Source: Candidatus Melainabacteria bacterium (lineage in GTDB: Bacteria > Cyanobacteriota > Vampirovibrionia > 2-02-FULL-35-15). From it: a stretch of DNA of 64,000 nt. Both the position numbers and the translations under genes were made by a program. Shown here in pieces: positions 1 through 64,000 of this stretch. The notes under the pieces were generated by a model that was given only the letters and a program-made list of their open reading frames with translations, was not told the DNA's origin and made no database searches. Positions within the stretch are counted from its first letter, which is position 1, and each line of letters opens with the position of its first letter. The DNA lies in assembly GCA_023250195.1 (NCBI GenBank), contig JAHFBF010000001.1, positions 406,661-470,660 of the forward strand, written 5' to 3'.

Positions 1-1
1 T

Positions 2-985
2 ACTTGGATTAATACACGCGGACTTGAAAGTGGAAAATGGATTCAAAATATTTTTACTTCGACAAAAATACTTTCTTTATTAGGAATTATTTTTATTGGA
101 ATAACAATAGGAAGAAATCATTCAGCAATTACTCATAATCTGCAAAATATCTGGAGTAGTTCATGGATACATACATTACCAAAATTTCATATTGAAAATT
201 TAAATAGTTTGTCAATTTTCAGTGCTCTAGGCGTAGCCATGGTAGGTTCACTTTTTTCCTCAATTGCATGGGATACAGTTACCTACACTGCAGGTGAAAC
301 AATCAACCCAAAAAAAAATATTCCTCTTAGCTTAGGGATTGGAGTTGGTATAGTAACACTTTTATATGTTCTTGTTAATGTCGCATATCTAAGTGTCTTA
401 CCACTTCATGGAAATATAAACGGTAGTGATGTTTTCTCTCACGGAATTCAATTTGCCAGCAATGACAGAGTAGGTACAGCCTGTGCAGAGATGATATTCA
501 GCAGCTCTGGAGCTTTGATAATGGCTATTTTAATTATGATTTCAACTTTTGGCTGCAACAATGGAATAATACTTTCAACTGCACGTGTTTACTATGCAAT
601 GGCAAAAGATGGTTTGTTTTTTAAAAAGGCAGGTGAACTTAATAAGCATTCAGTGCCGCAATACGCTCTAATAATTCAATGTATATGGTCTTGTATTCTT
701 TGTATAACAGGTACTTATAGTAATCTGCTTGACTATGTAATTTTTGCAGTCTTAATTTTTTATATGCTAACTATTTGTGGACTTATTGTTCTTAGAATTA
801 AAAAACCAAATGTAGAAAGGCCTTACAAAGCTATTGGTTATCCTTTTATTCCCCTTATCTACATAATTTTTGCAGCTGCTATTTCAATAGATTTACTAAT
901 CCTAAAACCACTTTATACATGGCCTGGATTAATAATAGTTTTAATCGGACTACCAATTTATTATTTATGGAATCAGGAAAGATAA
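2..985 (+). CDS. amino-acid/polyamine permease (APC superfamily), 5'-partial
   Basis: Frame is open from the window edge to the stop at 985; polytopic hydrophobic product; GETINPKKNIPLSLGIGVGIVTLLYVLVNVAYLSVLP resembles the conserved TM core of APC permeases. True start lies upstream of the window. Confidence 0.65.
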   Translation, partial: TWINTRGLESGKWIQNIFTSTKILSLLGIIFIGITIGRNHSAITHNLQNIWSSSWIHTLPKFHIENLNSLSIFSALGVAMVGSLFSSIAWDTVTYTAGETINPKKNIPLSLGIGVGIVTLLYVLVNVAYLSVLPLHGNINGSDVFSHGIQFASNDRVGTACAEMIFSSSGALIMAILIMISTFGCNNGIILSTARVYYAMAKDGLFFKKAGELNKHSVPQYALIIQCIWSCILCITGTYSNLLDYVIFAVLIFYMLTICGLIVLRIKKPNVERPYKAIGYPFIPLIYIIFAAAISIDLLILKPLYTWPGLIIVLIGLPIYYLWNQER

Positions 986-990
986 ACAGA

Positions 991-3900
991 TTATTCACAT
1001 TTACTTGTTAAAGCATTAAACACCTTTCCTTCAGTACAGCCATCTGTTGCAGTTATAGTATTACTGCAAATAGTACGATCGATTGATAAACATAACTTAA
1101 ACGAATCACCAACACCAAATTTAGTAGTACCTCCATTACTTGCAATAGCAGCAAGAGTCAAATCATTTGTACCATTGGTACATACTGTAAAATAACTTAC
1201 AGTTGAAGAACCTTTGAAAAGATCGTAGCAAAGAGTACCTTCAGAAGAACTATGAGTAATTTTCATTTTGTCGTCAATGAGAACCGCACTGCTAAAGTTT
1301 ATTGTAGGATTATTAATACATGAAGTACCTGATGTAAGTGTTGCATAAAGTTGACCACTAGGACATTGACAAACATTTGCTGAACTAAAAGATGCCCCTG
1401 TACCACACTGGCAAGGATTTGATGATGAATAAGTTTCACCACGATAGCAGGTACGTGCAGTTGTCGGGCAACCAGTATTAACTTCTGGATACATCCCGTT
1501 AATGGTACATTTACAATAATCTGGATTAGACGGATCTTGATATTGATTAGTTGGGCACTTACAAGTATTAGTTGCTGGATCTAATACCTTAGTTGATGTG
1601 CAAGTTATTCCACCACTACAACCTGATACAGTATAACTTTGACCATTTGCACATTGACAACTTCCACCCGAACCTAATGTTGCACCAGAAGCACAGGTAC
1701 ATGGACTTGCTGCTGTTGATATTTCTCCTGATACACAGGTATGAGGAGCATTACAACCAGTTTCTTTTGTATAAGAAGCACTCGTTGGACACACACAATT
1801 TCCATTATTAGGATATGCTCCACCAGCCGGATTACATGTACAACCAGTTGACGTAGAAATACCTGGAGAACAATAGTTTGCAGTTGATGTATCACTACAC
1901 TGACCATCTGATCCTGGATTTTGTAAAGTTCCAGCACATAAGCATGAAGGTATTGGACCAGCAGGACCTGTTAATGGAGTACCAACTACAAGTGAACCTG
2001 GGCAAGCAGCTACACAGTCATTATTATAATAATATTTTCCATCAGGACATTTACATGGAGGCGTATAACCTGAATTCGAAGAATTATAAGCTAAATTATT
2101 TACATATGGTGATGAGCAAGTTTGCGCTGTTGAACCACTACATATTCCATTACTATTCGGATAGCTACCATCAGAACATTTACAAACTTTTCTTGAACTG
2201 CTATTTGAAGTAGCAGGAGCTGTAGATGCTACAAGATTAGATGGGCAAACAGAAACACAAGTTGTACCAAATTCATAAGGCACAGATTCCGGGCAAGCAC
2301 ATTGTGTAGGAAATGTCGGATCTTTAATATATGGTGATGGGCAACTTGATGATGGTGAATTACAACCAGATTCTTTTGTATAAGGAGCACTGGTTGTACA
2401 CACACAATATCCATTTAAAGCATATGCTCCACCAGCTGGATTGCATGTACAACCAGTTGACGTAGAAATACCTGGCGAGCAATAGTTTGTACTACTAGTA
2501 CACGTTCCGTTTTGATCAGGATAACTTTTATCAGGACATTGACAAGCTAATTGTGGTGCATAGTTACTAGCAGTTGTACCGCTGGTTTGTGGATAACCAG
2601 CAGTTAACCCTTCAGGACATTTTGCTACACAAGTAGCACCAAAATTTATCGGTGTAGCTTCTGGACATTTACATGGTGGGTTACCATTTAGATTTGTAAT
2701 ATATGGTGCTGGACAGCTTTGTGTTGTTAAAGTACCACAACCATTAGTTGTATAAGGTCCATTGTAATTTGCAGGACATTGGCATGGACCATTTCCATTT
2801 GCTCCACTTGCTACTGCTGGTGATGCACATGTACAATTATTTGCTTTTGGATATTCTCCATTTAGACAAATACGAGTTCCACTAGTAACACATGGCTGTG
2901 GAGATTTTGACGGAAGAGCTGGACTAGGTACAAGTCCATTTGGACAGCTTGATACACATGCAGTTCCATTCCAGAACTTTAATCCATCCGGACAGATACA
3001 TTGTGCTTCTCCATTGTTGTTTGGATTTGACAATAAATTACTTCCACACTGTGATTCTGTAACACACTTGCCACTAACTGGATCTTTTGTTTGACCAGCT
3101 GGACATGCACAACCTCCGGAACCATCACTTACAAATCCTTCTGGACATTTTTTCTTGCAAATTGATTGAGCTTCTGGTTTTACAAATCCTTTATCATCAA
3201 AATTATTTATTTGATCCTTACACAAACAATTTCTAGAATCACTGGAAGAAGTTGAAATCCCCTGCTTACAGCATTTAATTGAAAAATATTTAGATGATGG
3301 GTTTTCACAGTCTACTACTCTCCCGGCTTCTGCATCACAGACAAAATGGCAGTCACATACATCACACTTTGATAGATTTGTTTCAACTGAAGTCGTATTA
3401 AATCCAAATTTTTCTTCACATTCCCTATGGCAAGCACTTATTTCACATTGTTCAGCAATTTCTTCCGGCGTTGAAGGTGTGGATTTTGAAAAATTAGAAG
3501 GAACACAATATTCATTTCCTTTTGAGTTTTTTACAACTTTCCAGCCTGGCTTAAACTCAAGTCCACTAAAATTATCATCACTACAATCTTCTGCATGAAT
3601 ATCAATTCCAATTCTTGAACAATATAAATCTTTAACTGGTTTATGAACACAATTGTTTGTCACATTAGAATCTTCACAAAACCCGCTTCCATCAGAACAT
3701 TTTAATGACTTGTTTTGAAGCTCTTTACAGGACGAGGGAGGACATGGAAGGTTTTTGATTTTCCCTACTTTATAATCACTTAAAATCTCTGCATAAGCCT
3801 GACATGATTTATCATTATTCACTTCTCTGGTGTAATGCTCGCAGTAAGCCTTCCCAATTAAAACATTCTGATCATCAGGTGAAGCAAGAATTATTTTTTT

Positions 3901-4977
3901 AATTAAATCAAATTGAGGAAAATCACATTCTGCATCCTCAAGGAAATCTTTAAAATCCTTACCAATCGGAGTAAAAATAGATTCGTTATCAGATGTACAT
4001 CTAGAGGCAAACTTATCAATATTACAGCCAGTGGCACTGCTATTACCATTGTCCGTATTCCCTCCAGTGTTATCATTTGCTCCATTATCTAAGCCTTGTA
4101 ATTGATCATTTGCCACCTCAAAAGCCAGTTCTTCATTTTCCATTGCTAAATTTGCTGTTAAGGTTGAGTCTTCATCTACTATTAAATCTTGGTTAGTTAT
4201 ATCTCCATTTTTATCAGGATCTAAAAATGTTATTGCATACAGATCAGTATCAGTAACACAATGAACTAATGCTGTATCAATTTCTTTTGTTGAGCCATCC
4301 TCAACAGTCTGTGCTTTTAAATACTTTCTAGCTTTTGTCTGTGATCCTATTTTATCAGCTCTTACCTCTGTAAAAAAAGTACCATTTGGATCTGCTGCAA
4401 CAGTATTGTCTGAAATCTTATTCCCATTTAAATCTTCAATGGTAACCAAAGCAGCAACTTTAGAATCAACAGTACCTACAACCAATGCAGGTGTTTTGTA
4501 ATTAAAGGAATCTGTTGTTAAATCAACATTATCACCTAAAATCTTTATTATGTAATCATCATTCGGTAATGAGCTTGGAGATATAGTTATTCCGGAAGGA
4601 GTAGTTAAATTAAATAAGCTGATTACCAAATATTTACCTGAAATATTTTTAATTTTCTTCTTTTGTATACTTATTGAATTTTCTGGAATAGAATAAGTTT
4701 TTGTGCTATCAAGTTTTGAAGTTATGCTACAAGTAAGTTTATCCAGTTTAACTTGCCTGAATTTTTCAATTGTACTTTTTGGAAGCCGTACATTTATCTC
4801 ATCTTCTTTAGGATTTAAAACACTTCCATAAATGGTACTTTCACCTTTATTACTATAAACTTTGAATACCTGAATAGAAAGAGAATCTTTCTTTGCCGCA
4901 AGAACAGAATTAGAAGCAATTGTATAGAACAAAAGTACTATTAATAAATAAAAAAATATCCTACAGAATTTATTCAT
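991..4977 (-). CDS. giant secreted Cys-rich repeat protein (EGF-like CxCPxG modules); function unknown
   Basis: 1328-aa ORF with N-terminal signal peptide (MNKF...SVLAAKKD); about 300-aa N-domain clearly homologous to 5089..8604; then more than 100 Cys in tandem 25-35 aa modules (GxCxCPxG, CxCxxGxxY), including a near-identical internal duplicate (CSPGISTSTGCTCNPAGGAY...TKESGCN twice). Confidence 0.8.
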   Translation of the reverse strand: MNKFCRIFFYLLIVLLFYTIASNSVLAAKKDSLSIQVFKVYSNKGESTIYGSVLNPKEDEINVRLPKSTIEKFRQVKLDKLTCSITSKLDSTKTYSIPENSISIQKKKIKNISGKYLVISLFNLTTPSGITISPSSLPNDDYIIKILGDNVDLTTDSFNYKTPALVVGTVDSKVAALVTIEDLNGNKISDNTVAADPNGTFFTEVRADKIGSQTKARKYLKAQTVEDGSTKEIDTALVHCVTDTDLYAITFLDPDKNGDITNQDLIVDEDSTLTANLAMENEELAFEVANDQLQGLDNGANDNTGGNTDNGNSSATGCNIDKFASRCTSDNESIFTPIGKDFKDFLEDAECDFPQFDLIKKIILASPDDQNVLIGKAYCEHYTREVNNDKSCQAYAEILSDYKVGKIKNLPCPPSSCKELQNKSLKCSDGSGFCEDSNVTNNCVHKPVKDLYCSRIGIDIHAEDCSDDNFSGLEFKPGWKVVKNSKGNEYCVPSNFSKSTPSTPEEIAEQCEISACHRECEEKFGFNTTSVETNLSKCDVCDCHFVCDAEAGRVVDCENPSSKYFSIKCCKQGISTSSSDSRNCLCKDQINNFDDKGFVKPEAQSICKKKCPEGFVSDGSGGCACPAGQTKDPVSGKCVTESQCGSNLLSNPNNNGEAQCICPDGLKFWNGTACVSSCPNGLVPSPALPSKSPQPCVTSGTRICLNGEYPKANNCTCASPAVASGANGNGPCQCPANYNGPYTTNGCGTLTTQSCPAPYITNLNGNPPCKCPEATPINFGATCVAKCPEGLTAGYPQTSGTTASNYAPQLACQCPDKSYPDQNGTCTSSTNYCSPGISTSTGCTCNPAGGAYALNGYCVCTTSAPYTKESGCNSPSSSCPSPYIKDPTFPTQCACPESVPYEFGTTCVSVCPSNLVASTAPATSNSSSRKVCKCSDGSYPNSNGICSGSTAQTCSSPYVNNLAYNSSNSGYTPPCKCPDGKYYYNNDCVAACPGSLVVGTPLTGPAGPIPSCLCAGTLQNPGSDGQCSDTSTANYCSPGISTSTGCTCNPAGGAYPNNGNCVCPTSASYTKETGCNAPHTCVSGEISTAASPCTCASGATLGSGGSCQCANGQSYTVSGCSGGITCTSTKVLDPATNTCKCPTNQYQDPSNPDYCKCTINGMYPEVNTGCPTTARTCYRGETYSSSNPCQCGTGASFSSANVCQCPSGQLYATLTSGTSCINNPTINFSSAVLIDDKMKITHSSSEGTLCYDLFKGSSTVSYFTVCTNGTNDLTLAAIASNGGTTKFGVGDSFKLCLSIDRTICSNTITATDGCTEGKVFNALTSKCE

Positions 4978-5088
4978 AATTTACAATTCACAAAGAATTT
5001 AGCCTATGGTAAATAGATTACATTTATATTTTTAATTTCACAATGGAGCAAAGGGGAACTTCAAGGGTCATCTCTGAAAAAATTAATA

Positions 5089-8000
5089 TTATGGACATCC
5101 AGCCACCGGGGCATTACTGCCATCAGAACATACACAAACTCCATTTACTTTTGTTGCATTGGTAGGGCAGACACAAGTATTATAGTAATCATACTGACCA
5201 ATACCGCATATGCAGCCGTTTACCTGATCATAAGTATTCCCATAATTACATGAACATCCATTGGAACTTTGATATGAACTACCAGCACATGTACATGAAT
5301 TAGTCGAAGTAGAAACTTGTCCAGAAGCACAGTTTGGAGTACCAGTAGTTGTTACTACAGAACTGCACACAGTTAGATCACTATTACAAAGTTTTACATC
5401 AAGGTTAGATTGGAAACTGGAATTAAACTTAGATATTAAAGGTGATGTAGAACTATTTCCACAAAACACTGATGCATCAGAATGTACAGCAACATGATGA
5501 ATTGTCACAAGGTTTACACAGGAAGAAAAGTTTTTATTGTAATTTACTGTTACTGAACTACCGTTAATAGTGACACTATTTAATGTAATCTGATTTGCAG
5601 CACCTGTACAACCGCTGGCAACAGTATATGTTTGTCCTGATGGACACTGACAGGTTGAATCACTTCCAAGAGTTGCACTTCCAGTACATGTACATGGATT
5701 AAGATTTGAATACGCTTCGCCCGGCTCACAGTTATGAGCCCTAAAACAACCATTTGAAGAATAAGGTCCACTACCAGAAGGACATTGACATGTACCATCT
5801 GAACCTGCCATTGCATCTCCTGCACAATTACATGGATTTGATGAAGTTGAAACCTGCGAATTAGTACAAGTAGGAGTAGGACATCCAGATGCTGCATAAG
5901 TCTGTCCGTTTGTACATTGGCAGTATCCATTTGAATTAACTGTTGCACCAGAGGCACATGTACATGGATTACTAGATGTAGAAGCCTGGCTTGGTGAGCA
6001 ATAAGTTGTACTTCCAGCTGTTACAGTTACTATCTTTGAATCTTCTGAACATCCATTTGCATTGCATGCAACTACACGATACTCATAGCTTGTTCCTGAT
6101 GTAATACCATTATCGGTATATGTAGTAGTATTTGTTGAAAGGCTTTCTGTTAACAATGTCCAGGTTGATACCCCATAGTTTCGTCTGTATACTGAAAATA
6201 CTGTTTCATTATCTGCATTATCTGTCCATGTTAACAGTATTGTTCCATAAGTCTGTGAGTAAGCTGCTGTAAGAGCTGTTGGTGTTCTGGGGGAAGATCC
6301 TGTGGTACACCCGCTTGCTGAATAAGTTTGCCCACTTGGACACTGGCAAATTCCATTTGAATTTTTTGTTGCTGCTCCTGCACATTTACATAAATTAGAG
6401 GAGTTTGAAACTTCATCAGCGGCACAAGTATGCTGTGCTGCTGAACATTTTCCATTAGAATCAGGACTTGAGCTGTCAGAACATAAGCAGGTTAATAACC
6501 CGGTAGAAGATTTTTGAGGAGTAAGTAAAGCTGGACATGCTGCAACACATGTATCAAGGTAAGAATATTGAAGAGAATCAGGACACTTACATGATGGTGT
6601 CCCACCAGAATTAGAGATAAGTGGTGACTTGCATTGTGTTCCTAATAATGTTGATGATATACAAGAACCTGTCAATGGATCTTTCTTTTGACCTTCCGGA
6701 CAAATACAAATTCCTGAAATATCTTTTATAAAGCCAGGAGAACATGTACCATTACAAGCCAGTTTAGATTCCTCATATGCATATCCAATATCATCAAAAT
6801 TATTATTATCCCTGCAGAGACAGGCAGCTACATCCAGAATGACAGGAACTGAAGAAATTTTACCTGTAGAAAGATTAGATAAACTGGCAGAACTGCTGGA
6901 AACAGCCTGATAAGATAACTTTGAAGCCATACGAGCTTTTATAGAGTTACAGCATTGAATTGAAAAATATGGAGAGTTTCCATCAGTACAATCAATTATT
7001 TCTCCAAAGTCTAAATCACAGTTAAAATGACAGTTTTCAATCTCCGCTGGTGAGTTGTTTTCACATTGTCTGTGACAAAAATTATATTCACATTCTTCTG
7101 CCACATCTCCTGGAGAAGAATCTATCCCTGTAATTGGAGATAAAATAACTGGATTTGAAGGAACACAATACCGGTTCCCAAGAGAATTTTCTGCTACAAC
7201 CCAGCCAGGTTGTATTTCATCTGGACTAGCACTACTATCATCCACACAATCAGACTCTGAAAGTTCATCAGGCACCTGCAGGCAAAACAAATCTCTCTCG
7301 GGTTTACTAATACAGCTGTCACTTTGTATATCAATATCACAAAAGCTTTTCGAAGGTACACATTTTGGAGGTTTTATATTCTGGAAAACAGTACATTCAG
7401 AAGGTGGACAAGGGAGCTGTTTCACAAGACCAACCATAAAGTCATTTAACACCATAGAATAATTCCTACAAACTCTGGAACTATCTTCAGTCCTGCCAAC
7501 AAACTCACAATACCCTTTCCCAATACTACCTTCTTCAGCACTTAAGACAAAGTCAGTAACAAAATTAGGAAGGTTGCATTGAGGATTTGAAATGAGATTT
7601 TTCACATCATTACCAAGAGAAGCAGCTGCTTCTTCATCTTCTGTATCACAACGATCTGCAAACTGATTTATGTCACAATTTAAATCTCCAAATTCTGTAT
7701 CATCACCTGTATTAGACTGTAAATTTTCTAATTCTTTTTTTGCAACTTCCAGAGCCAGCTCTTCATCCTGTTTTGCCAGATTAGCTGTTAATGTAGTGCT
7801 TTCATTAACTATCAAAGGTTCATCTGCCTGTGCCCCATTGATTTCCGGATCATTATCCAAAGGAGTAATTGCAAAGAGATCTGTATCTGAGATTACATGA
7901 ATAACACCTACTGATAAGTCATCTTCAGCTACCTGATTTTTTAAGCTTGACCTTAAGGGATTCCTGTTGTTTACTGGTTTTACCATATCTGCTCTAACTT

Positions 8001-8604
8001 CAGTAAAAAAGGAACCATTTGGAGTTAACGTTACAATGCTATTCGAGATTTTATTACCAAGCAAATCTTCAACTACAACAAAACCAGAATTTTTTTGACT
8101 CACCATACCAACTACCAGTGTCGGAGTCCGGTAACTAAATGACTCTGTAGAAACATCAAGCATATTACTGACTATTCTTAGCTTGTAATTATCTGTCTGA
8201 AGAGCACTTGGTGGAATAGTTACACCTGATTGTGTTTTAACATTGAATAAGTTTACTGATAAAAATTTGCCATTTTTTTTATTCACTTTTCTGTTCTGTA
8301 ATTTAACTGCATCCTTAGATATGAGGAATTTTTTTGATGGATCTGCTATTGAACTTAAAATAATGGAAACATTATTCAAATCCCCCCTTAAAGTAGATAC
8401 AAGTACGGAATGGAGCGCAATAAACATTTGATCTTCCGTAGAATCTAAGACACTACCGTTAAGAACCTTCTCACCTTTATTATTTATAACTGTTAAAGCT
8501 CCATTGTTTGTGTTTTTTTTCTTAGCCACTGCTTCTGTAGAAAGGCCAAGAGATAAGAAAATCCCCATAAAAAAAGATAAAAATATAAAAGACAGTTTCC
8601 GCAT
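5089..8604 (-). CDS. giant secreted Cys-rich repeat protein with fibronectin type III-like domain; paralog of 991..4977
   Basis: 1171-aa ORF, signal peptide (MRKLSFIFLSFFMGIFLSLGLSTEAVA); N-domain alignable to the neighbour (e.g. TPTLVVGMVSQ / TPALVVGTVDS, FFTEVRAD in both); FN3-like segment TWTDNADNETVFSVYRR...YEYRVVACNANGCS; Cys-rich EGF-like modules. Confidence 0.8.
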   Translation of the reverse strand: MRKLSFIFLSFFMGIFLSLGLSTEAVAKKKNTNNGALTVINNKGEKVLNGSVLDSTEDQMFIALHSVLVSTLRGDLNNVSIILSSIADPSKKFLISKDAVKLQNRKVNKKNGKFLSVNLFNVKTQSGVTIPPSALQTDNYKLRIVSNMLDVSTESFSYRTPTLVVGMVSQKNSGFVVVEDLLGNKISNSIVTLTPNGSFFTEVRADMVKPVNNRNPLRSSLKNQVAEDDLSVGVIHVISDTDLFAITPLDNDPEINGAQADEPLIVNESTTLTANLAKQDEELALEVAKKELENLQSNTGDDTEFGDLNCDINQFADRCDTEDEEAAASLGNDVKNLISNPQCNLPNFVTDFVLSAEEGSIGKGYCEFVGRTEDSSRVCRNYSMVLNDFMVGLVKQLPCPPSECTVFQNIKPPKCVPSKSFCDIDIQSDSCISKPERDLFCLQVPDELSESDCVDDSSASPDEIQPGWVVAENSLGNRYCVPSNPVILSPITGIDSSPGDVAEECEYNFCHRQCENNSPAEIENCHFNCDLDFGEIIDCTDGNSPYFSIQCCNSIKARMASKLSYQAVSSSSASLSNLSTGKISSVPVILDVAACLCRDNNNFDDIGYAYEESKLACNGTCSPGFIKDISGICICPEGQKKDPLTGSCISSTLLGTQCKSPLISNSGGTPSCKCPDSLQYSYLDTCVAACPALLTPQKSSTGLLTCLCSDSSSPDSNGKCSAAQHTCAADEVSNSSNLCKCAGAATKNSNGICQCPSGQTYSASGCTTGSSPRTPTALTAAYSQTYGTILLTWTDNADNETVFSVYRRNYGVSTWTLLTESLSTNTTTYTDNGITSGTSYEYRVVACNANGCSEDSKIVTVTAGSTTYCSPSQASTSSNPCTCASGATVNSNGYCQCTNGQTYAASGCPTPTCTNSQVSTSSNPCNCAGDAMAGSDGTCQCPSGSGPYSSNGCFRAHNCEPGEAYSNLNPCTCTGSATLGSDSTCQCPSGQTYTVASGCTGAANQITLNSVTINGSSVTVNYNKNFSSCVNLVTIHHVAVHSDASVFCGNSSTSPLISKFNSSFQSNLDVKLCNSDLTVCSSVVTTTGTPNCASGQVSTSTNSCTCAGSSYQSSNGCSCNYGNTYDQVNGCICGIGQYDYYNTCVCPTNATKVNGVCVCSDGSNAPVAGCP

Positions 8605-8966
8605 AATTTACATTACATAGAAATTTAATCCTATTAGGTGTTTACCATCACTTCTAAGAATTAAAACCCTGCCCACTAGGGTTATCATTAGAATCCTTAA
8701 CTAAACTTTAGTTACCACCAAACAAGTTCACATTATTTTTCTGTCTGTTTTTTATTATTTATTGTCTGGTTATCTGAACCCATGTAAAAACTTATTTTAA
8801 AATTGTGTCAATCAAATCAAATGAAGGGTAGAATATCCCTACAGGACTTGAGTTAAACTGAATTTGATACTATAGAAGGTGTAAAACTCAGCAAATCCGA
8901 TCCGGTAATTAAGTAATTGATCGAAGGAAACTCAAGTTTGTCTGGAACTATAAAAAAGGAGAAGAT

Positions 8967-9689
8967 ATGAAAAAGATAATTGCATTTGCACTGGCGTTGA
9001 TCTTGTTTGCACCAGTTGCATTAGCTGAAGAAAGCAGTTTTGAAAATTTGGTTTTAGATATTATTAAAAAAAATCCACAAGTTGTTAAAGAAGCTCTGGA
9101 AAAATATGAAAAAGAAGCTTCTGGCAAAAAACAGGAAGATGAATTTAATAAATTGTTTGAAGATACTGTAAAAGTTGAAATTGGTGATTCTCCTATAAGA
9201 GGAGATAAAAAAGCAGAATATACAATAATTGCTTTTTCAGATTTCCAATGCCCATTTTGCAAACGTGGTGATGACACAATTAAAGAGCTTATGAAAAAAT
9301 ATGACAAAAAAGTTAACTATGTTTTTAAAAATCTTCCTTTAGGTTTTCACCCTGAAGCAAAAAATGCAGCAAAAGCAACATGGGCAGCAGGCAAACAAGG
9401 GAAGTTTTACGAATATCACGATAAGTTATTCGAAAACCAAGGTAAACTTGCTGAGGATCTTTATGTTCAAATAGCAAAAGACTTAGGATTAAATCTTGAT
9501 AGATTCAACAAAGACAGGGCAAGTGAAGATGCTGAAAAATCAATTCAGGCAGACTCAAAACAAGCACAGGATATCGGTATTCAAGGAACCCCGGGATTTG
9601 TCTTGAACGGTGTTAAAATTCTTGGTGCCTATCCAATTGATCATTTTGAAAAAATTATTTCTCACTTTGAAACTACAGCAAAGAAGTAA
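8967..9689 (+). CDS. DsbA-like thioredoxin-fold thiol:disulfide oxidoreductase, secreted
   Basis: RBS AAGGAG 7 nt upstream; signal peptide (MKKIIAFALALILFAPVALA); CxxC active-site motif in FSDFQCPFCKRG; size typical of DsbA family. Confidence 0.75.
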   Translation: MKKIIAFALALILFAPVALAEESSFENLVLDIIKKNPQVVKEALEKYEKEASGKKQEDEFNKLFEDTVKVEIGDSPIRGDKKAEYTIIAFSDFQCPFCKRGDDTIKELMKKYDKKVNYVFKNLPLGFHPEAKNAAKATWAAGKQGKFYEYHDKLFENQGKLAEDLYVQIAKDLGLNLDRFNKDRASEDAEKSIQADSKQAQDIGIQGTPGFVLNGVKILGAYPIDHFEKIISHFETTAKK

Positions 9690-9713
9690 AGAACAAATTT
9701 ATGTAGACACATT

Positions 9714-9760
9714 AACGTTGGAGTTTTTCATAAAAAGCTCCAGCGTTATTATTTTTAAAT
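9714..9760 (+). terminator. hairpin plus T-tract downstream of DsbA-like gene
   Basis: AACGTTGGAGTTTTTCATAAAAAGCTCCAGCGTT imperfect inverted repeat followed by ATTATTTTTAAAT. Confidence 0.5.
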
Positions 9761-9840
9761 CCTGATAATAAAATAAATATATACCTCTTTAAAGAGAGTA
9801 TATAATGTAGAAGTTAGTTTAAAAACCAAGGAGAACGTAT

Positions 9841-10242
9841 ATGAAAAAGAGTTTTAACAAAAGAGCAATTATGTCAGCATTAGCAATTACAGTCGGTGCT
9901 GCCGCCAGCACTTCTGCAGCTGATTTCAGTCTAAAAGAAGTTAATAGCCAGTCCTTACTTATTGCACATGACGGAGAAGCCAAGTGTGGTGAAGGTAAAT
10001 GCGGTGAAAAGAAAGAAACCACTACCAAAGCAAAGGCTGCTGAAGCCAAATGCGGTGAAGGTAAATGTGGTGAAAAAAAAGAAACCACTACCAAAGCAAA
10101 GGCTGCTGAAGCCAAATGCGGTGAAGGTAAATGTGGCAGCAAAAAAGAGAGAAAAACAAAAAAAGAAGCTACTAAAAAAGCAAAAAGTGCTGAAGCCAAA
10201 TGCGGTGAAGGTAAATGCGGCGAAGGCAAAACAAAGAAATAA
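9841..10242 (+). CDS. secreted Cys-Gly repeat protein, candidate HvfA/bufferin-like RiPP metallophore precursor
   Basis: RBS AAGGAG; Sec-type signal peptide (MKKSFNKRAIMSALAITVGAAASTSAA); four tandem copies of EAKCGEGKCGE(KKETTTKAKAA); the core matches EAKCGEGQCG at the end of the small ORF upstream of the MNIO gene at 45292..45444. Confidence 0.6.
   Translation: MKKSFNKRAIMSALAITVGAAASTSAADFSLKEVNSQSLLIAHDGEAKCGEGKCGEKKETTTKAKAAEAKCGEGKCGEKKETTTKAKAAEAKCGEGKCGSKKERKTKKEATKKAKSAEAKCGEGKCGEGKTKK
9978..10230 (+). repeat. about 66-bp tandem coding repeats (4 units) within 9841..10242
   Basis: Units AGCCAA(G/A)TG(T/C)GGTGAAGGTAAATG(C/T)GG... repeated head-to-tail; the opposite-strand ORF 9819..10229 is an artefact of this repeat. 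Confidence 0.85.
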
Positions 10243-10287
10243 AAGCTAAAACCTGCAGTTTATCAAAAGGAGAAATAATCTAATCCA

Positions 10288-10656
10288 ATGGCAGATATCT
10301 TAATTTATATTGTCATTGGGTTAGTTGCAGGAATATTAAGTGGTTTAATTGGAATTGGTGGTGGGATTATAATTATTCCTGCTCTGGTTTTATTAGTGGG
10401 TCTCTCTCAACACGAAGCCCAGGGAACCACATTGGCAATGATGATTCCACCAATTGGAATCTTTGCTGCATGGACATATTATAAAAGTGGTTATGTAAAC
10501 CTGCCAATTGCAATTTTTTTATGTGTTGGGTTTTTATTCGGGGGATTGATTGGAGCAAAGATAGCCACAAGCGCCTCCTCAATAGTTTTACAAAAAGTAT
10601 TTGGCACAGCATTACTTTTAGTCGCTTTGAAAATGGTTTTTTTTAGTAAAATTTAA
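10288..10656 (+). CDS. short TauE/SafE-like (DUF81) membrane protein
   Basis: RBS AAGGAG; four predicted TM segments; N-terminal GxxxGxxSGxxGIGGGxxxxPAL motif typical of the TauE/SafE family. Confidence 0.55.
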   Translation: MADILIYIVIGLVAGILSGLIGIGGGIIIIPALVLLVGLSQHEAQGTTLAMMIPPIGIFAAWTYYKSGYVNLPIAIFLCVGFLFGGLIGAKIATSASSIVLQKVFGTALLLVALKMVFFSKI

Positions 10657-10707
10657 ACCTATTGTATAATTGAGCTTGTGATTTTTACATAAAGGAGATA
10701 GAACAAA

Positions 10708-11178
10708 ATGATTAAGAACTTTCTAATTTTAAATTTTTTAGTAATATCTTTAGTTTTAACAGGCATTTTGACTTCAAATGCAACAGCAGAAATTAAAAAA
10801 GAGGTTAAAAAAATGCAAAAGACAGATGAAATAACTACACCCAGTGGACTAAAGTATATAGATAAAGTTGTTGGAACCGGTAAATCACCAACTAAAGGAC
10901 AAACAGTAACAGTACATTACACAGGATGGCTTAATAACAATGGAGAAAAAGGGAAGCAATTTGACAGTTCTGTAGATCACGGACAACCCTTCCAATTTAC
11001 AATCGGCGTTGGCCAGGTAATAAAAGGTTGGGATGAAGGTGTAAGCACAATGAAAATAGGTGGAGAAAGAGAATTAATTATCCCTTCATTGCTTGCATAT
11101 GGAGAACGAGGAGCTGGCGGTGATATTCCTCCAAATGCAACTTTAATTTTTAACGTTAAGCTTTTAGGGGTGAAATAA
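10708..11178 (+). CDS. FKBP-type peptidyl-prolyl cis-trans isomerase, secreted
   Basis: RBS AAGGAG; signal peptide; canonical FKBP core VTVHYTGWLNNNGEKGKQFDSS...PFQFTIGVGQVIKGWDEGVSTMKIGGERELIIPSLLAYGERGAGGDIPPNATLIFNVKLL. Confidence 0.9.
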   Translation: MIKNFLILNFLVISLVLTGILTSNATAEIKKEVKKMQKTDEITTPSGLKYIDKVVGTGKSPTKGQTVTVHYTGWLNNNGEKGKQFDSSVDHGQPFQFTIGVGQVIKGWDEGVSTMKIGGERELIIPSLLAYGERGAGGDIPPNATLIFNVKLLGVK

Positions 11179-11360
11179 ATCGATTAAGGACATCTTTACC
11201 AGGATTAATTTTAGTATTACGCCTAGTTTTTTGTGTATTGATAACATTTATCCTGCACTTTACTTATAATTTCATTAGGGATTAATTAGAAACCCTGCTT
11301 ATTTATAAGCGTCAGTCTATTTAGAAATAACTAAAAAATATTTTTTATGAGGTGATAAAT

Positions 11361-12335
11361 ATGAGATTCGTAAATTCTTTACTAGCAATAATTTTAATCG
11401 GTCAGTTAGCTTGTTTTTTACCAGCTTCTGCAAGGCCAGGCGAAGTCATTGGCAGCGTGTTAAAAAAATATGACTTAGAAGGACAAAAACCTACTACACA
11501 GGGAGATTATGTTTTATATAAAGTCACAAGCAAATTTGTTTCACAACCCACATTGTTTTTTAAAGTAGGCGCAAATGGAATTGTACTTGAAGAGAATTTC
11601 CTTTTTGACAAAAACACTGTTCACGAAAAAGATGTTCAACGATCAAAAAACGATTCACTTCCTACAGTCAGTATTCCACATGCTTTTTATTTAGTAGGCG
11701 ATTTTTCACAATTGCCAAGAGAACAATTCAATACAAAATCCAAAGCAATTGGAGCTGTAGCTGCTCCGTTTGGTGCAGCAGTTGGTACTATTACAGGAGC
11801 TGGAAAAGGTTTAGTTGAAGGTACAAAAATTGGAGTGCAGACTGCAAATTCAGCAAGCAGAGCATTAGGTGGTGATATTTCAGGAAAAGCAGGAGCCTGG
11901 GCTTCATCTGCTACAGCAGTAGCAACCGGTGCAGTTACCGGTCTTTTTGCAGGTTTTACTGGTGGAGCTGTTGAAGGTTCTGTCCGTGGCGCTAGAGTTG
12001 CAGTTGAAGGAATAGCCGGTGCAGACAGGCAAATTACCGGAGTTACATCTGCTACTTCTAACTACGTAGTTATTGGTGGAAGAATTGGAAAAGAACTAAC
12101 CCCTGAAGAGCAAAAGTCACTTTTAGAAGAGTTGTCCAAACTGGAACAAAGTAGACTTGCCGGACTAAATCCAGAAGACTTAAATAAGGATTTAGCTATC
12201 AATAAACCTGATGAAAACTCCGAAGACCTGAATAAATTAAAAGATTTTGATTCTGCAAAGGATAAAGGCTTTGACAGTGATTCAAACTATCTCTCAGAAG
12301 ATGCAGCAAATAAAAACGTTGCCGGAATGTGGTAG
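11361..12335 (+). CDS. hypothetical secreted Gly/Ala-rich protein
   Basis: ATG at 11361 preceded by GAGGTGA RBS (the ORF-track start at 11352 is GTG); signal peptide; Gly/Ala/Thr-rich central region; no recognisable catalytic motif. Confidence 0.5.
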   Translation: MRFVNSLLAIILIGQLACFLPASARPGEVIGSVLKKYDLEGQKPTTQGDYVLYKVTSKFVSQPTLFFKVGANGIVLEENFLFDKNTVHEKDVQRSKNDSLPTVSIPHAFYLVGDFSQLPREQFNTKSKAIGAVAAPFGAAVGTITGAGKGLVEGTKIGVQTANSASRALGGDISGKAGAWASSATAVATGAVTGLFAGFTGGAVEGSVRGARVAVEGIAGADRQITGVTSATSNYVVIGGRIGKELTPEEQKSLLEELSKLEQSRLAGLNPEDLNKDLAINKPDENSEDLNKLKDFDSAKDKGFDSDSNYLSEDAANKNVAGMW

Positions 12336-12397
12336 TACTAGAGACCCGGTTAGAGACTAGGAACTAGAGGGAATAAAAGACTAGAAAAAGGAGTTTT

Positions 12398-13120
12398 ATG
12401 AGAAGGATATTAATAGCTTTAGTATTACTAACAGTTATTCAAATACCTGCACTTGCTTTGAGGAATTTAAATGAAAACTACGAGCTTGTGTTAAACGTAG
12501 CTGCTAAAAAACTCGTTCTTTATACTAATGGAGAAGCCACAAAAGAATATCCCGTAGGAGTTGGCGCATCGCTAACACCAACACCACTTGGTGTTTTTAA
12601 AGTCGTAAGAAGAATTTATAACCCAGCCTGGGTAAATCCTTACAGACAGTCAAAAGTAATAGCACCAGGTGAAAAAAATCCAATTGGTCAACACTGGCTT
12701 GGATTTGCAATGAATAAAAAGACCCAGGAGTATGGATTTCATGCCACAAGCGACTTAAGTTCAATTGGAAGAGCAAGCACACATGGTTGTATAAGATTAC
12801 ATCCTGACGATATGAAAGAACTTTTTAATCTTGTAATGGTTGGTACAACAGTTCACGTAATTTATAATCCAATTGAAGTTAAAGAGTTCCAGAATAAACT
12901 TTTTGTAAGAGCATATCCAGATATTTATGGCTATATGACAGAAGAAGAATATTTAAAGTTTGCAAAAAATCAATTAAGCGGTGCAAATCTTGTAAAAGAA
13001 GAAAACCTTTATAAAGCAATTGCAAGCAAGGATGCAAAAGATTATTTTATTGGTTGGACTGGTGCTGATGTACTAAATGAGCAGGAAACAGGACCAACTG
13101 AAAAAGGGAAGTTACAATGA
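12398..13120 (+). CDS. L,D-transpeptidase (YkuD domain)
   Basis: RBS AAGGAG; signal peptide; catalytic His/Cys motif GFHATSDLSSIGRASTHGCIRLHPDD. Confidence 0.85.
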   Translation: MRRILIALVLLTVIQIPALALRNLNENYELVLNVAAKKLVLYTNGEATKEYPVGVGASLTPTPLGVFKVVRRIYNPAWVNPYRQSKVIAPGEKNPIGQHWLGFAMNKKTQEYGFHATSDLSSIGRASTHGCIRLHPDDMKELFNLVMVGTTVHVIYNPIEVKEFQNKLFVRAYPDIYGYMTEEEYLKFAKNQLSGANLVKEENLYKAIASKDAKDYFIGWTGADVLNEQETGPTEKGKLQ

Positions 13121-14557
13121 CGTGGAAAGACTAACTTTCCCTTCAAACAAATTCTGTCCGCTTTTTAACATCTTTTCAACAAATTCCTTACTTCTTCCTT
13201 CGCTGTAAATTCTTAGTAATGGCTCCGTCCCAGAAGCTCTAAAAAGCAGCCAGCTATCATCTTCAAAAACCAGTTTAGCTCCGTCAAGAGCTTGCAGCTC
13301 TTTTACTTTTGCATTGTTAACTTCTTTAGGAGGAGCTAATTTAATTTTTTCTACAAAATCAATTCCAATTTGACTGCTTAGAATATGAAGGTCAACTCGA
13401 TCATAATAAAAAGCTCCAAACTCATCATGTATTTTTTTCACAAGCTGGCTTGGCTTTAATCCAAACGAATTAACTGCTTCAAGTAAAAGTAGTGCATTAA
13501 ATATACCGTCTCTCTCGGGTATAAAATGCAGCTTTGAACCAATACCATTAGCTTCTTCCCCACCAATTAAAATATCTTCCTTTATCATTAAATCTGCTAT
13601 GTGTTTAAACCCAATTGGCACCTCATAAACTTTAAATCCATATTTTTGAGCCATTTTTTTCACAAGGACACTCTGTGAAAAAGTAACTACTACACCACCG
13701 GAAAGTTTTTTCTTTTCAACCAGGTAATAAAGCAAAATTGCCAGTAATTTATGTGTATTTAAATATTCGCCATTTTCATCCACTGCTCCTACACGATCAG
13801 CATCACCATCAGTTGCTAAGCCCATTAAAGCCCTGCTTTTAAGAACTTCATCTGAAAGAGGTAAAAGCTGCGGCATCATAGGCTCAGGATTAACACCGCC
13901 AAAATTAACGTCAATATCTCCTCTAATTGTTTTTACCTTAATTTTCCCATTTTTCAAAAATGATTCTATATAATCACCACCTGTGCCATGCATAGAATCT
14001 ACAATTACAGTTTCATTTATATTTTTTAGCTTATCTAGATCAATTGTCTTTTTTATAAAGCCAGAATAATCCTTGGAAGGATCTATAGTTGAGGCAGGTT
14101 TAAAACCTGCCTTTACATCTACCTCAACAGATATATTACTTAATCTTTTCTCTATAAGATCAGTATAACTTTTTGATGCTGAACAACCATCTGGAAGTTT
14201 AATTTTAAAACCAGAAAAATTGGGGGGATTATGACTTGCAGTAATTACTATTCCAGAAACAGCATTTTGTTTTTTAACATCAAAAGAGACCATTGGAGTA
14301 GGAACATCTTTGTTATAAAGACTCACATTCAATCCCTTTTCAGAAAAAATCAAGGCAGCACGTTCAGCAAATTCCCTGCCAAGGAATCTTCTGTCATAAC
14401 CAATAAAAACAAGATTATTTAATTTTTTATTCTTATCTAAATCTTCTAAAAACTGATCTGCACATACATTGGATACAAGTTCTACATTTTCAAATGTAAA
14501 ATCCTCTGCTATTACCCCTCGCCACCCATCAGTGCCAAATTTAATCCCTTTTACCAT
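13112..14557 (-). CDS. phosphomannomutase/phosphoglucomutase (alpha-D-phosphohexomutase family)
   Basis: N-terminal GTDGWRG; active-site phosphoserine loop TASHNPPNFSGFK; metal-binding DGDADR; GGEEANG sugar-binding loop. Confidence 0.85.
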   Translation of the reverse strand: MVKGIKFGTDGWRGVIAEDFTFENVELVSNVCADQFLEDLDKNKKLNNLVFIGYDRRFLGREFAERAALIFSEKGLNVSLYNKDVPTPMVSFDVKKQNAVSGIVITASHNPPNFSGFKIKLPDGCSASKSYTDLIEKRLSNISVEVDVKAGFKPASTIDPSKDYSGFIKKTIDLDKLKNINETVIVDSMHGTGGDYIESFLKNGKIKVKTIRGDIDVNFGGVNPEPMMPQLLPLSDEVLKSRALMGLATDGDADRVGAVDENGEYLNTHKLLAILLYYLVEKKKLSGGVVVTFSQSVLVKKMAQKYGFKVYEVPIGFKHIADLMIKEDILIGGEEANGIGSKLHFIPERDGIFNALLLLEAVNSFGLKPSQLVKKIHDEFGAFYYDRVDLHILSSQIGIDFVEKIKLAPPKEVNNAKVKELQALDGAKLVFEDDSWLLFRASGTEPLLRIYSEGRSKEFVEKMLKSGQNLFEGKVSLSTSL

Positions 14558-14573
14558 GGATTAAATATTAACA

Positions 14574-14608
14574 CAGCGTAGAGACACAGTTACCGCGTCT
14601 CTACGCTG
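14574..14608 (-). terminator. 12-bp stem hairpin overlapping the stop of 14601..14894
   Basis: CAGCGTAGAGAC-N11-GTCTCTACGCTG between the LuxR-type gene and the PMM gene start. Confidence 0.4.
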
Positions 14609-14894
14609 TCTTTACTTCTTGTTCTTTTTTCTTTTCAACAGCGGAACTTAATAATCCGGAATAGATTGCAATTGCTGTAGCCTGTGATCTATTTGAGATT
14701 TTTAATTTTATAAAAATACTTGAAATATGATTTCTCACAGTTGAAGGACTTAATATTAAGCATTCAGATATTTGCTTATTAGTCTTTCCTTGTCCAAGAT
14801 GAACCAAAACCTCTTTCTCTCTGTTTGTTATAGGAAGATTAGACAGCCTATCTACAAAACTTAAATCCATAACATCGTTTTCTTTTATGCCCAT
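14601..14894 (-). CDS. LuxR/GerE-family HTH transcriptional regulator (single-domain)
   Basis: C-terminal LuxR-type HTH: REKEVLVHLGQGKTNKQISECLILSPSTVRNHISSIFIKLKISNRSQATAIAI. Confidence 0.8.
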   Translation of the reverse strand: MGIKENDVMDLSFVDRLSNLPITNREKEVLVHLGQGKTNKQISECLILSPSTVRNHISSIFIKLKISNRSQATAIAIYSGLLSSAVEKKKEQEVKTA

Positions 14895-15279
14895 ACTTCC
14901 CCCCTTGCTTTTCCTCGAACATTATCAAACTTTAGTGACTATAATAACTATTAATGTTAGAACCTTAGATTTAAGAACAGACTAAGATTCTATACCCAAG
15001 TAAAATTTCCTTTACAATCTTTATAAAGTTTTTAGATTGTTGAAATATTTTATATAGAAAAAATATATTGTCAAAAATTTGTTTATGTTGAATGGTTTTC
15101 ATAGTATTAAATACCCAATAATAAAAATATTGACTTATATTTTTCAAATTTACTTTTTATCAAATAACAGTGCCATGACAATCATACTATTGACATATTA
15201 AGTTTTAAATTTCAAGGAACAAAAAATTTATGTCAAACAAATCATGACAAAATTATTTATTTAAGACTTATCTGCCTGA

Positions 15280-15579
15280 TTAATTTACTGCAGGCACCGG
15301 TTCATCTTTTTCAAATGGACTTAGATTCAATAGACCTGCATAAATAGCTATTGCTGTAGCTTGAGATCTATTAGAAATATTTAATTTATTAAATATACTG
15401 GATATATGATTTCTAACAGTAGAAGAACTCAACACCAGCACTTGGGATATTTGTTTGTTCGTCTTGCCTTGAGCAAGGTGAACTAATATTTCTTTTTCCC
15501 TTTTAGTAATTGGTAGCTCAGTTATTCTGTTTACAAATCCAAGATCGAGAAGAGGACTTTCTTTTAATTGTAATTCCAT
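15280..15579 (-). CDS. LuxR/GerE-family HTH transcriptional regulator (paralog of 14601..14894)
   Basis: REKEILVHLAQGKTNKQISQVLVLSSSTVRNHISSIFNKLNISNRSQATAIAIY, nearly identical HTH to the neighbour. Confidence 0.8.
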   Translation of the reverse strand: MELQLKESPLLDLGFVNRITELPITKREKEILVHLAQGKTNKQISQVLVLSSSTVRNHISSIFNKLNISNRSQATAIAIYAGLLNLSPFEKDEPVPAVN

Positions 15580-15755
15580 TATATTTCTCCTTATTTCTGC
15601 CTGCCCTGACCTTAATACTAAAAAACTATGTTTAAGGCAGCGCTAAGATATCAAACTTTTTATTTATTCCTGGAATATTTCTAATTTAATGCTTTTAAAT
15701 TAATTTTTTAATCAAAAGTTAACAAAATAAACACTCAAAGTTATAATTAATCTGC

Positions 15756-17468
15756 ATGCCAAAAGAAAAAGACGAAAAGCCTACCAAAGAAGAGCAAATA
15801 AAAGAAAACAGTGACTACTTACGTGGCACTATAAAAGAAGAATTAGCAAAAGATTCTTCTCGTTTCGATGAAATAAATACAAAACTTTTAAAATTTCATG
15901 GTATTTACCAGCAGGATAATAGAGACACAAGACAGGAAAGAATAGCAAATAAGCTTGAAAAAGAATATTCTTTCATGATTCGTACAAAACTTCCTGCAGG
16001 GGAGCTGACTTCCAGGCAATATATTGCCTTAAATGAAATCTGTGACAAATACACAAATAAGACTCTCAGACTTACAACCCGCCAGACAATTCAATTTCAC
16101 GGAACTATCAAAGGTAATTTACATAAAACATTAAACGAAATAAATAAAACTTTAATTCTTACTTATGGTGCATGTGGTGATGTAGTAAGAAATATAATGG
16201 CTTGTCCGGTTTGTGATATTGATTCTGAATATTCAGTTAACCTGGCCGAGATAGCAAAAACAATTTCAGATCATTTACTGCCAAATACAAGATCATATTA
16301 CGAAGTCTGGATTAATGAAGAAAAAATCGACCTTGATGATAAAAAAGAAGAAGAACCTCTCTATGGAAAGACCTATTTGCCAAGAAAATTTAAAATTGGA
16401 CTTGCTTTGCCGCAGGATAACTGCATTGATGTGTTTACACAGGATATAGGTCTTGTAGGGATTACAGAGGAACCTGTCATTGCGAGGAGCAAAGCGACGA
16501 AGCAATCTGCTGACGCTACACGAAATGACGTGAAACTATTAGGCTTCAATCTCCTTATCGGCGGCGGACTTGGACATCATCACAACAAACCAGAGACATA
16601 CCCACGATTAGCAAGCGAGCTTGGTTTTATTACACCAGAGAAGTTAGTTGATACTCTTAAAAAAATAGTAACTATTCAAAGAGATTATGGCAGTAGAACA
16701 AATAGAAAACATGCCAGAATGAAATATTTAATTGATGATAAAGGGCTTGACTGGTTTAAAACAGAATTAGAAAAGAGAACAGGGGCCAAATTAGAATCAC
16801 CAAAAAAGATTACAGAATACAAAATGTGTGACCATCTTGGATGGAACAGACAGAGGTCAGAGGTCAGAGATCAGAGATCAGAAAACAGAGATCAGAAAAC
16901 AGAAGAAAAAAGTGATTTATGGTATTTAGGATTATTTATTGAAAATGGAAGGATTACTGATACTAATAAAAGACAAATAAAAACTGGATTACGGGAAATA
17001 GTTGAAAAATTTGAGCCTGGCATCCGATTAACCCCACATCAAAATGTCGTTTTAACAAACATAAAAGAAGAAAACAAAAGTAAAATAAATGAACTTCTGG
17101 CAAAGTATAAAATTTACACAAAAGAAACCGTTTCACAATTACGAAGAAATTCAATGGCATGTCCTGCCCTGCCTACATGCGGACTTGCACTGGCTGAGGC
17201 TGAGAGAACACTGCCGGATATAATTGATAAACTTGAAAAACTTGGATTTGGCAATGAAAGAGTATCCATCAGAATGAGCGGCTGTCCAAACTCATGTTCC
17301 CGTCCACCAGTAGCAGAAATTGGAATTATTGGAATGAGTGCAGATAAATACAATATTTATACAGGTGGAGACTTTGAAGGAACCAAATTAAACAAATTAT
17401 TCAAAGAAAATATTTTAGGCGAGAAGGTTGCTTCTGAACTAGCTTTAATACTAAAGAACAAGCAATAA
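15756..17468 (+). CDS. cysI: sulfite reductase hemoprotein (siroheme/4Fe-4S), CysI-like
   Basis: N-terminal LRGTIKEEL...KFHGIYQQDNRDTRQER...SFMIRTKLPAG...RLTTRQTIQFHG matches CysI/NirA; Cys cluster CPALPTCGLA and GCPNSCSRP for the siroheme-[4Fe-4S] site. An NirA-type assignment cannot be excluded. Confidence 0.8.
   Translation: MPKEKDEKPTKEEQIKENSDYLRGTIKEELAKDSSRFDEINTKLLKFHGIYQQDNRDTRQERIANKLEKEYSFMIRTKLPAGELTSRQYIALNEICDKYTNKTLRLTTRQTIQFHGTIKGNLHKTLNEINKTLILTYGACGDVVRNIMACPVCDIDSEYSVNLAEIAKTISDHLLPNTRSYYEVWINEEKIDLDDKKEEEPLYGKTYLPRKFKIGLALPQDNCIDVFTQDIGLVGITEEPVIARSKATKQSADATRNDVKLLGFNLLIGGGLGHHHNKPETYPRLASELGFITPEKLVDTLKKIVTIQRDYGSRTNRKHARMKYLIDDKGLDWFKTELEKRTGAKLESPKKITEYKMCDHLGWNRQRSEVRDQRSENRDQKTEEKSDLWYLGLFIENGRITDTNKRQIKTGLREIVEKFEPGIRLTPHQNVVLTNIKEENKSKINELLAKYKIYTKETVSQLRRNSMACPALPTCGLALAEAERTLPDIIDKLEKLGFGNERVSIRMSGCPNSCSRPPVAEIGIIGMSADKYNIYTGGDFEGTKLNKLFKENILGEKVASELALILKNKQ
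16849..16906 (+). repeat. tandem heptamer-like repeat (CAGAGRT/CAGAAAA) translated in-frame inside cysI
   Basis: CAGAGGTCAGAGGTCAGAGATCAGAGATCAGAAAACAGAGATCAGAAAACAG encodes RQRSEVRDQRSENRDQKTEE, an apparent insertion relative to the CysI core around HLGW...LFIENGRI. Confidence 0.7.
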
Positions 17469-17538
17469 ACTTTTAATCTATATTACAAATTAAACTTGAG
17501 GTAGAATTTAACGCAGGTTAGCTTAAAAGGAGATCAAA

Positions 17539-18846
17539 ATGCTTATAAGAATATTAATTATTTTATCAATGATTTTAGGGAATTGTTTTTCATTACAAGC
17601 AAATGCACAGAATGAAAATCTAAGTCAGCCAATTCCTGGACAATTTATAGTTAAGTTTAAAGATCAAAAAGGAAATGCCTCAGATAAAATAGGCAATCTG
17701 GAAAAAAAGCATGGTGCAATGACAGATAATGTTTTTGAGAACTCATTTAAAGGAGCAACTATACATGTGCCTCCTGGAAAAGAAAAAGATGTAGCAAATG
17801 ATCCAGATGTTGCACAATTAGTTCAGGACTTTACTGTTTATGCAGTAGACAGAAATAACCATGATGACCATGGTTCACCAGAAATAGAAGCAAATGGAAT
17901 GTCAAGTGCTTCTATGGGTGGAGCACCAGCTCAGGTAATCCCCACAGGAATTAACTGGATTGATGCTGAATTAAATACTACAAATGAAGGTAATGGAGTA
18001 ACAGTAGCTGTACTGGATACAGGAATTGATTTTAACCATCCTGATCTTATGGTGAACACATTTCTAAGCAGAGATTTTTCCGGTGACAATACCGGTGGAA
18101 ATGATAATAATAGAAGTATTGGCGGACATGGTACACATTGTGCAGGTGTTATTGCTGCACTGGATAACTCAATAGGTGTATTAGGCACAGGATCTAAAAT
18201 TACTCTTGTCTCAGTAAAAGTTTTAAGAAGTTCCGGCATTGGGAGTTTTAGCGGCATTATAGCCGGACTTGACTATGTTACTGCAAACGCAGGTACCATA
18301 GCAGTTACAAATTCAAGCTTTGGAGCAAATGGAGGGATAAATCCATCTCAGAGCTATTTAGATGCAGTAAATCTTTTACACGCAGCCTATCAAAGAGCAG
18401 CAAATGCAGGAGTAGTAAATGTAGTCGCTGCAGGAAATGAATCCGTAAATGTCACCACAAACAATTGTGCTCCAGCAATGTACCCGGAAGTAATTACAGT
18501 ATCAGCAGTAAGCGACAGCAATGGTATTCAGGATAGTGCTGATACATGGGCATACTTTAGTAACTTTGGAACTGAAGTAGACATTATTGCACCAGGAGTA
18601 AATATTCTTTCAACAGCTCTTGGTGGCGGATATAGTTCTCTTTCCGGTACAAGTTTTTCATCACCATATGTAGCCGGGACAGTAGCTCTTTATATTTCAA
18701 AGAATGGCAGACCAGCAAATGGAAATGCACAACTTTTAAGTTCACTTATAAGTACGATTTCAAAGACACGCTCTCCACTTCCAAGTGAACCATCCGATGG
18801 ATATACAGAACCTTCCTGTTACGCTAATGGAGCAGGTTTAAAGTAA
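17539..18846 (+). CDS. secreted subtilisin-like serine protease (peptidase S8)
   Basis: RBS AAGGAG; signal peptide; catalytic triad motifs VAVLDTGID (Asp), GHGTHCAGVIAA (His), GTSFSSPYVAG (Ser). Confidence 0.9.
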   Translation: MLIRILIILSMILGNCFSLQANAQNENLSQPIPGQFIVKFKDQKGNASDKIGNLEKKHGAMTDNVFENSFKGATIHVPPGKEKDVANDPDVAQLVQDFTVYAVDRNNHDDHGSPEIEANGMSSASMGGAPAQVIPTGINWIDAELNTTNEGNGVTVAVLDTGIDFNHPDLMVNTFLSRDFSGDNTGGNDNNRSIGGHGTHCAGVIAALDNSIGVLGTGSKITLVSVKVLRSSGIGSFSGIIAGLDYVTANAGTIAVTNSSFGANGGINPSQSYLDAVNLLHAAYQRAANAGVVNVVAAGNESVNVTTNNCAPAMYPEVITVSAVSDSNGIQDSADTWAYFSNFGTEVDIIAPGVNILSTALGGGYSSLSGTSFSSPYVAGTVALYISKNGRPANGNAQLLSSLISTISKTRSPLPSEPSDGYTEPSCYANGAGLK

Positions 18847-18889
18847 GCATTATTTGCAACATTTCCTTTTCTCCAATGTCTCATAATAC

Positions 18890-20161
18890 ATGAGTATTGT
18901 TGAAAATATTACCCGTGCGTTTAAACATAAAAATTACAGAAATTTTTTTTTCTGGCAGTTCTTATCATTTACTGGGACATGGCTTCAAAATACTGCACAA
19001 AGCTGGCTTATATATCGCCTAACTGGCTCTGCTTTATTTTTAGGTCTGGTTAGCTTTGCAAGTTCATTGCCTGCATTAATACTTGCACCAATATCCGGAG
19101 TAACTGCCGATCGGTTTAACAGAAGAGATATACTGCTTACAACCCAAATATTATGCGTAATACAGGGAGTAATTTTGTCAGCGTTGTTTTTTAGTGGCCA
19201 TATAAACAAATGGCAGATTTTAATTCTTGCGATTTTTCTTGGCATGGCAAATTCTTTTGATGTTACAGCCAGACAAACATTTATTCCGCTTCTTGTTACA
19301 AAAGGCGATCTTTTAAATGCAATTGCACTTAATTCATCCATGTTTAATGCAGCCAGAATCATCGGTCCGGCACTTGCCGGAATATTAATATCAAAATACG
19401 GTGAAGGCGTTTGTTTTATTTTAAATGTACTTAGTTATTTGCCTTTTATTGTATTTTTATTTCTTGTAAACATAAAAGAACAAAAAGCAAAAGAGTTTAC
19501 ATCTTCATTAGCACATTTAAAAGAAGGTATTTCATTTGCCTGGAATGCACTGCCTATAAGAAATTTGCTTCTTTTACTTGGCATATATAGTCTTTTCGGT
19601 ATGTCATTTACAACCTTAATGCCGATTTTCAGCGATCAGATATTACATAAAGGAGCAAAAGGACTTGGAATATTAATGGGAGCATCAGGGATTGGTGCTG
19701 TAGTTGGAGCATTGTTTTTAGCATCCAGAGAAAAGGTTCTTGGCATAAAAAAAATAATTGCTCTCTGCAGTGTAGTATCAAGCATTTGTATCTTTATTTT
19801 TGCTTTTTCAAAAATATATTTGCTTTCAATCTCACTCCTAACCATAATAGGATTCTGTTCAATCATAATAATCTCAGGCAGCAATACTGCAATGCAGGCA
19901 ATGTCTCCTGACAACTTGCGAGGAAGAGTTATCGGGCTTTTTTCAATGATGTTTATGGGAATATTTCCGCTTGGCAGTTTAACTGTAGGCTTTTTAGCAC
20001 ACATGTTAGGTGCACCAATAGCTGTCTCAATCGGAGCTGTGATTTGCTTCTTGATGGCAATATATTTTTCAATGAAAGTTCCAATGTTGACTAAAAAAGC
20101 TAAGGAGCTGATTTGCACACAGGAAAGAGCAGGTATTGTAATAGAAGAACAGATTAGTTAA
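18890..20161 (+). CDS. MFS transporter
   Basis: 12-TM hydropathy pattern; loop 2-3 motif GVTADRFNRRDILL typical of major facilitator superfamily. Confidence 0.85.
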   Translation: MSIVENITRAFKHKNYRNFFFWQFLSFTGTWLQNTAQSWLIYRLTGSALFLGLVSFASSLPALILAPISGVTADRFNRRDILLTTQILCVIQGVILSALFFSGHINKWQILILAIFLGMANSFDVTARQTFIPLLVTKGDLLNAIALNSSMFNAARIIGPALAGILISKYGEGVCFILNVLSYLPFIVFLFLVNIKEQKAKEFTSSLAHLKEGISFAWNALPIRNLLLLLGIYSLFGMSFTTLMPIFSDQILHKGAKGLGILMGASGIGAVVGALFLASREKVLGIKKIIALCSVVSSICIFIFAFSKIYLLSISLLTIIGFCSIIIISGSNTAMQAMSPDNLRGRVIGLFSMMFMGIFPLGSLTVGFLAHMLGAPIAVSIGAVICFLMAIYFSMKVPMLTKKAKELICTQERAGIVIEEQIS

Positions 20162-20454
20162 GTTTTTTTCAATTCTAATTTTATACTTGCTAATTCTGAC
20201 AAGACTCTATCCATCTTATTTTCAAGTCTATCAACTCTCTTTTCAACAGATCCAATTTTTTCGCCAAGAGAACCTATACTTTTATCCATGGATGTCAGTC
20301 CAAAGCTGTTCCATGATGTGGCCAAAAAAATTGAAAGCATAATCGGTAAAGTCATCTGAATAAATGGAGTATTTTTCCAATTTTCAAGGAATCCAACCTT
20401 TAACTCTAAAGCTTTTACTCTTTGTTCAATAGGATCAATCATAGCTTTATTCAT
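20158..20454 (-). CDS. hypothetical small membrane/coiled-coil protein
   Basis: ORF only; one hydrophobic segment flanked by heptad-like charged regions. Confidence 0.35.
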   Translation of the reverse strand: MNKAMIDPIEQRVKALELKVGFLENWKNTPFIQMTLPIMLSIFLATSWNSFGLTSMDKSIGSLGEKIGSVEKRVDRLENKMDRVLSELASIKLELKKT

Positions 20455-20504
20455 AATTATACCTTCATAATACAGATCTGATAGAAGCGCGATAAATCGC
20501 GCTT

Positions 20505-20861
20505 CTACGCAGGCTTTTTCTTTGAATCCAATGACTGTATTGAATTAGCCAGGATAGTCAGACGATAATGGTTTTTATTTTCCTTGTCTTTCCACCTATC
20601 AGGTTTTAGTTCACCATGAACTACAATCATTCTGCCTTTAGTCAGATAATTTTCAGCAAACTCTGCCTGCTTACCCCAGGCTACAATACCATCTATAAAG
20701 TCTGCATCAATTTGCTTTTCACCCTCCTTATGTTTTTTTCTAATATTCCTGACAGCAAGGCTTAAATTTGCTTTGAAATATTTTTTATTTATACCTACCT
20801 CTTCGACCTCCGGATCTCTCGCTAATCTACCGATTAATGTAACTTGATTTTGAGCTGACAT
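20505..20861 (-). CDS. single-stranded DNA-binding protein-like OB-fold protein (no acidic C-terminal tail)
   Basis: NQVTLIGRLARDPEV...GIVAWGKQAEFAENYLTKGRMIVVHGELKPDRWKDKENKNHYRL follows the SSB OB-fold pattern; canonical DDDIPF-type tail absent. Confidence 0.6.
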   Translation of the reverse strand: MSAQNQVTLIGRLARDPEVEEVGINKKYFKANLSLAVRNIRKKHKEGEKQIDADFIDGIVAWGKQAEFAENYLTKGRMIVVHGELKPDRWKDKENKNHYRLTILANSIQSLDSKKKPA

Positions 20862-20922
20862 TTTGAACCTCCTTTTTAATATAAATCCAGTAGAGGCGAG
20901 ATAATCCCGCCTCTACAAAGAT

Positions 20923-21132
20923 TTATTGTTTTTTTGCTTTTTTATGTTTCTTTGTTTTCTTTGTTGACTTTTTTTTCTTTGGAGTTTCGTTTTCACTATC
21001 TTCCAAAGCTGCAGTTTGGACTTCCTGAACACCTGCGCTAAGCTGTTCTGAAGCTGTTTTTATCTCTTGTGCTTTTACAGAAGCATTAAGAAACAAAGAT
21101 ACAGCACAAAGTGCGATTATTGTTTTTTTCAT
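20923..21132 (-). CDS. small secreted Lys-rich protein
   Basis: Internal Met (MKKTIIALCAVSLFLNASVKA) gives a signal peptide; the ORF-track N-terminal extension to 21228 runs through inverted repeats and is probably not translated; C-terminus poly-Lys. Confidence 0.4.
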   Translation of the reverse strand: MKKTIIALCAVSLFLNASVKAQEIKTASEQLSAGVQEVQTAALEDSENETPKKKKSTKKTKKHKKAKKQ

Positions 21133-21337
21133 TTTCTTCTCCTTATTGTTTCTACCAGAAAAATCCCTACGAGATTTTCCCTTTCCCTTTCCGGCATGCA
21201 AGATATTCTTCCTCAGAACATCTTGCACTTATATTTTGTACATGAGAAAAATTTCTCATGTCCCGGCTCAGAAAAAAAATTATATTAAAAAAGAGGATTT
21301 GATTTCAATAGATGATCCTGTAAATTCTTTATAAATC

Positions 21338-21404
21338 TGTAACCGTAGGTTACACGAATTGATAAAAAATTTTTAAGGTTCGTGAAATGTAACCGTGGGT
21401 TACA
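21338..21404. promoter_or_regulatory. pair of 17-bp palindromes TGTAACCGTAGGTTACA and TGTAACCGTGGGTTACA (operator-like)
   Basis: Two TGTAAC-N5-GTTACA sites with 50-bp centre spacing; the same motif pair recurs at 41284..41330. Confidence 0.5.
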
Positions 21405-21411
21405 TTGTTAC

Positions 21412-22731
21412 TTAAAGAAATTTCTTTTTTATGTATTCAAAGTGTGAGTAAGTAAGAAAGAAAAGTAGTTCAATTACAAAAAGTAGCTGATAAAAATATC
21501 TTGATTCAGGCTGGTAGGGAAATGAAACAATAATTACAGAAAGGGGAATTGAAATTAAAAATAAGACCTTACTAATAGGTATAATTTTTTTCTTAAGCGG
21601 GGAATATAGCAGCAAGCTAAAACAGGACATAAACACCATTAACCACTTTGAAATATCTATTAATGGATGGAAATATCTGGCACTTGAAAATCCAGGGAAT
21701 AAGTTTCCAAGAAAGAGTTCCTTTAAATTTAAAACCCGCTCTTTAAGCCAATGAGGATTTTTTTTCATACATTCCCACCCTAAGTCATAAAAATACTTTT
21801 GATCATTTATTGGATGATTTGTTTTAAATGTGGGCCATTCCTTGTGCTTCCAGTTCAGCGGTGGACCAAGCGAAAAATTATGTTTTTTATATGATGAAGA
21901 TAGTCCACGGTATTTACACTGGGCAAGAAAAAAATTTGCTCCTGTACTGTTATGCAGACCGGATACATTTCCTTTTGAAATATAAAATATCTGGGAACTG
22001 GCAATAAAGATGACTAAAAAGAAACCAAGAGAAAAAATCACGCTTTTTACAAGATGACTAATTCCAGACTTCTTTCCGGAAAGTAAAAGATAAAACAAGA
22101 AAGACAGGAAAATTGGAGCTAAGCTGGGCTTTAATGCAACTGTAAATCCAAACACAATGCCACTAAAGAATATTCTCGGGTTTTTATTATTAGAACTGAA
22201 AAGCAAATAAACTGAAAAAATAAAAACAGGGATAGCAATATTTTCTGTAAGTATAAATGCGTTTAAATATATCAATGGATAGCTAAATGCATAAAACAAA
22301 GTAGCAAGCATGGGAATAGGTGATTTATTAATTAGATCTTTAGCAATAAAATAGAAAAACACTATAGAAATAGAAGATAAAAAAATATGAAAAGTTAACA
22401 CACTTTCCAGCAAATGTTTATATAAACCAATAAAAGCAATAATCTTAAAAAGGAATGAAAGATATATTTTAAAAAAAACAGGCCATGCTGCCCAGTGAAA
22501 CATTGAAAAAATATTACCTTCATACATTGCAAGCGCTCTATTCCAATACCCACTCATATCACTTACAAGGTAATGTTTATAATCAGTGAAATAAAAAACA
22601 TAAACAATTCTTGTTATGAATGAAGTAACTACTATTAATGCTAAGTAGTAATAATCTGTGGGCAGTTTCTTTAATCTATCCAGCAAATCATTTTTGTAAG
22701 TTTCTAATTGGGTCATTTGAATCTTAGTCAC
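21412..22731 (-). CDS. polytopic membrane protein, possible GT-C-fold glycosyltransferase (ArnT/PMT-like)
   Basis: 439 aa, about 11 predicted TM helices with loops, resembling glycosyltransferase family 39/83-type topology; no decisive motif read. Confidence 0.4.
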   Translation of the reverse strand: MTKIQMTQLETYKNDLLDRLKKLPTDYYYLALIVVTSFITRIVYVFYFTDYKHYLVSDMSGYWNRALAMYEGNIFSMFHWAAWPVFFKIYLSFLFKIIAFIGLYKHLLESVLTFHIFLSSISIVFFYFIAKDLINKSPIPMLATLFYAFSYPLIYLNAFILTENIAIPVFIFSVYLLFSSNNKNPRIFFSGIVFGFTVALKPSLAPIFLSFLFYLLLSGKKSGISHLVKSVIFSLGFFLVIFIASSQIFYISKGNVSGLHNSTGANFFLAQCKYRGLSSSYKKHNFSLGPPLNWKHKEWPTFKTNHPINDQKYFYDLGWECMKKNPHWLKERVLNLKELFLGNLFPGFSSARYFHPLIDISKWLMVFMSCFSLLLYSPLKKKIIPISKVLFLISIPLSVIIVSFPYQPESRYFYQLLFVIELLFFLTYSHFEYIKKKFL

Positions 22732-22874
22732 CAGTTTTGGTTTCTTTTAGCTCCTAAGTATATATTTCATCTAGATACCTGTAAAGCCAAAAAGAAAAGT
22801 TGGGTTTTGTATTGAACGCTAAAAAAAATAGCTCAATTTCTTGAGCTATTTAATTAGTGTAATTTACGGAAGCT

Positions 22875-24785
22875 TTATTTTGTTCTTGCTCTTCTATCTC
22901 TAGTTAATGCAAGATCTTTAGATAATATAGTTCTTTCCGTTGCAAGAACTACTACTGAATTTCCCAAATCTATCATTGAACCTGATAGGGTAAATTTAAC
23001 TGTAATAACCCCGTTTTTATTTACCGTTACCTGTTCATCTCCTTGACTTATGCCGCTTGGGAATACAGTAGCAACAATATCATTGGTGATACTGTTAGCA
23101 GTTTTGTTGTGCAGTCCTTTCCTTGCAGCAACTAAAGAACGACCTCTTAAGGTTATAGTAGCTTTGTTGCCATGATGTACATTCAAAGACAATCTTCTTA
23201 TTACAGTAGGGCTTACAAGAGGATTAAAGTTAATTATCTCAATAATTCCACTTAGTGAGAGTCCATTACTTAAATTAAATGAAAATACTGCATCGCCTGT
23301 ACTGACTGCATTCCCATCTGGTAAAAGCAGAGTAAGAATGTATTTGTTAGGTTCATTAGAAATACTCATTATTTCATACTGAAGATCATTGAATACATTT
23401 CCATTACTGGATGAAAGGCTTAAAGAGAGTATTTCTGTATCTATTAAGGGCAATGAAGACCTAATTTCAAAAGATGGGTTAGAACCAGGATAAGCAGTTC
23501 CAACTTTCCCAATAAACTCATCTGGAATTAATGGAAGTTCAACTGCATTTGGTAGTTTTGGAGTTCCTGTAATATCGATATCATATCCTCTTCCTGCTTC
23601 AAAGCCACCGGAGGAAGAACTAGAAGAGGAACTACTAGAAGAAGAGCCGGAAAATTGGTCTGTTCCTAAATTCCCTGAAGATGAAGTTCCTGGTACACAT
23701 TCCGGGAGATTCGAACAAATTTCTGGATTAAATTCACAGCAGCCAAATATACAGCAGTTGTTTCCGCACATTGTCCATTGACAGTCTGGAACGTTAGATA
23801 TTCCTCCTCCTCCTACAGGTACACAAACTGGGGCAGGATTGTTACAGAGTAGTGCTTCTTGATGACGAATAACTGTTCGAGTAGGTAAATTGTCTCCTAC
23901 TGTACAACAGGCAGGTGTATTCTCTGAACAAGATGGTGAACCTAAAGAAGGGCAAGCAGGAGTAGAACCAGTAGGACATGTTACTGCTCCATCTACACAA
24001 CTTATACCACCTGAAGAAGAACCTCCTGATGATGTAGAACTTGAAGTTGTTGATGATGTTGAGCTTGTTGAACCTGATGTTGAACTTGAAGTGCTTGATG
24101 TTGAGCTTGAAGTGCTTGATGTTGAGCTTGAAGTGCTTGATGTTGAGCTTGTTGATGATGATGTGCTAGAAGAACCATGATGATCATCGTCGTCATCATC
24201 ATGACCGCCTGTTGATGATGTACTACTTGATGTTGAGCTTGTTGATGATGATGTGCTAGAAGAACCATGATCATCATCGTCATCATCATGACCGCCTGTT
24301 GATGATGTACTGCTTGATGTTGAACTTGAAGTGCTTGATGTTGAGCTTGAAGTACTTGATGTTGATGAGTTAGATCCTGAAGTCGATGAGTTGGATCCTG
24401 ATGTTGATGAACTAGAACTTGATGCAGGATCACACTTAACCTTGTCATCACACATTGACATAGAATCACAACAATTTGGTTCTCCATCTATGCAAGATAA
24501 AGTATCCATACCACTACATGATGCTACTTCTCCACTAGTACAAAAAACATTCCCATTGGAACAAAATGCAGTTTCTTTATCTTTCTTTGTCTTTATTGAA
24601 TGTGAAGTTCGTGATATAGAAGTGTAATTTCTATTTCTACCATTTGAATATGCTTGTGCTGCAGAATAATCTTTTGTCTTGAATAGAGCCAGTGTTGGTA
24701 AATTAAGAATTAATATTAAAGTAAGACTAACTAAAAATTTAAAGGCCTTTAATTTGATGTTTTTATTTGATTCTTGATTTTGCAT
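22875..24785 (-). CDS. secreted mucin-like Ser/Thr-rich, Cys-rich repeat protein
   Basis: Start taken at the Met preceded by AAGGA (signal/anchor KAFKFLVSLTLILILNLPTLALF); long (SST/SSS)n tracts, repeated GGHDDDDDDHGSSSTSSS units, Cys-rich blocks at both ends. Confidence 0.7.
   Translation of the reverse strand: MQNQESNKNIKLKAFKFLVSLTLILILNLPTLALFKTKDYSAAQAYSNGRNRNYTSISRTSHSIKTKKDKETAFCSNGNVFCTSGEVASCSGMDTLSCIDGEPNCCDSMSMCDDKVKCDPASSSSSSTSGSNSSTSGSNSSTSSTSSSTSSTSSSTSSSTSSTGGHDDDDDDHGSSSTSSSTSSTSSSTSSTGGHDDDDDDHHGSSSTSSSTSSTSSTSSSTSSTSSSTSSTSSSTSGSTSSTSSTTSSSTSSGGSSSGGISCVDGAVTCPTGSTPACPSLGSPSCSENTPACCTVGDNLPTRTVIRHQEALLCNNPAPVCVPVGGGGISNVPDCQWTMCGNNCCIFGCCEFNPEICSNLPECVPGTSSSGNLGTDQFSGSSSSSSSSSSSSGGFEAGRGYDIDITGTPKLPNAVELPLIPDEFIGKVGTAYPGSNPSFEIRSSLPLIDTEILSLSLSSSNGNVFNDLQYEIMSISNEPNKYILTLLLPDGNAVSTGDAVFSFNLSNGLSLSGIIEIINFNPLVSPTVIRRLSLNVHHGNKATITLRGRSLVAARKGLHNKTANSITNDIVATVFPSGISQGDEQVTVNKNGVITVKFTLSGSMIDLGNSVVVLATERTILSKDLALTRDRRARTK
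24001..24420 (-). repeat. tandem coding repeats (Ser-tract and HD6H units)
   Basis: Repeated GATGTTGAGCTTGAAGTGCTT and CATGATCATCGTCGTCATCATCATGACCGCC blocks; the opposite-strand ORFs 23890..24180, 24002..24487 and 24331..24627 are artefacts. Confidence 0.8.
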
Positions 24786-24950
24786 TTTAATATCCTTAAT
24801 TTCCCTTGAAACTTCTAAAACTACTAGAAGTAAAATCATATGACACAGTTAATACAAAGTCAATAAATCCTAAAAGTTAATTTTAGATCTTAAGCATTAA
24901 TCTTAAACTCTTTATGTTTAGCTTTAGATATATCTATATAAGATTAAAAA

Positions 24951-24980
24951 TTTAGGGTGCACTGTTACATGCACCCTAAA
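24951..24980 (-). terminator. rho-independent terminator downstream of 25016..27964
   Basis: 11-bp stem TTTAGGGTGCA/TGCACCCTAAA with 8-nt loop, followed on the transcript by a U-run; near-identical copy at 28132..28157. Confidence 0.7.
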
Positions 24981-25015
24981 AGCTTTTCACAAAGAAATGC
25001 GATTAATTGCGTTCT

Positions 25016-27964
25016 CTACTGCCCTGCAGGGAAGTCACAAATTACACGGAAGCCACGAGTACTCCCTGTAGCTGTAGTTTGATTTCTAAAGTCTGCTGTA
25101 ATAGGCGATGTAGCATCACTGGTTGAAGTATAATTTCCTCCACGAGTTATTGCATATTGAGCATCAGTACTATCCGTAAACAGTTTACCGCTATTCTTAC
25201 CACCATTTAAGTCAGCAGTAGCTCCAGATTGTGTTGGAAGACCTGATCCTTCAAAGTCTATGTCTACAGCAGCAGCACCACCTGCAATATCCTGAAAATT
25301 AAAGACACTGTTGTTTGTTGTAAATGGCAGTACTATTCCAGCTCCTGGATAGCCAGAATCAACTATAAAATCTGAACCACCAGACATAGAAGAATTTGTA
25401 ATCGTAAGGTCTCCCCATTCTTCTACATTACCAATCAAGTCATATACCTGCTTATCACCATCAAATGCACTATTTGAGTTAGTTACATCATCAGCTATTG
25501 CACTGGATGCAAATGTAGTACCATCAGTATTCTTAGTAGCTGAACCATCCAAAATATGTCCCCAGCTTTTAAAGCCAGTACCAGTTAAACATCTATCTCC
25601 AGTACCACTTTGATTTGGATCATCAGCACATTGGAATGAAGCACTATTTCTTAGATCTCTGTTTCCATCCCTGGTATTTCCTCTTTCATTCCAACCATTT
25701 GTAGCGGTTGCACCAAAGATGCTTTTTTGTTTTGCAAATCTGCCCAGTATATAAAGTGCTGTCCATTCCTTATTTCCAATAAGTTTACACGATCCTAAAG
25801 ATGAAATTTGGGCACTGGAAGCAGATGCGTTTGCTTTTGCAGTTGAGTGGCTTATGTTAGTCCAAGGTACTACATTTCTCTGACTGACAGGAATAGAAGA
25901 ACTGCCCTCTGCGGTAGCAGTAGCATCTGCTTTTGATGCTTCATATTTATTAATCCAGAAACCCCCAAAAACAATTCCATTAATAATAAATCTTGGTATT
26001 CTTACCATTCTTGTTGTACAAAGTGAAGATGGTGATACATCACATGAGCTTGTTGAGAAGGTCTTTTCATCTGAGTATGAATTCCAGCTAGAGGAAACTT
26101 CCTGAACTGTAGGAATATCATTTGCTCCTTGGCAGTCAGCCACTGTACATGACCCACTTACGTTTATATCTTCAGTAGCTGTATCACATGAACCATTGCC
26201 GTTTAAATCCCAGCAATTTAAACCATTAGTTCCATTGGTACCGTTAGTTCCGTTGGTTCCATTTGCTCCATTAGTCCCATTGGTTCCATTTGCTCCGTTG
26301 GTTCCATTAGTTCCATTACAGACATAATTTGTTGCTGTGACTTCACCGGAATCTAAAGTATTGTCATTATTTGAATCAAGCCCTGATTCTACTTTCTTGC
26401 CACCAGTAGAACAATTTGTTCCTGCTGATTCTGTAGTAATCTTTACCAAACTGTTTAAACCATTAGTTCCATTGGTACCGTTAGTTCCGTTGGTTCCATT
26501 TGCTCCATTAGTTCCGTTAGTTCCGTTAGTTCCATTGGTTCCATTACAGACATAATTTGTTGCTGTGACTTCACCGGAATCTAAAGTATTGTCATTATTT
26601 GAATCAAGCCCTGATTCTACTTTCTTGCCACCAGTAGAACAATTTGTTCCTGCTGATTCTGTAGTAATCTTTACCAAACTGTTTAAACCATTGGTTCCAT
26701 TGGTACCGTTAGTTCCATTGGCTCCGTTTGCTCCATTGCAGACAAAAGATGTTGAACTTACTTCACCAGAATCAAGCACACTATTTCCATTAGCATCAAG
26801 ACCAACTTCTATTTTTCTTCCACCTGTTGCACAATTTGCTCCGGCTGATTCTGTGGTTGATTTTGTAAGTGCATTATTTCCACCCATTCCATCACTACCA
26901 TTGCTTCCTGCATTTCCAGCAGTTCCAAGTGGAATAGTAAAAGTCAGGTTACAAAGAACCGGATCAAAAAACGCATCAGCCTTTGTCCCTGGTGCACCAT
27001 TATTTGCTGAGATCATTAATAATGCATTTAGATCATTACAGACACCCATACCATCCATGCCATTAATCCCATCCATTCCATCCATAATTACAACGGTAGG
27101 GATAGTTTCAGGAGACAAACTATTTGTTCCAAGGGTCTGATTATTTACAAATACTCCACCTACAATAGTTACTGTTGAGTTAAGAATCGGACTTGTAATA
27201 GTTATATCTCTAGATCCAACTGGAGCATCACTTTTCGGAGTAGCTAACACATCCAAAGTTGAATCATCTAAAGCTATAGTCTCTCTTACAGTAATATCAT
27301 TATTGCTGAATGAAACTTCTGTAAATGCATCTAATCCTTTACCTTTAATTGTAAGTTTATTTTCTACCCCGGCCTTTAGATCCCGTGTTATTGAATCAAG
27401 CCTAAACTCAGGTAGAGTAAACACAATCGTGTCAGCAGAATCATTGCCATCAACAGTAGCTCTTAAAGTATATTGGCCTGGTTTTAACCCTTTTACAAAA
27501 ATTTTGAATATTTTAAAGTCCAGGGCCTGAACTATTGAGCTTTGATTTTGAGTTTTATTTAAATTAAACGTAACTGATTGATTTTTTGTAACTATTTTAT
27601 TTTTACCTGTTTTTATTAAGTTTTGATCTTCTCTAAGCTCTGATATTCTAAATATCTTTAATCCAGTCATTAAAAGTGTGGCATTGTCAATTCCAAGACC
27701 TGTTCCCTGTGCACCAATAACTTCTACTTTTACAACCATTGCATCAGGCTTAAGTAACAGATCCAGGGATACTCTTTGATCAAGTTCTATATTATTCCTG
27801 TTATATCTGAATGCCGGCAATAAATTAGCTGATATTCTCTCTTGAGAAATTGTACTTCTGGCTTTTACTGCATAAATATTAACTGCATAAGCAGCACCGC
27901 TTTGATTCAGCAGAAGTACAGCTATTAATACAACCTTACATAGAAGACTTAACTTATTTTTCAT
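25016..27964 (-). CDS. giant secreted protein: conserved N-domain, Gly-Thr-Asn triplet tracts, Asp-rich repeat modules, C-terminal FGE-sulfatase (SUMF1)-like domain
   Basis: Signal peptide; N-terminal 330 aa nearly identical to 28187..32443; (GTN)n tracts; about 45-aa modules ...TESAGTNCSTGGKKVESGLDSNNDNTLDSGEVTATNYVCNG; C-terminal FGE-type motifs MVRIPRF...WINKYEAS, NKEWTALYILG, QVYDLIGNVEEW, TRGGNY...GFRVICD. Confidence 0.85.
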   Translation of the reverse strand: MKNKLSLLCKVVLIAVLLLNQSGAAYAVNIYAVKARSTISQERISANLLPAFRYNRNNIELDQRVSLDLLLKPDAMVVKVEVIGAQGTGLGIDNATLLMTGLKIFRISELREDQNLIKTGKNKIVTKNQSVTFNLNKTQNQSSIVQALDFKIFKIFVKGLKPGQYTLRATVDGNDSADTIVFTLPEFRLDSITRDLKAGVENKLTIKGKGLDAFTEVSFSNNDITVRETIALDDSTLDVLATPKSDAPVGSRDITITSPILNSTVTIVGGVFVNNQTLGTNSLSPETIPTVVIMDGMDGINGMDGMGVCNDLNALLMISANNGAPGTKADAFFDPVLCNLTFTIPLGTAGNAGSNGSDGMGGNNALTKSTTESAGANCATGGRKIEVGLDANGNSVLDSGEVSSTSFVCNGANGANGTNGTNGTNGLNSLVKITTESAGTNCSTGGKKVESGLDSNNDNTLDSGEVTATNYVCNGTNGTNGTNGTNGANGTNGTNGTNGTNGLNSLVKITTESAGTNCSTGGKKVESGLDSNNDNTLDSGEVTATNYVCNGTNGTNGANGTNGTNGANGTNGTNGTNGTNGLNCWDLNGNGSCDTATEDINVSGSCTVADCQGANDIPTVQEVSSSWNSYSDEKTFSTSSCDVSPSSLCTTRMVRIPRFIINGIVFGGFWINKYEASKADATATAEGSSSIPVSQRNVVPWTNISHSTAKANASASSAQISSLGSCKLIGNKEWTALYILGRFAKQKSIFGATATNGWNERGNTRDGNRDLRNSASFQCADDPNQSGTGDRCLTGTGFKSWGHILDGSATKNTDGTTFASSAIADDVTNSNSAFDGDKQVYDLIGNVEEWGDLTITNSSMSGGSDFIVDSGYPGAGIVLPFTTNNSVFNFQDIAGGAAAVDIDFEGSGLPTQSGATADLNGGKNSGKLFTDSTDAQYAITRGGNYTSTSDATSPITADFRNQTTATGSTRGFRVICDFPAGQ
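26221..26317 (-). repeat. hexanucleotide (GTTCCR/TTGGTN) tract encoding (Gly-Thr-Asn)n
   Basis: CCATTAGTTCCATTGGTACCGTTAGTTCCGTTGGTTCC...; further tracts at 26458..26548 and 26688..26740; the opposite strand reads PLVPLVP (artefact ORFs 26337..26555, 26565..27140). Confidence 0.85.
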
Positions 27965-28131
27965 TTTTGCAGCTCCCCAATTTTCTTAACTGGATAACTC
28001 TTCTCAGATCAAGACTAAGAATAAGTTAAATCCAAGTACAAGCCCTTTTGTGATCCATGGCAACCCTAAGATCATGTTGCACTGGACATCATTCACTTGA
28101 TATAAAGACAAAGTTATTTATTGCAAAAAAA

Positions 28132-28157
28132 TAGGGTGCACTGTTACATGCACCCTA
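28132..28157 (-). terminator. rho-independent terminator downstream of 28187..32443
   Basis: TAGGGTGCA-CTGTTACA-TGCACCCTA hairpin, duplicate of 24951..24980. Confidence 0.7.
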
Positions 28158-28186
28158 AAAGTTTTTCACGAAGAGGCTCTTACTCT

Positions 28187-31100
28187 TTAGAAGTCACAGA
28201 TTACACGGAATCCACGACGCTCGTCAGTAGTAGTAGTCACATCATTACCATCAATTATAAGTGGTGAAGGAGCACTGGCACCATCATTACAAGCACCACC
28301 ACGAGTTATACCGTATTGTGCATCTGTTGTAGTTGTAGAAAGAGTTCCTGAATTCTTCCCGCCATTTGTATCATTCAAGCCACCATTTGCAGTAGCAGGA
28401 AGTCCAAGTCCACTAAAAGTAGATGATGTTGATATATCTATAGAGTTAAAGATCGCTCCATCTGTCGTAAATGGAAGCACTGATCCTGCTCCTGTATAGC
28501 CAGTATCAACTACAAAGTCTGAGCCAGACATGGTAGAAGAATTTGTAAAAGTATAGTCAATCCATTCTTTTACATTTCCAACAAGATCATAGACCTGTTT
28601 ATCACCATCCAAAGTATCAGCACCTGATCCACCATTGTCATCTTTAACAGCATCTGCTGTACTACCAAGTGAAGTACCTGTCGCATTTATAGTAGCTGAA
28701 CCATCTAAAAGATGTCCCCAGCTCTTATAACCTGTTCCAGTTAAGCAGACATCGCCAGTACCACTTTGATCTGGATCATCTTCACATACAGATGAACCAC
28801 TATCTCTGCCATCTCTGTTTCCATTTCTGGTATTCCCTCTTTCATTCCAACCGTTTGTAGCAGTTGAACCAAAGAGTCCTGTACTTTTTGCAACTTTACC
28901 AAGAATATAAAGAGCAGTCCACTCTTTCATTCCTATAAGTCTGCATGAACCAATACCAGTAATTTGTCTATTTAAACTAGATGCATTTGTCTTTGCAGTA
29001 GCCTGACTTATGTTTGTCCATGGCTCTACTCTACGTTGGCTTACAGGTACACTAGAAGTTCCTTGATCTGTTGCTGTAGCATTTGCTCTAGAAGCTTCAT
29101 ACTTGTCTATCCAGAAACCACCATACTCTACACCTTTATAAGTAAACTTTGGTATTTTTACCATTCTAGTCATACTGCTCATGTCATTTGTAGTGTAGTT
29201 TACTTCATCAGATAAAGTATTCCAGTTATTCACCAAACCGATAATTGCTGCTTCCTGGCAATCATCAGCTGTATATAAACCGTCATTATTTACATCTTCA
29301 GCTGCATCATTTACACCATCTTCATCTACATCCCAGCAGTTAATTCCATTAGTTCCATTTGAACCATTGGTTCCGTTTGTACCATTAATTCCATTACAGA
29401 CATAGCTGGTAGAAGCGATTTCACCACCAGTTAGCATATTGTCATTATTTGCATCAATACCGGCTTCCACTTTCTGACCGCCAGCTGTACAGTTTGCACC
29501 TGAACCTTCAGATGTTACAACAACTAAGCTAGTTGAGCCATTGGTTCCGTTAGTACCATTAGTTCCATCAGTTCCAGCACAATCAGCAACGTCTACTACA
29601 GTATCACCATTTAGATCTTCAGTTGCTACATCACCTACTCCATTATTATTTAAATCCCAGCAGGCTTGTCCGTTGGTTCCATTAGTACCGTTAGTTCCAT
29701 TAGTTCCGTTGGTTCCGTTAGTACCATTGGTTCCGTTTGTACCATTAGTTCCATCAGTTCCAGCACAATCAGCAACGTCTACTACAGTATCACCATTTAG
29801 ATCTTCAGTTGCTACATCACCTACTCCATTATTATTTAAATCCCAGCAGGCTTGTCCATTGGTTCCGTTGGTTCCGTTAGTTCCATTGGTTCCGTTAGTT
29901 CCGTTAGTTCCGTTGGTTCCGTTAGTTCCATTAGTTCCGTTGGTTCCGTTTGTACCATTGGCTCCATTACAGACATAGTTTGTAGAAGTAATTTCACCAC
30001 CAGCTAAAGAACCATTATTATTTGTATCCAGTCCAGATTCTACTTTTTTCCCACCATTAGCACAATTTGCACCAGCTGATTCTGTAGTAACCTTTACCAA
30101 GCTGTTCAAACCGTTGGTTCCATTTGTACCATTAGTTCCGTTGGTTCCGTTTGTACCATTGGCTCCATTGCAGACATAGTTTGTAGAAGTAATTTCACCA
30201 CCAGCTAAAGAACCATTGCCATTTGTATCTATTCCAGATTCTACTTTCTTTCCACCATTAGCACAATTTGCACCGGCTGATTCTGTAGTAATCTTTACCA
30301 AACTGTTCAAGCCATTGGTTCCGTTAGTTCCGTTAGTACCATTAGTTCCATTTGTACCGTTGCATACATAAGTAGTTGATGTAATTTCTCCTCCACTTAA
30401 AGAACCATTGCCATTTGTATCAACCCCACTCTGTATCTTCTTTCCACCATTAGCACAGTTTCCACCTGGGTTTTCATTTGAGGATGTTACAAGTGTTTGT
30501 AAACCATTGCAAACATATGATGTAGCATCAACTTCTCCCGAGTCAAGAGTACTATCACCATCATCATCTACTCCTACCTGAATTTTTCTTCCACCGTTTG
30601 CACAGTTTCCACCTGGGTTTTCATTTGAGGATGTAATTAAACTGTTTGATCCATTACATGCATAAGTCGTAGAGTCTATTTCACCTGCATCAAGTGTGTT
30701 ATCTCCATCATCATCTACTCCTACGCGAATCTTTCTACCACCGCTTGGACAGTTTGCTCCAGATGGTTCGCTTGAAGATGTAATTAAACTGTTTGATCCG
30801 TTACATGCATAGGTTGTAGAGTCTATTTCACCTGCATCAAGTGTGTTATCTCCATCATCATCTACTCCTACGCGAATCTTTCTACCACCGCTTGGACAGT
30901 TTGCTCCAGATGGTTCGCTTGAAGATGTAATTAAACTGTTTGATCCGTTACATGCATAAGTCGTAGACTCAACTTCTCCAAGATCAAGAACATTGTCTCC
31001 GTCATCATCTACTCCTGCCTGAAATTTTCTACCACCACTTGGACAGTTTGCTCCGGATGGTTCGCTTGAGGATGTAATTAAACTGTTTGATCCATTACAT

Positions 31101-32443
31101 GCATAGGTCGTTGATGTAATTTCTCCACTATCAAGAACACCACTTCCATCAGTGTCAGTACCAACTTCAAACTTTTGCCCACCGCTTGGACAGTTTGCTC
31201 CGGATGGTTCGCTTGATGTATTAGTTAAACTATTTTCACCTGCAGGAATACCAAGAACTAAAGTACACAAAATAGAATTAAAAGTAGTAGTAGCTGCTAA
31301 ACCTGGCGCAAGGGTAACATTTGAAATTACAAGTGTTGCATTCATATCATCACAAACACCCATTCCATCAGATCCATTACTTCCATTAATTCCATTAAAA
31401 CCTACAGGAATGCTGAAAGTAAGGTTACAAAGAACTGGATCAAAAAACACATCAGACATTGAACCTGGGATTCCATTGTTTGTAGTAATCATTAATAAAG
31501 CATTCATATCATCACAAACACCCATTCCATCCACGCCATTCATACCATCCATAATTACAACAGATGGATTAATGTTTGCATTATCAGGAGATAAACCATT
31601 TGTTCCAAGGGTCGGATTATTTACAAGTACTCCATTTACTATAGTGACCGTATTGCCAGTAAGCGGACTTGTAATAGTTACATCTCTATAACCATTTGGG
31701 GCATTACTTGTTGAAGTTGCCAATACCTTTAAAGTAGAATCATCTAAAGCTATGGTATCTCTTACAGTAATATCACCATTGCTGAATGAAACTGCTGTTA
31801 ATGCATCCAATCCTTTTCCTAGAAGTGTAAGTGTAGTTTCAACACCGGGATTTATAACTGATGGGGTTACTGCATCCAGTCTAAAGTTTGGCCTTGTAAA
31901 CACAATCGTGTCAGTAGAATCATTATCATCAATAGTAGCTCTTACAGTATATTGGCCAGGAAGACGTCCTTTTACAAATACTTTGAATATTTTAAAGTCC
32001 AGAGCCTGAACTATTAAGCTTTGATTTTGAGTTTTATTTAAATTAAAAGTAACTGATTGATTTTTTGTAACTATTTTGTTCTTGCCTGTTTTTGTCAACT
32101 TTTGATCTTCTCTAAGCTCTGATGTTCTAAATATCTTTAATCCACCCATTAAAAGTGTGGAATTATCAATTCCAAGGCCTGTTCCCTGTGCACCAATAAC
32201 TTCTACTCTTACAACCATTGCATCAGGCTTAAGTAACAGATCCAGGGGTATTCTTTGATCAAGTTCTATATTATTCCTGTCATATCTGAATGCCGGCAAT
32301 AAATTAGCTGATACTCTCTCTTGAGAGATTGTAGTTTTGGTTTTAACTGCATAAATATTAACTGCATAAGCAGCACCGGTTTGATTCAGCAGAAGTGCAG
32401 CTATTAACACAACCCTACATAGAAAGCTTAATTTATTTTTCAT
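28187..32443 (-). CDS. giant secreted protein, paralog of 25016..27964 (expanded repeat modules, C-terminal FGE-sulfatase-like domain)
   Basis: 1418 aa; same signal peptide and N-domain; at least 7 tandem 45-aa modules SLITSSSEPSGANCPSGGRKxxVGVDDDGDNTLDAGEIDSTTYACNGSN (three nearly identical); (GTN)n tracts up to 13 triplets; duplicated CWDLNNNGVGDVATEDLNGDTVVDVADC units; C-terminal YDLVGNVKEW / GFRVICDF. Confidence 0.85.
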   Translation of the reverse strand: MKNKLSFLCRVVLIAALLLNQTGAAYAVNIYAVKTKTTISQERVSANLLPAFRYDRNNIELDQRIPLDLLLKPDAMVVRVEVIGAQGTGLGIDNSTLLMGGLKIFRTSELREDQKLTKTGKNKIVTKNQSVTFNLNKTQNQSLIVQALDFKIFKVFVKGRLPGQYTVRATIDDNDSTDTIVFTRPNFRLDAVTPSVINPGVETTLTLLGKGLDALTAVSFSNGDITVRDTIALDDSTLKVLATSTSNAPNGYRDVTITSPLTGNTVTIVNGVLVNNPTLGTNGLSPDNANINPSVVIMDGMNGVDGMGVCDDMNALLMITTNNGIPGSMSDVFFDPVLCNLTFSIPVGFNGINGSNGSDGMGVCDDMNATLVISNVTLAPGLAATTTFNSILCTLVLGIPAGENSLTNTSSEPSGANCPSGGQKFEVGTDTDGSGVLDSGEITSTTYACNGSNSLITSSSEPSGANCPSGGRKFQAGVDDDGDNVLDLGEVESTTYACNGSNSLITSSSEPSGANCPSGGRKIRVGVDDDGDNTLDAGEIDSTTYACNGSNSLITSSSEPSGANCPSGGRKIRVGVDDDGDNTLDAGEIDSTTYACNGSNSLITSSNENPGGNCANGGRKIQVGVDDDGDSTLDSGEVDATSYVCNGLQTLVTSSNENPGGNCANGGKKIQSGVDTNGNGSLSGGEITSTTYVCNGTNGTNGTNGTNGTNGLNSLVKITTESAGANCANGGKKVESGIDTNGNGSLAGGEITSTNYVCNGANGTNGTNGTNGTNGTNGLNSLVKVTTESAGANCANGGKKVESGLDTNNNGSLAGGEITSTNYVCNGANGTNGTNGTNGTNGTNGTNGTNGTNGTNGTNGTNGQACWDLNNNGVGDVATEDLNGDTVVDVADCAGTDGTNGTNGTNGTNGTNGTNGTNGTNGTNGQACWDLNNNGVGDVATEDLNGDTVVDVADCAGTDGTNGTNGTNGSTSLVVVTSEGSGANCTAGGQKVEAGIDANNDNMLTGGEIASTSYVCNGINGTNGTNGSNGTNGINCWDVDEDGVNDAAEDVNNDGLYTADDCQEAAIIGLVNNWNTLSDEVNYTTNDMSSMTRMVKIPKFTYKGVEYGGFWIDKYEASRANATATDQGTSSVPVSQRRVEPWTNISQATAKTNASSLNRQITGIGSCRLIGMKEWTALYILGKVAKSTGLFGSTATNGWNERGNTRNGNRDGRDSGSSVCEDDPDQSGTGDVCLTGTGYKSWGHLLDGSATINATGTSLGSTADAVKDDNGGSGADTLDGDKQVYDLVGNVKEWIDYTFTNSSTMSGSDFVVDTGYTGAGSVLPFTTDGAIFNSIDISTSSTFSGLGLPATANGGLNDTNGGKNSGTLSTTTTDAQYGITRGGACNDGASAPSPLIIDGNDVTTTTDERRGFRVICDF
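29670..29970 (-). repeat. hexanucleotide tracts encoding (Gly-Thr-Asn)n plus duplicated about 190-bp unit
   Basis: GTTGGTTCCATTAGTACCGTTAGTTCC... tracts at about 29670..29760 and 29858..29970 flanking duplicated ...CAGCACAATCAGCAACGTCTACTACAGTATCACC... units; the opposite-strand ORF 29541..29978 is an artefact. Confidence 0.85.
30470..31210 (-). repeat. tandem about 135-bp coding repeats (45-aa Asp-rich modules)
   Basis: Repeated ...TCCACCTGGGTTTTCATTTGAGGATGT... and ...GGACAGTTTGCTCC(A/G)GATGGTTCGCTTGA(A/G)GATGTAATTAAACTGTTTGATCC... blocks; boundaries approximate. Confidence 0.75.
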
Positions 32444-32761
32444 TTTGAAAATTCTCCTGTTTTTTTAACTAGCTAACTCTTCTCAGATTAAGAAATAAGT
32501 TAAATCCAAGTACAAGCCCTTTTTACGATCCATGACAGCCCTAAGGTTATATTATAACTGGATATCATTCAACTCTTTTTATAATTTATTTATCTTCATT
32601 TTGTTATAAAGACAAAATACACTTGCTTCAAAAAACTCTAAAACAAAGATTGATCAGGAAATATATATTTTTAGATTAATTATTTTTAATATATTATGAT
32701 CATTGAACTGATTCCAGTTAATCTACATTGATTTTTTTAATTTAGGTACTAAAACACTAAA

Positions 32762-33325
32762 GTGAACTTAATACAACTTATCAGGTTACAAATAATTCTT
32801 CTATCAGGGACTCTTTTACTGTTTGTTTGTTTTTTTAGTGCTTCTTTTGCTCAAATAACTTCAAGCACTACTCAAACAAATATTAAAACAAGCAGCAGTG
32901 AAATAACCTCTTCTTTAAAAGAGAAATATCAGGTAGATAAATATTACTGGGTCATCTATGATAATGTCTGCCCATACTGCCGCTCAGCTACAAAACATAT
33001 TAAGGACCTTGACTGGGAGAAAAAAATCAAGTTTCTATCTTATAGAAATCCTTTGACTTATAGAATATTTCCTGATCTGTCTAAAGAAGAATGTGAGAAA
33101 GATGTACACATGGTTACACCAAAAGGTGAAATTTTGTCCGGTTATAAAGTATTCAGAACGATAATAGATAACTTAACAGCTACAAAGATTTTGAATCCTC
33201 TTCTTAAAAATAATTATGCAGAAGCAAAGCTAAATGAAATCTACGAAAAGATGGTTAAAGAGAGAAGTTGCTATTATAAGAAGTCCGAGACCTGTGGTTT
33301 AACAAGCCGTAAAGAAGAACAATAA
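32762..33325 (+). CDS. thiol-disulfide oxidoreductase-like protein (DCC/DUF393-like, CPYC motif)
   Basis: GTG start; N-terminal hydrophobic segment; YWVIYDNVCPYCRSATKHIKDLDWEKKIKFLSYRN resembles the DCC-family CxxC...D...F pattern and a glutaredoxin-like CPYC site. Confidence 0.45.
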   Translation: MNLIQLIRLQIILLSGTLLLFVCFFSASFAQITSSTTQTNIKTSSSEITSSLKEKYQVDKYYWVIYDNVCPYCRSATKHIKDLDWEKKIKFLSYRNPLTYRIFPDLSKEECEKDVHMVTPKGEILSGYKVFRTIIDNLTATKILNPLLKNNYAEAKLNEIYEKMVKERSCYYKKSETCGLTSRKEEQ

Positions 33326-33545
33326 AGTCCAGGGTTACACCTTCCATAATCAGCCAAGAAGCACGTCGAATAAGGATTTGTGGTACAATGCCTACATCTA
33401 CCTGAGTGTAGATGTTTAGTATGATTTAGGTTTTGTGATCTTGAGAAGAGTATTAAGTTTTTATTGTGTTTTTAAATTAAGCGGTCTCGAGCTTAGTCCT
33501 CTTTCGAAAGTTTTCAGTGCCTAGTTAAAGAAAGAGGATAAAGAA

Positions 33546-33914
33546 ATGACAAAGAAATTATTTGTTGGTAATCTGCCATTTGGAATTGCAGATTTTGAAC
33601 TTGAAGATTTATTCAAGGGATATGGTGAAGTTACTTCAGCAAAAGTAATCGTAGATAGAAGAACCGGTCGTTCAAGAGGATACGGTTTTGTAGAAATGGG
33701 AACTGAGGATCTTGCCCAACAGGCAATCGAAGCATTGAATGGTACTGAATTAAAAGGCCGGCCCATTAATGTCAGTCTTGCAAGAGAGCAGACTGAAGGC
33801 GGTGGCGGACGTGATCGTGGCGATCGTGGCGGTTTCTCAGGAGGCTACGGTGATGGCAGTGGTAGTAGTGACGGCGGTTTCAGAAAAAGAAGCAGCTATA
33901 ACAATAACTACTAA
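33546..33914 (+). CDS. RRM-type glycine-rich RNA-binding protein
   Basis: RBS; RNP-2 KLFVGNL and RNP-1 RGYGFVEM motifs; Gly/Arg/Ser-rich C-terminus; long structured 5' UTR. Confidence 0.85.
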   Translation: MTKKLFVGNLPFGIADFELEDLFKGYGEVTSAKVIVDRRTGRSRGYGFVEMGTEDLAQQAIEALNGTELKGRPINVSLAREQTEGGGGRDRGDRGGFSGGYGDGSGSSDGGFRKRSSYNNNY

Positions 33915-34058
33915 AAGTCCAAATTAAAAACCATATAGAACTTCTCAGAGGTTTTATCTATTTTAAACTTCCAGGAAGTTCTACATTTTTTAGTTTTGTC
34001 GTAACTTTTATGTAAAATACTACTGATGTTCTTAAAATAAATCAAAAGGCAGGAACTT

Positions 34059-35213
34059 GTGGCAGTTAATTTAAATGTAAAACCTAACGACATTAGTTTT
34101 AAAAAAAACTTTGAATCTGGTTCGACTAAAGAACTAAATTTAATTTCCAAGAACGAGTACAGAGCAGTACTGGCAAAACTCCTTCCGGAAGAATGTTTCA
34201 AGCCTGATACAAAACATGTTCTTCATTATCTTGTATGTATGGGGATTTACCTGATAGGAATATTTTCTATAGTAAACATTTCATTTTTACCTTTAAAAAT
34301 TATCATCTCGGCAGTTATGGGAATTACTCTTACTGCTTTGACTTTTTTCCTGCATGATCTTTTTCATGGTTCAATCATCAAATCAAATCTGCTTGCTTAC
34401 CTCACAGGACTTTCTGTCGGTATATTTAATTTATTTGCTCCGATCTTCTGGAAAAGAGTACATAATTTTCATCATGCAAGAACAGGAAGTATTGATGATC
34501 CTGACAGAAGTTATATACTGCATGAAAAGCCTACTAATGCTCTTGAAAAATTTGTTTATTCAATGAGAATCTCCGATGAAGCAATACACCCGTTTATAAG
34601 TATGCTTTTTATGTCCTTGGGATTTTTCTTCTACTTTTTTAATAATATGTTTTATGGCCTTGTTGCAAATAGAGCAAGCATAAAAGAAGATAAGAAATAT
34701 CAGAGAGTCCAGGAGTTATTCAAAAAGAAAAGAGACAGACTTTTTGTGCTTGGAGAATTAATTCTAATATTTTCCTTTCAGGCTTTCTTATTTGTTTATG
34801 TCTGCAATCAAAACTTCTTGAATTATTTCCTGGTATCTCTGATGCCTGTTGGAATTGCACACATAATTGCAATGTCATATATTCACACAAATCATTTCCT
34901 TTCTCCGCTTACAGGAGATATTGATGATCCATTGGTAAACTCACTTTCACTAAAAAACAGCTGGTTTGTTGACAAAATATTTTCAAATTTTTCTCACCAT
35001 GTAGAACATCATTTATTTCCATCAATGGGTTCATATCATTATCCTAAAGTAAGAAAACTGCTTTTAAAACTTTATCCTGAAAGATATCAGCTTATTCCAA
35101 TGATCGATACCATGAAGATGCTCTTCAAAACACCACGAATATACGGGGATTATACACACCTTGTAAATATTGATGGTACAAAGAAAATTGATTGTCTTTT
35201 GCCCACAAATTAA
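34059..35213 (+). CDS. membrane fatty-acid desaturase family protein
   Basis: Three His boxes HDLFHGS, HNFHHART and HHVEHHLFP in a polytopic membrane protein; start codon uncertain (GTG at 34059). Confidence 0.8.
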   Translation: MAVNLNVKPNDISFKKNFESGSTKELNLISKNEYRAVLAKLLPEECFKPDTKHVLHYLVCMGIYLIGIFSIVNISFLPLKIIISAVMGITLTALTFFLHDLFHGSIIKSNLLAYLTGLSVGIFNLFAPIFWKRVHNFHHARTGSIDDPDRSYILHEKPTNALEKFVYSMRISDEAIHPFISMLFMSLGFFFYFFNNMFYGLVANRASIKEDKKYQRVQELFKKKRDRLFVLGELILIFSFQAFLFVYVCNQNFLNYFLVSLMPVGIAHIIAMSYIHTNHFLSPLTGDIDDPLVNSLSLKNSWFVDKIFSNFSHHVEHHLFPSMGSYHYPKVRKLLLKLYPERYQLIPMIDTMKMLFKTPRIYGDYTHLVNIDGTKKIDCLLPTN

Positions 35214-35214
35214 A

Positions 35215-35673
35215 TCACTTCTTCTTAAATGTTTTATTAACATAATCTATTTCCTGCCAGATGGATTTCATTGTAAATTGACGCTCAGCAACCAATAAAA
35301 TTGAAGCAATAGGCATTATTAAAACTCCCAATATACCGGTTCCAAGAGTAAAGGCACTTAAGTCATTTGAAATGATTTGATCAATAGATAATACTAATGT
35401 AGTAAGAGTAAAAGAACTTATTGAAACATAAAAAAGTGTAAGTGCAGTTTCAAGAAGCTTGATTCTAGGTCCAATTTTTTCGAGCTGATAAAAAATTTGC
35501 TCTAACTCTGTTTGGTTAGTTTCTGTTTTTGCTTTTTCACAAAGTCCCCTGCAAATATCCGTTACTCTTATTAATCTCCCTGAAGTTGAAATGATTAAAC
35601 TCCCACAGGCTGAAATTAAAATTGCAATGGTTACAATTGAAGTCGTAAATAGTGCTGTAGTTAAAGTGTTCAC
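35215..35673 (-). CDS. hypothetical membrane protein (DUF2721-like)
   Basis: 152 aa, two hydrophobic helices flanking a charged segment; pattern resembles the DUF2721 family; weak. Confidence 0.35.
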   Translation of the reverse strand: MNTLTTALFTTSIVTIAILISACGSLIISTSGRLIRVTDICRGLCEKAKTETNQTELEQIFYQLEKIGPRIKLLETALTLFYVSISSFTLTTLVLSIDQIISNDLSAFTLGTGILGVLIMPIASILLVAERQFTMKSIWQEIDYVNKTFKKK

Positions 35674-35756
35674 AAAAACTATTCTAACAACATAAATCTG
35701 TAATAAGATTTAAATCTTAAGAGAATTTTTATTTTTGAACATACCACTATATGCTC

Positions 35757-36437
35757 TTACTCAGTATTGAATGTATATCCAACACCTCTAATAGTCTGAA
35801 AAATAGTAGGCTTGCGGGGATTATCTTCAAATTTTTTCCTCAAATATCCAATATGAATATCAACAGTCCTTGTCTCACCATATTGAGCCCAGCCCCAGAC
35901 ATTAGTTAACAGTTCATTTCTTGAAAATACTTTGTTCGGACATTTTGCAAGAGCATATAAAAGCTGGAATTCTTTTTGAGTAAGTTCTCTGATTTCACCT
36001 TTATGTTTTACTTTTCTTTTTTCAAGATCAATTTCCAGATCTTTAACTGAGATTTTTTTTAGGTTTTCTTCATTGCTCTTTTTTAAATTAACTTCAATTC
36101 GAGCAAGCAGTTCATTAATGTGCAATGGTTTCCTTATATAATCCTGAGCACCAAGCTCAAGTCCAATTACTGCATCTATTTCAGATATTTTCTTTGTTAG
36201 AAATATTATTGGATTACTATATCCTTCAGAACGTAAAGATTTACAGACTGAAAATCCATCCAGCTCAGGAAGTGAAACTTCAAGAACAACTAAGTCAGGT
36301 TTCTCTTTTAGTGCAAGCTCTAAGCCTGTTTTTCCGTTCCTAGCAATAATTAATGAATAGCCATTGCGTAACAAGGCATTTTCTACTTGAGCTAACACAT
36401 CGTCATCATCATCGACAACAAGGATTCTCGCATTCAT
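35757..36437 (-). CDS. OmpR/PhoB-family response regulator (orphan)
   Basis: Receiver domain (ILVVDDDDDV, phospho-acceptor Asp in VVLEVSLPELDG) and winged-helix output (TVDIHIGYLRKK...IRGVGY); no adjacent histidine kinase. Confidence 0.9.
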   Translation of the reverse strand: MNARILVVDDDDDVLAQVENALLRNGYSLIIARNGKTGLELALKEKPDLVVLEVSLPELDGFSVCKSLRSEGYSNPIIFLTKKISEIDAVIGLELGAQDYIRKPLHINELLARIEVNLKKSNEENLKKISVKDLEIDLEKRKVKHKGEIRELTQKEFQLLYALAKCPNKVFSRNELLTNVWGWAQYGETRTVDIHIGYLRKKFEDNPRKPTIFQTIRGVGYTFNTE

Positions 36438-36620
36438 AAGTTTGTACTAATCTATCTTTGTTATCATTCTACTACAGTATTTAAAAACTATAAGGACTTT
36501 TTATCTGTTTACTTACTTTGTTTCAATTAGTTACATTAATCAGCTAAATTTTTTACCTTTGTAAAGAACCAATTATTAATACTTAAGATTTCATACATAG
36601 GTTAACCTCTAACTCATTTA

Positions 36621-37538
36621 CTAAGTGAGTAAAGTTATTAACAAAGGTACATAAATCAGAGCAACCAATGTACTTAAAAACACTACAAGTGAAGCCTTTT
36701 CAGGCTGTGCTCTCAATTCTGTAGAAAAAGCTACTAGATTTGCCGCTAAAGGCATCACAGATAATAAAATCATTACCTTATGAACAGAACTGTTAAAAAT
36801 ACTAATAAAATTTACATCAACAAAAACTAACATTCCAATTAAGAGAGGCCAGATTACAAATTTTGCCCCAAATGCAGAAAGTAAAAACTTCAAATCCAAC
36901 TTAAAACTCTTCATATCTGAAAGTCCTAAGCCAATTAACATCATCCCAAGCACTGTATAAGCTCCAATAAAATTGCCTGCAAAACTTAAATAATTTTTCC
37001 CAAGCTGCAATCCAAAAAAATTAACCAGAAGTCCAATTAAAAATGCATAAACTGTCGGAAGCTTTAAAAGTCTTAATATTGAATCTCTACCCGTATGATT
37101 TCCTCTTGCAATTATAAAAAATCCAAGAGAGTTTTCAAATACTGTAAAACCAAGTATTCCTAAAATCATAATTCCAACTGCTTGTTCTCCTAAAAATTCA
37201 ATAGCTACAGGTATACCAAAATAACCGGTATTTGCAGTGCCGGCCGCAAGAGCCAAAAGATTTTTTGTGTTGTCCTTAAAAAGCACTCCTCCAAGCAGGT
37301 AAAACAAAATGCATATAAAAGAACAGCAAATAAAAAATATCAACGGTAAAAGAAGTAATTGAAATGTAATCTTTGTAGTAACTATGCTGTTAAAAATTAC
37401 TATTGGAGCAACAACATAAATTAAAATAGAAGCAATGGTTTCTTTTTTAGCATTTAATTTTTTCCCTGCAATAAATCCAAGCACAATGAGCATGTATAAA
37501 GGAATAATTTTAATTAAAAGTGAGAAAAATATTTGCAC
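36621..37538 (-). CDS. auxin-efflux-carrier (AEC) family membrane transporter
   Basis: 10-TM protein; N-terminal IIPLYMLIVLGFIAGK...VVAPIVIFNSI pattern typical of AEC/malate-permease family. Confidence 0.6.
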   Translation of the reverse strand: MQIFFSLLIKIIPLYMLIVLGFIAGKKLNAKKETIASILIYVVAPIVIFNSIVTTKITFQLLLLPLIFFICCSFICILFYLLGGVLFKDNTKNLLALAAGTANTGYFGIPVAIEFLGEQAVGIMILGILGFTVFENSLGFFIIARGNHTGRDSILRLLKLPTVYAFLIGLLVNFFGLQLGKNYLSFAGNFIGAYTVLGMMLIGLGLSDMKSFKLDLKFLLSAFGAKFVIWPLLIGMLVFVDVNFISIFNSSVHKVMILLSVMPLAANLVAFSTELRAQPEKASLVVFLSTLVALIYVPLLITLLT

Positions 37539-37558
37539 TTAGTTATTTTAGCTTGAAC

Positions 37559-37981
37559 TTAAGCAGTAATTTCCTTAGGTACTGAATCAAGAGGACAGGA
37601 TTTAATCTGAGCAAACAGAGTTTCAATACCTACAACTTCTTCATTAGGAGCCCCTGAATTAGGGTTTGTTATATTCAATCCAAAAAGAGCTATTTTAGGA
37701 CTACCAAACCGACTTGCATAATTGCCACTTATGAAAACTGATCTTGTCTCACAAAGACTTCTTCCATCTGGTGCAGTAACTGGTTCTCCAATAGGACTGT
37801 CCTCTTCATCTCTTCCATAATATTCAACTGATAATTCATAATTGTATTCAGCTGGTCTATTACCACTTTCTTCAAATAAAGCACCATAGCGCTGTTCTAA
37901 ATTTCTTTTTAATACTGCAGAGGTTGATGGGAATTTGTTTACAAAACCTAAAACGCAAGATTGTCTTAAACCAATTTCCAT
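37559..37981 (-). CDS. hypothetical protein
   Basis: ORF with codon usage consistent with neighbours; no recognisable motif. Confidence 0.3.
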   Translation of the reverse strand: MEIGLRQSCVLGFVNKFPSTSAVLKRNLEQRYGALFEESGNRPAEYNYELSVEYYGRDEEDSPIGEPVTAPDGRSLCETRSVFISGNYASRFGSPKIALFGLNITNPNSGAPNEEVVGIETLFAQIKSCPLDSVPKEITA

Positions 37982-38120
37982 AACATTTCCTTTCTAGTAA
38001 AATTCTAAGCGAGGATTTTCTGTAAACGAAAATCCGAGCGGGTTAAGTGAGACAAAGCGAGGAGTCATCGTAGTTCATCAAGAAAAAATCAATGAACGAA
38101 GATGCGACGAGCGAAGGAAT

Positions 38121-38193
38121 TGGACCCAAGCGGGTTCGAACCGCTGACCTCCTCCGTGCAAGGGAGGCGCTCTACCAACTGAGCCATGGGCCC
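38121..38193 (-). tRNA. tRNA-Ala (anticodon UGC)
   Basis: Reverse complement GGGCCCATGGCTCAGTTGGTAGAGCGCCTCCCTTGCACGGAGGAGGTCAGCGGTTCGAACCCGCTTGGGTCCA folds as a cloverleaf: 7-bp acceptor stem with the G3:U70 alanine identity pair, anticodon loop CTTGCAC, T-loop GGTTCGAAC; CCA not encoded. Confidence 0.85.
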
Positions 38194-38195
38194 GT

Positions 38196-38240
38196 TCAGA
38201 AAATCAGATATCAGAGATCAGAGAATCAGAATGATTCAGT
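38196..38240. repeat. ATCAGAG/ATCAGAA heptamer tandem repeat 5' of tRNA-Ala
   Basis: CAGAAAATCAGATATCAGAGATCAGAGAATCAGAATGATTCAG; same heptamer family as the in-frame repeat in cysI (16849..16906). Confidence 0.7.
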
Positions 38241-38257
38241 GAATTATTATAGCGTTT

Positions 38258-39601
38258 TTATTTGAACAATTCCTGAAATCCTTTTGTATTAGTTATTTCG
38301 TCTTCTAGTTCAGGAGCAAAGACAAGACATGTTTTGACAATGTTTTCCTGACTTAATGCCTTTACTAATCCTGATACTTCTGAAAGCTCTTTTACGACTC
38401 CATTATTCTGCTTTATAAAAATTGCTTTACCGGTTTTATCAGTAACCTGATATGGTTCATATGGCTTTGCAGCTGATTGTTCAATCCCTAAATAAAAAGT
38501 TGGATCAACGTCTTTATTTTTTGAAATTGGTTTTAATTTTTCCAGAACCTCACTGATTTTATTTTTGTTAACTTCCTGACGAAACTCAAGTGACTTAAAT
38601 AACTTACGCATTGTAAAGCGACCTGATAAATCTTTCAAGATTTTGTCACCTGTTAAATCTTCTGAAAAACTTTGAATGGCTGACATAAGATAAAAATCAT
38701 CAACCCCTAAATATGGACTCAAATCAATTTTTTCTAATTGCTTTTTGTCAATATTCAACCACTCATATAAAACATGAGGAATATTTTTTGGTTTAACTTC
38801 CTTTAATCTCTCAATAATTTTTCTAAGCAAAAAGTCACATGCAAGATTTTTTTTGTGCTGGTAAACCTGCTGGTACATGGAGTATCTGGCTTGCAAATAA
38901 TGAATTACTGCATCCAACCCTACATTTTCATTTATAACCAGCAGAGGCGAAGTTCCCTCACCCCTGACTTTATCAACTTCAAGAGAAGCAATTATTCTAT
39001 CTGACCCCGTTAAACCATAAGGCACCCCGATATAATATGAATCTCTATGAAGATAATCCAGCCTATCACAATCCACATAACTCGAAATAATCTGACTTAA
39101 GTAGAGGCGGGGTAATCCAGCCTCTACTTTACCATTCATTATTTCAATAACATCATCAAGAAAGTTCTTGTCAAATTCTACAAAGAGTTTACGAATCTCT
39201 GAATCACCTTCGATAATTTTCTTTGTCCATTGCTCATGACTAAAACCTAAAAGCTTCTCAGAAGTATGGCTGAACGGACCATGTCCAATATCATGTATCA
39301 AAGCAGAAACCAATATTCTGGCTTTATATTTATTTATTTCTTCAAAGTTATCTGCCAGGTGAGTTATCATTTTCTTTGCAACAAACATTGCACCTATACT
39401 GTGACCAAAGCGGGTATGTTCTGCCCCATGAAAAGTAAACCAGCCAAGCCCCATCTGCCTTATCCTTCTCAATCTCTGAAATTCTTTTGTATCAATTATA
39501 TTTGCAAGCAAAAAGTCTATAGGATCATTCAAATTAAGCTTAATTGGCCCATGTATCGGATCTAAAAATGTTCTCTGTTTGTAAGTATTTTTTGTTATCA
39601 T
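38258..39601 (-). CDS. HD-domain metal-dependent phosphohydrolase (dNTP triphosphohydrolase-like)
   Basis: HD motif region FGHSIGAMFVAKK...LIHDIGHGPFSHTSE; carries an in-frame GC-rich palindrome at 39101..39127. Confidence 0.75.
   Translation of the reverse strand: MITKNTYKQRTFLDPIHGPIKLNLNDPIDFLLANIIDTKEFQRLRRIRQMGLGWFTFHGAEHTRFGHSIGAMFVAKKMITHLADNFEEINKYKARILVSALIHDIGHGPFSHTSEKLLGFSHEQWTKKIIEGDSEIRKLFVEFDKNFLDDVIEIMNGKVEAGLPRLYLSQIISSYVDCDRLDYLHRDSYYIGVPYGLTGSDRIIASLEVDKVRGEGTSPLLVINENVGLDAVIHYLQARYSMYQQVYQHKKNLACDFLLRKIIERLKEVKPKNIPHVLYEWLNIDKKQLEKIDLSPYLGVDDFYLMSAIQSFSEDLTGDKILKDLSGRFTMRKLFKSLEFRQEVNKNKISEVLEKLKPISKNKDVDPTFYLGIEQSAAKPYEPYQVTDKTGKAIFIKQNNGVVKELSEVSGLVKALSQENIVKTCLVFAPELEDEITNTKGFQELFK
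39101..39127. repeat. 27-bp GC-rich palindrome GTAGAGGCGGGGTAATCCAGCCTCTAC inside the HD-domain CDS
   Basis: Translated in-frame as ...VEAGLPRLY...; near-identical intergenic copy GTAGAGGCGAGATAATCCCGCCTCTAC at 20890..20916. Confidence 0.8.
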
Positions 39602-39643
39602 TATAAATCTCTAAGGTTAATTATATACATGATGATATAACTT

Positions 39644-40255
39644 ATGAAATTAAAACAAATGATCCGGGTCTTTTTTATTCTGTTAATTATCTTTGGTCAT
39701 TTAAGCGATGCTTATGCATTTTCTAATTGTCAGGTGAAATATGACAGTGATAAGAGAGCTCTGCCGGCACTAAAAGGAATGTGTAATGTATGCCATTTAA
39801 GTGCAAACGGCAGTGGTCCACAGAATGAATTTGGAGTTGCCTTTAAAAATGCTGGTTTTAAAATCACTAATGATCTTGTAGCAAAATTTCCTGACTTCTT
39901 TCAGAAGCAGGTCTTAGATAATCTTCCCTCAGGTTCTACCTCAAGCAGTGGAGAAATTTTAAATAATCCTACTTCAGGTTCCACCTCAAGCAGTGGAGAA
40001 GCCCTGAAACCTGTTATAAGCAGAATAAAACCAGGCAAAGTAAAAACAAATGTTCAAACAATGATTTCAATAATGGGAAAGAATTTTGTCAACGGTGCAA
40101 AAACATTTGTAGACAATAATGAAGCTATAACTACATTTAAATCAAATGTTTTATTATTTGCAGATTTTATTTTAAATACAGTAGGCAAGCATGAAGTAAA
40201 AGTACAAAATCCTGATGAGCAGGAATCGAATACAGTTAAGGTAAAATCGAAGTAA
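39644..40255 (+). CDS. secreted protein with CxxCH motif (possible monoheme c-type cytochrome) and Ig-like C-terminal domain
   Basis: Signal peptide; KGMCNVCHLSANG contains CxxCH; two SGSTSSSGE repeats; C-terminal beta-rich segment. Confidence 0.45.
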   Translation: MKLKQMIRVFFILLIIFGHLSDAYAFSNCQVKYDSDKRALPALKGMCNVCHLSANGSGPQNEFGVAFKNAGFKITNDLVAKFPDFFQKQVLDNLPSGSTSSSGEILNNPTSGSTSSSGEALKPVISRIKPGKVKTNVQTMISIMGKNFVNGAKTFVDNNEAITTFKSNVLLFADFILNTVGKHEVKVQNPDEQESNTVKVKSK

Positions 40256-41185
40256 TTATTTCCTCAATAAATAAACAAAAACACCGCCAACATCATATGC
40301 CGGACCAAATCGTTTAACCAATTCAACTCTAAAACCAATGTTTTCTACTTCATTTCGAAATATAGAGTCTGATATTTTATAGTCGCCCCGGGATAAATCT
40401 ATTGAATTATCACCGATCGATTTAGTATTATACAATTCATCTATCTTATCCAGAAGCCGGCTTGCAAGTTTGTTTGCCATTTGAAAATCTTTTGTTTTAG
40501 CAGCATCTTCAATTAAATTTACATTCTCAATAATCAAGCCTATTTGTTCTTTGGATTTTACAGCTTCTTCATTATGGTTTTCATTTAAATCATCAAGTAA
40601 TGTTTTTACTTCTTCCTGGGCTAAATAATTAAACCCTGAATTCAATCCATTAGAAATGATATGCGAATACCAGATAACTGCTTTTATTCTTCTTTCAAGA
40701 TTATTAGAATATTCCGGTAAGTATTCATCACCAATAATATACACACCACCATTTTTCAGTTGGTTGTAAATGTTTTCAAGATACGACTTTAAAGGGATTC
40801 CCTTTTTAACATGGTGGTGAAAACCCTCACTATAAAATACATCTACAGGGAAAGGATGAACGTAGTTAGTAACATCATCACTAATTACTTTTATAGGCAG
40901 GCACTGTTCTTTTATTTTCCTGGAAGCATATTGAATAAAATCTTCGTCATAATCTACCCCTGTAAGATTTATATTTTTAACCTGTCCAATTAAAGTAAGA
41001 ATTCTTGCAGGACCGCATCCAAGTTCAATCACCTCTATAGATGTACTTAATTTCTCTGCTTCTATTGCAACCAGCTCTTTAATAAAATTATCAGCATTTG
41101 CAATATATAAATGTTCATGAGTATTTATGCGAATGTATTCTTCCGGTGAAATGATTGAAGAATAAGTAGGTAAATGCAGGCTCAT
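40256..41185 (-). CDS. class I SAM-dependent methyltransferase
   Basis: Motif I VIELGCGPARIL and acidic motif II LTGVDYDEDF. Confidence 0.7.
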   Translation of the reverse strand: MSLHLPTYSSIISPEEYIRINTHEHLYIANADNFIKELVAIEAEKLSTSIEVIELGCGPARILTLIGQVKNINLTGVDYDEDFIQYASRKIKEQCLPIKVISDDVTNYVHPFPVDVFYSEGFHHHVKKGIPLKSYLENIYNQLKNGGVYIIGDEYLPEYSNNLERRIKAVIWYSHIISNGLNSGFNYLAQEEVKTLLDDLNENHNEEAVKSKEQIGLIIENVNLIEDAAKTKDFQMANKLASRLLDKIDELYNTKSIGDNSIDLSRGDYKISDSIFRNEVENIGFRVELVKRFGPAYDVGGVFVYLLRK

Positions 41186-41283
41186 AATTACTTTAATTAT
41201 GAGGAATAAAGGCTTTAACCTTCAAGTGATTTCATCGATTAAAAATTAAATGTTTCTTAAGAATACTATGATTAACAGATCAA

Positions 41284-41330
41284 TGTAACCAGGAGTTACA
41301 TTTAGATTGAGTTTGTAACCCTGGGTTACA
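41284..41330. promoter_or_regulatory. pair of 17-bp palindromes TGTAACCAGGAGTTACA and TGTAACCCTGGGTTACA (operator-like)
   Basis: Two TGTAAC-N5-GTTACA sites 30 bp apart in the divergent promoter region between 40256..41185 and the ORF6N gene. Confidence 0.5.
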
Positions 41331-41359
41331 CAAAAATAAAGTTACTTATTCAATTTACT

Positions 41360-41917
41360 TTGATAAAAATAATTTTATGCTTTAATAAAGCACTAATTAT
41401 GAGAACTATCTTAATTCCAGAAGAAAAAATTGAAAATAAAATCTTCCTTATGAGAGGAAAAAGAGTAATGCTAGATAAAGATTTAGCTGAACTTTATGGA
41501 GTAAAGACCAAAGTTTTAAATCAAGCTATAAAAAGAAACATGGAAAGATTTCCTGAAGATTTTATGTTTCAATTGACAAAAGAAGAGGCTAATTCTTTAA
41601 GGTCACAATTTGTGACCTTAAAACGTGGAGAACATTTAAAATATCTGCCTTATGCCTTTACAGAACAAGGTGTAGCTATGCTATCCTCTGTTTTAAATTC
41701 CAAAAGAGCAATTCAAGTAAATATCCAGATTATGCGGATATTTACAAAGCTTAGAGAAGTCATAGCCAACAATAAGGAAATTATGCAAAAGCTTAATCAA
41801 CTTGAAAGTAAAATTGAAAAACACGATTCAGAAATTCAGTCTATCTTTGAAGCAATCCGGCAATTAATTTCTATTCCGGAAAAACAAAAAAGAAAGGTTG
41901 GTTTTTATACAAATTAA
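41360..41917 (+). CDS. ORF6N (KilA-N-related) domain DNA-binding protein
   Basis: MRGKRVMLDKDLAELYGVKTKVLNQAIKRNMERFPEDFMFQLTKEE...YLPYAFTEQGVAMLSSVLNSKRAIQVNIQIMRIF is a near-consensus ORF6N domain; coiled-coil C-terminus. Confidence 0.85.
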   Translation: MIKIILCFNKALIMRTILIPEEKIENKIFLMRGKRVMLDKDLAELYGVKTKVLNQAIKRNMERFPEDFMFQLTKEEANSLRSQFVTLKRGEHLKYLPYAFTEQGVAMLSSVLNSKRAIQVNIQIMRIFTKLREVIANNKEIMQKLNQLESKIEKHDSEIQSIFEAIRQLISIPEKQKRKVGFYTN

Positions 41918-42081
41918 GAATGCTGCGGATTAATTGGTATTGGTTCTGATTTTTTCTCTTGATTTTGATTTTCTTGTTGATTTTGTAGATTGTTATTTTG
42001 TTTATTTCCAAATTTACTTTGAATAAAAGAACATCCCTGACAACAGACACAAATTAAAATTATTAGTAAAAACTTAGACAT
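41913..42081 (-). CDS. unannotated small secreted/lipoprotein-like ORF (55 aa)
   Basis: ATG at 42081..42079; MSKFLLIILICVCCQGCSFIQSKFGNKQNNNLQNQQENQNQEKKSEPIPINPQHS; hydrophobic N-terminus with Cys cluster; below the ORF-track length cutoff. Confidence 0.3.
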
Positions 42082-42093
42082 AGTAGTCAGATT

Positions 42094-42402
42094 TTAACCC
42101 GATATATTCTCTTTATACAAGAGGTCATTTAAGACTTCTCCACCAAGCAGATGTTTTTGAATTAAATCTTCAACTCTATCTTCTGTAAAGCCACAATATA
42201 CTGTCCCTTCAGGCCATACCACTATATTTGGCCCTTTTCCGCATAAACCCAGACAAAGCACCCTTGAAGGCCTATAAGTTTTCTTTAAATCAAGCTCTTT
42301 TATCCTTGCTTTAAGTTTTTCAAAGACTTTATCACTACCCTGACATTTACAGGTTTCATTTAAGCAAACCAATACATGCTTTTTATATGGAATGTTATGC
42401 AT
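42094..42402 (-). CDS. thioredoxin-like [2Fe-2S] ferredoxin
   Basis: Four Cys in the family pattern: HVLVCLNETCKCQGS ... VLCLGLCGKGPNIVVWPEGTVY. Confidence 0.7.
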   Translation of the reverse strand: MHNIPYKKHVLVCLNETCKCQGSDKVFEKLKARIKELDLKKTYRPSRVLCLGLCGKGPNIVVWPEGTVYCGFTEDRVEDLIQKHLLGGEVLNDLLYKENISG

Positions 42403-42883
42403 TTCCCTTTAATCTCTTTTCTATAATCTTATTATATTTTTCAATGTTATCCTCACCAATTAAACTTTCAATAACCTGTTTTGTCTTTGAATCAATAAAA
42501 ATAACTATGCCACTATATCTTTGTGATTTATAAACTGCTTCCAAGTCAAGTACTTTTGCTATTCTTTTTGACTTAATTACTGTAAAAGGATTTGAAAGAT
42601 CATACTTTAAAAAAACTAAATCTGGATTTTGTGAATAATCCTGCTGAAGCTTCTCAAATACAGGTTCAATGAATTTGCAGGTCTCACATCTGTTGTGATA
42701 AACATCCAGAATTATTAACTTTGAATTATTTACCTTGTTTACTATATCCTGCACATTTGCTTTTTCGGCTGCTGATTGAATACCTAAATTACTGCAACCG
42801 CAGAATAAAATAATCGTAAGTGATAATAAATAAGTAGTAAGTAAAAGCTTTTTTAAAAAAATCATCAGATTCAATCTTTTCAT
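42395..42883 (-). CDS. thioredoxin-like protein (CxxC), probable lipoprotein/periplasmic
   Basis: Signal peptide ending LFCGCS; CxxC motif HNRCETCKFIEPVFEKL; overlaps the ferredoxin gene start by 8 nt (operon). Confidence 0.6.
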   Translation of the reverse strand: MKRLNLMIFLKKLLLTTYLLSLTIILFCGCSNLGIQSAAEKANVQDIVNKVNNSKLIILDVYHNRCETCKFIEPVFEKLQQDYSQNPDLVFLKYDLSNPFTVIKSKRIAKVLDLEAVYKSQRYSGIVIFIDSKTKQVIESLIGEDNIEKYNKIIEKRLKGNA

Positions 42884-43014
42884 AGTAAGATTATATTATG
42901 TCAGCTGCATTTACGTTCTCACAGTTTATAGGCTTTGTCCGATTTATTCGGCAAAGCCGGTCAAATGTAATTACAAAGCCACGGGAAGTGCAAACTTGTT
43001 TTGCACTATAAAAA

Positions 43015-43722
43015 ATGAATAACCTTCTTAGCAACTTTGAACAAGCAGTTTCAAATTTTTTAAAAGGAACACACGGATTGCCTTTACCTTTCCTTATATT
43101 GCTTTCTTTTGGCGGAGGGCTTGCTGCAAGTTTAACCCCCTGTGTAGTTGCAATGTTACCAATGAACTTAAGTTATATTGGTACTGCTAATATCACATCC
43201 AAATTTGACGCATTGAAAAAATCTCTTTTTTTTGTTTTAGGCGCTGCCTTTATTTTTAGTCTGCTTGGATTGTTTGCTTCTTTTGCCAGTTTTATTATGA
43301 TTGAGTACAGAGGCTATGTACATGTAATTATTGGAATATTTGTTTTATTTATGGCATTATCAGAACTTGAAATAGTAAAACTCCCATTACCACAGTTCAT
43401 TACACAAATTCCAAATGGTGGACCATTTCTTGTAGGTATGGCATTTGCACTTGCAAGTTCTCCATGCGCAAGCCCAATTTTATTTGCAATTTTAGCTATG
43501 TCCAGTACTGCCGGATCATTAATCGGTGGGACACTAATAATGATTGCTTATTCTATAGGCTATACAGGGGTAATTTTTATAGCAGGCTTATTTGCAGGCA
43601 TTGCAAAACAGTTGGATTATTTTAAAAAGCATTCAAAAATTATTTCAATAGTAAGCGCAACAATCCTTGGAATTATTGGTGGATTTTATTTATATTCAGG
43701 GATTAGATGGTTTACAGGATGA
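43015..43722 (+). CDS. CcdA/DsbD-family transmembrane thiol:disulfide electron transporter
   Basis: 6-TM protein with the two conserved Cys: LSFGGGLAASLTPCVVAMLP and LASSPCASPILFAIL. Confidence 0.75.
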   Translation: MNNLLSNFEQAVSNFLKGTHGLPLPFLILLSFGGGLAASLTPCVVAMLPMNLSYIGTANITSKFDALKKSLFFVLGAAFIFSLLGLFASFASFIMIEYRGYVHVIIGIFVLFMALSELEIVKLPLPQFITQIPNGGPFLVGMAFALASSPCASPILFAILAMSSTAGSLIGGTLIMIAYSIGYTGVIFIAGLFAGIAKQLDYFKKHSKIISIVSATILGIIGGFYLYSGIRWFTG

Positions 43723-43725
43723 CAA

Positions 43726-44472
43726 TCAAATTAATATTCTGCTCTTCTTTAATACACTAACTAATTTCATAGCTTCTTTCTCAAAATTCTTATAATTACT
43801 CTTATCCACCTGGTAAGCATTTGCCAGGAAATATATAACCATATCAATTGATAACCCGGATTTTAAAAGTTCTATAAATGCAAAACTACTTGTTGAAAGC
43901 TCAAAAAATCTTACATTGAAATTCTTTGGATCCCGATAAATTAGAACATTTGTTATTTGTTTATATATCTTCCCTAAAGGTTGATTATTTTCAATCATTT
44001 CAACAATTTCAGGAATTGCATATTGAAAAGCACAAATCTCATGTACTGGATTCAAGCAAAGAGTCTTATTAGCTTTCTTAATTCCTTCTTTCTCATATAT
44101 TTTCACTTCAAGCCATTCATAACATGCAAGTTCACTTATAAAAGGATAGTTTTTTAAGATGTCTTTTCTCGTAAATAAATATTCGGGTAAATGCTCAACT
44201 ACTTTATTAAAAATTGGAGAGCCTGGCGGATATTTTTCCAAATAATCAGATAATAAATCGTCCCAAATTTTACTCAATAACTTATAAGTCACCGGATAAA
44301 TATTTACAGATAAATCGTGAAAAGAACCTCTGACTAATTCACGGTAAATTTTTATTCTTTCAAGGATTGACCTGGATAAACCTTTAACTTTATTTTTTTT
44401 ACTCCAGACAGAATCAAATAGAATCAAATCTTTAATTACTTTTTGAGTTTTTTTTAGACTATTTAAAGTCAC
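43726..44472 (-). CDS. DUF2063-family partner protein of the MNIO enzyme (HvfC/BufC-like)
   Basis: Start overlaps the MNIO stop (translational coupling); N-terminal half follows the DUF2063 pattern (IYRELVRGSFHDLSVNIYPVTYKLL...YPPGSPIF...LPEYLF...PFISELACYEWLE). Confidence 0.65.
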   Translation of the reverse strand: MTLNSLKKTQKVIKDLILFDSVWSKKNKVKGLSRSILERIKIYRELVRGSFHDLSVNIYPVTYKLLSKIWDDLLSDYLEKYPPGSPIFNKVVEHLPEYLFTRKDILKNYPFISELACYEWLEVKIYEKEGIKKANKTLCLNPVHEICAFQYAIPEIVEMIENNQPLGKIYKQITNVLIYRDPKNFNVRFFELSTSSFAFIELLKSGLSIDMVIYFLANAYQVDKSNYKNFEKEAMKLVSVLKKSRILI

Positions 44473-45347
44473 TAAGCCGCCTTCTTAAAAGATTTCATAA
44501 TAGTCTTGATTTTTTTTATTTCATTGAGCAGTTCTGAGAACTTTGGGAAATTAAAATCCCTTTCCAGCAATACTGCTTTTGGTGTGCATCTTTTTAAAAG
44601 TTCACCAAATAAATTGTAAACATCTCTGATAATTGGTTCACCATGCGTATCAATAATAATTTTCCCTCTGTTTAAATGCCCTGCTATATGTACCTGTACA
44701 GTACGTTCAATAGGAATACTATCCAAAAACCTTATCGGGTCATATTTATGATTTTTACTGTTTACATAAACATTATTTATATCTAGAAGTAACCCACAAT
44801 CTGCTTTTTCAAGGATTTGTGAAATGAAATCTGCTTCACTCATTTCATTATCTATAACCATATAATAAGAAGGATTTTCAATCAAAAAAGGAACCTGGAA
44901 AATATCCTGAGCTTTTTTTATTCTATTTACTAAATGTTTGACTGTAACTTTGTTATAAGGTAAAGGAATCAAGTCATGAATGTATGTTTTCTCAACATAG
45001 TTAAAACATAAATGATCACTAAACCATGAGGGGTCTATAATTTTAAAAAGCTTTTTTACGTTATTAATTAAAGCCGGATCAAACGGTTCTGTACCACCAA
45101 TTGAAAGATTTAATCCATGAGGAATAATTGGAAAATATTTTTTAGCATTTACAAGCCTTTCAAATATTTCTCCACCACGACAGATATAATTCTCAGGAGC
45201 AATTTCAAGCCAGTCAATTTGATTTTTATGTCTCAGAATAGGGCTATATAACTCTCTTCTTAGTCCAAGTCCAACCCCAAAATTTGGTAATTTATTTTTT
45301 TCTTTTTGAAATGTTTTTCCCATCACCGCCACATTGACCTTCACCAC
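44472..45347 (-). CDS. MNIO (multinuclear non-heme iron-dependent oxidative enzyme, DUF692), RiPP-modifying
   Basis: Ordered DUF692 hallmark motifs: FGVGLGLRRE, WLEIAPENY, HGLNLSIGG, FSDHLCF, FLIENPSYY, LLLDINNVYVNS, VQVHIAGH, IIDTHGEPI, AVLLERDFNFP. Start uncertain (GTG 45347 or ATG 45323). Confidence 0.85.
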   Translation of the reverse strand: MVKVNVAVMGKTFQKEKNKLPNFGVGLGLRRELYSPILRHKNQIDWLEIAPENYICRGGEIFERLVNAKKYFPIIPHGLNLSIGGTEPFDPALINNVKKLFKIIDPSWFSDHLCFNYVEKTYIHDLIPLPYNKVTVKHLVNRIKKAQDIFQVPFLIENPSYYMVIDNEMSEADFISQILEKADCGLLLDINNVYVNSKNHKYDPIRFLDSIPIERTVQVHIAGHLNRGKIIIDTHGEPIIRDVYNLFGELLKRCTPKAVLLERDFNFPKFSELLNEIKKIKTIMKSFKKAA

Positions 45348-45444
45348 ACTTAGCTTCTATGTAATGCTTCAATCGATCCTCACAAGATCGGATTTGCCGG
45401 ATAAACCAGACAAATCCTTTAAATACTAGAGCATTGTTTGTCAT
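45292..45444 (-). CDS. candidate RiPP precursor peptide (leader plus EAKCGEGQCGGDGK core)
   Basis: 50-codon ORF from ATG 45444 (alternative TTG 45474), 20 nt downstream of the CoA-transferase stop and overlapping the MNIO start; C-terminal core EAKCGEGQCG matches the repeat of 9841..10242; no Sec signal peptide. Confidence 0.5.
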   Translation of the reverse strand: MTNNALVFKGFVWFIRQIRSCEDRLKHYIEAKCGEGQCGGDGKNISKRKK

Positions 45445-45463
45445 ATCAGATAAAATATTAACA

Positions 45464-47260
45464 CTATTTTGCAATTACCTGCCCAGTTGGATCAATCTCT
45501 TTTCTTAATATTTTCAGTTCTTTTTGTGTAGGCTCTTTTGTTATTGGAGCAGCTTTGAGACCTGCTTTTACATTAATCTTGAAGGATGATCTGTTTTGCA
45601 CTTCTTCTAATGTAATCCCCGGATGCAAACTCTCAATTTGCATTTCTTTTGTTTCTTTATCAAATCCAATTACACAACAATCAGTTATTACTTTTAAAGG
45701 GCCTGCATTTGGTGGTAGTCCTGCTTTTTCTCTGCTCCCTGCTCCAGTTAAATATCCCGGCGTGGTTAGAAAATCAAGCTTCTCTACAAATTTATGCTTG
45801 TCCATCTTGATTATAATAATAGTATTCCAGCAAAGGGAAGCCAGATCATTTGCCCCGCCGCTGCCGGGAAGCCTGACTTTTGGTTTTTCATAATTAGTGC
45901 CAATCATAGTGGAATTTAGATTCCCATATTTATCTATCTGAGCACCACCTAAAAATGCATAATCAACCATTCCACGGGCACAGGTCTCCATAATCTCAGG
46001 CATGCTTGTTGCTACAAGGCTTTTATAGTGGGTCCTTGAATCACCTACAGACATTGGAAGTGATGGAAGTAAAGGTGCTATACCACCTGCTTCAAACATC
46101 ATTAAAAGATTTGGTGCCTGAGTTTTCTGTGCAAGCATAGCAGCTAACATTGGAAGCCCTGTTCCAACAACGACAGTCTTTCCATCTTCTAAAAATCTGC
46201 TTGCGGTACAGATCATGAACTCAGTCATGTTATATGACTGCGTATTGCGTATCGAGTATTGTGTATTGAGTTTAGGCTCTGGTTTGAGTTCCATCGTCTT
46301 TAATTCTTCCAATTTATTTTTTCCACCACAAATTTCCAGATAGCCATTCCAATCTTTAATATCATAAATGTATTTATTTAAAAATTTTTCGAAGGTCTGA
46401 AGCTCTTTTTCTGCTTCACTCCACTCTCTCAAATGCTCCAAATCAAAGTAATATTTCCCCGGCATGTTACATGGATAAGAACCATAAGGCACATGAACAA
46501 CAGCATCTACACAATAATAAGGAATAATAGTTCTTTCAGGCTCTGATCTTATTTGATCCGTAGAAATTATTTCTTCTGTAGTAATGATTATCTTTTTTGA
46601 CGCTCTAGCTAAATCACTATCAGAAACAGTAATTCCATCTATCTGGCAATTTCCAAACTCATCTGCTCGCGGAACATGAATTATTGCTACATCAGGGGAA
46701 CAGGCTGGAACAAGAGCATATATTTCTCCAGTAAATGGACATTTGTATTCAATTGCCCTGCTGTGTTTTATGGTTTCAGTTCCAAGCATAGATCGAACCG
46801 GCAAAAATGATAATCCCATCGCAGCTGCTTTAAATCGCCATGCAAGTGTTGCGTTTGTCCATTCAGTAACTTTTACTTTTCCTTCCTGAAAAACTCTTCT
46901 GTAATTTGGTGAAAGTCCTAAAAGCTCAATACCCACCACATACGCTGCATCTACTTTATCTATACAACCTCCTGCACAAAGAATCTGCCCATCATGCGTA
47001 GCAGTATGTCCTGCAAGTGCCAGGTGTTTTTTCTTTTGCCTGACAATTTCATGCAATGCAGCAGCCGGGATTCTATCCATTCCAAATCCGCCAATTCCAA
47101 GATAATCTCCATCCTGAACAAGTCTTTGAATCGCAGACTTTAGATCAGTGATTTTACTGATCATTTTTCTTGATTTTTTAAGGTTAATTTCTCGAAGCTG
47201 ATCGGGCGAGGTAAAACCATATAGTTCACGATCTTGTTTTGTATAAGTGGATATATTCAT
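45464..47260 (-). CDS. family I CoA-transferase, fused A and B subunits (glutaconate/3-oxoacid CoA-transferase-like)
   Basis: N-half LVQDGDYLGIGGFGMDRIP...TEWTNATLAWRFKAAAMGLSFLP (A subunit) and C-half with GSGGANDLAS and MMFEAGG (B subunit); linker contains a short tandem repeat. Confidence 0.75.
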   Translation of the reverse strand: MNISTYTKQDRELYGFTSPDQLREINLKKSRKMISKITDLKSAIQRLVQDGDYLGIGGFGMDRIPAAALHEIVRQKKKHLALAGHTATHDGQILCAGGCIDKVDAAYVVGIELLGLSPNYRRVFQEGKVKVTEWTNATLAWRFKAAAMGLSFLPVRSMLGTETIKHSRAIEYKCPFTGEIYALVPACSPDVAIIHVPRADEFGNCQIDGITVSDSDLARASKKIIITTEEIISTDQIRSEPERTIIPYYCVDAVVHVPYGSYPCNMPGKYYFDLEHLREWSEAEKELQTFEKFLNKYIYDIKDWNGYLEICGGKNKLEELKTMELKPEPKLNTQYSIRNTQSYNMTEFMICTASRFLEDGKTVVVGTGLPMLAAMLAQKTQAPNLLMMFEAGGIAPLLPSLPMSVGDSRTHYKSLVATSMPEIMETCARGMVDYAFLGGAQIDKYGNLNSTMIGTNYEKPKVRLPGSGGANDLASLCWNTIIIIKMDKHKFVEKLDFLTTPGYLTGAGSREKAGLPPNAGPLKVITDCCVIGFDKETKEMQIESLHPGITLEEVQNRSSFKINVKAGLKAAPITKEPTQKELKILRKEIDPTGQVIAK

Positions 47261-47267
47261 TTGGAAT

Positions 47268-47364
47268 ACGTCATTGCGAGGGCTTTAGCCCGAAGCAATC
47301 TCCCTAACTAATTCACGTTTTTGAGATTGTTTCGTCAGCCCTTTGGGCTTCCTCGCAATGACGT
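47268..47364. repeat. compound palindromic element (14-bp terminal inverted repeats ACGTCATTGCGAGG / CCTCGCAATGACGT with two internal hairpins)
   Basis: Lies 8 nt upstream of the CoA-transferase start and just downstream of the flavin-reductase stop; related to elements at 48071..48154 and 63073..63148. Confidence 0.75.
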
Positions 47365-47392
47365 GAATAGTTCTTTTTTTGTAATTCAGTAC

Positions 47393-48052
47393 TCATTTGT
47401 TATTTGGGTTCTCTCCAACAGGTATTTTTATCGTAGGCCTTGGTAAGCTAAATATATCAGTCACTCTTGCATAATCTGTACCGCCTAGCCTTGCTATCGG
47501 TTTTAATTCACTTAAAATAATTTTACCATCCTTATAAACATTCTCCTGGACATGAAAATATACAACTTCACCAATAACTACCGTTCCACCACCTGGTTTG
47601 TTTCCAATTTCTACCAGGTGTAACAACTTACACTCCATGTTTATTTTTGCTTCTTTTACAAGTGGTGGTTTAACCATATTTGCTCGTACAGGTGTTAAAC
47701 CACTTTCCTTAAACTCATCAACACCATAAGAATATTCAGCAGAACATTGATTCATCTTTTCAGCAATTTCTTCAGAAACAATATTTACAACAAACTCTTT
47801 AGTAACTTTTATGTTTTTTAAAGTGTCTTTTTCCTGTCCATCAGATCCACGAACAACCGGACAAAATAAAACAGTCATTGGCTCAGAACAAACACCATTA
47901 AAAAAACTAAAGGGGGCAAGGTTATAAATACCATTTGGGCTTACAGTAGAAACAAATCCAATTGGCCTTGGAACAATTGAACCAATAAGTAATTTATACC
48001 GATCCTGAAAAGGAATTTCTTTTGTATTTATAGAGATTTTATTTTCAGTCAT
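47393..48052 (-). CDS. flavin reductase-like (FMN-binding split-barrel) protein
   Basis: YKLLIGSIVPRPIGFVSTVSPNGIYNLAPFSFFNGVCSEPMTVLFC matches the flavin-reductase-like domain. Confidence 0.8.
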   Translation of the reverse strand: MTENKISINTKEIPFQDRYKLLIGSIVPRPIGFVSTVSPNGIYNLAPFSFFNGVCSEPMTVLFCPVVRGSDGQEKDTLKNIKVTKEFVVNIVSEEIAEKMNQCSAEYSYGVDEFKESGLTPVRANMVKPPLVKEAKINMECKLLHLVEIGNKPGGGTVVIGEVVYFHVQENVYKDGKIILSELKPIARLGGTDYARVTDIFSLPRPTIKIPVGENPNNK

Positions 48053-48070
48053 GAAAATATTTTAGCGTAT

Positions 48071-48154
48071 ATGTCATTCCCCGGCTTGACCGGGGAATCC
48101 AGAAACTCACACTAATAACTATCTCCTGGATACCCGCTTCCGCGGGTATGACAT
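48071..48154. repeat. compound palindromic element (ATGTCATTCC-hairpin-GGAATCC ... GGATACC-hairpin-GGTATGACAT)
   Basis: Two GC-rich hairpins (CCCCGG-CTTGA-CCGGGG; CCCGC-TTCC-GCGGG) bounded by inverted ATGTCAT/ATGACAT; 19 nt upstream of the flavin-reductase start. Confidence 0.75.
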
Positions 48155-48191
48155 TTTATTGTAATGGACATTTCTACATTACAATTATTAT

Positions 48192-48920
48192 ATGTTCCTT
48201 CAAAAAGATGAATTAAGCAAATTTAACTTTATCTCTACAAAAGAATTTCTTTTAGCACTATTGCTAATGCTAATTACAACAATCTCCTGCTTTATCATTC
48301 TGCCCGTTTTTCTCAAACAGAATTCACTTGTCCAGAAAGATTTTTTTGACTCAAATTACTTTGGAATTATTGTTTTTTTTCTTTCTTCTATATTCACCTT
48401 ATACATTACTTATTTCTTCTGTTGTCAAAGAAAAAACAGACCTTTAAAAGAAGGATTGTTTCTATCTATGCCATCAAACAAAATTTTTCTTATCTCTATT
48501 TTAATTGGAATCCTTATGCCTTTGCTCTCACTGCCAGTAATTTTTAAATTTGCACCAGATGAATTTTACGCAATGGATCTGATTAATACAAAAGCTGGTC
48601 TTCTTTATCTTTTTACATGTGCACTATTCGCTCCGATATTTGAGGAAATCTTTTATCGCGGTTTTATCTTTCCTTTTTTTCAAAGCAAATTAAATAGTTT
48701 CTGGGCCATTATAATCACTGCTTTATTTTTTGGATTTTCACATTTTATGAATATTGGAAATGCTCATATTTTGCTTAGTTTGTTTATTTTTTATGGCTTT
48801 GTTTTAACCTTAATCAGATACTTTTCAAACTCTTTAATCCCTTCCATAATCACCCATTTCGTTCATAATCTGACACTTATGATCAGCTTTTTTATAATGT
48901 CAAAGACTGCTTTAGGTTAA
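48192..48920 (+). CDS. CPBP-family intramembrane metalloprotease (CAAX protease / Abi-like)
   Basis: Conserved motifs FAPIFEEIFYRG (EExxxR), FGFSHFMN (FxxxH) and ITHFVHNL (HxxxN) in a polytopic membrane protein. Confidence 0.8.
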   Translation: MFLQKDELSKFNFISTKEFLLALLLMLITTISCFIILPVFLKQNSLVQKDFFDSNYFGIIVFFLSSIFTLYITYFFCCQRKNRPLKEGLFLSMPSNKIFLISILIGILMPLLSLPVIFKFAPDEFYAMDLINTKAGLLYLFTCALFAPIFEEIFYRGFIFPFFQSKLNSFWAIIITALFFGFSHFMNIGNAHILLSLFIFYGFVLTLIRYFSNSLIPSIITHFVHNLTLMISFFIMSKTALG

Positions 48921-48997
48921 GAAGATTAAGTTATTTTAAGGATTCAATTTCACTAGGAAAGACTTGCTAGGATAAAAATATATTTAAGGAAATTTCA

Positions 48998-50482
48998 TTG
49001 ATACCAACGAGACCAAAATCTTCTGAAGAACCTCGTGCCTATAATAGGCTTGAGTTCCTTGCATTGAGGATAAAACAAGGCTTAAAATCTGAGGCATTAC
49101 CAATAGAACCCGATAAACGAAGAGGATTAGTTGATGATCTTGAGAACCAGTTAAGGTTAGGGAATTACAACTATGCCGTTACAGTTGCACTTCGAGAAAT
49201 GGGTTTAACCAGCAAAGAGCTTCAAATAATTGGCGATACCTATACTCCTCCAGGTCTTTATTCCAAAGTAGAATCATCTAGAATACTTGGTTTTAATGAA
49301 TATAGAGATCCTGATTTATTAAAAGGCAAACCACTTGGTGGATTTAATGTTCAATCCATAACCACTCCATCCGGTGAATGGGCAAGGAAACCTACTCTTA
49401 TTGATGGAAGGACTTGCTTTGATAACAACCTGGAAATAGTAAGGTCTGATCTTTTAATGAGAGAACTTATTCAGAGATATTTACCCAGAATCATTGTTCC
49501 TGATGCATTTGCCCATGTAAGTGATAACTACATTATAAAAGTCTGGTCAAAGATAGTAGAGTCAGAAGAAATTAAACCATTAAACGATTCAGAGGAAGCA
49601 AAAAGAAAAGCAGAGGAAGAAGCACAATCCTTATGTAAAAATTATATGGAAGATTTATCTTTAGCATCTTTTCTTTTTGGAGTAAGAGACTTAAGGAAAG
49701 TTAACATCCGTTGGAAAAATGAGCAACCAGTTTTAGTTGATTTTGGAATGCTTGTTACAGAACCTTACATTTATCCAGTTGCAAAAGCAAAAACACTGAT
49801 AGAATCCGGCGAAACACCTTTCGTAGATCCTGCAGGAGGTAACAGATTAGAACCTTATCTGGCTAGACTGGAACAATGGAAAAGAGAATCCTATAAACCA
49901 GCTGAAATTCGTTCTATGATGCATGATTTAGGTTTTGATACTGCTTCAATTGACAAGTATCTCAAGACTTTATCTAAAAATATTGATTCATCATATGAAA
50001 CTAATATGAAAACTTTTATTGCTTTAGCTAACGGTACATTACCGGAAGACTTTTTAAGTAAACTTGGCTGGAGAGGCAATAAAACCCCAGGAACAAATAT
50101 TACATTTCCATCCCCTATTCCTGAAGAACTAGCTGAAGATAAGGACTTAGTAGCTAAATTGTTAATTGATCAAAGGAAAGAAATTGATTTCCCTAAACAT
50201 GGTCAAATTTTACTTGAAGTAGGTTCAAGTAATTTTGTAATTTTAGAAAAATTGCCTGATAAAGCCGGCTTTAAGATCACCTTTATTAAAGGCAGTGGAA
50301 AAGAAGAACTGGAAGAAGTAATAATTAATAAAGATAATTTCGTAATTGGTAGCAAGACAGGAGACCTTCTAATTGAAAACCAGTCGGTAGCTAGAAAAGG
50401 ACATGTTCAAGTAGAATTTAAAAATAATAGAGTTTTATTAACGCCACTGGATATAGACTATACTACTAAAATTTGGTCCTAA
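48998..50482 (+). CDS. hypothetical protein with protein-kinase-like core signature and FHA-like C-terminal domain
   Basis: TTG start with AAGGA RBS; YIIKVWSK (VAIK-like), VRDLRKVNIRW (catalytic-loop-like), LVDFGM (DFG), VTEPYIYP; C-terminal FVIGSKTGDLLIENQSVARKGHVQVEF...LTPLD resembles an FHA domain. Assignment is by eye only. Confidence 0.35.
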   Translation: MIPTRPKSSEEPRAYNRLEFLALRIKQGLKSEALPIEPDKRRGLVDDLENQLRLGNYNYAVTVALREMGLTSKELQIIGDTYTPPGLYSKVESSRILGFNEYRDPDLLKGKPLGGFNVQSITTPSGEWARKPTLIDGRTCFDNNLEIVRSDLLMRELIQRYLPRIIVPDAFAHVSDNYIIKVWSKIVESEEIKPLNDSEEAKRKAEEEAQSLCKNYMEDLSLASFLFGVRDLRKVNIRWKNEQPVLVDFGMLVTEPYIYPVAKAKTLIESGETPFVDPAGGNRLEPYLARLEQWKRESYKPAEIRSMMHDLGFDTASIDKYLKTLSKNIDSSYETNMKTFIALANGTLPEDFLSKLGWRGNKTPGTNITFPSPIPEELAEDKDLVAKLLIDQRKEIDFPKHGQILLEVGSSNFVILEKLPDKAGFKITFIKGSGKEELEEVIINKDNFVIGSKTGDLLIENQSVARKGHVQVEFKNNRVLLTPLDIDYTTKIWS

Positions 50483-50617
50483 TATTTTAAAATAAAGCGC
50501 CTTCCTTTTAATTTGTTAACTAATTCAAAGCTTTACAATTAATTTAATTGACAGACATCCAACATTAATTCTAAACTTACCTGGTATCTATAGATTTAAA
50601 TTAGAAGGATAAAATCA

Positions 50618-51043
50618 ATGTCTATCTCAGATCTAACAATTTCAGCAAAAATTCCTACCGGAATAAAAAGTCCACCTGGAAGTGTTAAAGAACTACTTCT
50701 TCCTCCAAAAATAAGAGAAAATTCAGTAATCCTGGAAATTAAACCTGATGTAAATTTAACTGGAAATGCATTACACCGTAATAAAAGAATCCTTAAAGCT
50801 GAGATTTTAGAAAAAGCAGGAAAGGCTGATGTTGTGATTTTACAGATTGGTAATGTCGGTATTGATAATGCAGGATATAAATTTTTAATTGATCTCGATA
50901 GAGAGCTAAAGTCAGAAGGCAAAATCTTAATTCTTTTTACTGAAGATGAAGTCTCATTAAAAGGCATGAGTGATTTGCCATTGCCTATTGTAGTTTCTAA
51001 TGTAAAAGATTTAGAAAAAGTAACTTCTTCTTTTGCAGCATAG
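50618..51043 (+). CDS. STAS-domain protein (anti-sigma-factor-antagonist-like)
   Basis: VVILQIGNVGIDNAGYKFLIDLDRELKSEGKILILF matches the STAS fold pattern including a Ser/Ala at the phosphorylation-site position; preferred over the antisense ORF 50596..50967. Confidence 0.5.
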   Translation: MSISDLTISAKIPTGIKSPPGSVKELLLPPKIRENSVILEIKPDVNLTGNALHRNKRILKAEILEKAGKADVVILQIGNVGIDNAGYKFLIDLDRELKSEGKILILFTEDEVSLKGMSDLPLPIVVSNVKDLEKVTSSFAA

Positions 51044-51050
51044 CTTTTAT

Positions 51051-52223
51051 TTAATTTTTGAGCATTTCTCTTGCAATAACCAGTCTTTGGACTTCGCTTG
51101 TCCCTTCACCTATTTCACAAAGTTTTGCATCACGCAAATATCTCTCTACCGGAAATTCTCTTATATAACCATATCCGCCATGTATCTGAATAGCCTTATT
51201 GCAGACTCTCATAGACATTTCTGAAGCGAAAAGTTTTGCCATTGATGCTTCAATCGTAAATGGCTTACCTGCAGCTGCCAAAGATGCTGCCCGATAAACA
51301 AGTAATCTTGCTGCATCAATCTCAGTTTTCATATCTGCAAGCATAAATTTTATAACTTCATGATCTTTTAAAAGTCTTCCAAACGTTTCTCTCTGATGAA
51401 CATATTTAAGTGATTCATCCAACGCTGCCTGTGCAAGCCCCAGAGCTAAAGCTCCAATACCTACACGCCCTTTATCAAGTATCATTAAAGTGTTTATAAA
51501 ACCTTGATTTAATTCTCCAAGTCTTTTTGAATCTGGGATTTGTACATCTTCCAGAATAAGTTCACTGGTATCAGACGATCTCATTCCCATTTTTTCAAGT
51601 TTTTTCCCGGCTTTAAATCCTTTATCACCCTTTTCTACAATAAAAGCAGTTATGCCTTTTTGTTTTTTTAGTGGATCAGTAACTGCCAGAACAACAAAAG
51701 TTTCACCAACCGATCCATTTGTAATAAACATTTTTGTACCATTAAGTACCCAGTTATTTCCATCTTTCTTGGCAGTAGTCTTCATTCCTGCTGCATCTGA
51801 ACCTGAACCAGGCTCAGTCAGTGCCCAGCCTGCAAGTTTTTTTCCACAGGCTAAATCCGGTAAATATTTTTGTTTTTGTTCTTCAGTGCCAAAACGTGCA
51901 ATATGTCCGGAACCAAGTCCATTATGTGCTGCTACAGTAAGTGCAAGTGAGCCATCTCCCCGGGATAATTCTTCTATAACCACTGCAATTGAAAGAGTAT
52001 CAAGTCCTGCACCTCCATACTTTGGATCAATTGCCATCCCCATAATTCCAAGGTTAGACAGTTTTTTAATTGTACTTAAAGGGACTTCTTCTTTTTCATC
52101 CCAATCTTTTGCATAAAGAATAACTTCTTTTTTTACAAAGTCACAAATGGTTTGTTGAAGTAAGAGTTGTTCTTCGCTTAATGAAAAAATCATTGTTTCT
52201 TTTTCTGTTATAGCAGCACTCAT
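51051..52223 (-). CDS. acyl-CoA dehydrogenase
   Basis: ACAD signatures incl. C-terminal QIHGGYGYIREFPVERYLRDAKLCEIGEGTSEVQRLVIAREMLK and the N-terminal ...GGAGLD... region. Confidence 0.9.
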   Translation of the reverse strand: MSAAITEKETMIFSLSEEQLLLQQTICDFVKKEVILYAKDWDEKEEVPLSTIKKLSNLGIMGMAIDPKYGGAGLDTLSIAVVIEELSRGDGSLALTVAAHNGLGSGHIARFGTEEQKQKYLPDLACGKKLAGWALTEPGSGSDAAGMKTTAKKDGNNWVLNGTKMFITNGSVGETFVVLAVTDPLKKQKGITAFIVEKGDKGFKAGKKLEKMGMRSSDTSELILEDVQIPDSKRLGELNQGFINTLMILDKGRVGIGALALGLAQAALDESLKYVHQRETFGRLLKDHEVIKFMLADMKTEIDAARLLVYRAASLAAAGKPFTIEASMAKLFASEMSMRVCNKAIQIHGGYGYIREFPVERYLRDAKLCEIGEGTSEVQRLVIAREMLKN

Positions 52224-52228
52224 TATTA

Positions 52229-52909
52229 TTATTCAGGTACAAAATAAACATCAGTAGGACTAAATTTGGAATTTCTAACAAACTTTGCTTTTACATCCAT
52301 CCCAACCCAGTCAAGATTTGGTTCCTGAGGATCTAATCCAACAATCCTTGTTAAAAAGCAAGTATCAATTCCCTTAAATTCAATCAGTGCAAGAACAAAA
52401 GGAGTTTGTTTTAAAAATGCTTCTGAACCAAAATAACAAACAGTAAAAGTATGAATCTTCCCTTTTTGTGACAACTCAATCCATTTACATTTGGAACCAC
52501 ATTCACTACATGACAAACGTGGCGTTGCAAACTTTGTATGGCATTCTTCACATTCTGTCCCCAGCAATCTTTTATTTGCCAGTCCTGCAAAAAATGGTGA
52601 GTCCTGTCCATAAGAATGAATATAATCAATATGGTACGGTTGCTTGATTATTATAGGACCATAATTTTCTAAATCTTTTAATCTTCTTTCATCCAATTCC
52701 TGGGGGAACGGTACATTAAATAGAATTGTTCCTTCATCATCCTCTGGAATAGCAGTTTTTATAGCGCTCCGCAATTTCTTGAAATCGCTCTGTTTTTCGC
52801 GGCTGATCTCTTTCGACATTCCGGTTTGTCGGAAAGACAGACCTACACTTGTTCCTTGGTCACCATTTTTTCCATTTGTTTCTATTTTTCTTTTTTTTAT
52901 CTTTTGCAT
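52229..52909 (-). CDS. Zn-ribbon/OB-fold (DUF35) protein, thiolase partner
   Basis: CxxC...CxxC zinc ribbon (CEECHTKFATPRLSCSECGS) followed by an OB-fold segment GKIHTFTVCYFG...LALIEFKGIDTCFLTRIVG; adjacent to a thiolase-like gene. Confidence 0.7.
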   Translation of the reverse strand: MQKIKKRKIETNGKNGDQGTSVGLSFRQTGMSKEISREKQSDFKKLRSAIKTAIPEDDEGTILFNVPFPQELDERRLKDLENYGPIIIKQPYHIDYIHSYGQDSPFFAGLANKRLLGTECEECHTKFATPRLSCSECGSKCKWIELSQKGKIHTFTVCYFGSEAFLKQTPFVLALIEFKGIDTCFLTRIVGLDPQEPNLDWVGMDVKAKFVRNSKFSPTDVYFVPE

Positions 52910-52949
52910 TTAATTACCTCTACAGGCAAACACGCTGATTTGCCACTAC

Positions 52950-54263
52950 TTAGCCTTCTCTCTCCAGAATAGAGACTGTCACATATGTACCTGTTCCAGC
53001 ATGGCTGTGAATAATTCCACGTTTTGAATTTTTCACTTGAAGAGTGTCATCTTTGAAATGTTTTTTAATTGAATTTTGTAACTGCCAAAGAGCAAAAACC
53101 CCCTGCATAAGACCTGTTGCTCCAACTGGATGTCCACATGCAATTAATCCACCTGAAGGATTAACAGGACAAATTGTTTTTTGTTTTAATTTTAATCCGT
53201 AATCAACACTTGGCATAAATGTAGCGCCTGACTCTGCAAAATTTCCACCTTCACCATACTTGCAAAGTCCCATATCTTCATAAGTTTGAATTTCACTTGA
53301 TGTATAAGCATCATGCAATTCAACAAAATCAATCTCTTTTAATGGATCTGTGATTTTTGCCATTTCATAAGCCTGTTTGGATGCCATACGCCCTGCTCTA
53401 AACGAATGAACTCCTGGATATTTTAAACCTTTATAATCAGATTCTTTTTCATGAGGAAGTAAGATTACTTTTTTATGCGGTCTGTCTGCCATTCTCATAG
53501 CATCAGTACCACGACCTATCCCTGTAACTTTTACCTTTGGCAAAGACTTCCTGCATGCTTTTTCAATTTTCTTTAATCCTGCTTCACTCGCTAAAAGTAT
53601 ACAAGCAGCTCCGTCACTCATTACACATACATCTCTACGGGTTAGCGGCCATGCAACCATTGGAGAATTTCTCACATCTTTAATCGAAAGTTTTTCCCTC
53701 TTTTGTGCATATGGATTATAAAAAGCATTTGCATGGTTTTTAACCGACACATGTGCAAGCTGTTCCGGAGTAGTCCCAAACTCCTGCATATGGCGTACAA
53801 CCATCATTGCATAATAGCCTGTATAAAAACCACCAACAGGATAATCAAAGCTCACATCAGAAGCAAGTGCAATAAACTCATTACCTTTCCAGGTGTTTAC
53901 ATGTGACATGGTTTCAAACCCAAAAATCAGACATACATCCATATTTCCGGATGCTACACTTTTCCAGCCTTCCTGAAATGAAAGTCCACCGGTAGCACCA
54001 CCACCTTCTACTCTGTGAGATGGTTTTGGGCAGAGCCCTAGATAATCCTGAACCATAGTGGCCCCTTTTAACTGACGTAAAAAGTGATCACTAAAATATG
54101 AAGCGACTGTTCCATCAATTAATTCATATGCCTGTCTTGGTTCAATACCAAGATCTTCAAGTAAAAGTTCATAAGATTCTTTTACTATTGCAGGAAATGT
54201 TTTATCTGGCCTGGCTTTTGCAAATTTACTTATGCCGCCCGCTACTACATATACTGATCTCAT
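52950..54263 (-). CDS. thiolase-like protein (SCP-x-type 3-ketoacyl-CoA thiolase family)
   Basis: Thiolase fold motifs: N-terminal VYVVAGGISKFAK, active-site Cys region VCVMSDGAACILLASE, C-terminal GGLIACGHPVGATG. Confidence 0.8.
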   Translation of the reverse strand: MRSVYVVAGGISKFAKARPDKTFPAIVKESYELLLEDLGIEPRQAYELIDGTVASYFSDHFLRQLKGATMVQDYLGLCPKPSHRVEGGGATGGLSFQEGWKSVASGNMDVCLIFGFETMSHVNTWKGNEFIALASDVSFDYPVGGFYTGYYAMMVVRHMQEFGTTPEQLAHVSVKNHANAFYNPYAQKREKLSIKDVRNSPMVAWPLTRRDVCVMSDGAACILLASEAGLKKIEKACRKSLPKVKVTGIGRGTDAMRMADRPHKKVILLPHEKESDYKGLKYPGVHSFRAGRMASKQAYEMAKITDPLKEIDFVELHDAYTSSEIQTYEDMGLCKYGEGGNFAESGATFMPSVDYGLKLKQKTICPVNPSGGLIACGHPVGATGLMQGVFALWQLQNSIKKHFKDDTLQVKNSKRGIIHSHAGTGTYVTVSILEREG

Positions 54264-54306
54264 AGTTTTTTCATTTTATCACGGCAGAGGTTTACAATAA
54301 TCTTAT

Positions 54307-54927
54307 ATGAACATAACAATCCCTAAAAGCTTTTGGTATGAAGAACTTGATTCCACTATGGATGAAGCTAGAAGATTAATACAAAGTGGAAAAATTAAAG
54401 ACATTGCATATGTAATTGCAAATTCACAGACACAGGGACGGGGAACACGTGGAAGAAAGTGGTCTTCTCCTTCAAACTCAGGAATATATCTGTCAGTTAT
54501 TCACAAACCAGAAGATAAAAAGTTTTTTGAATTAACTACATTATATACACTGGCCTGCGGAATTGCATGTGTAGAGGCAATTAAAGAAATCACTGGCATT
54601 GAAACAAAACTAAAACCAGTAAATGATATTTATTTCAATAATAAAAAACTGGGCGGGATTTTAGTTGAGAGCAGGTTACATAAAAAAGGAATTTCGTTTT
54701 TAATCAGCGGCATAGGAATTAACACACACACAACAAGACATGAACTTGACAGGAATGCAGTAGAACCAATATCTCTTGAAGAGATAATGAAGGAAGAAGA
54801 TTTTGAAAAATTTTCAAAAGAAAAGCTTATTGAAAGTCTTATAAAGAAAACCTGTTTTTGGTATGAAAAAATATTCGACGATAAGCAGTCTTCAATTCAG
54901 AAGAAGTGGGAGAATTATAAGTTATAG
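54307..54927 (+). CDS. biotin--protein ligase catalytic domain protein (BirA-like, no N-terminal HTH)
   Basis: Hallmark SQTQGRGTRGRKWSSPSNSGIYLSV (GRGRxGRxWxSPxGxGLYxS) and KPVNDIYFNNKKLGGILVE. Confidence 0.8.
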   Translation: MNITIPKSFWYEELDSTMDEARRLIQSGKIKDIAYVIANSQTQGRGTRGRKWSSPSNSGIYLSVIHKPEDKKFFELTTLYTLACGIACVEAIKEITGIETKLKPVNDIYFNNKKLGGILVESRLHKKGISFLISGIGINTHTTRHELDRNAVEPISLEEIMKEEDFEKFSKEKLIESLIKKTCFWYEKIFDDKQSSIQKKWENYKL

Positions 54928-55455
54928 ATCTGCTACCAGTTCCACTTTGTTTTTAATCAAATCCTCTACTGTAAAGAATAGAAACCTTGGCGGTTTTAGT
55001 CCAAAGTTACTCATCTCTATATTTAAATAGCCCGTAAATATGATTTTTTTATCTTTTGATCTATTATTTAACTTTACTGTTACTCTTTTTATTTCTCCAT
55101 GAAACAAAACATCTCCCGATAATTCAATAACCTTTACCCCATTTATCTGTATGGGCTTAGTAAGTATTGAAGCAAATTGAAAATCTGGATATTGTTCAAT
55201 GTTTATAAACTTTTTAAATATTGGATTTTTTGATGTGAACTTGGCTTTTAATTCAAGTCTTTCCAGCATTTCCGAGTTTTCACTTAAACCAATTTCACCT
55301 GTCGTCGGTAATGCCTTTCGCTTAAATGGAAATCCAAAACTAGTTAAAGTATAAGTAATCTTACTTTTCTTTTCATCAAGCTGAAAAGTTTTTGCATTAG
55401 CTTCTATGCAACAAATAAAAATGCAAAAAATTGTAAATATTGTTTTCCAAAACAT
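54922..55455 (-). CDS. YceI-like secreted protein
   Basis: Signal peptide; size and beta-rich pattern with VLFHGEIKRVTV resemble the YceI polyisoprenoid-binding family; weak. Confidence 0.4.
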   Translation of the reverse strand: MFWKTIFTIFCIFICCIEANAKTFQLDEKKSKITYTLTSFGFPFKRKALPTTGEIGLSENSEMLERLELKAKFTSKNPIFKKFINIEQYPDFQFASILTKPIQINGVKVIELSGDVLFHGEIKRVTVKLNNRSKDKKIIFTGYLNIEMSNFGLKPPRFLFFTVEDLIKNKVELVADL

Positions 55456-55495
55456 AGGTATAATTTAACTTGAATCAACCCTAAAATCATATCAA

Positions 55496-57004
55496 ATGAA
55501 AGAAACTAAAAAAAACAATAGATTGTTTTGGACTTTTGTTATTGCTTTTTTGATTATTATTTTAATTCCTTTCTGTTTTAAAGATAGATATATCTGCGAA
55601 AATTTGAAACTGAAAGAAGCCATAAGCTGCTTATCTTATAGCGATTTAGTAAACCTTACAAAACAACCAATACCAAATTCACCACTTTACTTTAAACTTC
55701 AAAAACAGTTAAATACTCCTTATATATTTAATAAAACTTTCCTTACCATGTTCTCAGGGCGCGATAAATCGCGCCCATACAATTTTTTACGTCTTGCACA
55801 TTGGAACATACAAAGAGGGTTTAATGTAACTGCAATTAAAACCATCCTAAGCAATAAATACCGGTACTACAATAGTTATAAAAATAATCTGGATAGTTCT
55901 ACACAAAGTGATTTAAAAAAAGAACTGGAAGATATCTCCAGAAGCGATATTATCTCCTTAAATGAAGTCGATGTTGGAATGCCAAGAACCGACTATAAAA
56001 ATATTGCATCTGAAATAGCAATGGCACTTAATTATAATTATGTTTTTGCTACTGAGTTTATAGAATTAAATTCAATAATTTACAAACAAAGGATTAATCC
56101 TGCTCGTTACCTGGGTTTACATGGAAATGCAATTATTTCCAGATACCCAATTAAATCTGCTCGTATAATCAGGCTTCCTGAATACTATAAGTGGTACGAA
56201 GCTGAGATTCAAAAGAAATCTATGCTAGAAAGTGTCCGTCGAGTTGGTGCAAAAGGAGCATTTAGTGAAAATATTACAAAAAATGAGGTACGGCGTGGGG
56301 GGCGAAATGCCCTTATTGCAGATATAGAACTGCCAAATAAAGAAATTATTACAGTGGTTTCAACACATCTTGAAGACAGATGCTTCCCTGACAAACGTTT
56401 TCAGCAATTTGAATATTTACTTTCAAACTTAAGAACTTTAAGGAGATCTGTTGTACTTGCCGGTGATTTTAATACCACTACTACAGACTCAGCCCCTGCA
56501 TCATTGAAGAAAGAACTTGTAAAAAGGATTAGAGATCCTCACTATCTTACCCGTCAGGCAGTTTTAGCAATAATTCCTATAGGTGGCATACCAGGAGTAG
56601 TCAATCTTGCTTCTTTTGGCTTAAGCAAATTAATTCAATACAAAGATCCTACTGCACCAAGTATTCCAATATTTCTTCCAAACCAGGAGAAAAAATTTTT
56701 TAACTATTTAAAAGATTTCCGTTTTACTGATGGTGAAGTCTTTGATATAAGTGGAGATAGAAGTTCAAATGGTAAAAGAGGATTGCTTGCAAGCTCAAAC
56801 GAAAGACAACTAAAAGGTTTCGAAAGTACATTTAAATTCATAGAACCGCGAGTTATTGCATATTATAAGCTTGACTGGTTTTTTGTAAAACCAAAAGGAA
56901 ACAGGTTCAAACCCTTTAACGGTCAAACATTACAACTGATTAACCATGTATATCCTGGAAGAGTTTCTGATCATGAGCCTATTATTGTAGATTTAAATTT
57001 ATAG
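55496..57004 (+). CDS. endonuclease/exonuclease/phosphatase (EEP) family protein
   Basis: EEP motifs LRLAHWNIQRG, GLHGNAIISRYPI, VVSTHLEDR, VLAGDFNT, SDHEPIIVDL; N-terminal TM anchor; contains in-frame palindrome at 55757..55776. Confidence 0.8.
   Translation: MKETKKNNRLFWTFVIAFLIIILIPFCFKDRYICENLKLKEAISCLSYSDLVNLTKQPIPNSPLYFKLQKQLNTPYIFNKTFLTMFSGRDKSRPYNFLRLAHWNIQRGFNVTAIKTILSNKYRYYNSYKNNLDSSTQSDLKKELEDISRSDIISLNEVDVGMPRTDYKNIASEIAMALNYNYVFATEFIELNSIIYKQRINPARYLGLHGNAIISRYPIKSARIIRLPEYYKWYEAEIQKKSMLESVRRVGAKGAFSENITKNEVRRGGRNALIADIELPNKEIITVVSTHLEDRCFPDKRFQQFEYLLSNLRTLRRSVVLAGDFNTTTTDSAPASLKKELVKRIRDPHYLTRQAVLAIIPIGGIPGVVNLASFGLSKLIQYKDPTAPSIPIFLPNQEKKFFNYLKDFRFTDGEVFDISGDRSSNGKRGLLASSNERQLKGFESTFKFIEPRVIAYYKLDWFFVKPKGNRFKPFNGQTLQLINHVYPGRVSDHEPIIVDLNL
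55757..55776. repeat. GC-rich palindrome GGGCGCGATAAATCGCGCCC inside the EEP-family CDS
   Basis: Translated as ...SGRDKSRP...; shares the 16-bp core GCGCGATAAATCGCGC with the intergenic palindrome at 20482..20507. Confidence 0.8.
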
Positions 57005-57088
57005 ATTTTTGTTGCAACAAAAATAAAATCTTTATTAAGACCAGAAAGACAATTTTCTTATGGAGTTATAATCAAAACAACTTTTTAG

Positions 57089-57544
57089 ATGGTTTCGTGG
57101 GATGGGGGAACATACATGAGTATTACTGCTGATTTAAATAGAGTCAAAACTAGATTAGGTCCTAATCAAAGACATGACACTTATGTTGGTGTCAAAGAAA
57201 GAGGCTCACAAAGGCATTTTTCAATTACACCAACAAATATAGGTCCTGGAAATAATGTCAATGTAGAGGTAACTTCAGGTCCTGTTTTCTTTTTTGGCGA
57301 TTTATATAATGCAGTAAGTGGTGAAAGAAAGCCTTTAGAAAGAATAAAGACATCGATTGCTTCCCCAGCTGTTTTCAGAGCACCGCTTAAAATCGGAGAC
57401 TCCGTAATTCTTAATAAGAGAGGTGAGGATTCCAATCCTGATGAAGTAGCTCCTGAAGAAGACGTAGTTCAGTATGATTTTTGTGGTGTAGAAGGCAATG
57501 AAGCTCTTTTTACTATTGCCTCAAGACGATATACTATTGATTAA
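57089..57544 (+). CDS. hypothetical protein
   Basis: ORF only; no recognisable motif. Confidence 0.3.
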   Translation: MVSWDGGTYMSITADLNRVKTRLGPNQRHDTYVGVKERGSQRHFSITPTNIGPGNNVNVEVTSGPVFFFGDLYNAVSGERKPLERIKTSIASPAVFRAPLKIGDSVILNKRGEDSNPDEVAPEEDVVQYDFCGVEGNEALFTIASRRYTID

Positions 57545-57545
57545 T

Positions 57546-59156
57546 TTAAACTAAGATTTTCAATTCTTTCTGCAGCATTTCTCTGATTTTATACTTTTGG
57601 ATTTTTCCATTCGCCGTCATTGGAAATTCATTTACAAACTTTATGTAATAAGGAATCTTATAGTTTGCAATTTTACCGCAGCACCACTGTTTTGCCTCTT
57701 CTTCAGTCCATTGTTCATTTGGTTTTAATTTTATTATTGCTGCTGCCTGTTCCCCAAATTTTTGATCCGGGACTCCAACTACCTGTATCATTTCTACTTT
57801 TGGATTTGTCATAAAAAACTCTTCTGTCTCAGCAGGATAAATATTTTCACCGCCGCGAATTATCATATCTTTTATTCTGCCTACTATTCTACAAACCCCA
57901 TTCTTATCCATAGCAGCCAGATCTCCTGTATGCATCCAGCCTTCAGCATCTATAACATCTTTTGTTTTATCCGGCATTTTATAGTAGCCCTTCATGGCAT
58001 TGTAACCATATGCACAAAGTTCACCGGCAGTATCAAAAGGAATTTCTTTCTTGGTTTCAGGATCGACAATTTTTACTTTTACATTTTGATGTGCTTTTCC
58101 CACTGTTCCAACTTTTATTTCAAGTGAGTCATCATATCTGGTCTGAGTAATTAACGGTGATGCTTCTGTAAATCCATAACCAATCGTAATTTCAGTCAGA
58201 TTCATTTTTTCAATAAGCTGTTTCATAAGTTCCATCGGACAGGGCGCTCCTGCAATTACACCTGTTCTAAGTGAGCTTAAATCATAATTATTAAAATCAT
58301 CCAGGGCAAGTTCAGCTATAAACATAGTCGGCACACCATATAATGCTGTACATTTTTCTTTATGTACTGCTTCAAGCGTTTTCCGCGGCTCAAAAACATC
58401 TGATGGAAAAACCATTGTAATTCCATAATTTACACAAACCAGAGTCCCAAGCACACATCCAAAACAATGATATAAAGGCACAGGGATACAAATAGAATCT
58501 CTGTTTGTAAGATTCATATTCGCACCACAGTAATATGCGTTATTTAAAATCCCAAGATGCGTTAACTGTGCACCTTTTGGAAAACCTGTTGTCCCTGAAG
58601 TATATTGAATATTTATTATATCTTCATGATTTAACTTATTTTCATGTTCTGCCAAATCTTCATCAGATATATTTTTTGCAAGTTGAGATAAATCATCCCA
58701 GCACATAAAATCATTTATTTGTTTTGTTCTGATTGTTATAACTCTTTTCAATTTGCCTGTTTTTTTCCTGTCTACACTGCTTAAAACATCAATCATCGAT
58801 GAATTTTTAAAATACGGGGTTAAAAACAAAGTAGTAATGTCACCCTGCTCAAGTATGTATTCAAGTTCATGACTCTTAAGTGCCGGATTAATATTTACCA
58901 GGACTGCTCCAACTTTTGCTGCTGCAAACTGCAAAATTACCCACTCAGGACAATTTACCGCAAATATCCCTATATGTTCACCTTTTTGAATATGAAGAGC
59001 AAGAAGTCCTTTGGCAATTTCATCTGTAAGTTTTTTAAAGTTTTTATAAGTTAATCTGTAATTCAGATCACAAAAAACAATTGCGTCTTTATCTGCATAC
59101 TTAAGTGCAGTACTATCTAAAAGTTGTCCAATGGTCTTAGTAATAAGGTCTGTCAT
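57546..59156 (-). CDS. acyl-CoA synthetase (AMP-forming fatty-acid--CoA ligase)
   Basis: AMP-binding motif IQYTSGTTGFPKGAQLTH, GYGFTE, and C-terminal GDLAAMDKNGVCRIVGRIKDMIIRGGENIYPAETEEF. Confidence 0.9.
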   Translation of the reverse strand: MTDLITKTIGQLLDSTALKYADKDAIVFCDLNYRLTYKNFKKLTDEIAKGLLALHIQKGEHIGIFAVNCPEWVILQFAAAKVGAVLVNINPALKSHELEYILEQGDITTLFLTPYFKNSSMIDVLSSVDRKKTGKLKRVITIRTKQINDFMCWDDLSQLAKNISDEDLAEHENKLNHEDIINIQYTSGTTGFPKGAQLTHLGILNNAYYCGANMNLTNRDSICIPVPLYHCFGCVLGTLVCVNYGITMVFPSDVFEPRKTLEAVHKEKCTALYGVPTMFIAELALDDFNNYDLSSLRTGVIAGAPCPMELMKQLIEKMNLTEITIGYGFTEASPLITQTRYDDSLEIKVGTVGKAHQNVKVKIVDPETKKEIPFDTAGELCAYGYNAMKGYYKMPDKTKDVIDAEGWMHTGDLAAMDKNGVCRIVGRIKDMIIRGGENIYPAETEEFFMTNPKVEMIQVVGVPDQKFGEQAAAIIKLKPNEQWTEEEAKQWCCGKIANYKIPYYIKFVNEFPMTANGKIQKYKIREMLQKELKILV

Positions 59157-59208
59157 GTTAGGATAATTCCATTGTTAATATTATGGCACCATATTAAATT
59201 TTATTTCA

Positions 59209-60093
59209 ATGTTTGATAAAGAAAAAAAATCGTTAAATTACTTAAATGCCCGATTGGTTGGCATTTTAAGAACAAAGCCGGATACTCCTGCTATTAATGC
59301 AATTAACGCAATACAGTCTGCATTTGATTCTGGAGCCACTGCTGTTGAAGTCACTTCAAATTCTGATTTTTGGCAAAACATTGTAGATGAATGTGTAAAA
59401 AGGAATTTAAATATCGGTGTTGGCTCAATTAAAAACGAAAAAACTGCAAAAGAAGCGATAGACCATGGTGCAAAATTTCTGGTAAGCCCAGGATTTTTTG
59501 AAGATGCTATAGAAGCAGCGAATAAACATAATATCCCTATTCTTCCTGGAGTTTTTACAGAACCAAACTTTAAACAGGCAGTTGATCTTAGAATTGCTGA
59601 TGTAAAGTTCTTCCCTGCGCATGTAAAAACAAATGAAGAATTATTCAAAGCAATAAGAGAGCCCTTCAGGGATGAATTTGAAGAGTTAAATAAAATTGGC
59701 TGGGAGATTTTAGCATCCGACGGTCAGTCAATTAACTCTGAGAATGTGTTCATTATTAAAAGCCCGACACAATTTTATAAATTCTATTTAAAAGCTAAAA
59801 ATGAAAAGCCCAGCAAGCAGGCATTCATAAAACTTTCTGATGAAAAAGTTGGGTTTGAAAAATTAAAAGAATTCTCAGACCAATTATTGGAACACAATAT
59901 CAGAACTTATGCAGTTGGTGGAGTTAATGACAAAAATATGAAAGAAGTTTTAACAAAATATGGTGCTTATGGAGTTTGCCCTGGAAGCGGGATGTTCAAT
60001 GCTGATGCTATTATCGGTGGAGATTATGAAAGAGTAAAAGCTGATGTAAAAAGGCATGTAGCTGTGATTAGAGAAATATTTTCACCGACATAA
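59209..60093 (+). CDS. KDPG/KHG-aldolase-family protein with insertion
   Basis: VGILRT, ATAVEVTSNS, IGVGSI, GAKFLVSPGF, IPILPGVFTEPN, VKFFPA and C-terminal YAVGGVNDKNM follow the Eda-type aldolase pattern. Confidence 0.55.
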   Translation: MFDKEKKSLNYLNARLVGILRTKPDTPAINAINAIQSAFDSGATAVEVTSNSDFWQNIVDECVKRNLNIGVGSIKNEKTAKEAIDHGAKFLVSPGFFEDAIEAANKHNIPILPGVFTEPNFKQAVDLRIADVKFFPAHVKTNEELFKAIREPFRDEFEELNKIGWEILASDGQSINSENVFIIKSPTQFYKFYLKAKNEKPSKQAFIKLSDEKVGFEKLKEFSDQLLEHNIRTYAVGGVNDKNMKEVLTKYGAYGVCPGSGMFNADAIIGGDYERVKADVKRHVAVIREIFSPT

Positions 60094-60125
60094 AACATCT
60101 AATTTTTACTGATATAATTTCCATT

Positions 60126-61502
60126 ATGCCGGAAACCCTTACAAAACAAATCAGCAAAGCAAAAGAAATTGCAAGTTATGTTTTATCACAAAAGAAAGAA
60201 TCACTTTCAAAAGAAGTTATTCATGAAGTAAAAAGAAGAATTATTGATAGCCTTGCCTGTGCAATAGGGGCATATGATTCAAAGGTCTGTAAAATTGTTT
60301 TAAAGGCATGTTCAAAAATAAAAGGAAAATATAAAGCTCCCTTATTTGGAAAAGGAAAAGAAGTTTTTTATGAGGAAGCTGCTTTTGCAAATGGGGCACT
60401 TGTTAGATATCTGGATTTTAATGATACTTATTTATCTTTAGAGCCTGCTCATCCATCAGATAATATTGCACCTCTATTAGCATGTGCACAAGCATATGGA
60501 AAAAGCGGTCTTGATTTAATCCTGGCTATTGCAATTGCTTATGAAATACAATGTCAGCTCTGTGATGGTGCATCACTTCGTGCTAAAGGAATTGATCATG
60601 TTACTTACGGAGCATTTTCCACTGCATGCGGTGCAACTGTATTAATGGATTTAGATGAAGAACAGTTGGAAAATGCACTTGGTATTGCCGGTGTTTGTAA
60701 CATTGCCACACGTCAGACAAGAGTCGGCGAAATGTCCATGTGGAAAGCATGTGCATTTGCTAATGCTGCAAGACAGGGACTATTTGCAGCAAGATTAGCA
60801 AAAGAAGGAATGACAGGACCTGCTCCAATATTTGAAGGAACAAAAGGGTTTGAAACCTTAGTTTCAGGACCAATGAATTTAAAACTTCCAAATATTGGCG
60901 AACCACCAAAGAAAATTCTAGAAACCTATATTAAACCTTATCCTGTAGAATATCATGCACAGAGTGCAGTTGAAGCTGCTATAAAATTAAACAAAGAGGG
61001 TTTAAAAATTGATCAGGTTCAGGAAATGACTGTTTATACTCATGGCGCTTCTTACCAAATAATTGGTTCAGAACCTGAGAAGTGGAGACCTACATCAAAA
61101 GAAACCGCTGATCACAGCCTCCCTTACTGCACAGCTATTGCACTTCGGGATGGAAACGTAACCGATGAAAGTTTTCATAAGAAAAACTACAAAGACTCTA
61201 ATTTGCTAAAGTTCTTAAAGAAAATAAAAGTAGTTGAAGATCAAAGATATACTTCTGATTATCCAAAAAGTTTTGGAAACAGATTAGAGATAAATTTATT
61301 TGATGGAAAGAAAATTATAAAAGAAGTTTTACATCCATTTGGTCACCCAAGAAATCCTATGAAGGATGAGGATGTATTTAGTAAGTGGAGAACACTGGCT
61401 GGTCCGCACCTTGGACAAAATAATATTGAAGAGCAGATTGAGAAAGTAATGATGCTTGAGCATCAAAAAGGACTCTCCACATTAATGCCAGAAGTCAGTT
61501 AA
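60126..61502 (+). CDS. prpD: MmgE/PrpD-family protein (2-methylcitrate dehydratase-like)
   Basis: RRIIDSLACAIGAYDS, HPSDNIAPLLACAQAYGKSGLDLILAIAIAYEIQCQL and downstream PrpD-type segments; methylisocitrate lyase gene lies downstream. Confidence 0.75.
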   Translation: MPETLTKQISKAKEIASYVLSQKKESLSKEVIHEVKRRIIDSLACAIGAYDSKVCKIVLKACSKIKGKYKAPLFGKGKEVFYEEAAFANGALVRYLDFNDTYLSLEPAHPSDNIAPLLACAQAYGKSGLDLILAIAIAYEIQCQLCDGASLRAKGIDHVTYGAFSTACGATVLMDLDEEQLENALGIAGVCNIATRQTRVGEMSMWKACAFANAARQGLFAARLAKEGMTGPAPIFEGTKGFETLVSGPMNLKLPNIGEPPKKILETYIKPYPVEYHAQSAVEAAIKLNKEGLKIDQVQEMTVYTHGASYQIIGSEPEKWRPTSKETADHSLPYCTAIALRDGNVTDESFHKKNYKDSNLLKFLKKIKVVEDQRYTSDYPKSFGNRLEINLFDGKKIIKEVLHPFGHPRNPMKDEDVFSKWRTLAGPHLGQNNIEEQIEKVMMLEHQKGLSTLMPEVS

Positions 61503-61654
61503 ATCCAGGTAAACAAATATTTTTTTGATCTCTTTTTTATCATTTTTTCTAATTTTAGAAAATAAAAATATTTTAATCTTAAGTCCTATAAAAATTTCCG
61601 GGGGGCCTTTATATAAGTGCAAAGGTTAATCAAGAAAAAAATCAAGGAGATAAT

Positions 61655-61858
61655 ATGTCAGAATTATATTTGAATGCAATAAGAAATGCTCAACAGCAAG
61701 CACAAGAAGTTGAAAGGAGAATCCAAACAACAACAACTGCACTTGCTACGCCTAATCCAGCAGATAGAGCAAGATTAAAGGAAGCAATAATCAACTTGGA
61801 AAACAAGAGTTATTTTGAAGGTCTGTTCTGGCAATTCTTGGGGATATCACCTCCATAA
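61655..61858 (+). CDS. small hypothetical protein (cassette ORF 1)
   Basis: Preceded by AAGGAG RBS within a leader that is duplicated at 62760..62806; followed by a hairpin/T-tract. Confidence 0.35.
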   Translation: MSELYLNAIRNAQQQAQEVERRIQTTTTALATPNPADRARLKEAIINLENKSYFEGLFWQFLGISPP

Positions 61859-62055
61859 TAGCCCTTAAGTTTATATTCATCAGCAAATGTAAGTTCAAAA
61901 AGCCATCTCAAAAAAGGTGACTTTTTTTATAAAGTGGAAGGTGAAAAAATAAAGTTAGCCTTATTGGAGCATTATTCTCTATTTTTAATCAACCTATAAC
62001 CTGTTATAGTTATACTCCATAGTGGTAGAATGGCATTATGGGGAATTGAAATGAC

Positions 62056-62367
62056 ATGGCAAAGAAAGAATCACTAAATAAAAACTGGACCGAAATTGGT
62101 GTGGTAAATGGCCCTGATCTTCAAAATAGGATCGTTATAACTCCTATTGTAACTTGGTTAAAACAACATATTGATAGCTTCAAAGTATTTATAAACTCTA
62201 GTGGTAATGTACTTTTAAAACCAATGATTAGTCTTCCGCTAGAAGAAGCATGGCCTTATCAAGATCCCAAGATATTATCCAACGTTCTAAAAGGTATCGA
62301 GGAAGCAAAAGCAGGAAAAGCCAAGCCATTTGATTTAAAAAAATTAAAAGAATTAGATGATGTTTAA
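62056..62367 (+). CDS. putative type II antitoxin (AbrB/MazE-like swapped-hairpin)
   Basis: RIVITPIVTWLKQHIDSFKVFINSSGNVLLKP resembles the SpoVT/AbrB fold; stop overlaps the start of the downstream toxin-like gene. Confidence 0.45.
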   Translation: MAKKESLNKNWTEIGVVNGPDLQNRIVITPIVTWLKQHIDSFKVFINSSGNVLLKPMISLPLEEAWPYQDPKILSNVLKGIEEAKAGKAKPFDLKKLKELDDV

Positions 62368-62653
62368 TATCAAATTAACTCCTTTAGCTTTGAAACAATT
62401 GGAGGAGATAAAAAAACGAGAGCCAAGGCAAGGATTACTAAAGCAAATCATAAAGACAATCAGATTTTTAAGTGAAAATCCAAGACATCCTTCTTTGCAT
62501 ACTCATAAAAATCAAAGGTTGAGCAATCTACATGGTTTAGATATTTTTCAAGTATATGCACAGAACTACACTTCAGGTGCTTACCGTATCTTCTTTACTT
62601 ATTCTGCTAAAGATGAAATTACTATTACTTCTATAGAAGCACATCCAGATTAG
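62357..62653 (+). CDS. putative type II toxin (RelE/ParE-superfamily-like)
   Basis: 98 aa basic protein; C-terminal ...SGAYRIFFTYSAKDEITITSIEAHPD resembles the RelE/ParE C-terminal pattern; 11-nt overlap with the upstream small gene. Confidence 0.45.
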   Translation: MMFNIKLTPLALKQLEEIKKREPRQGLLKQIIKTIRFLSENPRHPSLHTHKNQRLSNLHGLDIFQVYAQNYTSGAYRIFFTYSAKDEITITSIEAHPD

Positions 62654-62806
62654 ATATTTATAAATAACAAATATCATAGACAAAAAAGCCTATGTAAAAA
62701 CTCTCCCCATTAATGCCAGAAGTCGGTTAAATCCAGGTAAACAAATATTTTTTTAGCTTGATATAAGTGCAAGGTTAATCAAGAAAAAAATCAAGGAGAT
62801 AAAATT

Positions 62807-62977
62807 ATGTTTATATTAGATTTAGAAATTAGTTTGGCACCGGTTAACCAGTTAATTAGTACTGCTGTCAGACGATTTCAGGAAAGAGAACAAGCACAAA
62901 TAAAACCATTCTCATTCCTTGAGCAAAGTCCGCCATATAAGAAGGACTATTTTGAATACCCTCCTTCTGACAGATAA
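62807..62977 (+). CDS. small hypothetical protein (cassette ORF 2, unannotated)
   Basis: 56 codons, MFILDLEISLAPVNQLISTAVRRFQEREQAQIKPFSFLEQSPPYKKDYFEYPPSDR; same duplicated leader/RBS and 3' hairpin as 61655..61858 but unrelated coding sequence. Confidence 0.3.
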   Translation: MFILDLEISLAPVNQLISTAVRRFQEREQAQIKPFSFLEQSPPYKKDYFEYPPSDR

Positions 62978-63072
62978 CTTCTGTTGTAAGCTGAACTGTT
63001 TTAAAAAGCCATCTTAAAAAGGTGGCTTTTTTGTTTTTGATTATAAATCAGTTTTGCTCAATTAATGTTTTC

Positions 63073-63148
63073 ATGTCATTCCCGCGAAAGCGGGAATCCA
63101 GTATCGGTAGCAGTCTTGCCTGGATTCCGGGTCAAGCCCGGAATGACA
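63073..63148. repeat. compound palindromic element (TGTCATTCC-hairpin-GGAATCC ... GGATTCC-hairpin-GGAATGACA)
   Basis: Hairpins CCCGCGAAAGCGGG and CCGGGTCAAGCCCGG bounded by inverted TGTCAT/ATGACA; 45 nt upstream of the prpB start; same family as 48071..48154. Confidence 0.75.
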
Positions 63149-63193
63149 AGGAAATGACAGAAGAATCTAAAATGAGCTAAAATAACTTCTGTA

Positions 63194-64000
63194 ATGAAAC
63201 CTTTCCACCAGCTTTTAAAAGAACAAAAAACTCTTGTTATTCCTGGAGTATTTAATGCAGCATCTGCTCTACTGGCAAAAAACGCTGGATTTGAGGCATT
63301 GTATTTATCTGGTTCTGGCATTGCCACAGGATGTTTTGGTGTTCCTGATCTCGGGATTACAACGTTAGAAAATGTCTGCGAAGAGACACGAAGAATTACA
63401 AACGTAAAGGCGTTGCATGCAACGTCTCTTCTGGTAGATGCCGATACCGGTTTTGGCAATGAAGCCGATGCGGTAAAACAATTAGAAAAATCCGGCGCAG
63501 CAGGCATCCATTTAGAAGATCAGGTTTTTCCGAAACGCTGTGGTCACAGGCCAGGCAAAGAAGTAATTTCCCCTGAAGAGATGGTTTTAAAAATTCAAAA
63601 TGCAATAAAAGCAAGAACAAATTCAGATTTTTTTATAATTGCAAGAGTAGATTCAAGAAACGTTATAGGATTTGACGATGCCATTGAAAGAGCAAAAAAA
63701 TATCAAGATGCAGGGGCAGATGCAATATTTGCAGAAGCGCTTGAAAGTAAGGACGAGTATAAAAAGTTTGTTGATACTTTAAAGATTCCTGTATTAGCTA
63801 ATATGACTGAATTTGGCAAGACTCCTTACCTTTCAGTCTATGAGTTTGAGTCAGTAGGAGTACGTATGGTCATTTTCCCTTTAACTGCATTCAGACGAAT
63901 GATGAAAGCTACAGAGGAAGTGTATCGTATTATCAAAAAGGAAGGAACCCAGAAGCCAATACTAAACAGCATGCAAAGCAGGGATGAACTTTACCGACTT
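63194..64000 (+). CDS. prpB: 2-methylisocitrate lyase (ICL/PEP-mutase superfamily), 3'-partial
   Basis: Not in the ORF track because it runs off the window. ATG at 63194, open to 64000; MKPFHQLLKEQKTLVIPGVFNAASALLAKNAGFEALYLSGSG...VDADTGFG...GIHLEDQVFPKRCGHRPGKEV...ARVDS contains the KRCGH active-site motif. Confidence 0.85.
   Translation, partial: MKPFHQLLKEQKTLVIPGVFNAASALLAKNAGFEALYLSGSGIATGCFGVPDLGITTLENVCEETRRITNVKALHATSLLVDADTGFGNEADAVKQLEKSGAAGIHLEDQVFPKRCGHRPGKEVISPEEMVLKIQNAIKARTNSDFFIIARVDSRNVIGFDDAIERAKKYQDAGADAIFAEALESKDEYKKFVDTLKIPVLANMTEFGKTPYLSVYEFESVGVRMVIFPLTAFRRMMKATEEVYRIIKKEGTQKPILNSMQSRDELYRL

Follow-up and report, generated by a model that had tools for sequence, protein, structure and literature searches.

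A tandem pair of genes encoding large modular proteins

Two paralogous genes, A and B, lie in tandem on the minus strand of the window, the 64,000-nt stretch of a Melainabacteria contig that was analysed here. Melainabacteria are a non-photosynthetic sister group of Cyanobacteria and, to our knowledge, the cell-surface biology of their uncultured members is essentially undescribed. A reading made earlier from the DNA letters (the sequence-only reading) had proposed giant tandem paralogs that differ in repeat number. Both ORFs were found exactly where it had placed them, and their repeat numbers do differ; with 982 and 1418 residues, A and B are large rather than giant. The two genes and their flanking elements are as follows.

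28187..32443, minus strand: gene B, ORF of 1418 aa (Pfam DUF7151 in nine copies, E 1.1e-147; Collagen, E 5.9e-16)
25016..27964, minus strand: gene A, ORF of 982 aa (Pfam DUF7151 in three copies, E 1.7e-55; Collagen, E 5.4e-09)
32444..32585, minus strand: region upstream of B, about 140 nt, homologous to that of A; promoter/5' leader within the duplicated unit
27965..28105, minus strand: region upstream of A, homologous to that of B
28132..28157, minus strand: intrinsic terminator hairpin 3' of B, with the same stem sequence as the hairpin after A
24951..24980, minus strand: intrinsic terminator hairpin 3' of A

Protein B is made of a signal peptide, an N-terminal domain, two Cys modules, nine DUF7151 modules, six G-X-Y tracts, three CWD Ca-loop repeats and a head with a predicted C-type-lectin fold. 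Protein A follows the same plan with one Cys module, three DUF7151 modules, three long G-X-Y tracts, one CWD repeat and a head of the same type. No Rfam family matched the shared 5' leader in a search over 24700..32900 (E <= 1), and an exact-sequence look-up of protein A returned no record.

The N-terminal end

32363..32443, minus strand: signal peptide of B, aa 1-27
27884..27964, minus strand: signal peptide of A, aa 1-27
31574..32362, minus strand: N-terminal domain of B, aa 28-290
27095..27883, minus strand: N-terminal domain of A, aa 28-290

The signal peptide of B (MKNK..AAYA, then V) was read from the sequence by its basic n-region, hydrophobic core and A-x-A site. That of A is the same at 23 of 27 residues, in agreement with the common signal peptide described earlier. 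The N-terminal domain of B comprises a family-specific region of about 160 aa and an Ig-like sandwich (aa 189-267; Pfam Qn_am_d_aIII, 24.9 bits for a cut-off of 22); the A domain is 79% identical to it in amino acids, with a dS of 0.14-0.38. A search with this domain retrieved 19 homologues, every one within the family of A and B, and its profile detected no solved relative by sequence beyond an amine dehydrogenase Ig-like domain (E 0.34). No anchor function was recognisable in it by Pfam and structure-profile searches; an N-terminal hydrophobic anchor-like segment is present in some family members. Neither A nor B has a C-terminal sorting signal after the head or an LPXTG motif, and Pfam scans of the window ORFs up to 54927 revealed no secretion genes near them. 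We infer that both proteins are exported, with the family-specific and Ig-like domains forming the cell-proximal end and the C-terminal head lying distally.

The stalk

31232..31573, minus strand: two Cys modules of B, about 39 aa each (GVCDD..LCNLTF.IP), with short G-X-Y runs on both sides
26873..27094, minus strand: one Cys module of A with flanking short G-X-Y runs
30356..31231, minus strand: six DUF7151 modules of B, head to tail (aa 405-696), with 2-aa linkers; 147-nt period
29339..30355, minus strand: three more DUF7151 modules of B with (GTN)n tracts of 5-13 triplets between them; 186-nt period, 94% matches
29759..29848 and 29573..29662, minus strand: two identical CWD Ca-loop repeats of B, inside the preceding DUF7151/(GTN)n stretch
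26216..26872, minus strand: three DUF7151 modules of A with (GTN)n tracts of 6, 10 and 11 triplets between them; 228-nt period, 94% matches
29255..29338, minus strand: last CWD repeat of B, aa 1036-1063 (CWDVDEDG..DDC), a disulfide-clamped Asp/Asn loop pair just before the head
26126..26215, minus strand: CWD repeat of A, aa 584-613

The main building block of the stalk is DUF7151 (Pfam PF23657), which scored 185 bits in A and 480 bits in B for a cut-off of 27.2. The unit is about 46 aa long and has two conserved Cys, 31 residues apart in all copies. The 45-aa module noticed earlier is therefore real and far above chance, but adjoining copies actually repeat every 49 aa (147 nt). DUF7151 copies 3 and 4 of B are identical in protein, and the six-module stretch includes an exact DNA repeat of 143 nt. 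The last CWD repeat is kept in homologous loci, and the sequences flanking the Cys modules are ordinary collagen sequence in homologues.

The description of the module as Ca-binding-like held at the motif level. A relaxed EF-hand-like loop (D-x-[DNS]-x-[DNS]-x-x-[ILVM]-x-x-x-E) was present in all 12 modules, where shuffled sequences are expected to give 0.03-0.07, and the strict 12-residue loop (D-x-[DNS]-x-[DNS]-G-x-[ILV]-x-x-x-E) in four of them. EF-hand profile matches were weak (whole-sequence E 0.006-0.016, single stretches not significant), and no helices flanking the loop were evident. These motifs suggest that the stalk modules may bind Ca2+. DUF7151 was mentioned in no paper in our literature search; it would gain here its first functional context, that of a fibre bead which is locked by a disulfide and bears an EF-hand-like loop.

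The (GTN)n tracts, also reported earlier as formally Gly-X-Y, are indeed present as runs of 5-13 triplets. Pfam Collagen (PF01391) scored 36.1 bits in A and 58.4 bits in B for a cut-off of 27.2, scores in which a low-complexity bias is possible. The composition is atypical, with Thr in X, Asn in Y and no Pro, and the positions of the GTN or GMD runs of A and B are occupied by GPP-type collagen sequence in homologues. The collagen-like pattern suggests trimerisation via the G-X-Y tracts; being short (5-13 triplets), proline-free and Asn-rich, the runs may be flexible linkers instead of triple helices. The six head-to-tail DUF7151 modules of B abut without any G-X-Y spacer. We propose a stalk in which disulfide-locked Cys modules, DUF7151 beads and CWD double-loop repeats would alternate with collagen-like spacers, the latter having presumably drifted to (Gly-Thr-Asn)n in this lineage.

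Each (Gly-Thr-Asn)n triplet doubles as an N-G-T sequon. A neighbouring 439-aa membrane protein was considered as a glycosyltransferase for these NGT/Ser-rich proteins, but the idea found no support: it had no Pfam match even at E 10 and is missing from syntenic loci.

The C-terminal head

28190..29170, minus strand: head of B, aa 1092-1418, predicted FGE-subtype C-type-lectin fold, TaqVP-like, without the catalytic Cys pair
25019..26014, minus strand: head of A, aa 651-982, 62% identical in amino acids to the B head and 79% to the single-copy ortholog of locus L005

The sequence-only reading had placed an FGE-sulfatase-like domain at both C-termini. The motifs on which it relied (GNVxEW, RGG and GFRV) were found in A and B, which end 5-9 residues past GFRV, and the likeness stood at the level of fold and motif; it extended neither to enzymatic function nor to novelty. 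Against the FGE-family model PF03781, the C-termini gave fragmentary matches that stayed below threshold (19.0 and 19.2 bits for 23.3, E about 1e-3), and full-length A and B gave no match at E <= 0.01. The B head alone matched a PF03781 protein with an E of 5e-8. A profile of the head family found 648 proteins; 31 of the 67 scanned matched PF03781, and no rival family appeared.

The structures closest to the predicted head are TaqVP, TvpA and Mtd. The prediction was made with AF2 from a 90-sequence alignment made up mostly of DGR-type proteins, and part of the closeness to TaqVP is therefore inherited from the DGR family. About 90 residues (aa 100-190 of the domain) were modelled at low confidence, and a prediction from eight sequences reached a pLDDT of only 33.8. 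A PDB sequence search with the head as single sequence found nothing; with the eight-sequence profile the best matches were PorK (E 0.17) and TaqVP (5vf4, E 0.59), neither significant. According to the model, the C-terminal 330 aa or so are a non-enzymatic FGE-subtype C-type-lectin fold, the ligand-binding scaffold that is also found in phage tail fibres and in the variable proteins of DGRs. As in these proteins, ligands would be bound via the surface of the last 40 residues or so. Within the family, variation is greatest in the C-terminal half of the head.

Divergence of A and B and conservation of the locus

The 5' DNA of the two genes had been called near-identical, which proved too strong: identity is 83% over 1084 nt, falling from 92-94% within the first 400 nt to 71-78% beyond them, and the longest exact run in common is 39 nt. 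Synonymous divergence is 0.14 at the 5' end and climbs to 0.98 in the head. This gradient, together with discordant relationships of A and B to the single-copy ortholog, upheld the gene conversion suggested earlier, and supports a history in which the 5' thirds of the two genes were kept alike by conversion. The tandem pair would be a clean, small case of mosaic evolution, combining 5' gene conversion with a diverging binding head.

The family sits at one chromosomal locus conserved across Melainabacteria MAGs, in the order FA desaturase, RRM, DCC1-like, the family gene, MFS_3 and Peptidase_S8, and full-length homologues of the same architecture were found in at least 14 independent MAG loci. 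The tandem pair occurs only in this window and in none of the other loci compared. A headless family of short paralogs also exists, in which the N-terminal domain, collagen and DUF7151 are retained. The remaining genes of the window are housekeeping genes (Pfam scans, ORFs up to 54927). Because synteny is conserved across MAGs and the scanned part of the window is otherwise housekeeping, A and B are cellular genes, and a prophage or tailocin origin of the locus was rejected. A literature search on Melainabacteria and collagen returned only irrelevant gut-microbiome papers.

Probable fibre proteins with ligand-binding heads

We think it probable that A and B are exported by the Sec route, that they are elongated fibre proteins of the cell surface or the extracellular space with ligand-binding heads, and that they act as adhesins rather than sulfatase-maturing enzymes. 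Binding would mean adhesion to a surface, a particle or another cell, and the two paralogs would display two diverged heads on stalks of unequal length. The family is a candidate surface-recognition system for Melainabacteria, with a conserved locus, variable stalk length and headless paralogs; current understanding is not overturned by these findings.

A and B could instead be structural parts of an envelope layer, a sheath or a Ca2+-crosslinked matrix, the head serving for self-assembly or for anchoring to the cell's own polysaccharide. Repetitive Ca-loop modules with collagen-like spacers fit a matrix or fibre, and so does the conservation of the locus amid housekeeping genes in many MAGs; the headless short paralogs, which have the same N-terminal domain, collagen and DUF7151, imply a role for the stalk even where no head is present. 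We nevertheless consider a matrix role rather unlikely, since DGR proteins and phage tail fibres recognise their ligands with the fold of this head, the part of the head that varies most in the family is its C-terminal half, and A and B differ most in the head, as diverging specificities would predict.

The adhesin reading can be extended to make A and B the cellular counterpart of phage tail fibres and collectins: trimeric, Ca2+-stiffened collagen-like fibres that would recognise a cell or surface, with heads diversified by gene duplication and not by a retroelement, an anchoring end kept uniform by 5' conversion, and (Gly-Thr-Asn)n as a new glycosylatable bacterial triple helix. A cell-recognition fibre is plausible in Melainabacteria, whose lineage includes the epibiotic predator Vampirovibrio; the extended proposal as a whole is doubtful.

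Absence of a local DGR

The PF03781 protein matched by the B head belongs to a phage tail/baseplate cluster with Avd and an RT behind it, and Avd and RT also follow seven further distant relatives. By tblastn with DGR RT and Avd, these genes were found in loci L003, L019-L024 and L027, and otherwise none in the 64-kb window or in L001-L017. No RVT was seen in Pfam scans of window ORFs up to 54927. The window holds no second copy of either head's DNA except the paralog, and hence no template repeat; the flanks of 15 Melainabacteria loci likewise yielded none, and the positive control, L003, showed its own at 88% identity. A local DGR was therefore rejected.

It is improbable that the heads are instead targets, in trans, of a DGR elsewhere in the genome, their last 40 residues or so being hypervariable in the population. 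This would account for the DGR variable proteins found both as nearest structural relative (TaqVP) and as nearest non-family sequence relatives, for the position of the head at the protein end, like DGR variable regions, and for the hairpin after each stop codon. However, besides the lack of RT, Avd and template repeat in the window and in the related flanks, 4 of 42 residues in the segment of A equivalent to a VR differ from the ortholog, a proportion much like that in the remainder of the head, variability extends across the whole C-terminal half, and the hairpins bear T-runs and were read as terminators. The DGR-type head scaffold is used here in a fixed, non-hypermutated form.

Enzymatic activity of the head and reliability of the assembly

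The earlier label implied that the head is an FGE-fold enzyme on a secreted scaffold, catalysing formylglycine generation or acting as an EgtB/OvoA-like or other oxidase. hFGE has the catalytic triad Ser333/Cys336/Cys341 (PMC6328139). In a 20-member family alignment, no conserved Cys was found between the RGG and GFR motifs, the segment containing a single, non-conserved Cys only in B. The expected Cys pair is thus missing, and an enzyme is very improbable; the FGE-sulfatase label on a secreted repeat protein misleads toward sulfatase maturation.

That the tandem pair or the repeat arrays result from collapsed or mis-joined repeats is scarcely credible. In its favour, short reads cope badly with exact internal repeats of 143-155 nt and with units of 186-228 nt that are 94% identical, a 100-N gap interrupts the gene in L001, where the gene call is fragmentary, an ENA contig stops about 995 aa into a B-like ORF, and the tandem pair is absent from the other loci compared. 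Against it, A and B are distinct genes (DNA identity of 83% at the 5' end and 67.5% in the head, dS up to 0.98), each has its own leader and terminator and an uninterrupted ORF, and the architecture recurs in many independent MAGs. In the ENA contig, which is independent, the same DCC1-like neighbour adjoins this ORF, which covers at least 995 aa and is cut off by the end of the contig. An artefact is unlikely for the genes themselves; module copy numbers in A and B are uncertain because of the exact internal repeats, but other numbers would leave the main conclusion as it is.

Comparison with known systems

TaqVP (Thermus aquaticus prophage DGR, PDB 5vf4; PMC6328139) is a DGR-diversified, single-domain protein of 381 aa. 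The A and B heads are about 21% identical to it in sequence; they are carried by stalks of 650-1090 aa in proteins with a signal peptide, and neither an RT nor a template repeat was found nearby. TaqVP itself is monomeric (PMC6328139); therefore, a head of the lectin type need not mean that the protein is a trimer. Mtd, at the tail-fibre tip of Bordetella phage BPP-1, other DGR-type phage heads and Treponema TvpA are viral and/or DGR-linked, whereas A and B are chromosomal, at a locus conserved across Melainabacteria. Compared with SUMF1 (FGE) and its paralog pFGE (SUMF2, PDB 1y4j), the A and B heads lack the catalytic Cys pair, are sub-threshold to PF03781, have extra inserts and sit in a secreted fibre.

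In overall design A and B resemble Lcl of Legionella pneumophila, a trimeric "lollipop" with a collagen-like stalk of polymorphic repeat number and a C-type-lectin-like head, which binds host glycosaminoglycans (PMC11162425). The design logic, a secreted collagen-like stalk with a C-terminal C-type-lectin-like head, is shared, but no sequence homology was detected. The Lcl head is a small DUF1566 domain rather than the FGE/TaqVP subtype, its stalk is continuous collagen of the GPQGLPGPKGD type in which DUF7151, Cys modules and CWD repeats are all absent, and at the N-terminus Lcl has a 30-residue helix, unlike A and B.

Collagen and a C-type lectin domain occur together in collectins, which A and B resemble by analogy only. 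Like these animal proteins, Streptococcus Scl1/Scl2 and BclA of the Bacillus exosporium have G-X-Y repeats and a globular head. A and B differ from Scl and BclA by the absence of LPXTG and by G-X-Y runs that are short, broken by globular modules and of unusual Thr/Asn composition; matches to the SclA/SclB NCBIfam models were weak (17-36 bits, far under cut-offs of 325-400).

The full domain combination had been thought undescribed, which holds for the combination as such and for DUF7151 in the literature. Its parts are known: DUF7151 is a Pfam family, and its alternation with G-X-Y tracts is found in a 658-aa protein of Maribacter phage Colly_1/Molly (YP_010357265.1), named "tail fiber protein" by non-experimental annotation. 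A tblastn comparison gave 30% identity over five modules (E 7e-15). The phage protein differs by (G-x-D)n in place of (GTN)n tracts, a lipoprotein-like N-terminus and a different, Cys-rich C-terminus in the place of the C-type-lectin head.

Architecture of genes A and B

The sequence-only reading had placed two giant tandem paralogs in this window, and minus-strand ORFs were found exactly there, each with a homologous leader of about 140 nt and a terminator hairpin, the stem being identical in the two hairpins:

24951..24980, terminator hairpin after A
25016..27964 (-), gene A, 982 aa
27965..28105, leader of A
28132..28157, terminator hairpin after B
28187..32443 (-), gene B, 1418 aa
32444..32585, leader of B
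32762..33325 (+), secreted thiol-disulfide oxidoreductase of DCC1-like type, carrying a signal or anchor sequence of its own, divergent, immediately upstream of B

Since each gene has its own leader and terminator, the duplicated unit is the whole transcription unit. The leaders had no Rfam family match; they contain a TTAAC..TTCTTA..TGAGAA stretch also present upstream of several orthologs.

A and B share one order of parts. Each opens with a Sec-type signal peptide (MKNK, then a hydrophobic core and AAYA before V; 23 of 27 positions identical by eye), after which come a family-specific stretch of about 160 aa, an Ig-like domain (Pfam Qn_am_d_aIII, aa 189-267) and Cys modules of about 39 aa (one in A, two in B) with short G-X-Y runs on either side. 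Next is an array of Pfam DUF7151 modules (PF23657; 3 copies in A, E 1.7e-55, and 9 in B, E 1.1e-147), of which six in B directly adjoin, the remaining modules of both proteins being spaced by (Gly-Thr-Asn)n tracts of 5-13 triplets. 'CWD' repeats of about 30 aa (one in A, three in B), each with two Asp/Asn-rich loops clamped between two cysteines, then lead through a short linker to a head of about 330 aa, which forms the C-terminal end.

It is very unlikely that the tandem pair or its repeat arrays are an assembly artefact, a possibility raised from the sequence at the outset. The genes contain exact internal repeats of 143-155 nt and repeat units of 186-228 nt at 94% identity, and public short-read assemblies are broken or gapped within them. 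However, A and B have clearly diverged in DNA (83% identical across their first 1084 nt, 67.5% across the heads), their architecture recurs in many independent metagenome-assembled genomes (MAGs), and on an independent ENA contig (ERZ27296333, 4007 nt) an identical DCC1-like neighbour adjoins a B-like ORF that continues past the contig end after at least 995 aa. The genes are therefore real, but with such long exact repeats the number of repeat units cannot be guaranteed. In locus L001, which carries an ortholog (ENA scaffold_9862, 2766..5625), a 100-N gap within the gene reduces the database entry to a 370-aa C-terminal fragment (P0001); as public assemblies fragment these genes, the full-length family is under-represented in protein databases.

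Modules and spacers of the stalk

Each DUF7151 module contains a pair of cysteines 31 residues apart and a 12-residue EF-hand-type loop, e.g. DTNGNGSLAGGE and DDDGDNTLDAGE. The relaxed EF-hand loop pattern was present in 12/12 modules and the strict canonical one in 4, shuffled sequences giving 0.03-0.07; EF-hand proteins were the only matches, weak ones, of the module profile in the PDB. Given these loops in all modules and the similar Asp/Asn loops of the CWD repeats, it is a reasonable inference from sequence that both would bind Ca2+.

The (GTN)n tracts exceed the threshold of the Pfam collagen repeat model and are formally G-X-Y, with Thr as X and Asn as Y. Homologues carry ordinary collagen sequence at the same positions (e.g. 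GPPGPTGPPGPFGPQGPPG in the related database protein P0010), and short paralogs carry GPQGLQGEKGEVGPPG or GKDGKDGKDG, which argues that the tracts would be collagen-like spacers of a variant composition. (GTN)5 and (GTN)13 are already present in the closest ortholog. The runs of A and B are short and proline-free, and each triplet doubles as a putative N-G-T sequon.

The head belongs to the FGE superfamily and is very probably not an enzyme

The C-terminal domain had been proposed to be FGE-sulfatase-like. A direct match failed: isolated heads scored 19 bits on Pfam FGE-sulfatase, under the cut-off of 23.3, and gave nothing significant in PDB sequence searches. Taken alone, this failure would formally refute the proposal by the condition set for it at the outset. 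The link to the superfamily is nonetheless solid through relatives. Only six proteins among 5.8 billion matched the B head; PF03781 is present in one, P0006 (E 5e-8, 33% identity). The family profile matched 648 proteins in a 1.84-billion representative set; 31 of the 67 matches scanned have PF03781, and no competing family occupies that region in any (0/67). Most of the 94 proteins returned by a second search have precomputed PF03781.

The catalytic triad of FGE consists of Ser333, Cys336 and Cys341 (PMC6328139). Among 20 aligned family members, no conserved cysteine lies between the RGG and GFR motifs, the expected site of the catalytic pair, and the head is therefore not FGE; four other cysteines are conserved elsewhere. 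The head is a non-enzymatic, putative ligand-binding version of the FGE-subtype C-type-lectin fold, and with the catalytic residues missing an enzymatic function is most improbable.

Relation to diversity-generating retroelements (DGRs)

A phage tail/baseplate cluster ends with the P0006 gene, after which come Avd and reverse transcriptase (RT) genes; a further seven distant relatives, belonging to Selenomonas, to other Firmicutes and to an archaeon, likewise precede Avd and RT. The sole phage-database match of the head was AdtA, the DGR target of archaeal virus ANMV-1. The stalk also has a phage counterpart: Maribacter phages Colly and Molly encode an annotated tail fibre protein in which DUF7151-like modules alternate with G-X-Y tracts as in A and B (30% identity over five modules, E 7e-15). 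Stalk modules and head thus both have viral-fibre relatives.

No RT or Avd was found in the window or in any Melainabacteria locus examined, and the heads have no second DNA copy within the window except the paralog. Self-search with the last 220 nt of the gene detected no template repeat in 15/15 Melainabacteria loci; the same search detected one (88% over 125 nt) in the DGR-bearing control locus L003. In the segment equivalent to the DGR variable region, 4 of 42 residues differ between A and its ortholog, no more than in the rest of the head. The lack of RT, Avd and template repeat nearby, together with this ordinary variability, indicates that the A and B heads are, as far as sequence can tell, fixed, non-hypermutated relatives of DGR variable domains. 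DGR absence refers to the 64-kb window; there is little chance that a DGR elsewhere in the genome acts on the heads in trans.

Evolution of the pair

Protein identities among A, B and the single-copy ortholog (849 aa) of locus L005
A vs B: N-domain 79%, head 62%
A vs L005: N-domain 68%, head 79%
B vs L005: N-domain 75%, head 61%

Between A and B, dS climbs along the gene, from 0.14 (codons 1-133) and 0.38 (codons 134-290) to 0.80 in the Cys-module region and 0.98 in the head; relative to L005 it is 0.70-0.86 for the two N-domains and 1.27 for the B head. On the simplest reading, an old A/B duplication would have occurred before the L005 lineage split off, A being the ortholog as regards the head, and a recent gene conversion would have homogenised the leader, the signal peptide and the N-domain, with the heads diverging further. 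Gene conversion, suggested earlier from N-terminal DNA taken as near-identical, is supported by the dS gradient, but near-identity did not hold (longest exact common run, 39 nt).

Distribution and locus

MAGs of Candidatus Melainabacteria, sampled in groundwater and related habitats, are essentially the only source of the family. Its members have from 0 to at least 6 DUF7151 modules, and several genomes hold two unlinked copies. A bin labelled 'uncultured Gammaproteobacteria' (CAZRTB01; loci L014 and L016) has two family copies in all, with the same MFS neighbour; the label is probably wrong. A headless paralog family of Melainabacteria (P0245-P0258, 420-550 aa) has the N-domain of A and B, genuine collagen-like runs, Cys modules and 1-2 DUF7151 modules, and ends directly after the last module; in several of these proteins an N-terminal hydrophobic anchor-like segment replaces a clear cleavable signal peptide.

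The order fatty-acid desaturase, RRM protein, DCC1-like, family gene, MFS_3 transporter, subtilase is conserved in at least 7 MAG loci. A possible task of the DCC1-like oxidoreductase is to act on the numerous Cys pairs in the fibre. Among the loci compared, the tandem pair is present in this window only, as are two genes inserted downstream of A and absent from syntenic loci:

21412..22731 (-), 439-aa polytopic membrane protein
22875..24839 (-), 654-aa secreted protein with Ser/Thr-rich tracts and Cys-rich segments, just downstream of A

The 654-aa protein has no Pfam or NCBIfam match; it contains two GGHDDDDDDH motifs within an 87-nt repeat, and a weak relative of its C-terminal 230 aa (28% identity, E 1e-11) lies in L016, some 3 kb away from the family gene. 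The 439-aa protein had no Pfam match even at E 10. Its role as a glycosyltransferase for its Ser/Thr- and NGT-rich neighbours was considered because of its position, and no supporting evidence was found.

Proposed function

The anchor-like segment of some members and the lack of a C-terminal sorting signal suggest that the N-terminus of A and B would be cell-proximal. The stalk would be stiffened by Ca2+ and disulfides, the adjoining conserved DCC1-like oxidoreductase being suggestive in this respect; the G-X-Y tracts may trimerise the fibre, and the head would bind a ligand via the surface of its variable C-terminal half. Of the analogues, Lcl of Legionella is the best characterised: it forms a trimeric lollipop, in which a collagen-like stalk carries a glycosaminoglycan-binding, C-type-lectin-like head (PMC11162425). 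We moderately favour a role of A and B as ligand-binding surface fibres (adhesins); a mainly structural or matrix role is unlikely.

The domain combination had been thought undescribed. It is indeed new, although none of its components is of a new type (they are a Pfam DUF, collagen-like repeats and the FGE-subtype C-type-lectin fold) and precedents for joining a collagen-like stalk to a lectin-like head exist in bacteria, viruses and animals. Also new are the unusual GTN spacer, a head resembling TaqVP (the Thermus aquaticus DGR variable protein) in a fixed cellular context, and the lineage itself for such proteins; a literature search found nothing published for this lineage.

Other genes of the window

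The rest of the window holds housekeeping or metabolic genes, and no phage, secretion-system or RT gene was present among the ORFs scanned. The following were recorded:

991..4977 (-), large secreted protein, 1328 aa
5089..8604 (-), its tandem paralog, 1171 aa
8967..9689 (+), DsbA-like thioredoxin gene, divergent, adjoining this pair
41360..41917 (+), ORF6N-domain protein (E 7e-38)
42395..43722, thioredoxin and DsbD-type membrane protein, adjoining the next pair
43726..45347 (-), MbnB/TglH/ChrH-family RiPP-modifying enzyme (E 1e-95), then DUF2063 partner

The 1328- and 1171-aa proteins have an N-terminal region in common, as well as long Cys-rich repeats of the C..C.CP.G type; an fn3 domain is present in one, and neither shows sequence kinship to A and B. 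With the DsbA-like gene next to them, they are a second case of a disulfide oxidoreductase beside large Cys-rich exported proteins. Together, the MbnB/TglH/ChrH and DUF2063 genes make up the core, consisting of two genes, of a peptide modification system of the methanobactin/TglHI-like kind. The ORF6N gene stands isolated among metabolic genes; this domain is typical of phage antirepressor-like proteins.

Follow-up and report, generated by a model that had tools for sequence, protein, structure and literature searches.

Two tandem paralogous genes on the minus strand of a groundwater Melainabacterium encode uninterrupted Gly-X-Y runs of 5–13 triplets, mainly Gly-Thr-Asn. These (GTN)n runs are collagen-like in sequence, a point missed in an initial description of this DNA made from its letters and open reading frames (the sequence-only reading). 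The genes lie within a stretch of 64,000 nucleotides, hereafter the window. With a probability of roughly 0.7, we consider the runs to be spacer or stalk segments that vary in length, their coding DNA being a degenerate minisatellite with in-frame polymorphism as in BclA, Scl and Lcl. In-frame variation in the repeat number of collagen-like regions is an established way of tuning the reach and binding of such surface proteins; the present case adds to this pattern the Melainabacteria, the non-photosynthetic sister group of the Cyanobacteria, as well as DUF7151, an uncharacterised family in which triplet indels are the dominant length polymorphism across several phyla. This dominance would make the tracts ready-made strain-tracking markers for groundwater metagenomes. 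No new mechanism is revealed, and the locus is no classical on/off contingency switch.

Modular architecture of the paralogous genes

Gene A (28187..32443, minus strand) and gene B (25016..27964, minus strand) were taken as open reading frames with their translations of 1418 and 982 amino acids, large but not the giant genes they had been called. Their N-terminal domains share 79% identity and their C-terminal domains 62%. A Sec-type signal peptide can be read by eye in both translations, and the two products appear to be duplicated, modular, Sec-exported proteins. In gene A, the signal peptide is followed by an N-terminal domain of about 290 residues, short Gly-X-Y bits and the repeat region, and about 377 residues at the end form the C-terminal domain. 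The repeat region contains nine DUF7151 repeats and two Cys-bounded "CWD" modules, with (GTN)n tracts; gene B has three DUF7151 repeats and three (GXN)n tracts. The match to Pfam DUF7151 (PF23657) is 480.3 bits for gene A (E = 1.1e-147, nine stretches) and 185.2 bits for gene B (three stretches), with a gathering cutoff of 27.2; Pfam Collagen (PF01391) is matched with 58.4 and 36.1 bits, respectively (gathering cutoff 27.2). Pfam and NCBIfam profile searches found no known trimerisation domain in either protein, and exact look-ups of both returned no record. Gene A is followed by a terminator-like hairpin and T-run (28132..28157, minus strand); the same hairpin sequence follows gene B (24951..24980).

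The DUF7151 module is a mini-domain of about 46 residues with two invariant cysteines and a D-x-N-x-N-G-x-L-x-x-x-E loop, after which comes a short Gly-X-Y run. When compared with the 12-residue EF-hand-type loop pattern D-x-[DN]-x-[DN]-G-x-[ILV]-x-x-x-E, Asp25, Leu32 and Glu36 are invariant in 76 DUF7151 modules, at the canonical 1/8/12 spacing of an EF-hand loop. Many homologs carry precomputed Collagen and EF-hand Pfam matches; a Pfam search of the window's own proteins gave no EF-hand match at E ≤ 0.1. The loop residues suggest that these beads probably bind calcium. An AlphaFold2 model of the module has three strands and a pLDDT of 91, and in the same monomeric prediction the Gly-X-Y tail has no regular secondary structure, with confidence dropping along its length.

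The first five DUF7151 repeats of gene A (30500..31231, minus strand) form a 147-nt tandem repeat without a tract; the junctions among them are reduced to CNG-S/N-SL, one triplet each. Since these five repeats do without it, the tract is dispensable between modules. The last repeat lies at 29393..29530 (minus strand). The first CWD module (29762..29848, minus strand; CWDLNNNGVGDVATEDLNGDTVVDVADC in translation) is bounded by cysteines, rich in Asp and Asn, and contains calcium-loop-like motifs; the second (29576..29662, minus strand) is identical to it in DNA. A plus-strand open reading frame across this region, 29541..29978, was rejected as a shadow frame within the repeat.

The C-terminal domain of gene A (28190..29320, minus strand) contains the motifs GFWIDKYEAS, RGG and GFRV. 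Its score against PF03781, 18.7 bits, is below the cutoff of 23.3; 15 of 18 orthologs give hits of this kind (best E = 6.7e-6), and one homolog carries a precomputed PF03781 match. A PDB profile search with the domain gave no sequence match, and its AlphaFold2 model (pLDDT 43) was unusable. Given a sub-threshold match, we describe the domain as divergent FGE-sulfatase-like, or SUMF1-like.

With E ≤ 1e-10 as the limit, at least 735 proteins match gene B; their sources are named Ekhidna, Myxococcota, Sandaracinus, Pelomonas and Melainabacteria. Proteins of the DUF7151 family bear only family or generic names in these sources. The module is common to genes A and B and the other members, while the terminal domain varies: RCC1, BNR or Ig-like elsewhere, FGE-like in the two genes of the window. 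Literature searches returned no paper mentioning DUF7151, nor one dealing with collagen-like proteins together with Melainabacteria; a more general search yielded papers on eukaryotic repeats only.

The Gly-X-Y tracts and their coding DNA

Every tract is preceded by C-N-G and terminates at G-L-N-S-L, starting with the glycine that follows the closing Cys-Asn of a DUF7151 mini-domain or CWD module. Gene A contains six tracts and gene B three, all encoded on the minus strand. The longest, at 29849..29965, follows the eighth DUF7151 repeat and has 13 triplets (GAN, eleven GTN and GQA), the maximum the sequence-only reading had given. The tract at 29663..29761, after the first CWD module, has 11 (GTD, nine GTN and GQA), and that at 29531..29575, after the second, has five. 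Seven triplets are found at 30104..30166, six at 30305..30358 and six at 29339..29392, after the last DUF7151 repeat. In gene B, the tracts at 26216..26314, 26453..26542 and 26681..26734 contain 11, 10 and six triplets. The sequence-only reading had placed tracts at 29670..29970, an interval in which the 11- and 13-triplet tracts of gene A are indeed found, and at three sites in gene B, where they were also located; it was likewise right that copy numbers differ between the paralogs (13, 11, 7, 6, 6 and 5 in gene A; 11, 10 and 6 in gene B). The first CWD module is the non-repeat stretch mid-way in that interval. When all junctions of gene A are considered, their length ranges from one to 13 triplets, five modules being without a tract.

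The repeat unit in the DNA is GGN-ACN-AAY, 9 nt long and hence a multiple of three, as had been stated, with some higher-order units of 18 and 27 nt. Tandem Repeats Finder (TRF) reports periods of 9, 18 and 27 only, with scores of 97–165, far above chance; for the 13-triplet tract the period is 27, with 4.2 copies and 90% matches. Self-identity is 0.69–0.79 at lag 9 and about 0.2 at lags 3 and 6. The TRF periods and the lag-6 value together rule out the hexamer period that had been proposed. Nor are the arrays near-perfect. Only two of 39 adjacent GTN units are identical, where 4.8 are expected from a shuffle; synonymous sites are scrambled, with at most two consecutive identical 9-mers, and the longest perfect period-9 run is 26 nt. 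Identity at lag 9 is 0.740, compared with 0.754 after shuffling (p = 0.91), so that the order of units cannot be distinguished from a shuffled one. For comparison, the perfect-unit counterpart of the 13-triplet tract would be written (GGAACTAAC)13.

Because the units are scrambled, their order is shuffle-like and the longest perfect run is so short, the periodicity of the DNA is about that imposed by the amino-acid repeat alone. Tests of adjacent-unit identity and of lag structure detected no single-unit slippage signature in the window; with neither order-dependent similarity nor enrichment of identical neighbours, there is no sign of recent slippage of this kind. The interruptions between units should slow misalignment. 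Codon usage in the tracts differs from the background: GGA makes up 67% versus 36–39%, ACC 37% versus 8–11% and AAC 43% versus 23–25%. The tract codon spectrum also differs by lineage (chi-square 143.9, df 42, p = 4e-13), while background usage is alike across lineages. These codon patterns speak for turnover of the tracts at the DNA level. We read the coding DNA of the tracts as a degenerate 9-nt minisatellite.

Length change among module copies, populations and species

Several comparisons between closely similar copies place length differences in the tracts. In the window itself, the copies compared are recently duplicated modules. In gene B, two modules with identical DUF7151 DNA (141 of 141 nt) are followed by tracts of different length, 11 triplets at 26216..26314 and 10 in the tract of the preceding module. 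In gene A, the two CWD modules have 99 nt of domain DNA that are 100% identical and are then followed by 11 and 5 triplets, respectively. Between orthologous loci, L002 and L024 (Rifle samples Ga0156089 and Ga0156182) differ over 16.8 kb by 10 SNPs and a sole internal indel of 27 nt, located in an orthologous tract, and L010 and L027 (nzgw191 and ERZ27276474) differ over 18,741 nt by one SNP and by the presence or absence, in a tract, of a single perfect GGAGCAACAGGAGTGACA unit, an 18-nt indel that is again the sole internal one; both near-identical pairs are short-read metagenome assemblies, in which the differences could be within-sample heterogeneity or assembler choice instead of fixed alleles. 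L003 and L017, which are 91% identical, have a single coding indel, again of 18 nt and in a tract. The pairs L001/L012, L002/L013, L006/L021 and L008/L019 were 100% identical over the compared stretch, and for L002/L013 and L008/L019 the contigs also agree in length; the pairs were taken as the same deposits and are therefore uninformative.

The same tendency was observed more widely. Four clusters of DUF7151 proteins at ≥90% identity contain 18 internal indels, of which 11 are located in Gly-X-Y tracts that make up 11.5% of the residues (binomial p ≈ 7e-7), and all of these tract indels are multiples of three amino acids. Without exception, the tract indels observed have lengths divisible by 9 nt and leave the reading frame unchanged. 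These data support gain or loss of whole triplets as a change that would alter protein length in frame, in the orthologs and in the wider family. Slippage without frameshift, as put forward in the sequence-only reading, is in this way supported in its outcome, by module copies, near-identical pairs, clusters and orthologs, but the window bears no signature of slippage by single units.

For genes A and B themselves, near-identical relatives were absent from the collections searched: the best matches are 54–57% identical in the protein database, at most 60% in the genome collection and at most 61% in the metagenome collection. The same species is present in ENA ERZ27280176, only as a 1.8-kb contig covering the open reading frame 21412..22731. 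Polymorphism of the window's own tracts is extrapolated from orthologs that are 51–61% identical in the C-terminal domain. The C-terminal domain of gene B is 78.7% identical to that of the gene in L002, and, judged by this domain, gene B is orthologous to the one gene that L002 has in the syntenic place; synteny indicates that the locus is duplicated in the genome studied here, compared with the single gene in L002.

Tract lengths vary among species. Melainabacterial modules (n = 45) have 1–16 triplets, and other tracts reach 22. Modules from other phyla (n = 74) mostly have 1–6 triplets, with mixed X and Y residues (Ser, Thr or Ala; Asp or Asn) and strict glycine periodicity. In the Melainabacteria clade, by comparison, the runs have been homogenised to GTN and lengthened, the longest having 22 triplets.

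Probable spacer segments and alternative readings

In the reading we prefer, the tracts would set the spacing of small, putative calcium-binding beads, and also how far the N-terminal domain lies from the FGE-sulfatase-like domain at the C-terminus. Misalignment between units in replication or recombination may add or remove whole triplets, and misalignment of the longer, 147–228-nt module repeats may add or remove whole modules. Populations would then be expected to be polymorphic in length, always in frame, and species to differ widely, a behaviour familiar from the collagen-like regions of BclA, Scl1/Scl2 and Lcl. Any functional effect of tract length is conjecture, as no trimerisation domain, anchor or ligand is known. 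The host-guest peptide data of Persikov et al. (2000) reportedly place Thr at X and Asn at Y among the poor triple-helix formers, which weakens the case for a true collagen structure of (GTN)n.

Being collagen-like, the tracts place this case with the known length-polymorphic bacterial collagen-like proteins: both genes match Pfam Collagen, and in-frame triplet differences occur between close strains in the orthologs and the wider family. Legionella strains differ, in frame, in the Gly-X-Y repeat number of Lcl, and this number tunes binding and biofilm formation; Lcl resembles the proteins of the window in its signal peptide, its central Gly-X-Y region and a C-terminal domain without close relatives, and their orthologs in its polymorphism of repeat number (PMC6460258). 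In Lcl the collagen-like region is single and long, and experiments have demonstrated its triple helix and a binding that depends on its length, whereas genes A and B have six and three short tracts with a degenerate 9-mer unit, placed between DUF7151 or CWD mini-domains. The architecture of bacterial collagen-like proteins has been described (PMC7743900). The surface proteins BclA of Bacillus anthracis and Scl1/Scl2 of streptococci resemble genes A and B in their uninterrupted, Thr-rich Gly-X-Y sequence (GPT in BclA), and their triplet number is strain-variable; the NCBIfam SclB and SclA models match weakly, with 36 bits against a cutoff of 325. Sylvestre et al. (2003) reportedly found that strains differ in triplet number, which determines how long the stalk carrying the C-terminal globular domain is. 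The collagen-like region of BclA and Scl is one continuous stretch, and their trimerising domain is known; genes A and B have several short tracts without Pro, whose Thr-Asn composition is predicted to form helices poorly, and their products have no LPXTG or exosporium anchor.

The tracts might instead be flexible low-complexity linkers, a neutral by-product whose length drifts through repeat instability, with no triple helix and no adaptive role; this is possible, but we hold it to be clearly the less probable account. The spread from one to 13 triplets within one protein and the tract-free junctions of five modules fit it well, as do the irregular AlphaFold2 tail with its falling confidence, the low triple-helix propensity of GTN and the wide variation of ortholog lengths, without obvious pattern. 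However, the strict glycine periodicity persists in non-repetitive tracts of distant homologs with varying X and Y residues, which argues for a constraint on the protein, in a collagen- or PPII-like conformation. Drift would also have to account for orthologs of the same family with classical Pro- and charge-rich tracts, such as GPQGPQGLPGEQG, and for a Thr-Asn composition conserved across melainabacterial species that are 50–60% identical, despite turnover of the tract DNA.

The sequence-only reading had seen in the tracts potential contingency sites. A true contingency locus would consist of hypermutable tracts, kept by second-order selection and changing at about 1e-5 or more per division, and would yield surface variants able to evade phage, grazers or the defences of prey; we regard this as unlikely. 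Simple-sequence-repeat contingency loci, known from the work of Moxon and colleagues and from Neisseria, Haemophilus and Campylobacter, have pure tracts of 1–8-nt units that mutate at 1e-5 to 1e-2 per division, and it is a frameshift or an altered promoter spacing that switches their expression. The resemblance lies in tandem repeats within the gene of an exported protein and in length change that here, too, would arise by strand misalignment. In agreement with selection for variation, tract indels are the only indels between the near-identical populations, the gene diverges faster than its neighbours (59–62% identity in the C-terminal domain, 78–96% in the flanking proteins), the locus is duplicated and the protein has a signal peptide as read by eye. 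Against this, the tracts are not pure or near-pure arrays of a short unit but imperfect 9-mers in shuffle-like order, and since their 9-nt changes within an open reading frame keep the frame, no length-dependent on/off switching of expression results. With one tract indel per 1–10 SNPs in 17–19 kb as calibration, the two events suggest a per-tract indel rate about 1e3–1e4 times the per-site substitution rate. This would amount, as a rough estimate, to 1e-7 to 1e-6 per generation, orders of magnitude under phase-variation rates.

A broader proposal is that DUF7151-(Gly-X-Y)n forms a widespread beads-on-a-string stalk which, in Melainabacteria, would have become a fibre, glycosylated and tunable in its length, through which cells or prey are contacted; it is a long shot. 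The phylum of the Melainabacteria includes predatory members. The beads would be disulfide-stapled and look calcium-binding, have no solved structural relative and alternate with collagen-like segments; members of the family would be polymorphic mainly in triplet number, and the melainabacterial segments are expanded Asn-Gly-Thr sequon arrays, which in this genome adjoin a GT-C glycosyltransferase candidate.

That the tracts are dense glycosylation arrays, in which N-X-T sequons and threonines let tract length set the glycan load, seems quite improbable. The collagen-like region of BclA is Thr-glycosylated, every GTN unit forms an N-G-T sequon, and, in this window only, two genes are inserted beside gene B: one, at 21412..22731, for a candidate PMT_2-like GT-C membrane glycosyltransferase with homologs that carry PF13231, the other, at 22875..24839, for a secreted poly-Ser/Thr protein. 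The frame 21412..22731 itself gave no sequence match in Pfam or PDB. Orthologous loci lack the PMT_2-like gene, though, and its homologs in two other genomes occur in unrelated contexts, not beside DUF7151 genes. In distant DUF7151 homologs the sequon-free triplets G-A-D or G-S-D are common, and no oligosaccharyltransferase or HMW1C-like enzyme was found among the open reading frames scanned, those outside 43.7–61.5 kb.

Mis-assembly of tandem repeats from short reads, as the source of the tract-length differences and perhaps of the tract and module numbers of the window, is very improbable: every compared locus is a metagenome assembly, and the window contains 100% identical repeats of 99–141 nt or more that short-read assemblers could collapse or expand, but the polymorphic tracts, of about 72–126 nt, are shorter than the reads (the L027 tract being shorter than the 141-mer of its assembly), the indels are exact multiples of 9 nt with the frame intact, and the pattern recurs in independent clusters from many sources, isolate genomes included. 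The contigs of L003, L004, L009, L016 and L017 end within the repeat region, and the tracts are a likely cause of such assembly breaks.

Tandem paralogs with collagen-like tracts

The interval 29670..29970 lies within gene A (28187..32443, minus strand, 1418 amino acids), and its paralog, gene B (25016..27964, 982 amino acids), is located directly downstream on the same strand. Both proteins open with a Sec-type signal peptide (MKNKLSFLCRVVLIAALLLNQTGAAYA, read by eye), followed by an N-terminal domain of about 290 residues, short Gly-X-Y pieces, an array of DUF7151 repeats (Pfam PF23657; nine stretches in A, E=1.1e-147, and three in B) and a C-terminal domain of about 380 residues. Terminator-like hairpins of the same sequence, GC-rich and with a T-run (TAGGGTGCATGTAACAGTGCACCCTA), are present on the minus strand after A (28132..28157) and after B (24951..24980); the tandem duplication therefore took in the terminator.

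The (GTN)n tracts are Gly-X-Y runs without interruption, each starting with the glycine right after the Cys-Asn that closes a DUF7151 repeat or a second mini-domain bounded by Cys, the CWD module. They match Pfam Collagen with scores of 58.4 bits in A and 36.1 bits in B, above the gathering score of 27.2. The tracts of gene A contain 6, 7, 13, 11, 5 and 6 Gly-X-Y triplets and those of gene B 6, 10 and 11, confirming the sequence-only reading as to the tracts, their coordinates, the unlike copy numbers in the paralogs and the maximum of 13 triplets. The interval 29670..29970 takes in the tracts of 13 and 11 triplets with the 29-residue CWD module between them; the first five DUF7151 repeats of gene A are not followed by a tract.

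Searching the genome collection with the C-terminal domain yielded 11 loci, ten titled as Candidatus Melainabacteria MAGs, mostly from groundwater (51-60% identity), and one, L011, titled as an uncultured Gammaproteobacteria MAG (52% identity over this domain). A further 15 loci, none above 61% identity, came from the metagenome collection. The flanking genes are syntenic with those of L002, the orthologous locus in the Rifle MAG RIFCSPLOWO2_02_FULL_35_15, at 78-96% amino-acid identity. This places the window in a related Melainabacterium, in keeping with a GC content of about 35%. At the syntenic position, L002 contains only one gene, with one DUF7151 repeat, where the window contains A and B plus two inserted ORFs (21412..22731 and 22875..24839). 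B and L002 share 78.7% identity in the C-terminal domain, in which A is 61.7% identical to both; over the N-terminal domain, A and B are 79% identical. A and B are thus mosaic paralogs, which suggests gene conversion or domain shuffling. Set against the 78-96% identity of its neighbours, the gene evolves much faster than they do, suggesting a fast-evolving terminal domain; the central region is especially plastic. The C-terminal domain is probably a divergent FGE-sulfatase-like domain, as PF03781 matches it below threshold in 15 of 18 orthologs and its GFWxDKYE, RGG and GFRV motifs agree with FGE-sulfatase. Neither a PDB sequence search with this domain nor its AF2 model gave anything usable.

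Period, purity and codon use of the tract DNA

The DNA unit of the tracts is GGN-ACN-AAY. At lag 9 the tract DNA has a self-identity of 0.69-0.79, compared with about 0.2 at lags 3 and 6, and TRF reports periods of 9, 18 and 27, none of 6; the hexanucleotide unit proposed earlier can thus be discarded. The arrays, described as near-perfect in the sequence-only reading, are not so: the 48 GTN units comprise nine distinct 9-mers, identical neighbours are rare (2 of 39 pairs, against 4.8 ± 1.9 expected from codon shuffling) and the longest perfect period-9 run measures 26 nt. Reordering the units of each tract at random reveals no order signal at lag 9 (identity 0.740 observed, 0.754 shuffled, p=0.91), with only a marginal rise at lags 18 and 27 (p=0.105 and p=0.08). 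The periodicity of the tract DNA is thus about that imposed by a Gly-Thr-Asn repeat alone. The one clear higher-order feature, reported by TRF, lies in the longest tract (29855..29968), which has a 27-nt period at 90% identity.

Codon use in the tracts departs from the window background, with more GGA for glycine (67% versus 36-39%), more ACC and less ACA for threonine (37% versus 8-11% and 10% versus 44-47%, respectively) and more AAC for asparagine (43% versus 23-25%). The preferred unit is lineage-specific despite similar background usage (heterogeneity test, chi-square 143.9, df 42, p=4e-13). Among orthologous loci, tract threonine codons are only ACA and ACG in L004, ACA and ACG in L008, there with glycine codons GGT and GGC, and mostly ACT in L007. 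We read the codon bias and the lineage-specific units as concerted evolution, in which amplification and loss would give the units of a genome a recent common ancestry, to be blurred later by point changes.

In-frame length change and the role of the tracts

The proposal that tract length changes without frameshift is supported by comparison of modules, near-identical loci, family clusters and species. All comparisons rest on metagenome assemblies, and those between genomes are among relatives of the window's species. Modules 2 and 3 of gene B are identical at 141 of 141 bases over the DUF7151 repeat, and their tracts contain 10 and 11 triplets; the five substitutions between them are all within the tract. 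In the CWD modules of gene A, an identical 99-nt domain is followed by 11 triplets in one case and 5 in the other. Across 16.8 kb, the orthologous loci L002 and L024, from different Rifle assemblies, show 10 SNPs and a single internal indel, which is 27 nt (three triplets) long and lies in a tract. Over 18,741 nt, L010 (MAG nzgw191) and L027 (ENA ERZ27276474) differ by one SNP and one 18-nt indel, a perfect GGAGCAACAGGAGTGACA unit within a tract, and the sole coding indel between L003 and L017, which are 91% identical, is likewise 18 nt long and within a tract. In four DUF7151 clusters of at least 90% identity with members of unequal length, 11 of 18 internal indels fall within Gly-X-Y tracts, which make up 11.5% of residues (binomial p=7e-7), and all 11 are multiples of three amino acids. 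The 12 full-length members of one cluster show just 3 variable columns, yet two single-triplet indels are segregating. Among melainabacterial orthologs, the number of modules ranges from 1 to 5 and tract length from 1 to 22 triplets.

Such length changes would result if a tract misaligned in its 9-, 18- and 27-nt registers, or if the module repeats of 147-228 nt misaligned with one another. The 18-nt indel between L010 and L027 corresponds to a perfect unit; the 27-nt one between L002 and L024 does not. Roughly calibrated from two events only (one tract indel per 1-10 SNPs over 17-19 kb), the per-tract indel rate would be about 1e3-1e4 times the per-site substitution rate, high for indels but far below phase variation. 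The label of contingency locus is not supported: unlike SSR contingency loci, the tracts of A and B are impure and are without expression switching.

BclA and Scl1/Scl2 are the classic polymorphic collagen-like regions. Relatives of A and B share a polymorphic Gly-X-Y region with such bacterial surface proteins (Lcl, BclA, Scl1/Scl2), but in A and B the tracts are short and numerous and alternate with mini-domains. A and B do not belong to the Lcl, BclA or Scl families; NCBIfam Scl scores are far under the cutoffs. In Legionella Lcl, isolates differ in the number of Gly-X-Y repeats, and binding and biofilm formation scale with that number (PMC6460258); the general architecture of bacterial collagen-like proteins has been described (PMC7743900). 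Length-polymorphic collagen-like regions are already known; here they occur in a phylum that has been little studied and in a protein family that is still uncharacterised.

Most likely, the tracts are collagen-like spacers or stalk segments whose length can be adjusted, within a secreted protein of the beads-on-a-string type. The AF2 model of the DUF7151 bead is a three-stranded unit (pLDDT 91), followed by a Gly-X-Y tail without regular secondary structure, along which confidence drops; no solved structural relative of the bead was found. Residues C13, G16, G17, G23, D25, L32, E36, C44 and G46 are invariant in 76 aligned modules. The modules fit a canonical EF-hand loop in their D/L/E spacing (1/8/12) and in their consensus, D-x-N-x-N-G-x-L-D-x-x-E, and many homologs have precomputed EF-hand Pfam matches, making calcium binding by the bead likely. 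The tracts may also form a triple helix, given that the glycine periodicity is strict in distant homologs even though X and Y vary, and that same-family orthologs contain classical Pro-, Gln- and charge-rich tracts. However, those of A and B are short and missing from some junctions, no trimerisation domain is recognised in either protein, and Thr at X and Asn at Y have a low triple-helix propensity in host-guest data.

Other open reading frames in the window

A 439-residue polytopic membrane protein (21412..22731, minus strand) is inserted beside gene B. It has no Pfam or PDB sequence match of its own; 9 of 11 homologs have a precomputed match to PF13231 (PMT_2, GT-C glycosyltransferase). Tblastn gave no match to it in the orthologous loci, including L002, and in two other genomes its homologs are unlinked to DUF7151 genes; ENA ERZ27280176 holds a fragment 100% identical to it. 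The neighbouring 654-residue ORF (22875..24839, minus strand) contains Cys-rich segments, long (SSSTSST)n runs and repeated GGHDDDDDDH motifs, and by eye its product looks secreted. It has no family match, and tblastn against the orthologous loci, L002 included, revealed no counterpart beyond a single weak and partial match in L011. Tandem repeats of 21, 42 and 87 nt at 24027..24424 encode its protein repeats, and it is a candidate further site for in-frame length variation and glycosylation.

Two large ORFs on the minus strand are without (GTN)n tracts: 991..4977 (1328 amino acids) has no family match and 5089..8604 (1171 amino acids) a single weak fn3 match. The 133-residue ORF at 9841..10242 (plus strand) combines a signal peptide with four EAKCGEGKCGE repeats; a 66-nt tandem DNA repeat at 9976..10136 encodes the latter. 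Scoring 59.6 bits with NCBIfam KCGExKCG_twice (cutoff 19.5) and 74.3 bits with HvfA (cutoff 95), the product looks like an HvfA-family precursor of an oxazolone/thioamide RiPP metallophore; no MNIO/DUF692 partner was recognised among the scanned neighbours. Finally, a 203-residue ORF with a weak IPT/TIG match (39644..40255, plus strand) contains a small in-frame 45-nt tandem repeat at 39914..40000 (1.9 copies, 88% matches).

Follow-up and report, generated by a model that had tools for sequence, protein, structure and literature searches.

A 27-nt REP-like palindrome inserted in frame at two loop positions of a Melainabacteria HD-domain gene

Introduction

The closest described counterparts of the palindrome reported here are the double-foot REPs associated with RAYT subclass 2.4 (Bertels group 4). 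These are plentiful in Cyanobacteria and in Bacteroidetes and occur in scattered other phyla (PMC6006769, Quentin et al. 2018, BMC Genomics 19:475). The search rule for such elements asks for GT[AG]G at the foot, C[TC]AC at the other end, and G or C at three of the first four stem bases; they insert into coding sequence keeping the frame, within the tnpA_REP genes themselves (PMC6006769). The GTAG REP superfamily comprises palindromes of 20-40 bp that carry a GTAG tag, have stems of 5-13 bp with complementary stem changes, and lie just after ORFs (PMC3733652, Di Nocera, De Gregorio and Rocco 2013, BMC Genomics 14:522). In the strict definition of this superfamily, the tag stands at one end and is unpaired (PMC3733652). 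Most of these REPs are intergenic, and the TAG of the tag can act as a stop codon; intragenic REPs are also documented, inside known genes, in some cases two to a gene or at a site shared by related species (PMC3733652). RAYT-processed REPs are marked out by their GTAG foot (PMC6006769, PMC3733652). Among intragenic repeats, the CGTC class of R. conorii has been equated with RPE-4/6 (PMC3733652).

Two other groups of elements resemble the palindrome in part. The Rickettsia palindromic elements, compared here by behaviour, are palindromic repeats lying in frame in functional ORFs, in surface regions of the products. RPE-1 is roughly 100-150 nt long. The second group, likened by description only, consists of tiny (27 nt or less), hairpin-forming dispersed repeats of the sister lineage, the cyanobacteria. 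In 2008 Elhai et al. reportedly described eight of them in heterocyst-forming cyanobacteria, SDR1-8, as hairpin-forming dispersed repeats of 21-27 nt. They are said to have been inferred to be mobile and to be sometimes nested in other small elements; they were reportedly confined to one cyanobacterial subgroup, and movement through RNA is said to have been proposed.

Results

Copies of the palindrome in the window

The window, that is, the whole 64-kb stretch of DNA that was analysed, carries one copy of the palindrome inside a gene, at 39101..39127 (site 1). Its sense strand is the minus strand, the plus strand reading GTAGAGGCGGGGTAATCCAGCCTCTAC, and the sense codons GTA GAG GCT GGA TTA CCC CGC CTC TAC encode, in frame 0, the peptide VEAGLPRLY, which occupies residues 159-167 in the HD-domain ORF 38258..39601(-). 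This copy is partly decayed: 10 of 13 pairs are left, and there are only eight perfect outer pairs because the ninth pair is mismatched. The RNA hairpin nevertheless has a predicted folding energy of -18.9 kcal/mol (z = -4.9). Another copy, at 20890..20916 (GTAGAGGCGAGATAATCCCGCCTCTAC; no strand assigned), lies between two minus-strand genes, 6 nt past the stop of ORF 20923..21228(-) and 28 nt upstream of the ATG of the SSB gene 20505..20861(-); its hairpin is predicted to fold with -22.3 kcal/mol (z = -6.0).

A sequence-only reading of the same DNA had taken these two as copies of one palindrome with 22/27 identity, built of two arms around an N9 spacer. The kinship was borne out, as none would be expected by chance, but the two copies are in fact identical at 24 of 27 positions. 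Palindromes they are; the perfect arms, however, do not apply to 39101, where the ninth pair fails. The same reading was right in calling the copy at 39101 coding and that at 20890 intergenic, and in describing the palindrome as G+C-rich in AT-rich DNA (59% G+C, against about 35% for the window). The related hairpin that it had placed at 14574..14608 proved to be a subfamily member with compensated arms, GTAGAGAC...GTCTCTAC, at 14578..14604 (no strand assigned). An extended 13-bp stem of this member covers 14573-14609, with a predicted folding energy of -30 kcal/mol (z = -8.5). On the minus strand its CTA reads TAG and ends a GerE/LuxR-type gene, 14601..14894(-), as the stop codon; its arms recur in frame in another locus (L087). 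A further GTAG-footed palindrome at 20481..20508(-), reading GTAGAAGCGCGATTTATCGCGCTTCTAT on the minus strand, likewise provides with its TAG the stop codon of the SSB gene.

When the window was searched with GTAGAGGC-N11-GCCTCTAC, allowing at most two mismatches, three matches were obtained against 0.01 expected. With the 27-mer consensus and at most seven mismatches there were four matches, against 0.0 in 200 shuffles, the fourth being 38941-38967. A half-site GTAGAGGC at 54571 lacks the partner arm and was put down to chance.

An Rfam scan of the whole window returned a tRNA at 38121-38193 only; the hairpins are therefore covered by no known RNA family. A terminator scan of 12000-31000, a range that ends short of 39101, made a single terminator-like call, at 14609-14573. 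Intrinsic (rho-independent) termination was rejected for the other two copies: that at 39101 lies within an ORF, and that at 20890 has no T-run 3' of it on the transcribed strand, the next sequence being UGGAUUUAUAUU.

Two insertion sites in the HD-domain gene

The host gene, 38258..39601(-), encodes an HD-domain protein of 447 aa (Pfam HD, E = 1.9e-9). It matches PDB 2o6i, the solved structure of EF1143, with E = 6e-51, and is a homologue of E. faecalis EF1143 and of the SAMHD1-type dNTP triphosphohydrolases. The search gave 5534 homologues, of which the nearest named ones are from Candidatus Melainabacteria. Alignment with orthologues was one of two checks proposed for the idea that the nine residues are an insertion, and it came out in its favour: VEAGLPRLY is confined to the clade of nearest orthologues (P0002-P0010, with identities of 79% or more), while P0012, all the more distant homologues and 2o6i are four residues shorter at this site.

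The minus-strand match at 38941..38967 (site 2), which differs from the 27-mer consensus at seven positions, is a decayed relic in the same gene, translated in frame 2 as VRGEGTSPLL (about aa 212-221). The peptide CRGEVTSPL of orthologues led to the prediction that the same palindrome stands here in another frame, and the orthologue DNA agreed. When the window's own HD gene was compared with the DNA of nine orthologues, three of these (L001, L002 and L127) were found to have perfect or near-perfect copies at site 2; the homologous codons read GTAGAGGCGAAGTTACCTCGCCTCTAC in L001 and, as a perfect copy, GTAGAGGCGAGGTTACCTCGCCTCTAC in L002. Among close orthologues the site is either occupied or empty, and the empty alleles retain an outgroup-like DSKR or ESKR.

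In an AlphaFold model of the protein (mean pLDDT 86.9 overall), both sites fall in low-confidence loops. Site 1 is predicted in the stretch that joins helix 147-156 to helix 166-173, where residues 160-162 have pLDDT values under 50, and site 2 between strands 207-210 and 220-224, with a mean pLDDT of 65.

The DNA alignment gave a net gain of 12 nt for site 1 and of 18 nt for site 2, neither of them reaching 27 nt; hence there was no clean cut-and-paste into the present-day empty sequence. The empty sites resemble one foot of the element (AGTAAACG compared with AGTAGAGG, and CTTTAT compared with CTCTAC). Occupancy of site 2 is patchy over the orthologue tree and includes lineages that are not sisters, a pattern that needs recombination or repeated gains. 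The in-frame insertion in the HD gene is real and lineage-specific, the occupied state being derived with respect to the outgroups. The comparison shows that the gene took up the palindrome at two separate loop positions and in two reading frames, and that the copies then decay.

Architecture of the family and copies in other genomes

Members of the family begin with a GTAG foot, followed by a G+C-rich arm of 9 bp (GTAGAGGCG) and a short palindromic core; the mirror arm then closes the unit with CTAC. The start and the end are found in all family copies and pair with each other, so that the palindrome is symmetric. The unit is 27 nt long, and perfect copies have stems of 9-13 bp; the folding energies, that of the partly decayed 39101 copy included, lie between -19 and -30 kcal/mol. 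The core is usually RGGTNACCY, but there is a class with variable cores. The arms are the conserved part; complementary changes in them define the subfamilies GAGGC/GCCTC, GAGAC/GTCTC and GAAGC/GCTTC, and the cores of other members are unrelated (CGTAGCATGCTACG, CGCGATTAATCGCG). A role of the core GGTNACC in restriction or methylation was considered and dropped, there being no evidence for it and the cores of other members being unrelated.

The other check proposed was a search for copies beyond the window, and this too was positive. Perfect copies of the 27-mer turned up on 36 stretches of metagenome sequence as well as in a MAG of Melainabacteria, and they often stand in frame within conserved genes. 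Among the matches listed, this MAG (MFRM01) has perfect copies on three contigs, and the 27-mer was met with, too, in MAGs that bear the labels Chloroflexota, Poribacteria, Acetothermia, Patescibacteria, WOR-3 and Omnitrophota. A single metagenome (Ga0209515) accounts for 15 copies, spread over 14 stretches. Melainabacteria-like genomes appear to carry the family in multiple copies. A scan of viral contigs for the 27-mer gave 0 matches, and there is thus no evidence of phage carriage.

About half of the sampled copies lie inside ordinary genes. In related contigs the 27-mer is in frame in genes for DapA, UppP, UbiA, a CN-hydrolase, an FAD-oxidoreductase and LplA. Hosts verified with Pfam are FAD_binding_2/Succ_DH_flav_C (two copies), DHDPS, FAD_oxidored, BacA, UbiA (two orthologues), CN_hydrolase and LplA, and another in-frame copy is in a Pfam-verified sulfatase gene of Poribacteria. 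The copies in DapA and UppP correspond to gaps of 5-6 residues with respect to solved structures, so that here too the net gain falls short of 27 nt. Of the 27-nt members 15 are inside and 14 outside genes, compared with one inside and seven outside for the 28-nt members. In genes only the codon offsets 0 and 1 are used, and the offset with a TAG stop was never seen. Outside genes the location is REP-like, just after stop codons, the element sometimes supplying its TAG as the stop codon. TAG-footed hairpins prevail among the G+C-rich perfect hairpins of low-G+C loci, most of these loci having been chosen for carrying the 27-mer.

In a scan for GTAGAGGCG-N9-CGCCTCTAC over 596 Gb there were more than 118 matches, many with unrelated loops; the arms alone therefore recur among many bacterial hairpins. 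The core RGGTNACCY was present in about 15 of the 118 matches listed, the chance per match being about 1/16384; with the count restricted to fully palindromic cores, it is about 1/128.

Kinship with REPs and the search for a RAYT

The element fits the double-foot GTAG REP type, with the architecture of RAYT subclass 2.4; of its first four stem bases, AGGC, three are G or C. Like those REPs it has two feet, a range of cyanobacterial kin and scattered phyla, and insertions that preserve the frame (PMC6006769). The difference is that their in-frame insertions are in tnpA_REP genes, whereas those seen here are in housekeeping genes. With the GTAG REP superfamily it shares size, stem, subfamilies, the place after ORFs, donation of stop codons and intragenic copies (PMC3733652). 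There, however, the GTAG is at one end and unpaired, and the copies are mostly intergenic; here it pairs with CTAC, and intragenic copies make up about half of those sampled. A canonical single-tag GTAG REP in the strict sense was therefore rejected, and the element was filed as a double-foot variant.

Searches by tblastn, a motif regex and an HMM of 120 RayT sequences detected no RAYT gene in the window, which is part of a contig of at least 632 kb, nor in some 300 kb of low-G+C loci of the Melainabacteria-like kind, a difference, as far as these sequences go, from the REPs of subclass 2.4. The tblastn queries were the RayT of L015 and E. coli YafM. Weak matches in three loci (L111, L112 and L154) were spurious, being to ribosomal protein L31 or to low-complexity sequence antisense to a membrane gene. 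In L015, an Oscillospiraceae locus, a RayT gene and a GTAGAGGCG...CGCCTCTAC palindrome are about 40 nt apart. This RayT belongs to the Pfam PF01797 family and its homologues are labelled RayT by JGI; the best 120 matches of a protein search with it were Clostridia-type or unnamed RayTs only. Two further RayT loci had no flanking GTAGAGGCG palindrome, only internal single-foot GTAGGGACA... REPs.

Discussion

It is likely, in our judgement, that 39101-39127 belongs to a family of tiny, dispersed REP-type palindromes, whose copies insert in genes, decay there and spread in a RAYT-like manner or by conversion, and that it is carried as a tolerated passenger. Such an element would spread as a single-stranded DNA hairpin, cut and rejoined at the GTAG foot, and the cutting enzyme may be a REP-associated HUH/Y1 tyrosine transposase (RAYT, subclass 2.4-like); conversion from other copies would be an alternative to it. 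As no cognate RAYT was found in the loci searched, the mechanism of mobilisation is inferred. Survival in genes would depend on a length that is a multiple of three (27 nt), on the use of one of the two frames free of the TAG stop, and on a site in a surface loop. Frame 0 would give VEA-x-L/S-PRLY when the central base is T or C, and frame 2 x-RGEVTSPL-x. In the HD gene the palindrome seems to be just such a passenger, and nothing indicates that it contributes to the function of the enzyme or acts as a conserved signal in the mRNA.

We suggest tentatively, as a possibility that we hold doubtful, that the repeat colonises coding sequence routinely, since it amounts to exactly nine codons, has no stop in two of the three frames of either strand, and encodes loop-friendly peptides such as RGEVTSPL. 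It appears to be nearly unchanged across seven phylum-level MAG labels, Melainabacteria among them. A foot-like target may guide its integration, which would explain the recurrent use of the same site as well as net gains below 27 nt. If true, the element would be among the smallest colonisers of coding sequence known.

The small net gains could also reflect a local origin, by template switching, quasi-palindrome correction or short-patch gene conversion at foot-like sites, with no dedicated transposase. The empty alleles look like one arm (AGTAAACG followed by GCTGG at site 2, CTTTAT at site 1), the same site is occupied in non-sister lineages, and the searched loci yielded no RAYT. We regard this origin as unlikely, however, because a fold-back cannot give one and the same 27-mer, along with its variable-core class, at loci that have no relation to each other and under six further phylum-level MAG labels; conversion, for its part, requires a donor family whose origin is then unexplained, and the GTAG foot is the hallmark of REPs processed by a RAYT (PMC6006769, PMC3733652).

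Decidedly improbable is a selected mRNA or DNA signal in the HD gene (such as a pause in translation, a site for RNase or for termination, or one for protein binding) in place of a passive insertion. The stability of the site-1 hairpin would agree with it, as would arm changes that keep the pairing in two orthologue lineages, GAGAC/GTCTC in L002 and GAAGC/GCTTC in L127. Both compensated variants, however, match arm subfamilies that these genomes have at other places, and conversion from one of those copies would account for them equally well. The decayed copy at site 2 folds as sense RNA through G-U pairs (-15.5 kcal/mol, against -6.3 for the antisense), but across the orthologues this asymmetry runs both ways with no consistent trend. 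The hairpin has almost gone in L003 (-3.2 kcal/mol) and is weak in L008 (-7.4 kcal/mol), homologues outside the clade do without it, and the 27-mer sits at unrelated positions in about a dozen unrelated genes.

The notion that ordinary G+C-rich terminator hairpins coincide here and that VEAGLPRLY is an ordinary variable loop draws on the many arm matches with unrelated loops, but it is extremely unlikely and was refuted by the near-zero window expectation against three to four matches, by the outcome of the site-2 prediction and by the metagenome copies of the 27-mer, besides the enrichment of the RGGTNACCY core, the position of 39101 within an ORF, and the copy at 20890, which has no T-run and was passed over by the terminator scan.

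A REP-type passenger is thus the reading we retain. Palindromes of this kind are already known, and the occurrence in Melainabacteria and this particular 27-mer are an addition to them; our literature search found no description of the Melainabacteria host lineage or of the 27-mer. REP-type repeats are thereby extended to the non-photosynthetic sister lineage of Cyanobacteria. The HD gene offers a natural series, one gene with two sites that are each empty, perfect or decayed, which may be used for studying how a palindrome enters genes, how 4-9 extra loop residues are tolerated and how fast the copies decay. It may be noted that such elements leave conserved genes with lineage-specific indels and G+C-rich hairpins, affecting alignment, phylogeny, assembly and annotation in Melainabacteria MAGs, and that short spurious ORFs with peptides like VEAGLPRLY or RGEVTSPL are to be recognised as derived from the repeat. 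The near-identical 27-mer in several phyla gives a handle on the horizontal spread of its putative mobilising enzyme.

The likeness to Rickettsia palindromic elements, to which the sequence-only reading had pointed, is apt as an analogy because in both cases palindromic repeats colonise ORFs in frame. It does not extend to membership of that family: the present element is 27 nt long, has GTAG/CTAC feet with the GTAG tag, and belongs to a Melainabacteria-like host, the Rickettsia elements being from another phylum. As to the cyanobacterial SDRs and their nesting, two of the loci that we sampled (L132 and L162) hold a composite element.

Distribution of GTAG palindromes in the window

The window, with a G+C content of about 35%, carries a 27-nt GTAG...CTAC palindrome inside an HD-domain gene (39101–39127; plus strand, GTAGAGGCGGGGTAATCCAGCCTCTAC) and another copy at 20890–20916 (plus strand, GTAGAGGCGAGATAATCCCGCCTCTAC). 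On recounting, the two were identical at 24/27 positions, not 22/27 as given in the sequence-only reading. The hairpin at ~14574, which it had proposed as related, is a longer one (14573–14609, arms GTAGAGAC/GTCTCTAC). When GTAGAGGC-N11-GCCTCTAC was searched with at most 2 mismatches, the window gave three matches (the 39101, 20890, and 14573 elements) against 0.01 expected. A scan of the window with the 27-mer consensus yielded a fourth copy, at 38941–38967, with seven mismatches (expected 0.0 in 200 shuffles). A solitary GTAGAGGC at 54571, without a partner arm, was rejected as a family copy.

Intergenic copies lay a few bases past stop codons, a placement like that of REPs (small dispersed bacterial palindromes). 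Two minus-strand genes in the window take their TAG stop codons from such feet: a GerE/LuxR-type gene (14601..14894) from 14578–14604, and the SSB gene (20505..20861) from 20481–20508. Low-G+C loci, most of them fetched for carrying the 27-mer, contained 59 G+C-rich perfect hairpins (stem ≥9 bp), with GTAG in the first four positions in 39/59 and TAG in 4 more. When the count was restricted to the window and those loci retrieved through the HD gene, a set not selected for hairpins, there were 17 such hairpins (8 with GTAG, 4 more with TAG). Immediately downstream of the SSB gene, unrelated family members were present in the fetched locus L006 (20810–20844, ATAGAGGCGTCC...GGCGCCTCTAT) and in the window (20481–20508, GTAGAAGCGCG...CGCGCTTCTAT).

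A second palindrome family, TAGGGTGCACTGTTACATGCACCCTA, was seen at 24951–24980 and 28132–28157. Conservation extends to its flanks (it is preceded by an A-run and followed by AAAAG[CT]TTTTCAC), its foot is TTAG/ATAG, not GTAG, and it resembles a repeated bidirectional-terminator-like element.

Two insertions in the HD gene

The 39101–39127 copy (site 1) lies in an ORF of 447 aa (38258..39601, minus strand). Its sense strand, GTA GAG GCT GGA TTA CCC CGC CTC TAC, encodes VEAGLPRLY (residues 159–167), and an HD domain was found in the protein, in agreement with the coding assignment made from the sequence. Homologues of the protein include E. faecalis EF1143 (2o6i, E = 6e-51) and, at a greater distance, SAMHD1; the closest named ones are from Candidatus Melainabacteria. 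The earlier suggestion that the nine residues are an insertion was examined in an alignment of 28 homologues, with a neighbour-joining tree built from gap-free columns, excluding sites 1 and 2. The site-1 stretch was confined to a clade of the window protein and homologues P0002–P0010, while the sister P0012, every deeper homologue and 2o6i have 4 residues fewer (K-TRF----LY). This supports an insertion and points to a single gain. In the AlphaFold model (mean pLDDT 86.9, pTM 0.88), residues 159–167 form a loop joining helices 147–156 and 166–173, and residues 160–162 have the lowest confidence in the whole protein.

The alignment showed a second patchy indel, 'VCRGEVTSPLL' versus 'DSKR'. Since a one-base shift would let the same palindrome encode CRGEVTSPL, orthologue DNA was fetched as a test, and the prediction that this site (site 2) is the same palindrome in another frame was confirmed. 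Site 2 reads GTAGAGGCGAAGTTACCTCGCCTCTAC in L001 and GTAGAGGCGAGGTTACCTCGCCTCTAC in L002, the latter with one change in L127; decayed copies were found in L006, L128, and the window itself (38941–38967). Site 2 is modelled as a turn joining strands 207–210 and 220–224 (residues 211–220, mean pLDDT 65).

Occupancy of site 2 was discordant with the tree. The empty alleles retain the outgroup-like DSKR/ESKR, and the empty state is therefore not a secondary loss. L003 is a mosaic relative to its sister L002: identity is 0.93 at the 5′ end and 0.88–0.92 toward the 3′ end, but falls to 0.82–0.86 over 300–700, the stretch containing sites 1 and 2. A linked Leu/Phe difference goes with occupancy. Judging from these patterns, recombination explains at least part of the patchiness.

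A third indel (38696–38767, ~aa 284–297) comprises 8 LEKIDLSP-like residues that are missing from P0002, P0003, P0009, and P0010; the DNA there is non-palindromic. A different 28-nt double-foot palindrome (GTAG paired with CTAC) lies 6–19 nt past the HD stop codon in three orthologous loci, L001 (7603–7630), L002 (1699–1726), and L007 (2368–2395). In the window its place is taken by a tRNA gene (38121–38193, minus strand), which indicates that palindromic elements turn over rapidly at this shared intergenic position.

The intragenic hairpin could instead be a selected mRNA or DNA signal. It is stable, and in two lineages arm changes occur on both sides with pairing preserved. However, L003 has almost no stem and L008 only a weak one, orthologues differ in whether the sense or the antisense strand folds more stably, and the compensated variants are identical to arm subfamilies found elsewhere. 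A selected signal is hence improbable, and we take the intragenic copy to be a passenger that the protein tolerates in a surface loop.

Copies within other genes

Many 27-mer copies in low-G+C loci lay within long ORFs, confirmed as real genes by Pfam. The hosts were FAD_binding_2/Succ_DH_flav_C (two copies, GTAGAGACG subfamily) and an adjoining ferredoxin-like gene, DHDPS, FAD_oxidored (two copies), BacA/UppP, UbiA (same site in two orthologues), CN_hydrolase, LplA, and a Poribacteria sulfatase. The DapA and UppP copies corresponded to a 5–6-residue gap against solved structures. In the low-G+C loci, 18/31 copies were intragenic (about a dozen independent sites) and 13/31 were outside genes. 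Only codon offsets 0 and 1 were used by intragenic copies; offset 2 would read TAG. In frame-0 copies the sense-strand centre was always T or C, so that TAA/TGA is avoided. Members of 27 nt were intragenic in 15 cases and outside in 14, compared with 1 and 7 for 28-nt members of the same superfamily; as the copies are not all independent, this is only suggestive of a length filter.

A composite of ~64 nt with the 27-mer at its centre, GGGAGGCGTC-nn-27-mer-nn-GTGACGAAGCTCTGGAGGGTACC, was present in L132 (~2700–2870) and L162 (~1060–1170 and ~3940–4050). An LplA-like gene and a pair of paralogous genes for large membrane proteins carry the composite in frame, which suggests that some elements are nested or extended and add 40–50 residues. 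Another apparent insert, ...ASPHASLGINSAKQSHNQNMQSEIASSGFALLAMTPKRV..., in the MnmA homologue of L129 (~3200–3330) may have arisen from a palindromic repeat of another kind.

Occurrence in other phyla

A genome-wide search had been proposed as a check on further copies, and copies were found outside the window. Scanning one genome per species with GTAGAGGCG-N9-CGCCTCTAC gave at least 118 stretches from many phyla, with many unrelated loops. About 15 among the matches listed had the core RGGTNACCY, and hence the full 27-nt palindrome: the Melainabacteria MAG MFRM01 (3 contigs), several Chloroflexota, Poribacteria, Acetothermia, Patescibacteria, WOR-3, and Omnitrophota. Their loci have 39–66% G+C, which rules out mis-binned Melainabacteria contigs as the source. 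Bacteroidota matches shared a different core, CAAAWTTTG. The full 27-mer matched 36 metagenome stretches, mostly of 32–36% G+C; a viral scan gave no match.

Classification and mobilisation

The 27-mer is a double-foot REP: GTAG and CTAC form its two feet, and its G+C-rich stem is closed by a small loop. It differs from the strict REP of Di Nocera et al. (PMC3733652), in which the tag is unpaired and at one end only, and agrees with the double-foot definition. Quentin et al. (PMC6006769) tied double-foot REPs to subclass 2.4 of TnpA_REP/RAYT, the REP-associated tyrosine transposases, with signs of inter-phylum transfer and REPs in frame within tnpA_REP genes. Di Nocera et al. (PMC3733652) had earlier demonstrated that GTAG REPs occur within known genes, including double insertions into a single gene and sites shared between related species, that they can donate a stop codon, and that they form subfamilies with complementary stem changes. 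The likeness to ORF-colonising Rickettsia palindromes drawn in the sequence-only reading was thus right in spirit, the feature being real, but the family is that of double-foot GTAG REPs, whose in-frame entry into ORFs is already known. No earlier description of the element in Melainabacteria was found in the literature searched. New here are the host lineage, the large proportion of sampled copies that are intragenic, the series of two sites in two frames within a single gene, and the near-identical 27-mer across several phyla.

The copies are derived, dispersed, and decaying, and pass through a frame, length, and loop filter; their mobilisation we infer. Net gains in the HD gene were +12 and +18 nt, and the empty alleles resemble one foot (AGTAAACG followed by GCTGG versus AGTAGAGG...CTACTGG; CTTTAT versus CTCTAC), neither of which fits simple 27-nt cut-and-paste. 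Possible explanations of these observations are targeting steered by foot-like sequence, small deletions in variable loops alongside insertion, and conversion from another copy.

Neither the window nor ~300 kb of related DNA yielded a RAYT. The sole RayT (PF01797) beside a palindrome with these arms was in an Oscillospiraceae locus, L015 (4028–4552, minus strand); this gene is frameshifted and has internal REPs, a subclass 2.4 trait. Two further RayT loci lacked flanking palindromes of the L015 type. The Clostridia RayT genes of L015, L165 (3001–3558), and L166 (3001–3540) carry GTAGGGACA[CT]GGC...GCC[AG]TGTCC REPs within their own coding sequence, and the L015 frameshift immediately precedes the YIDTNP motif.
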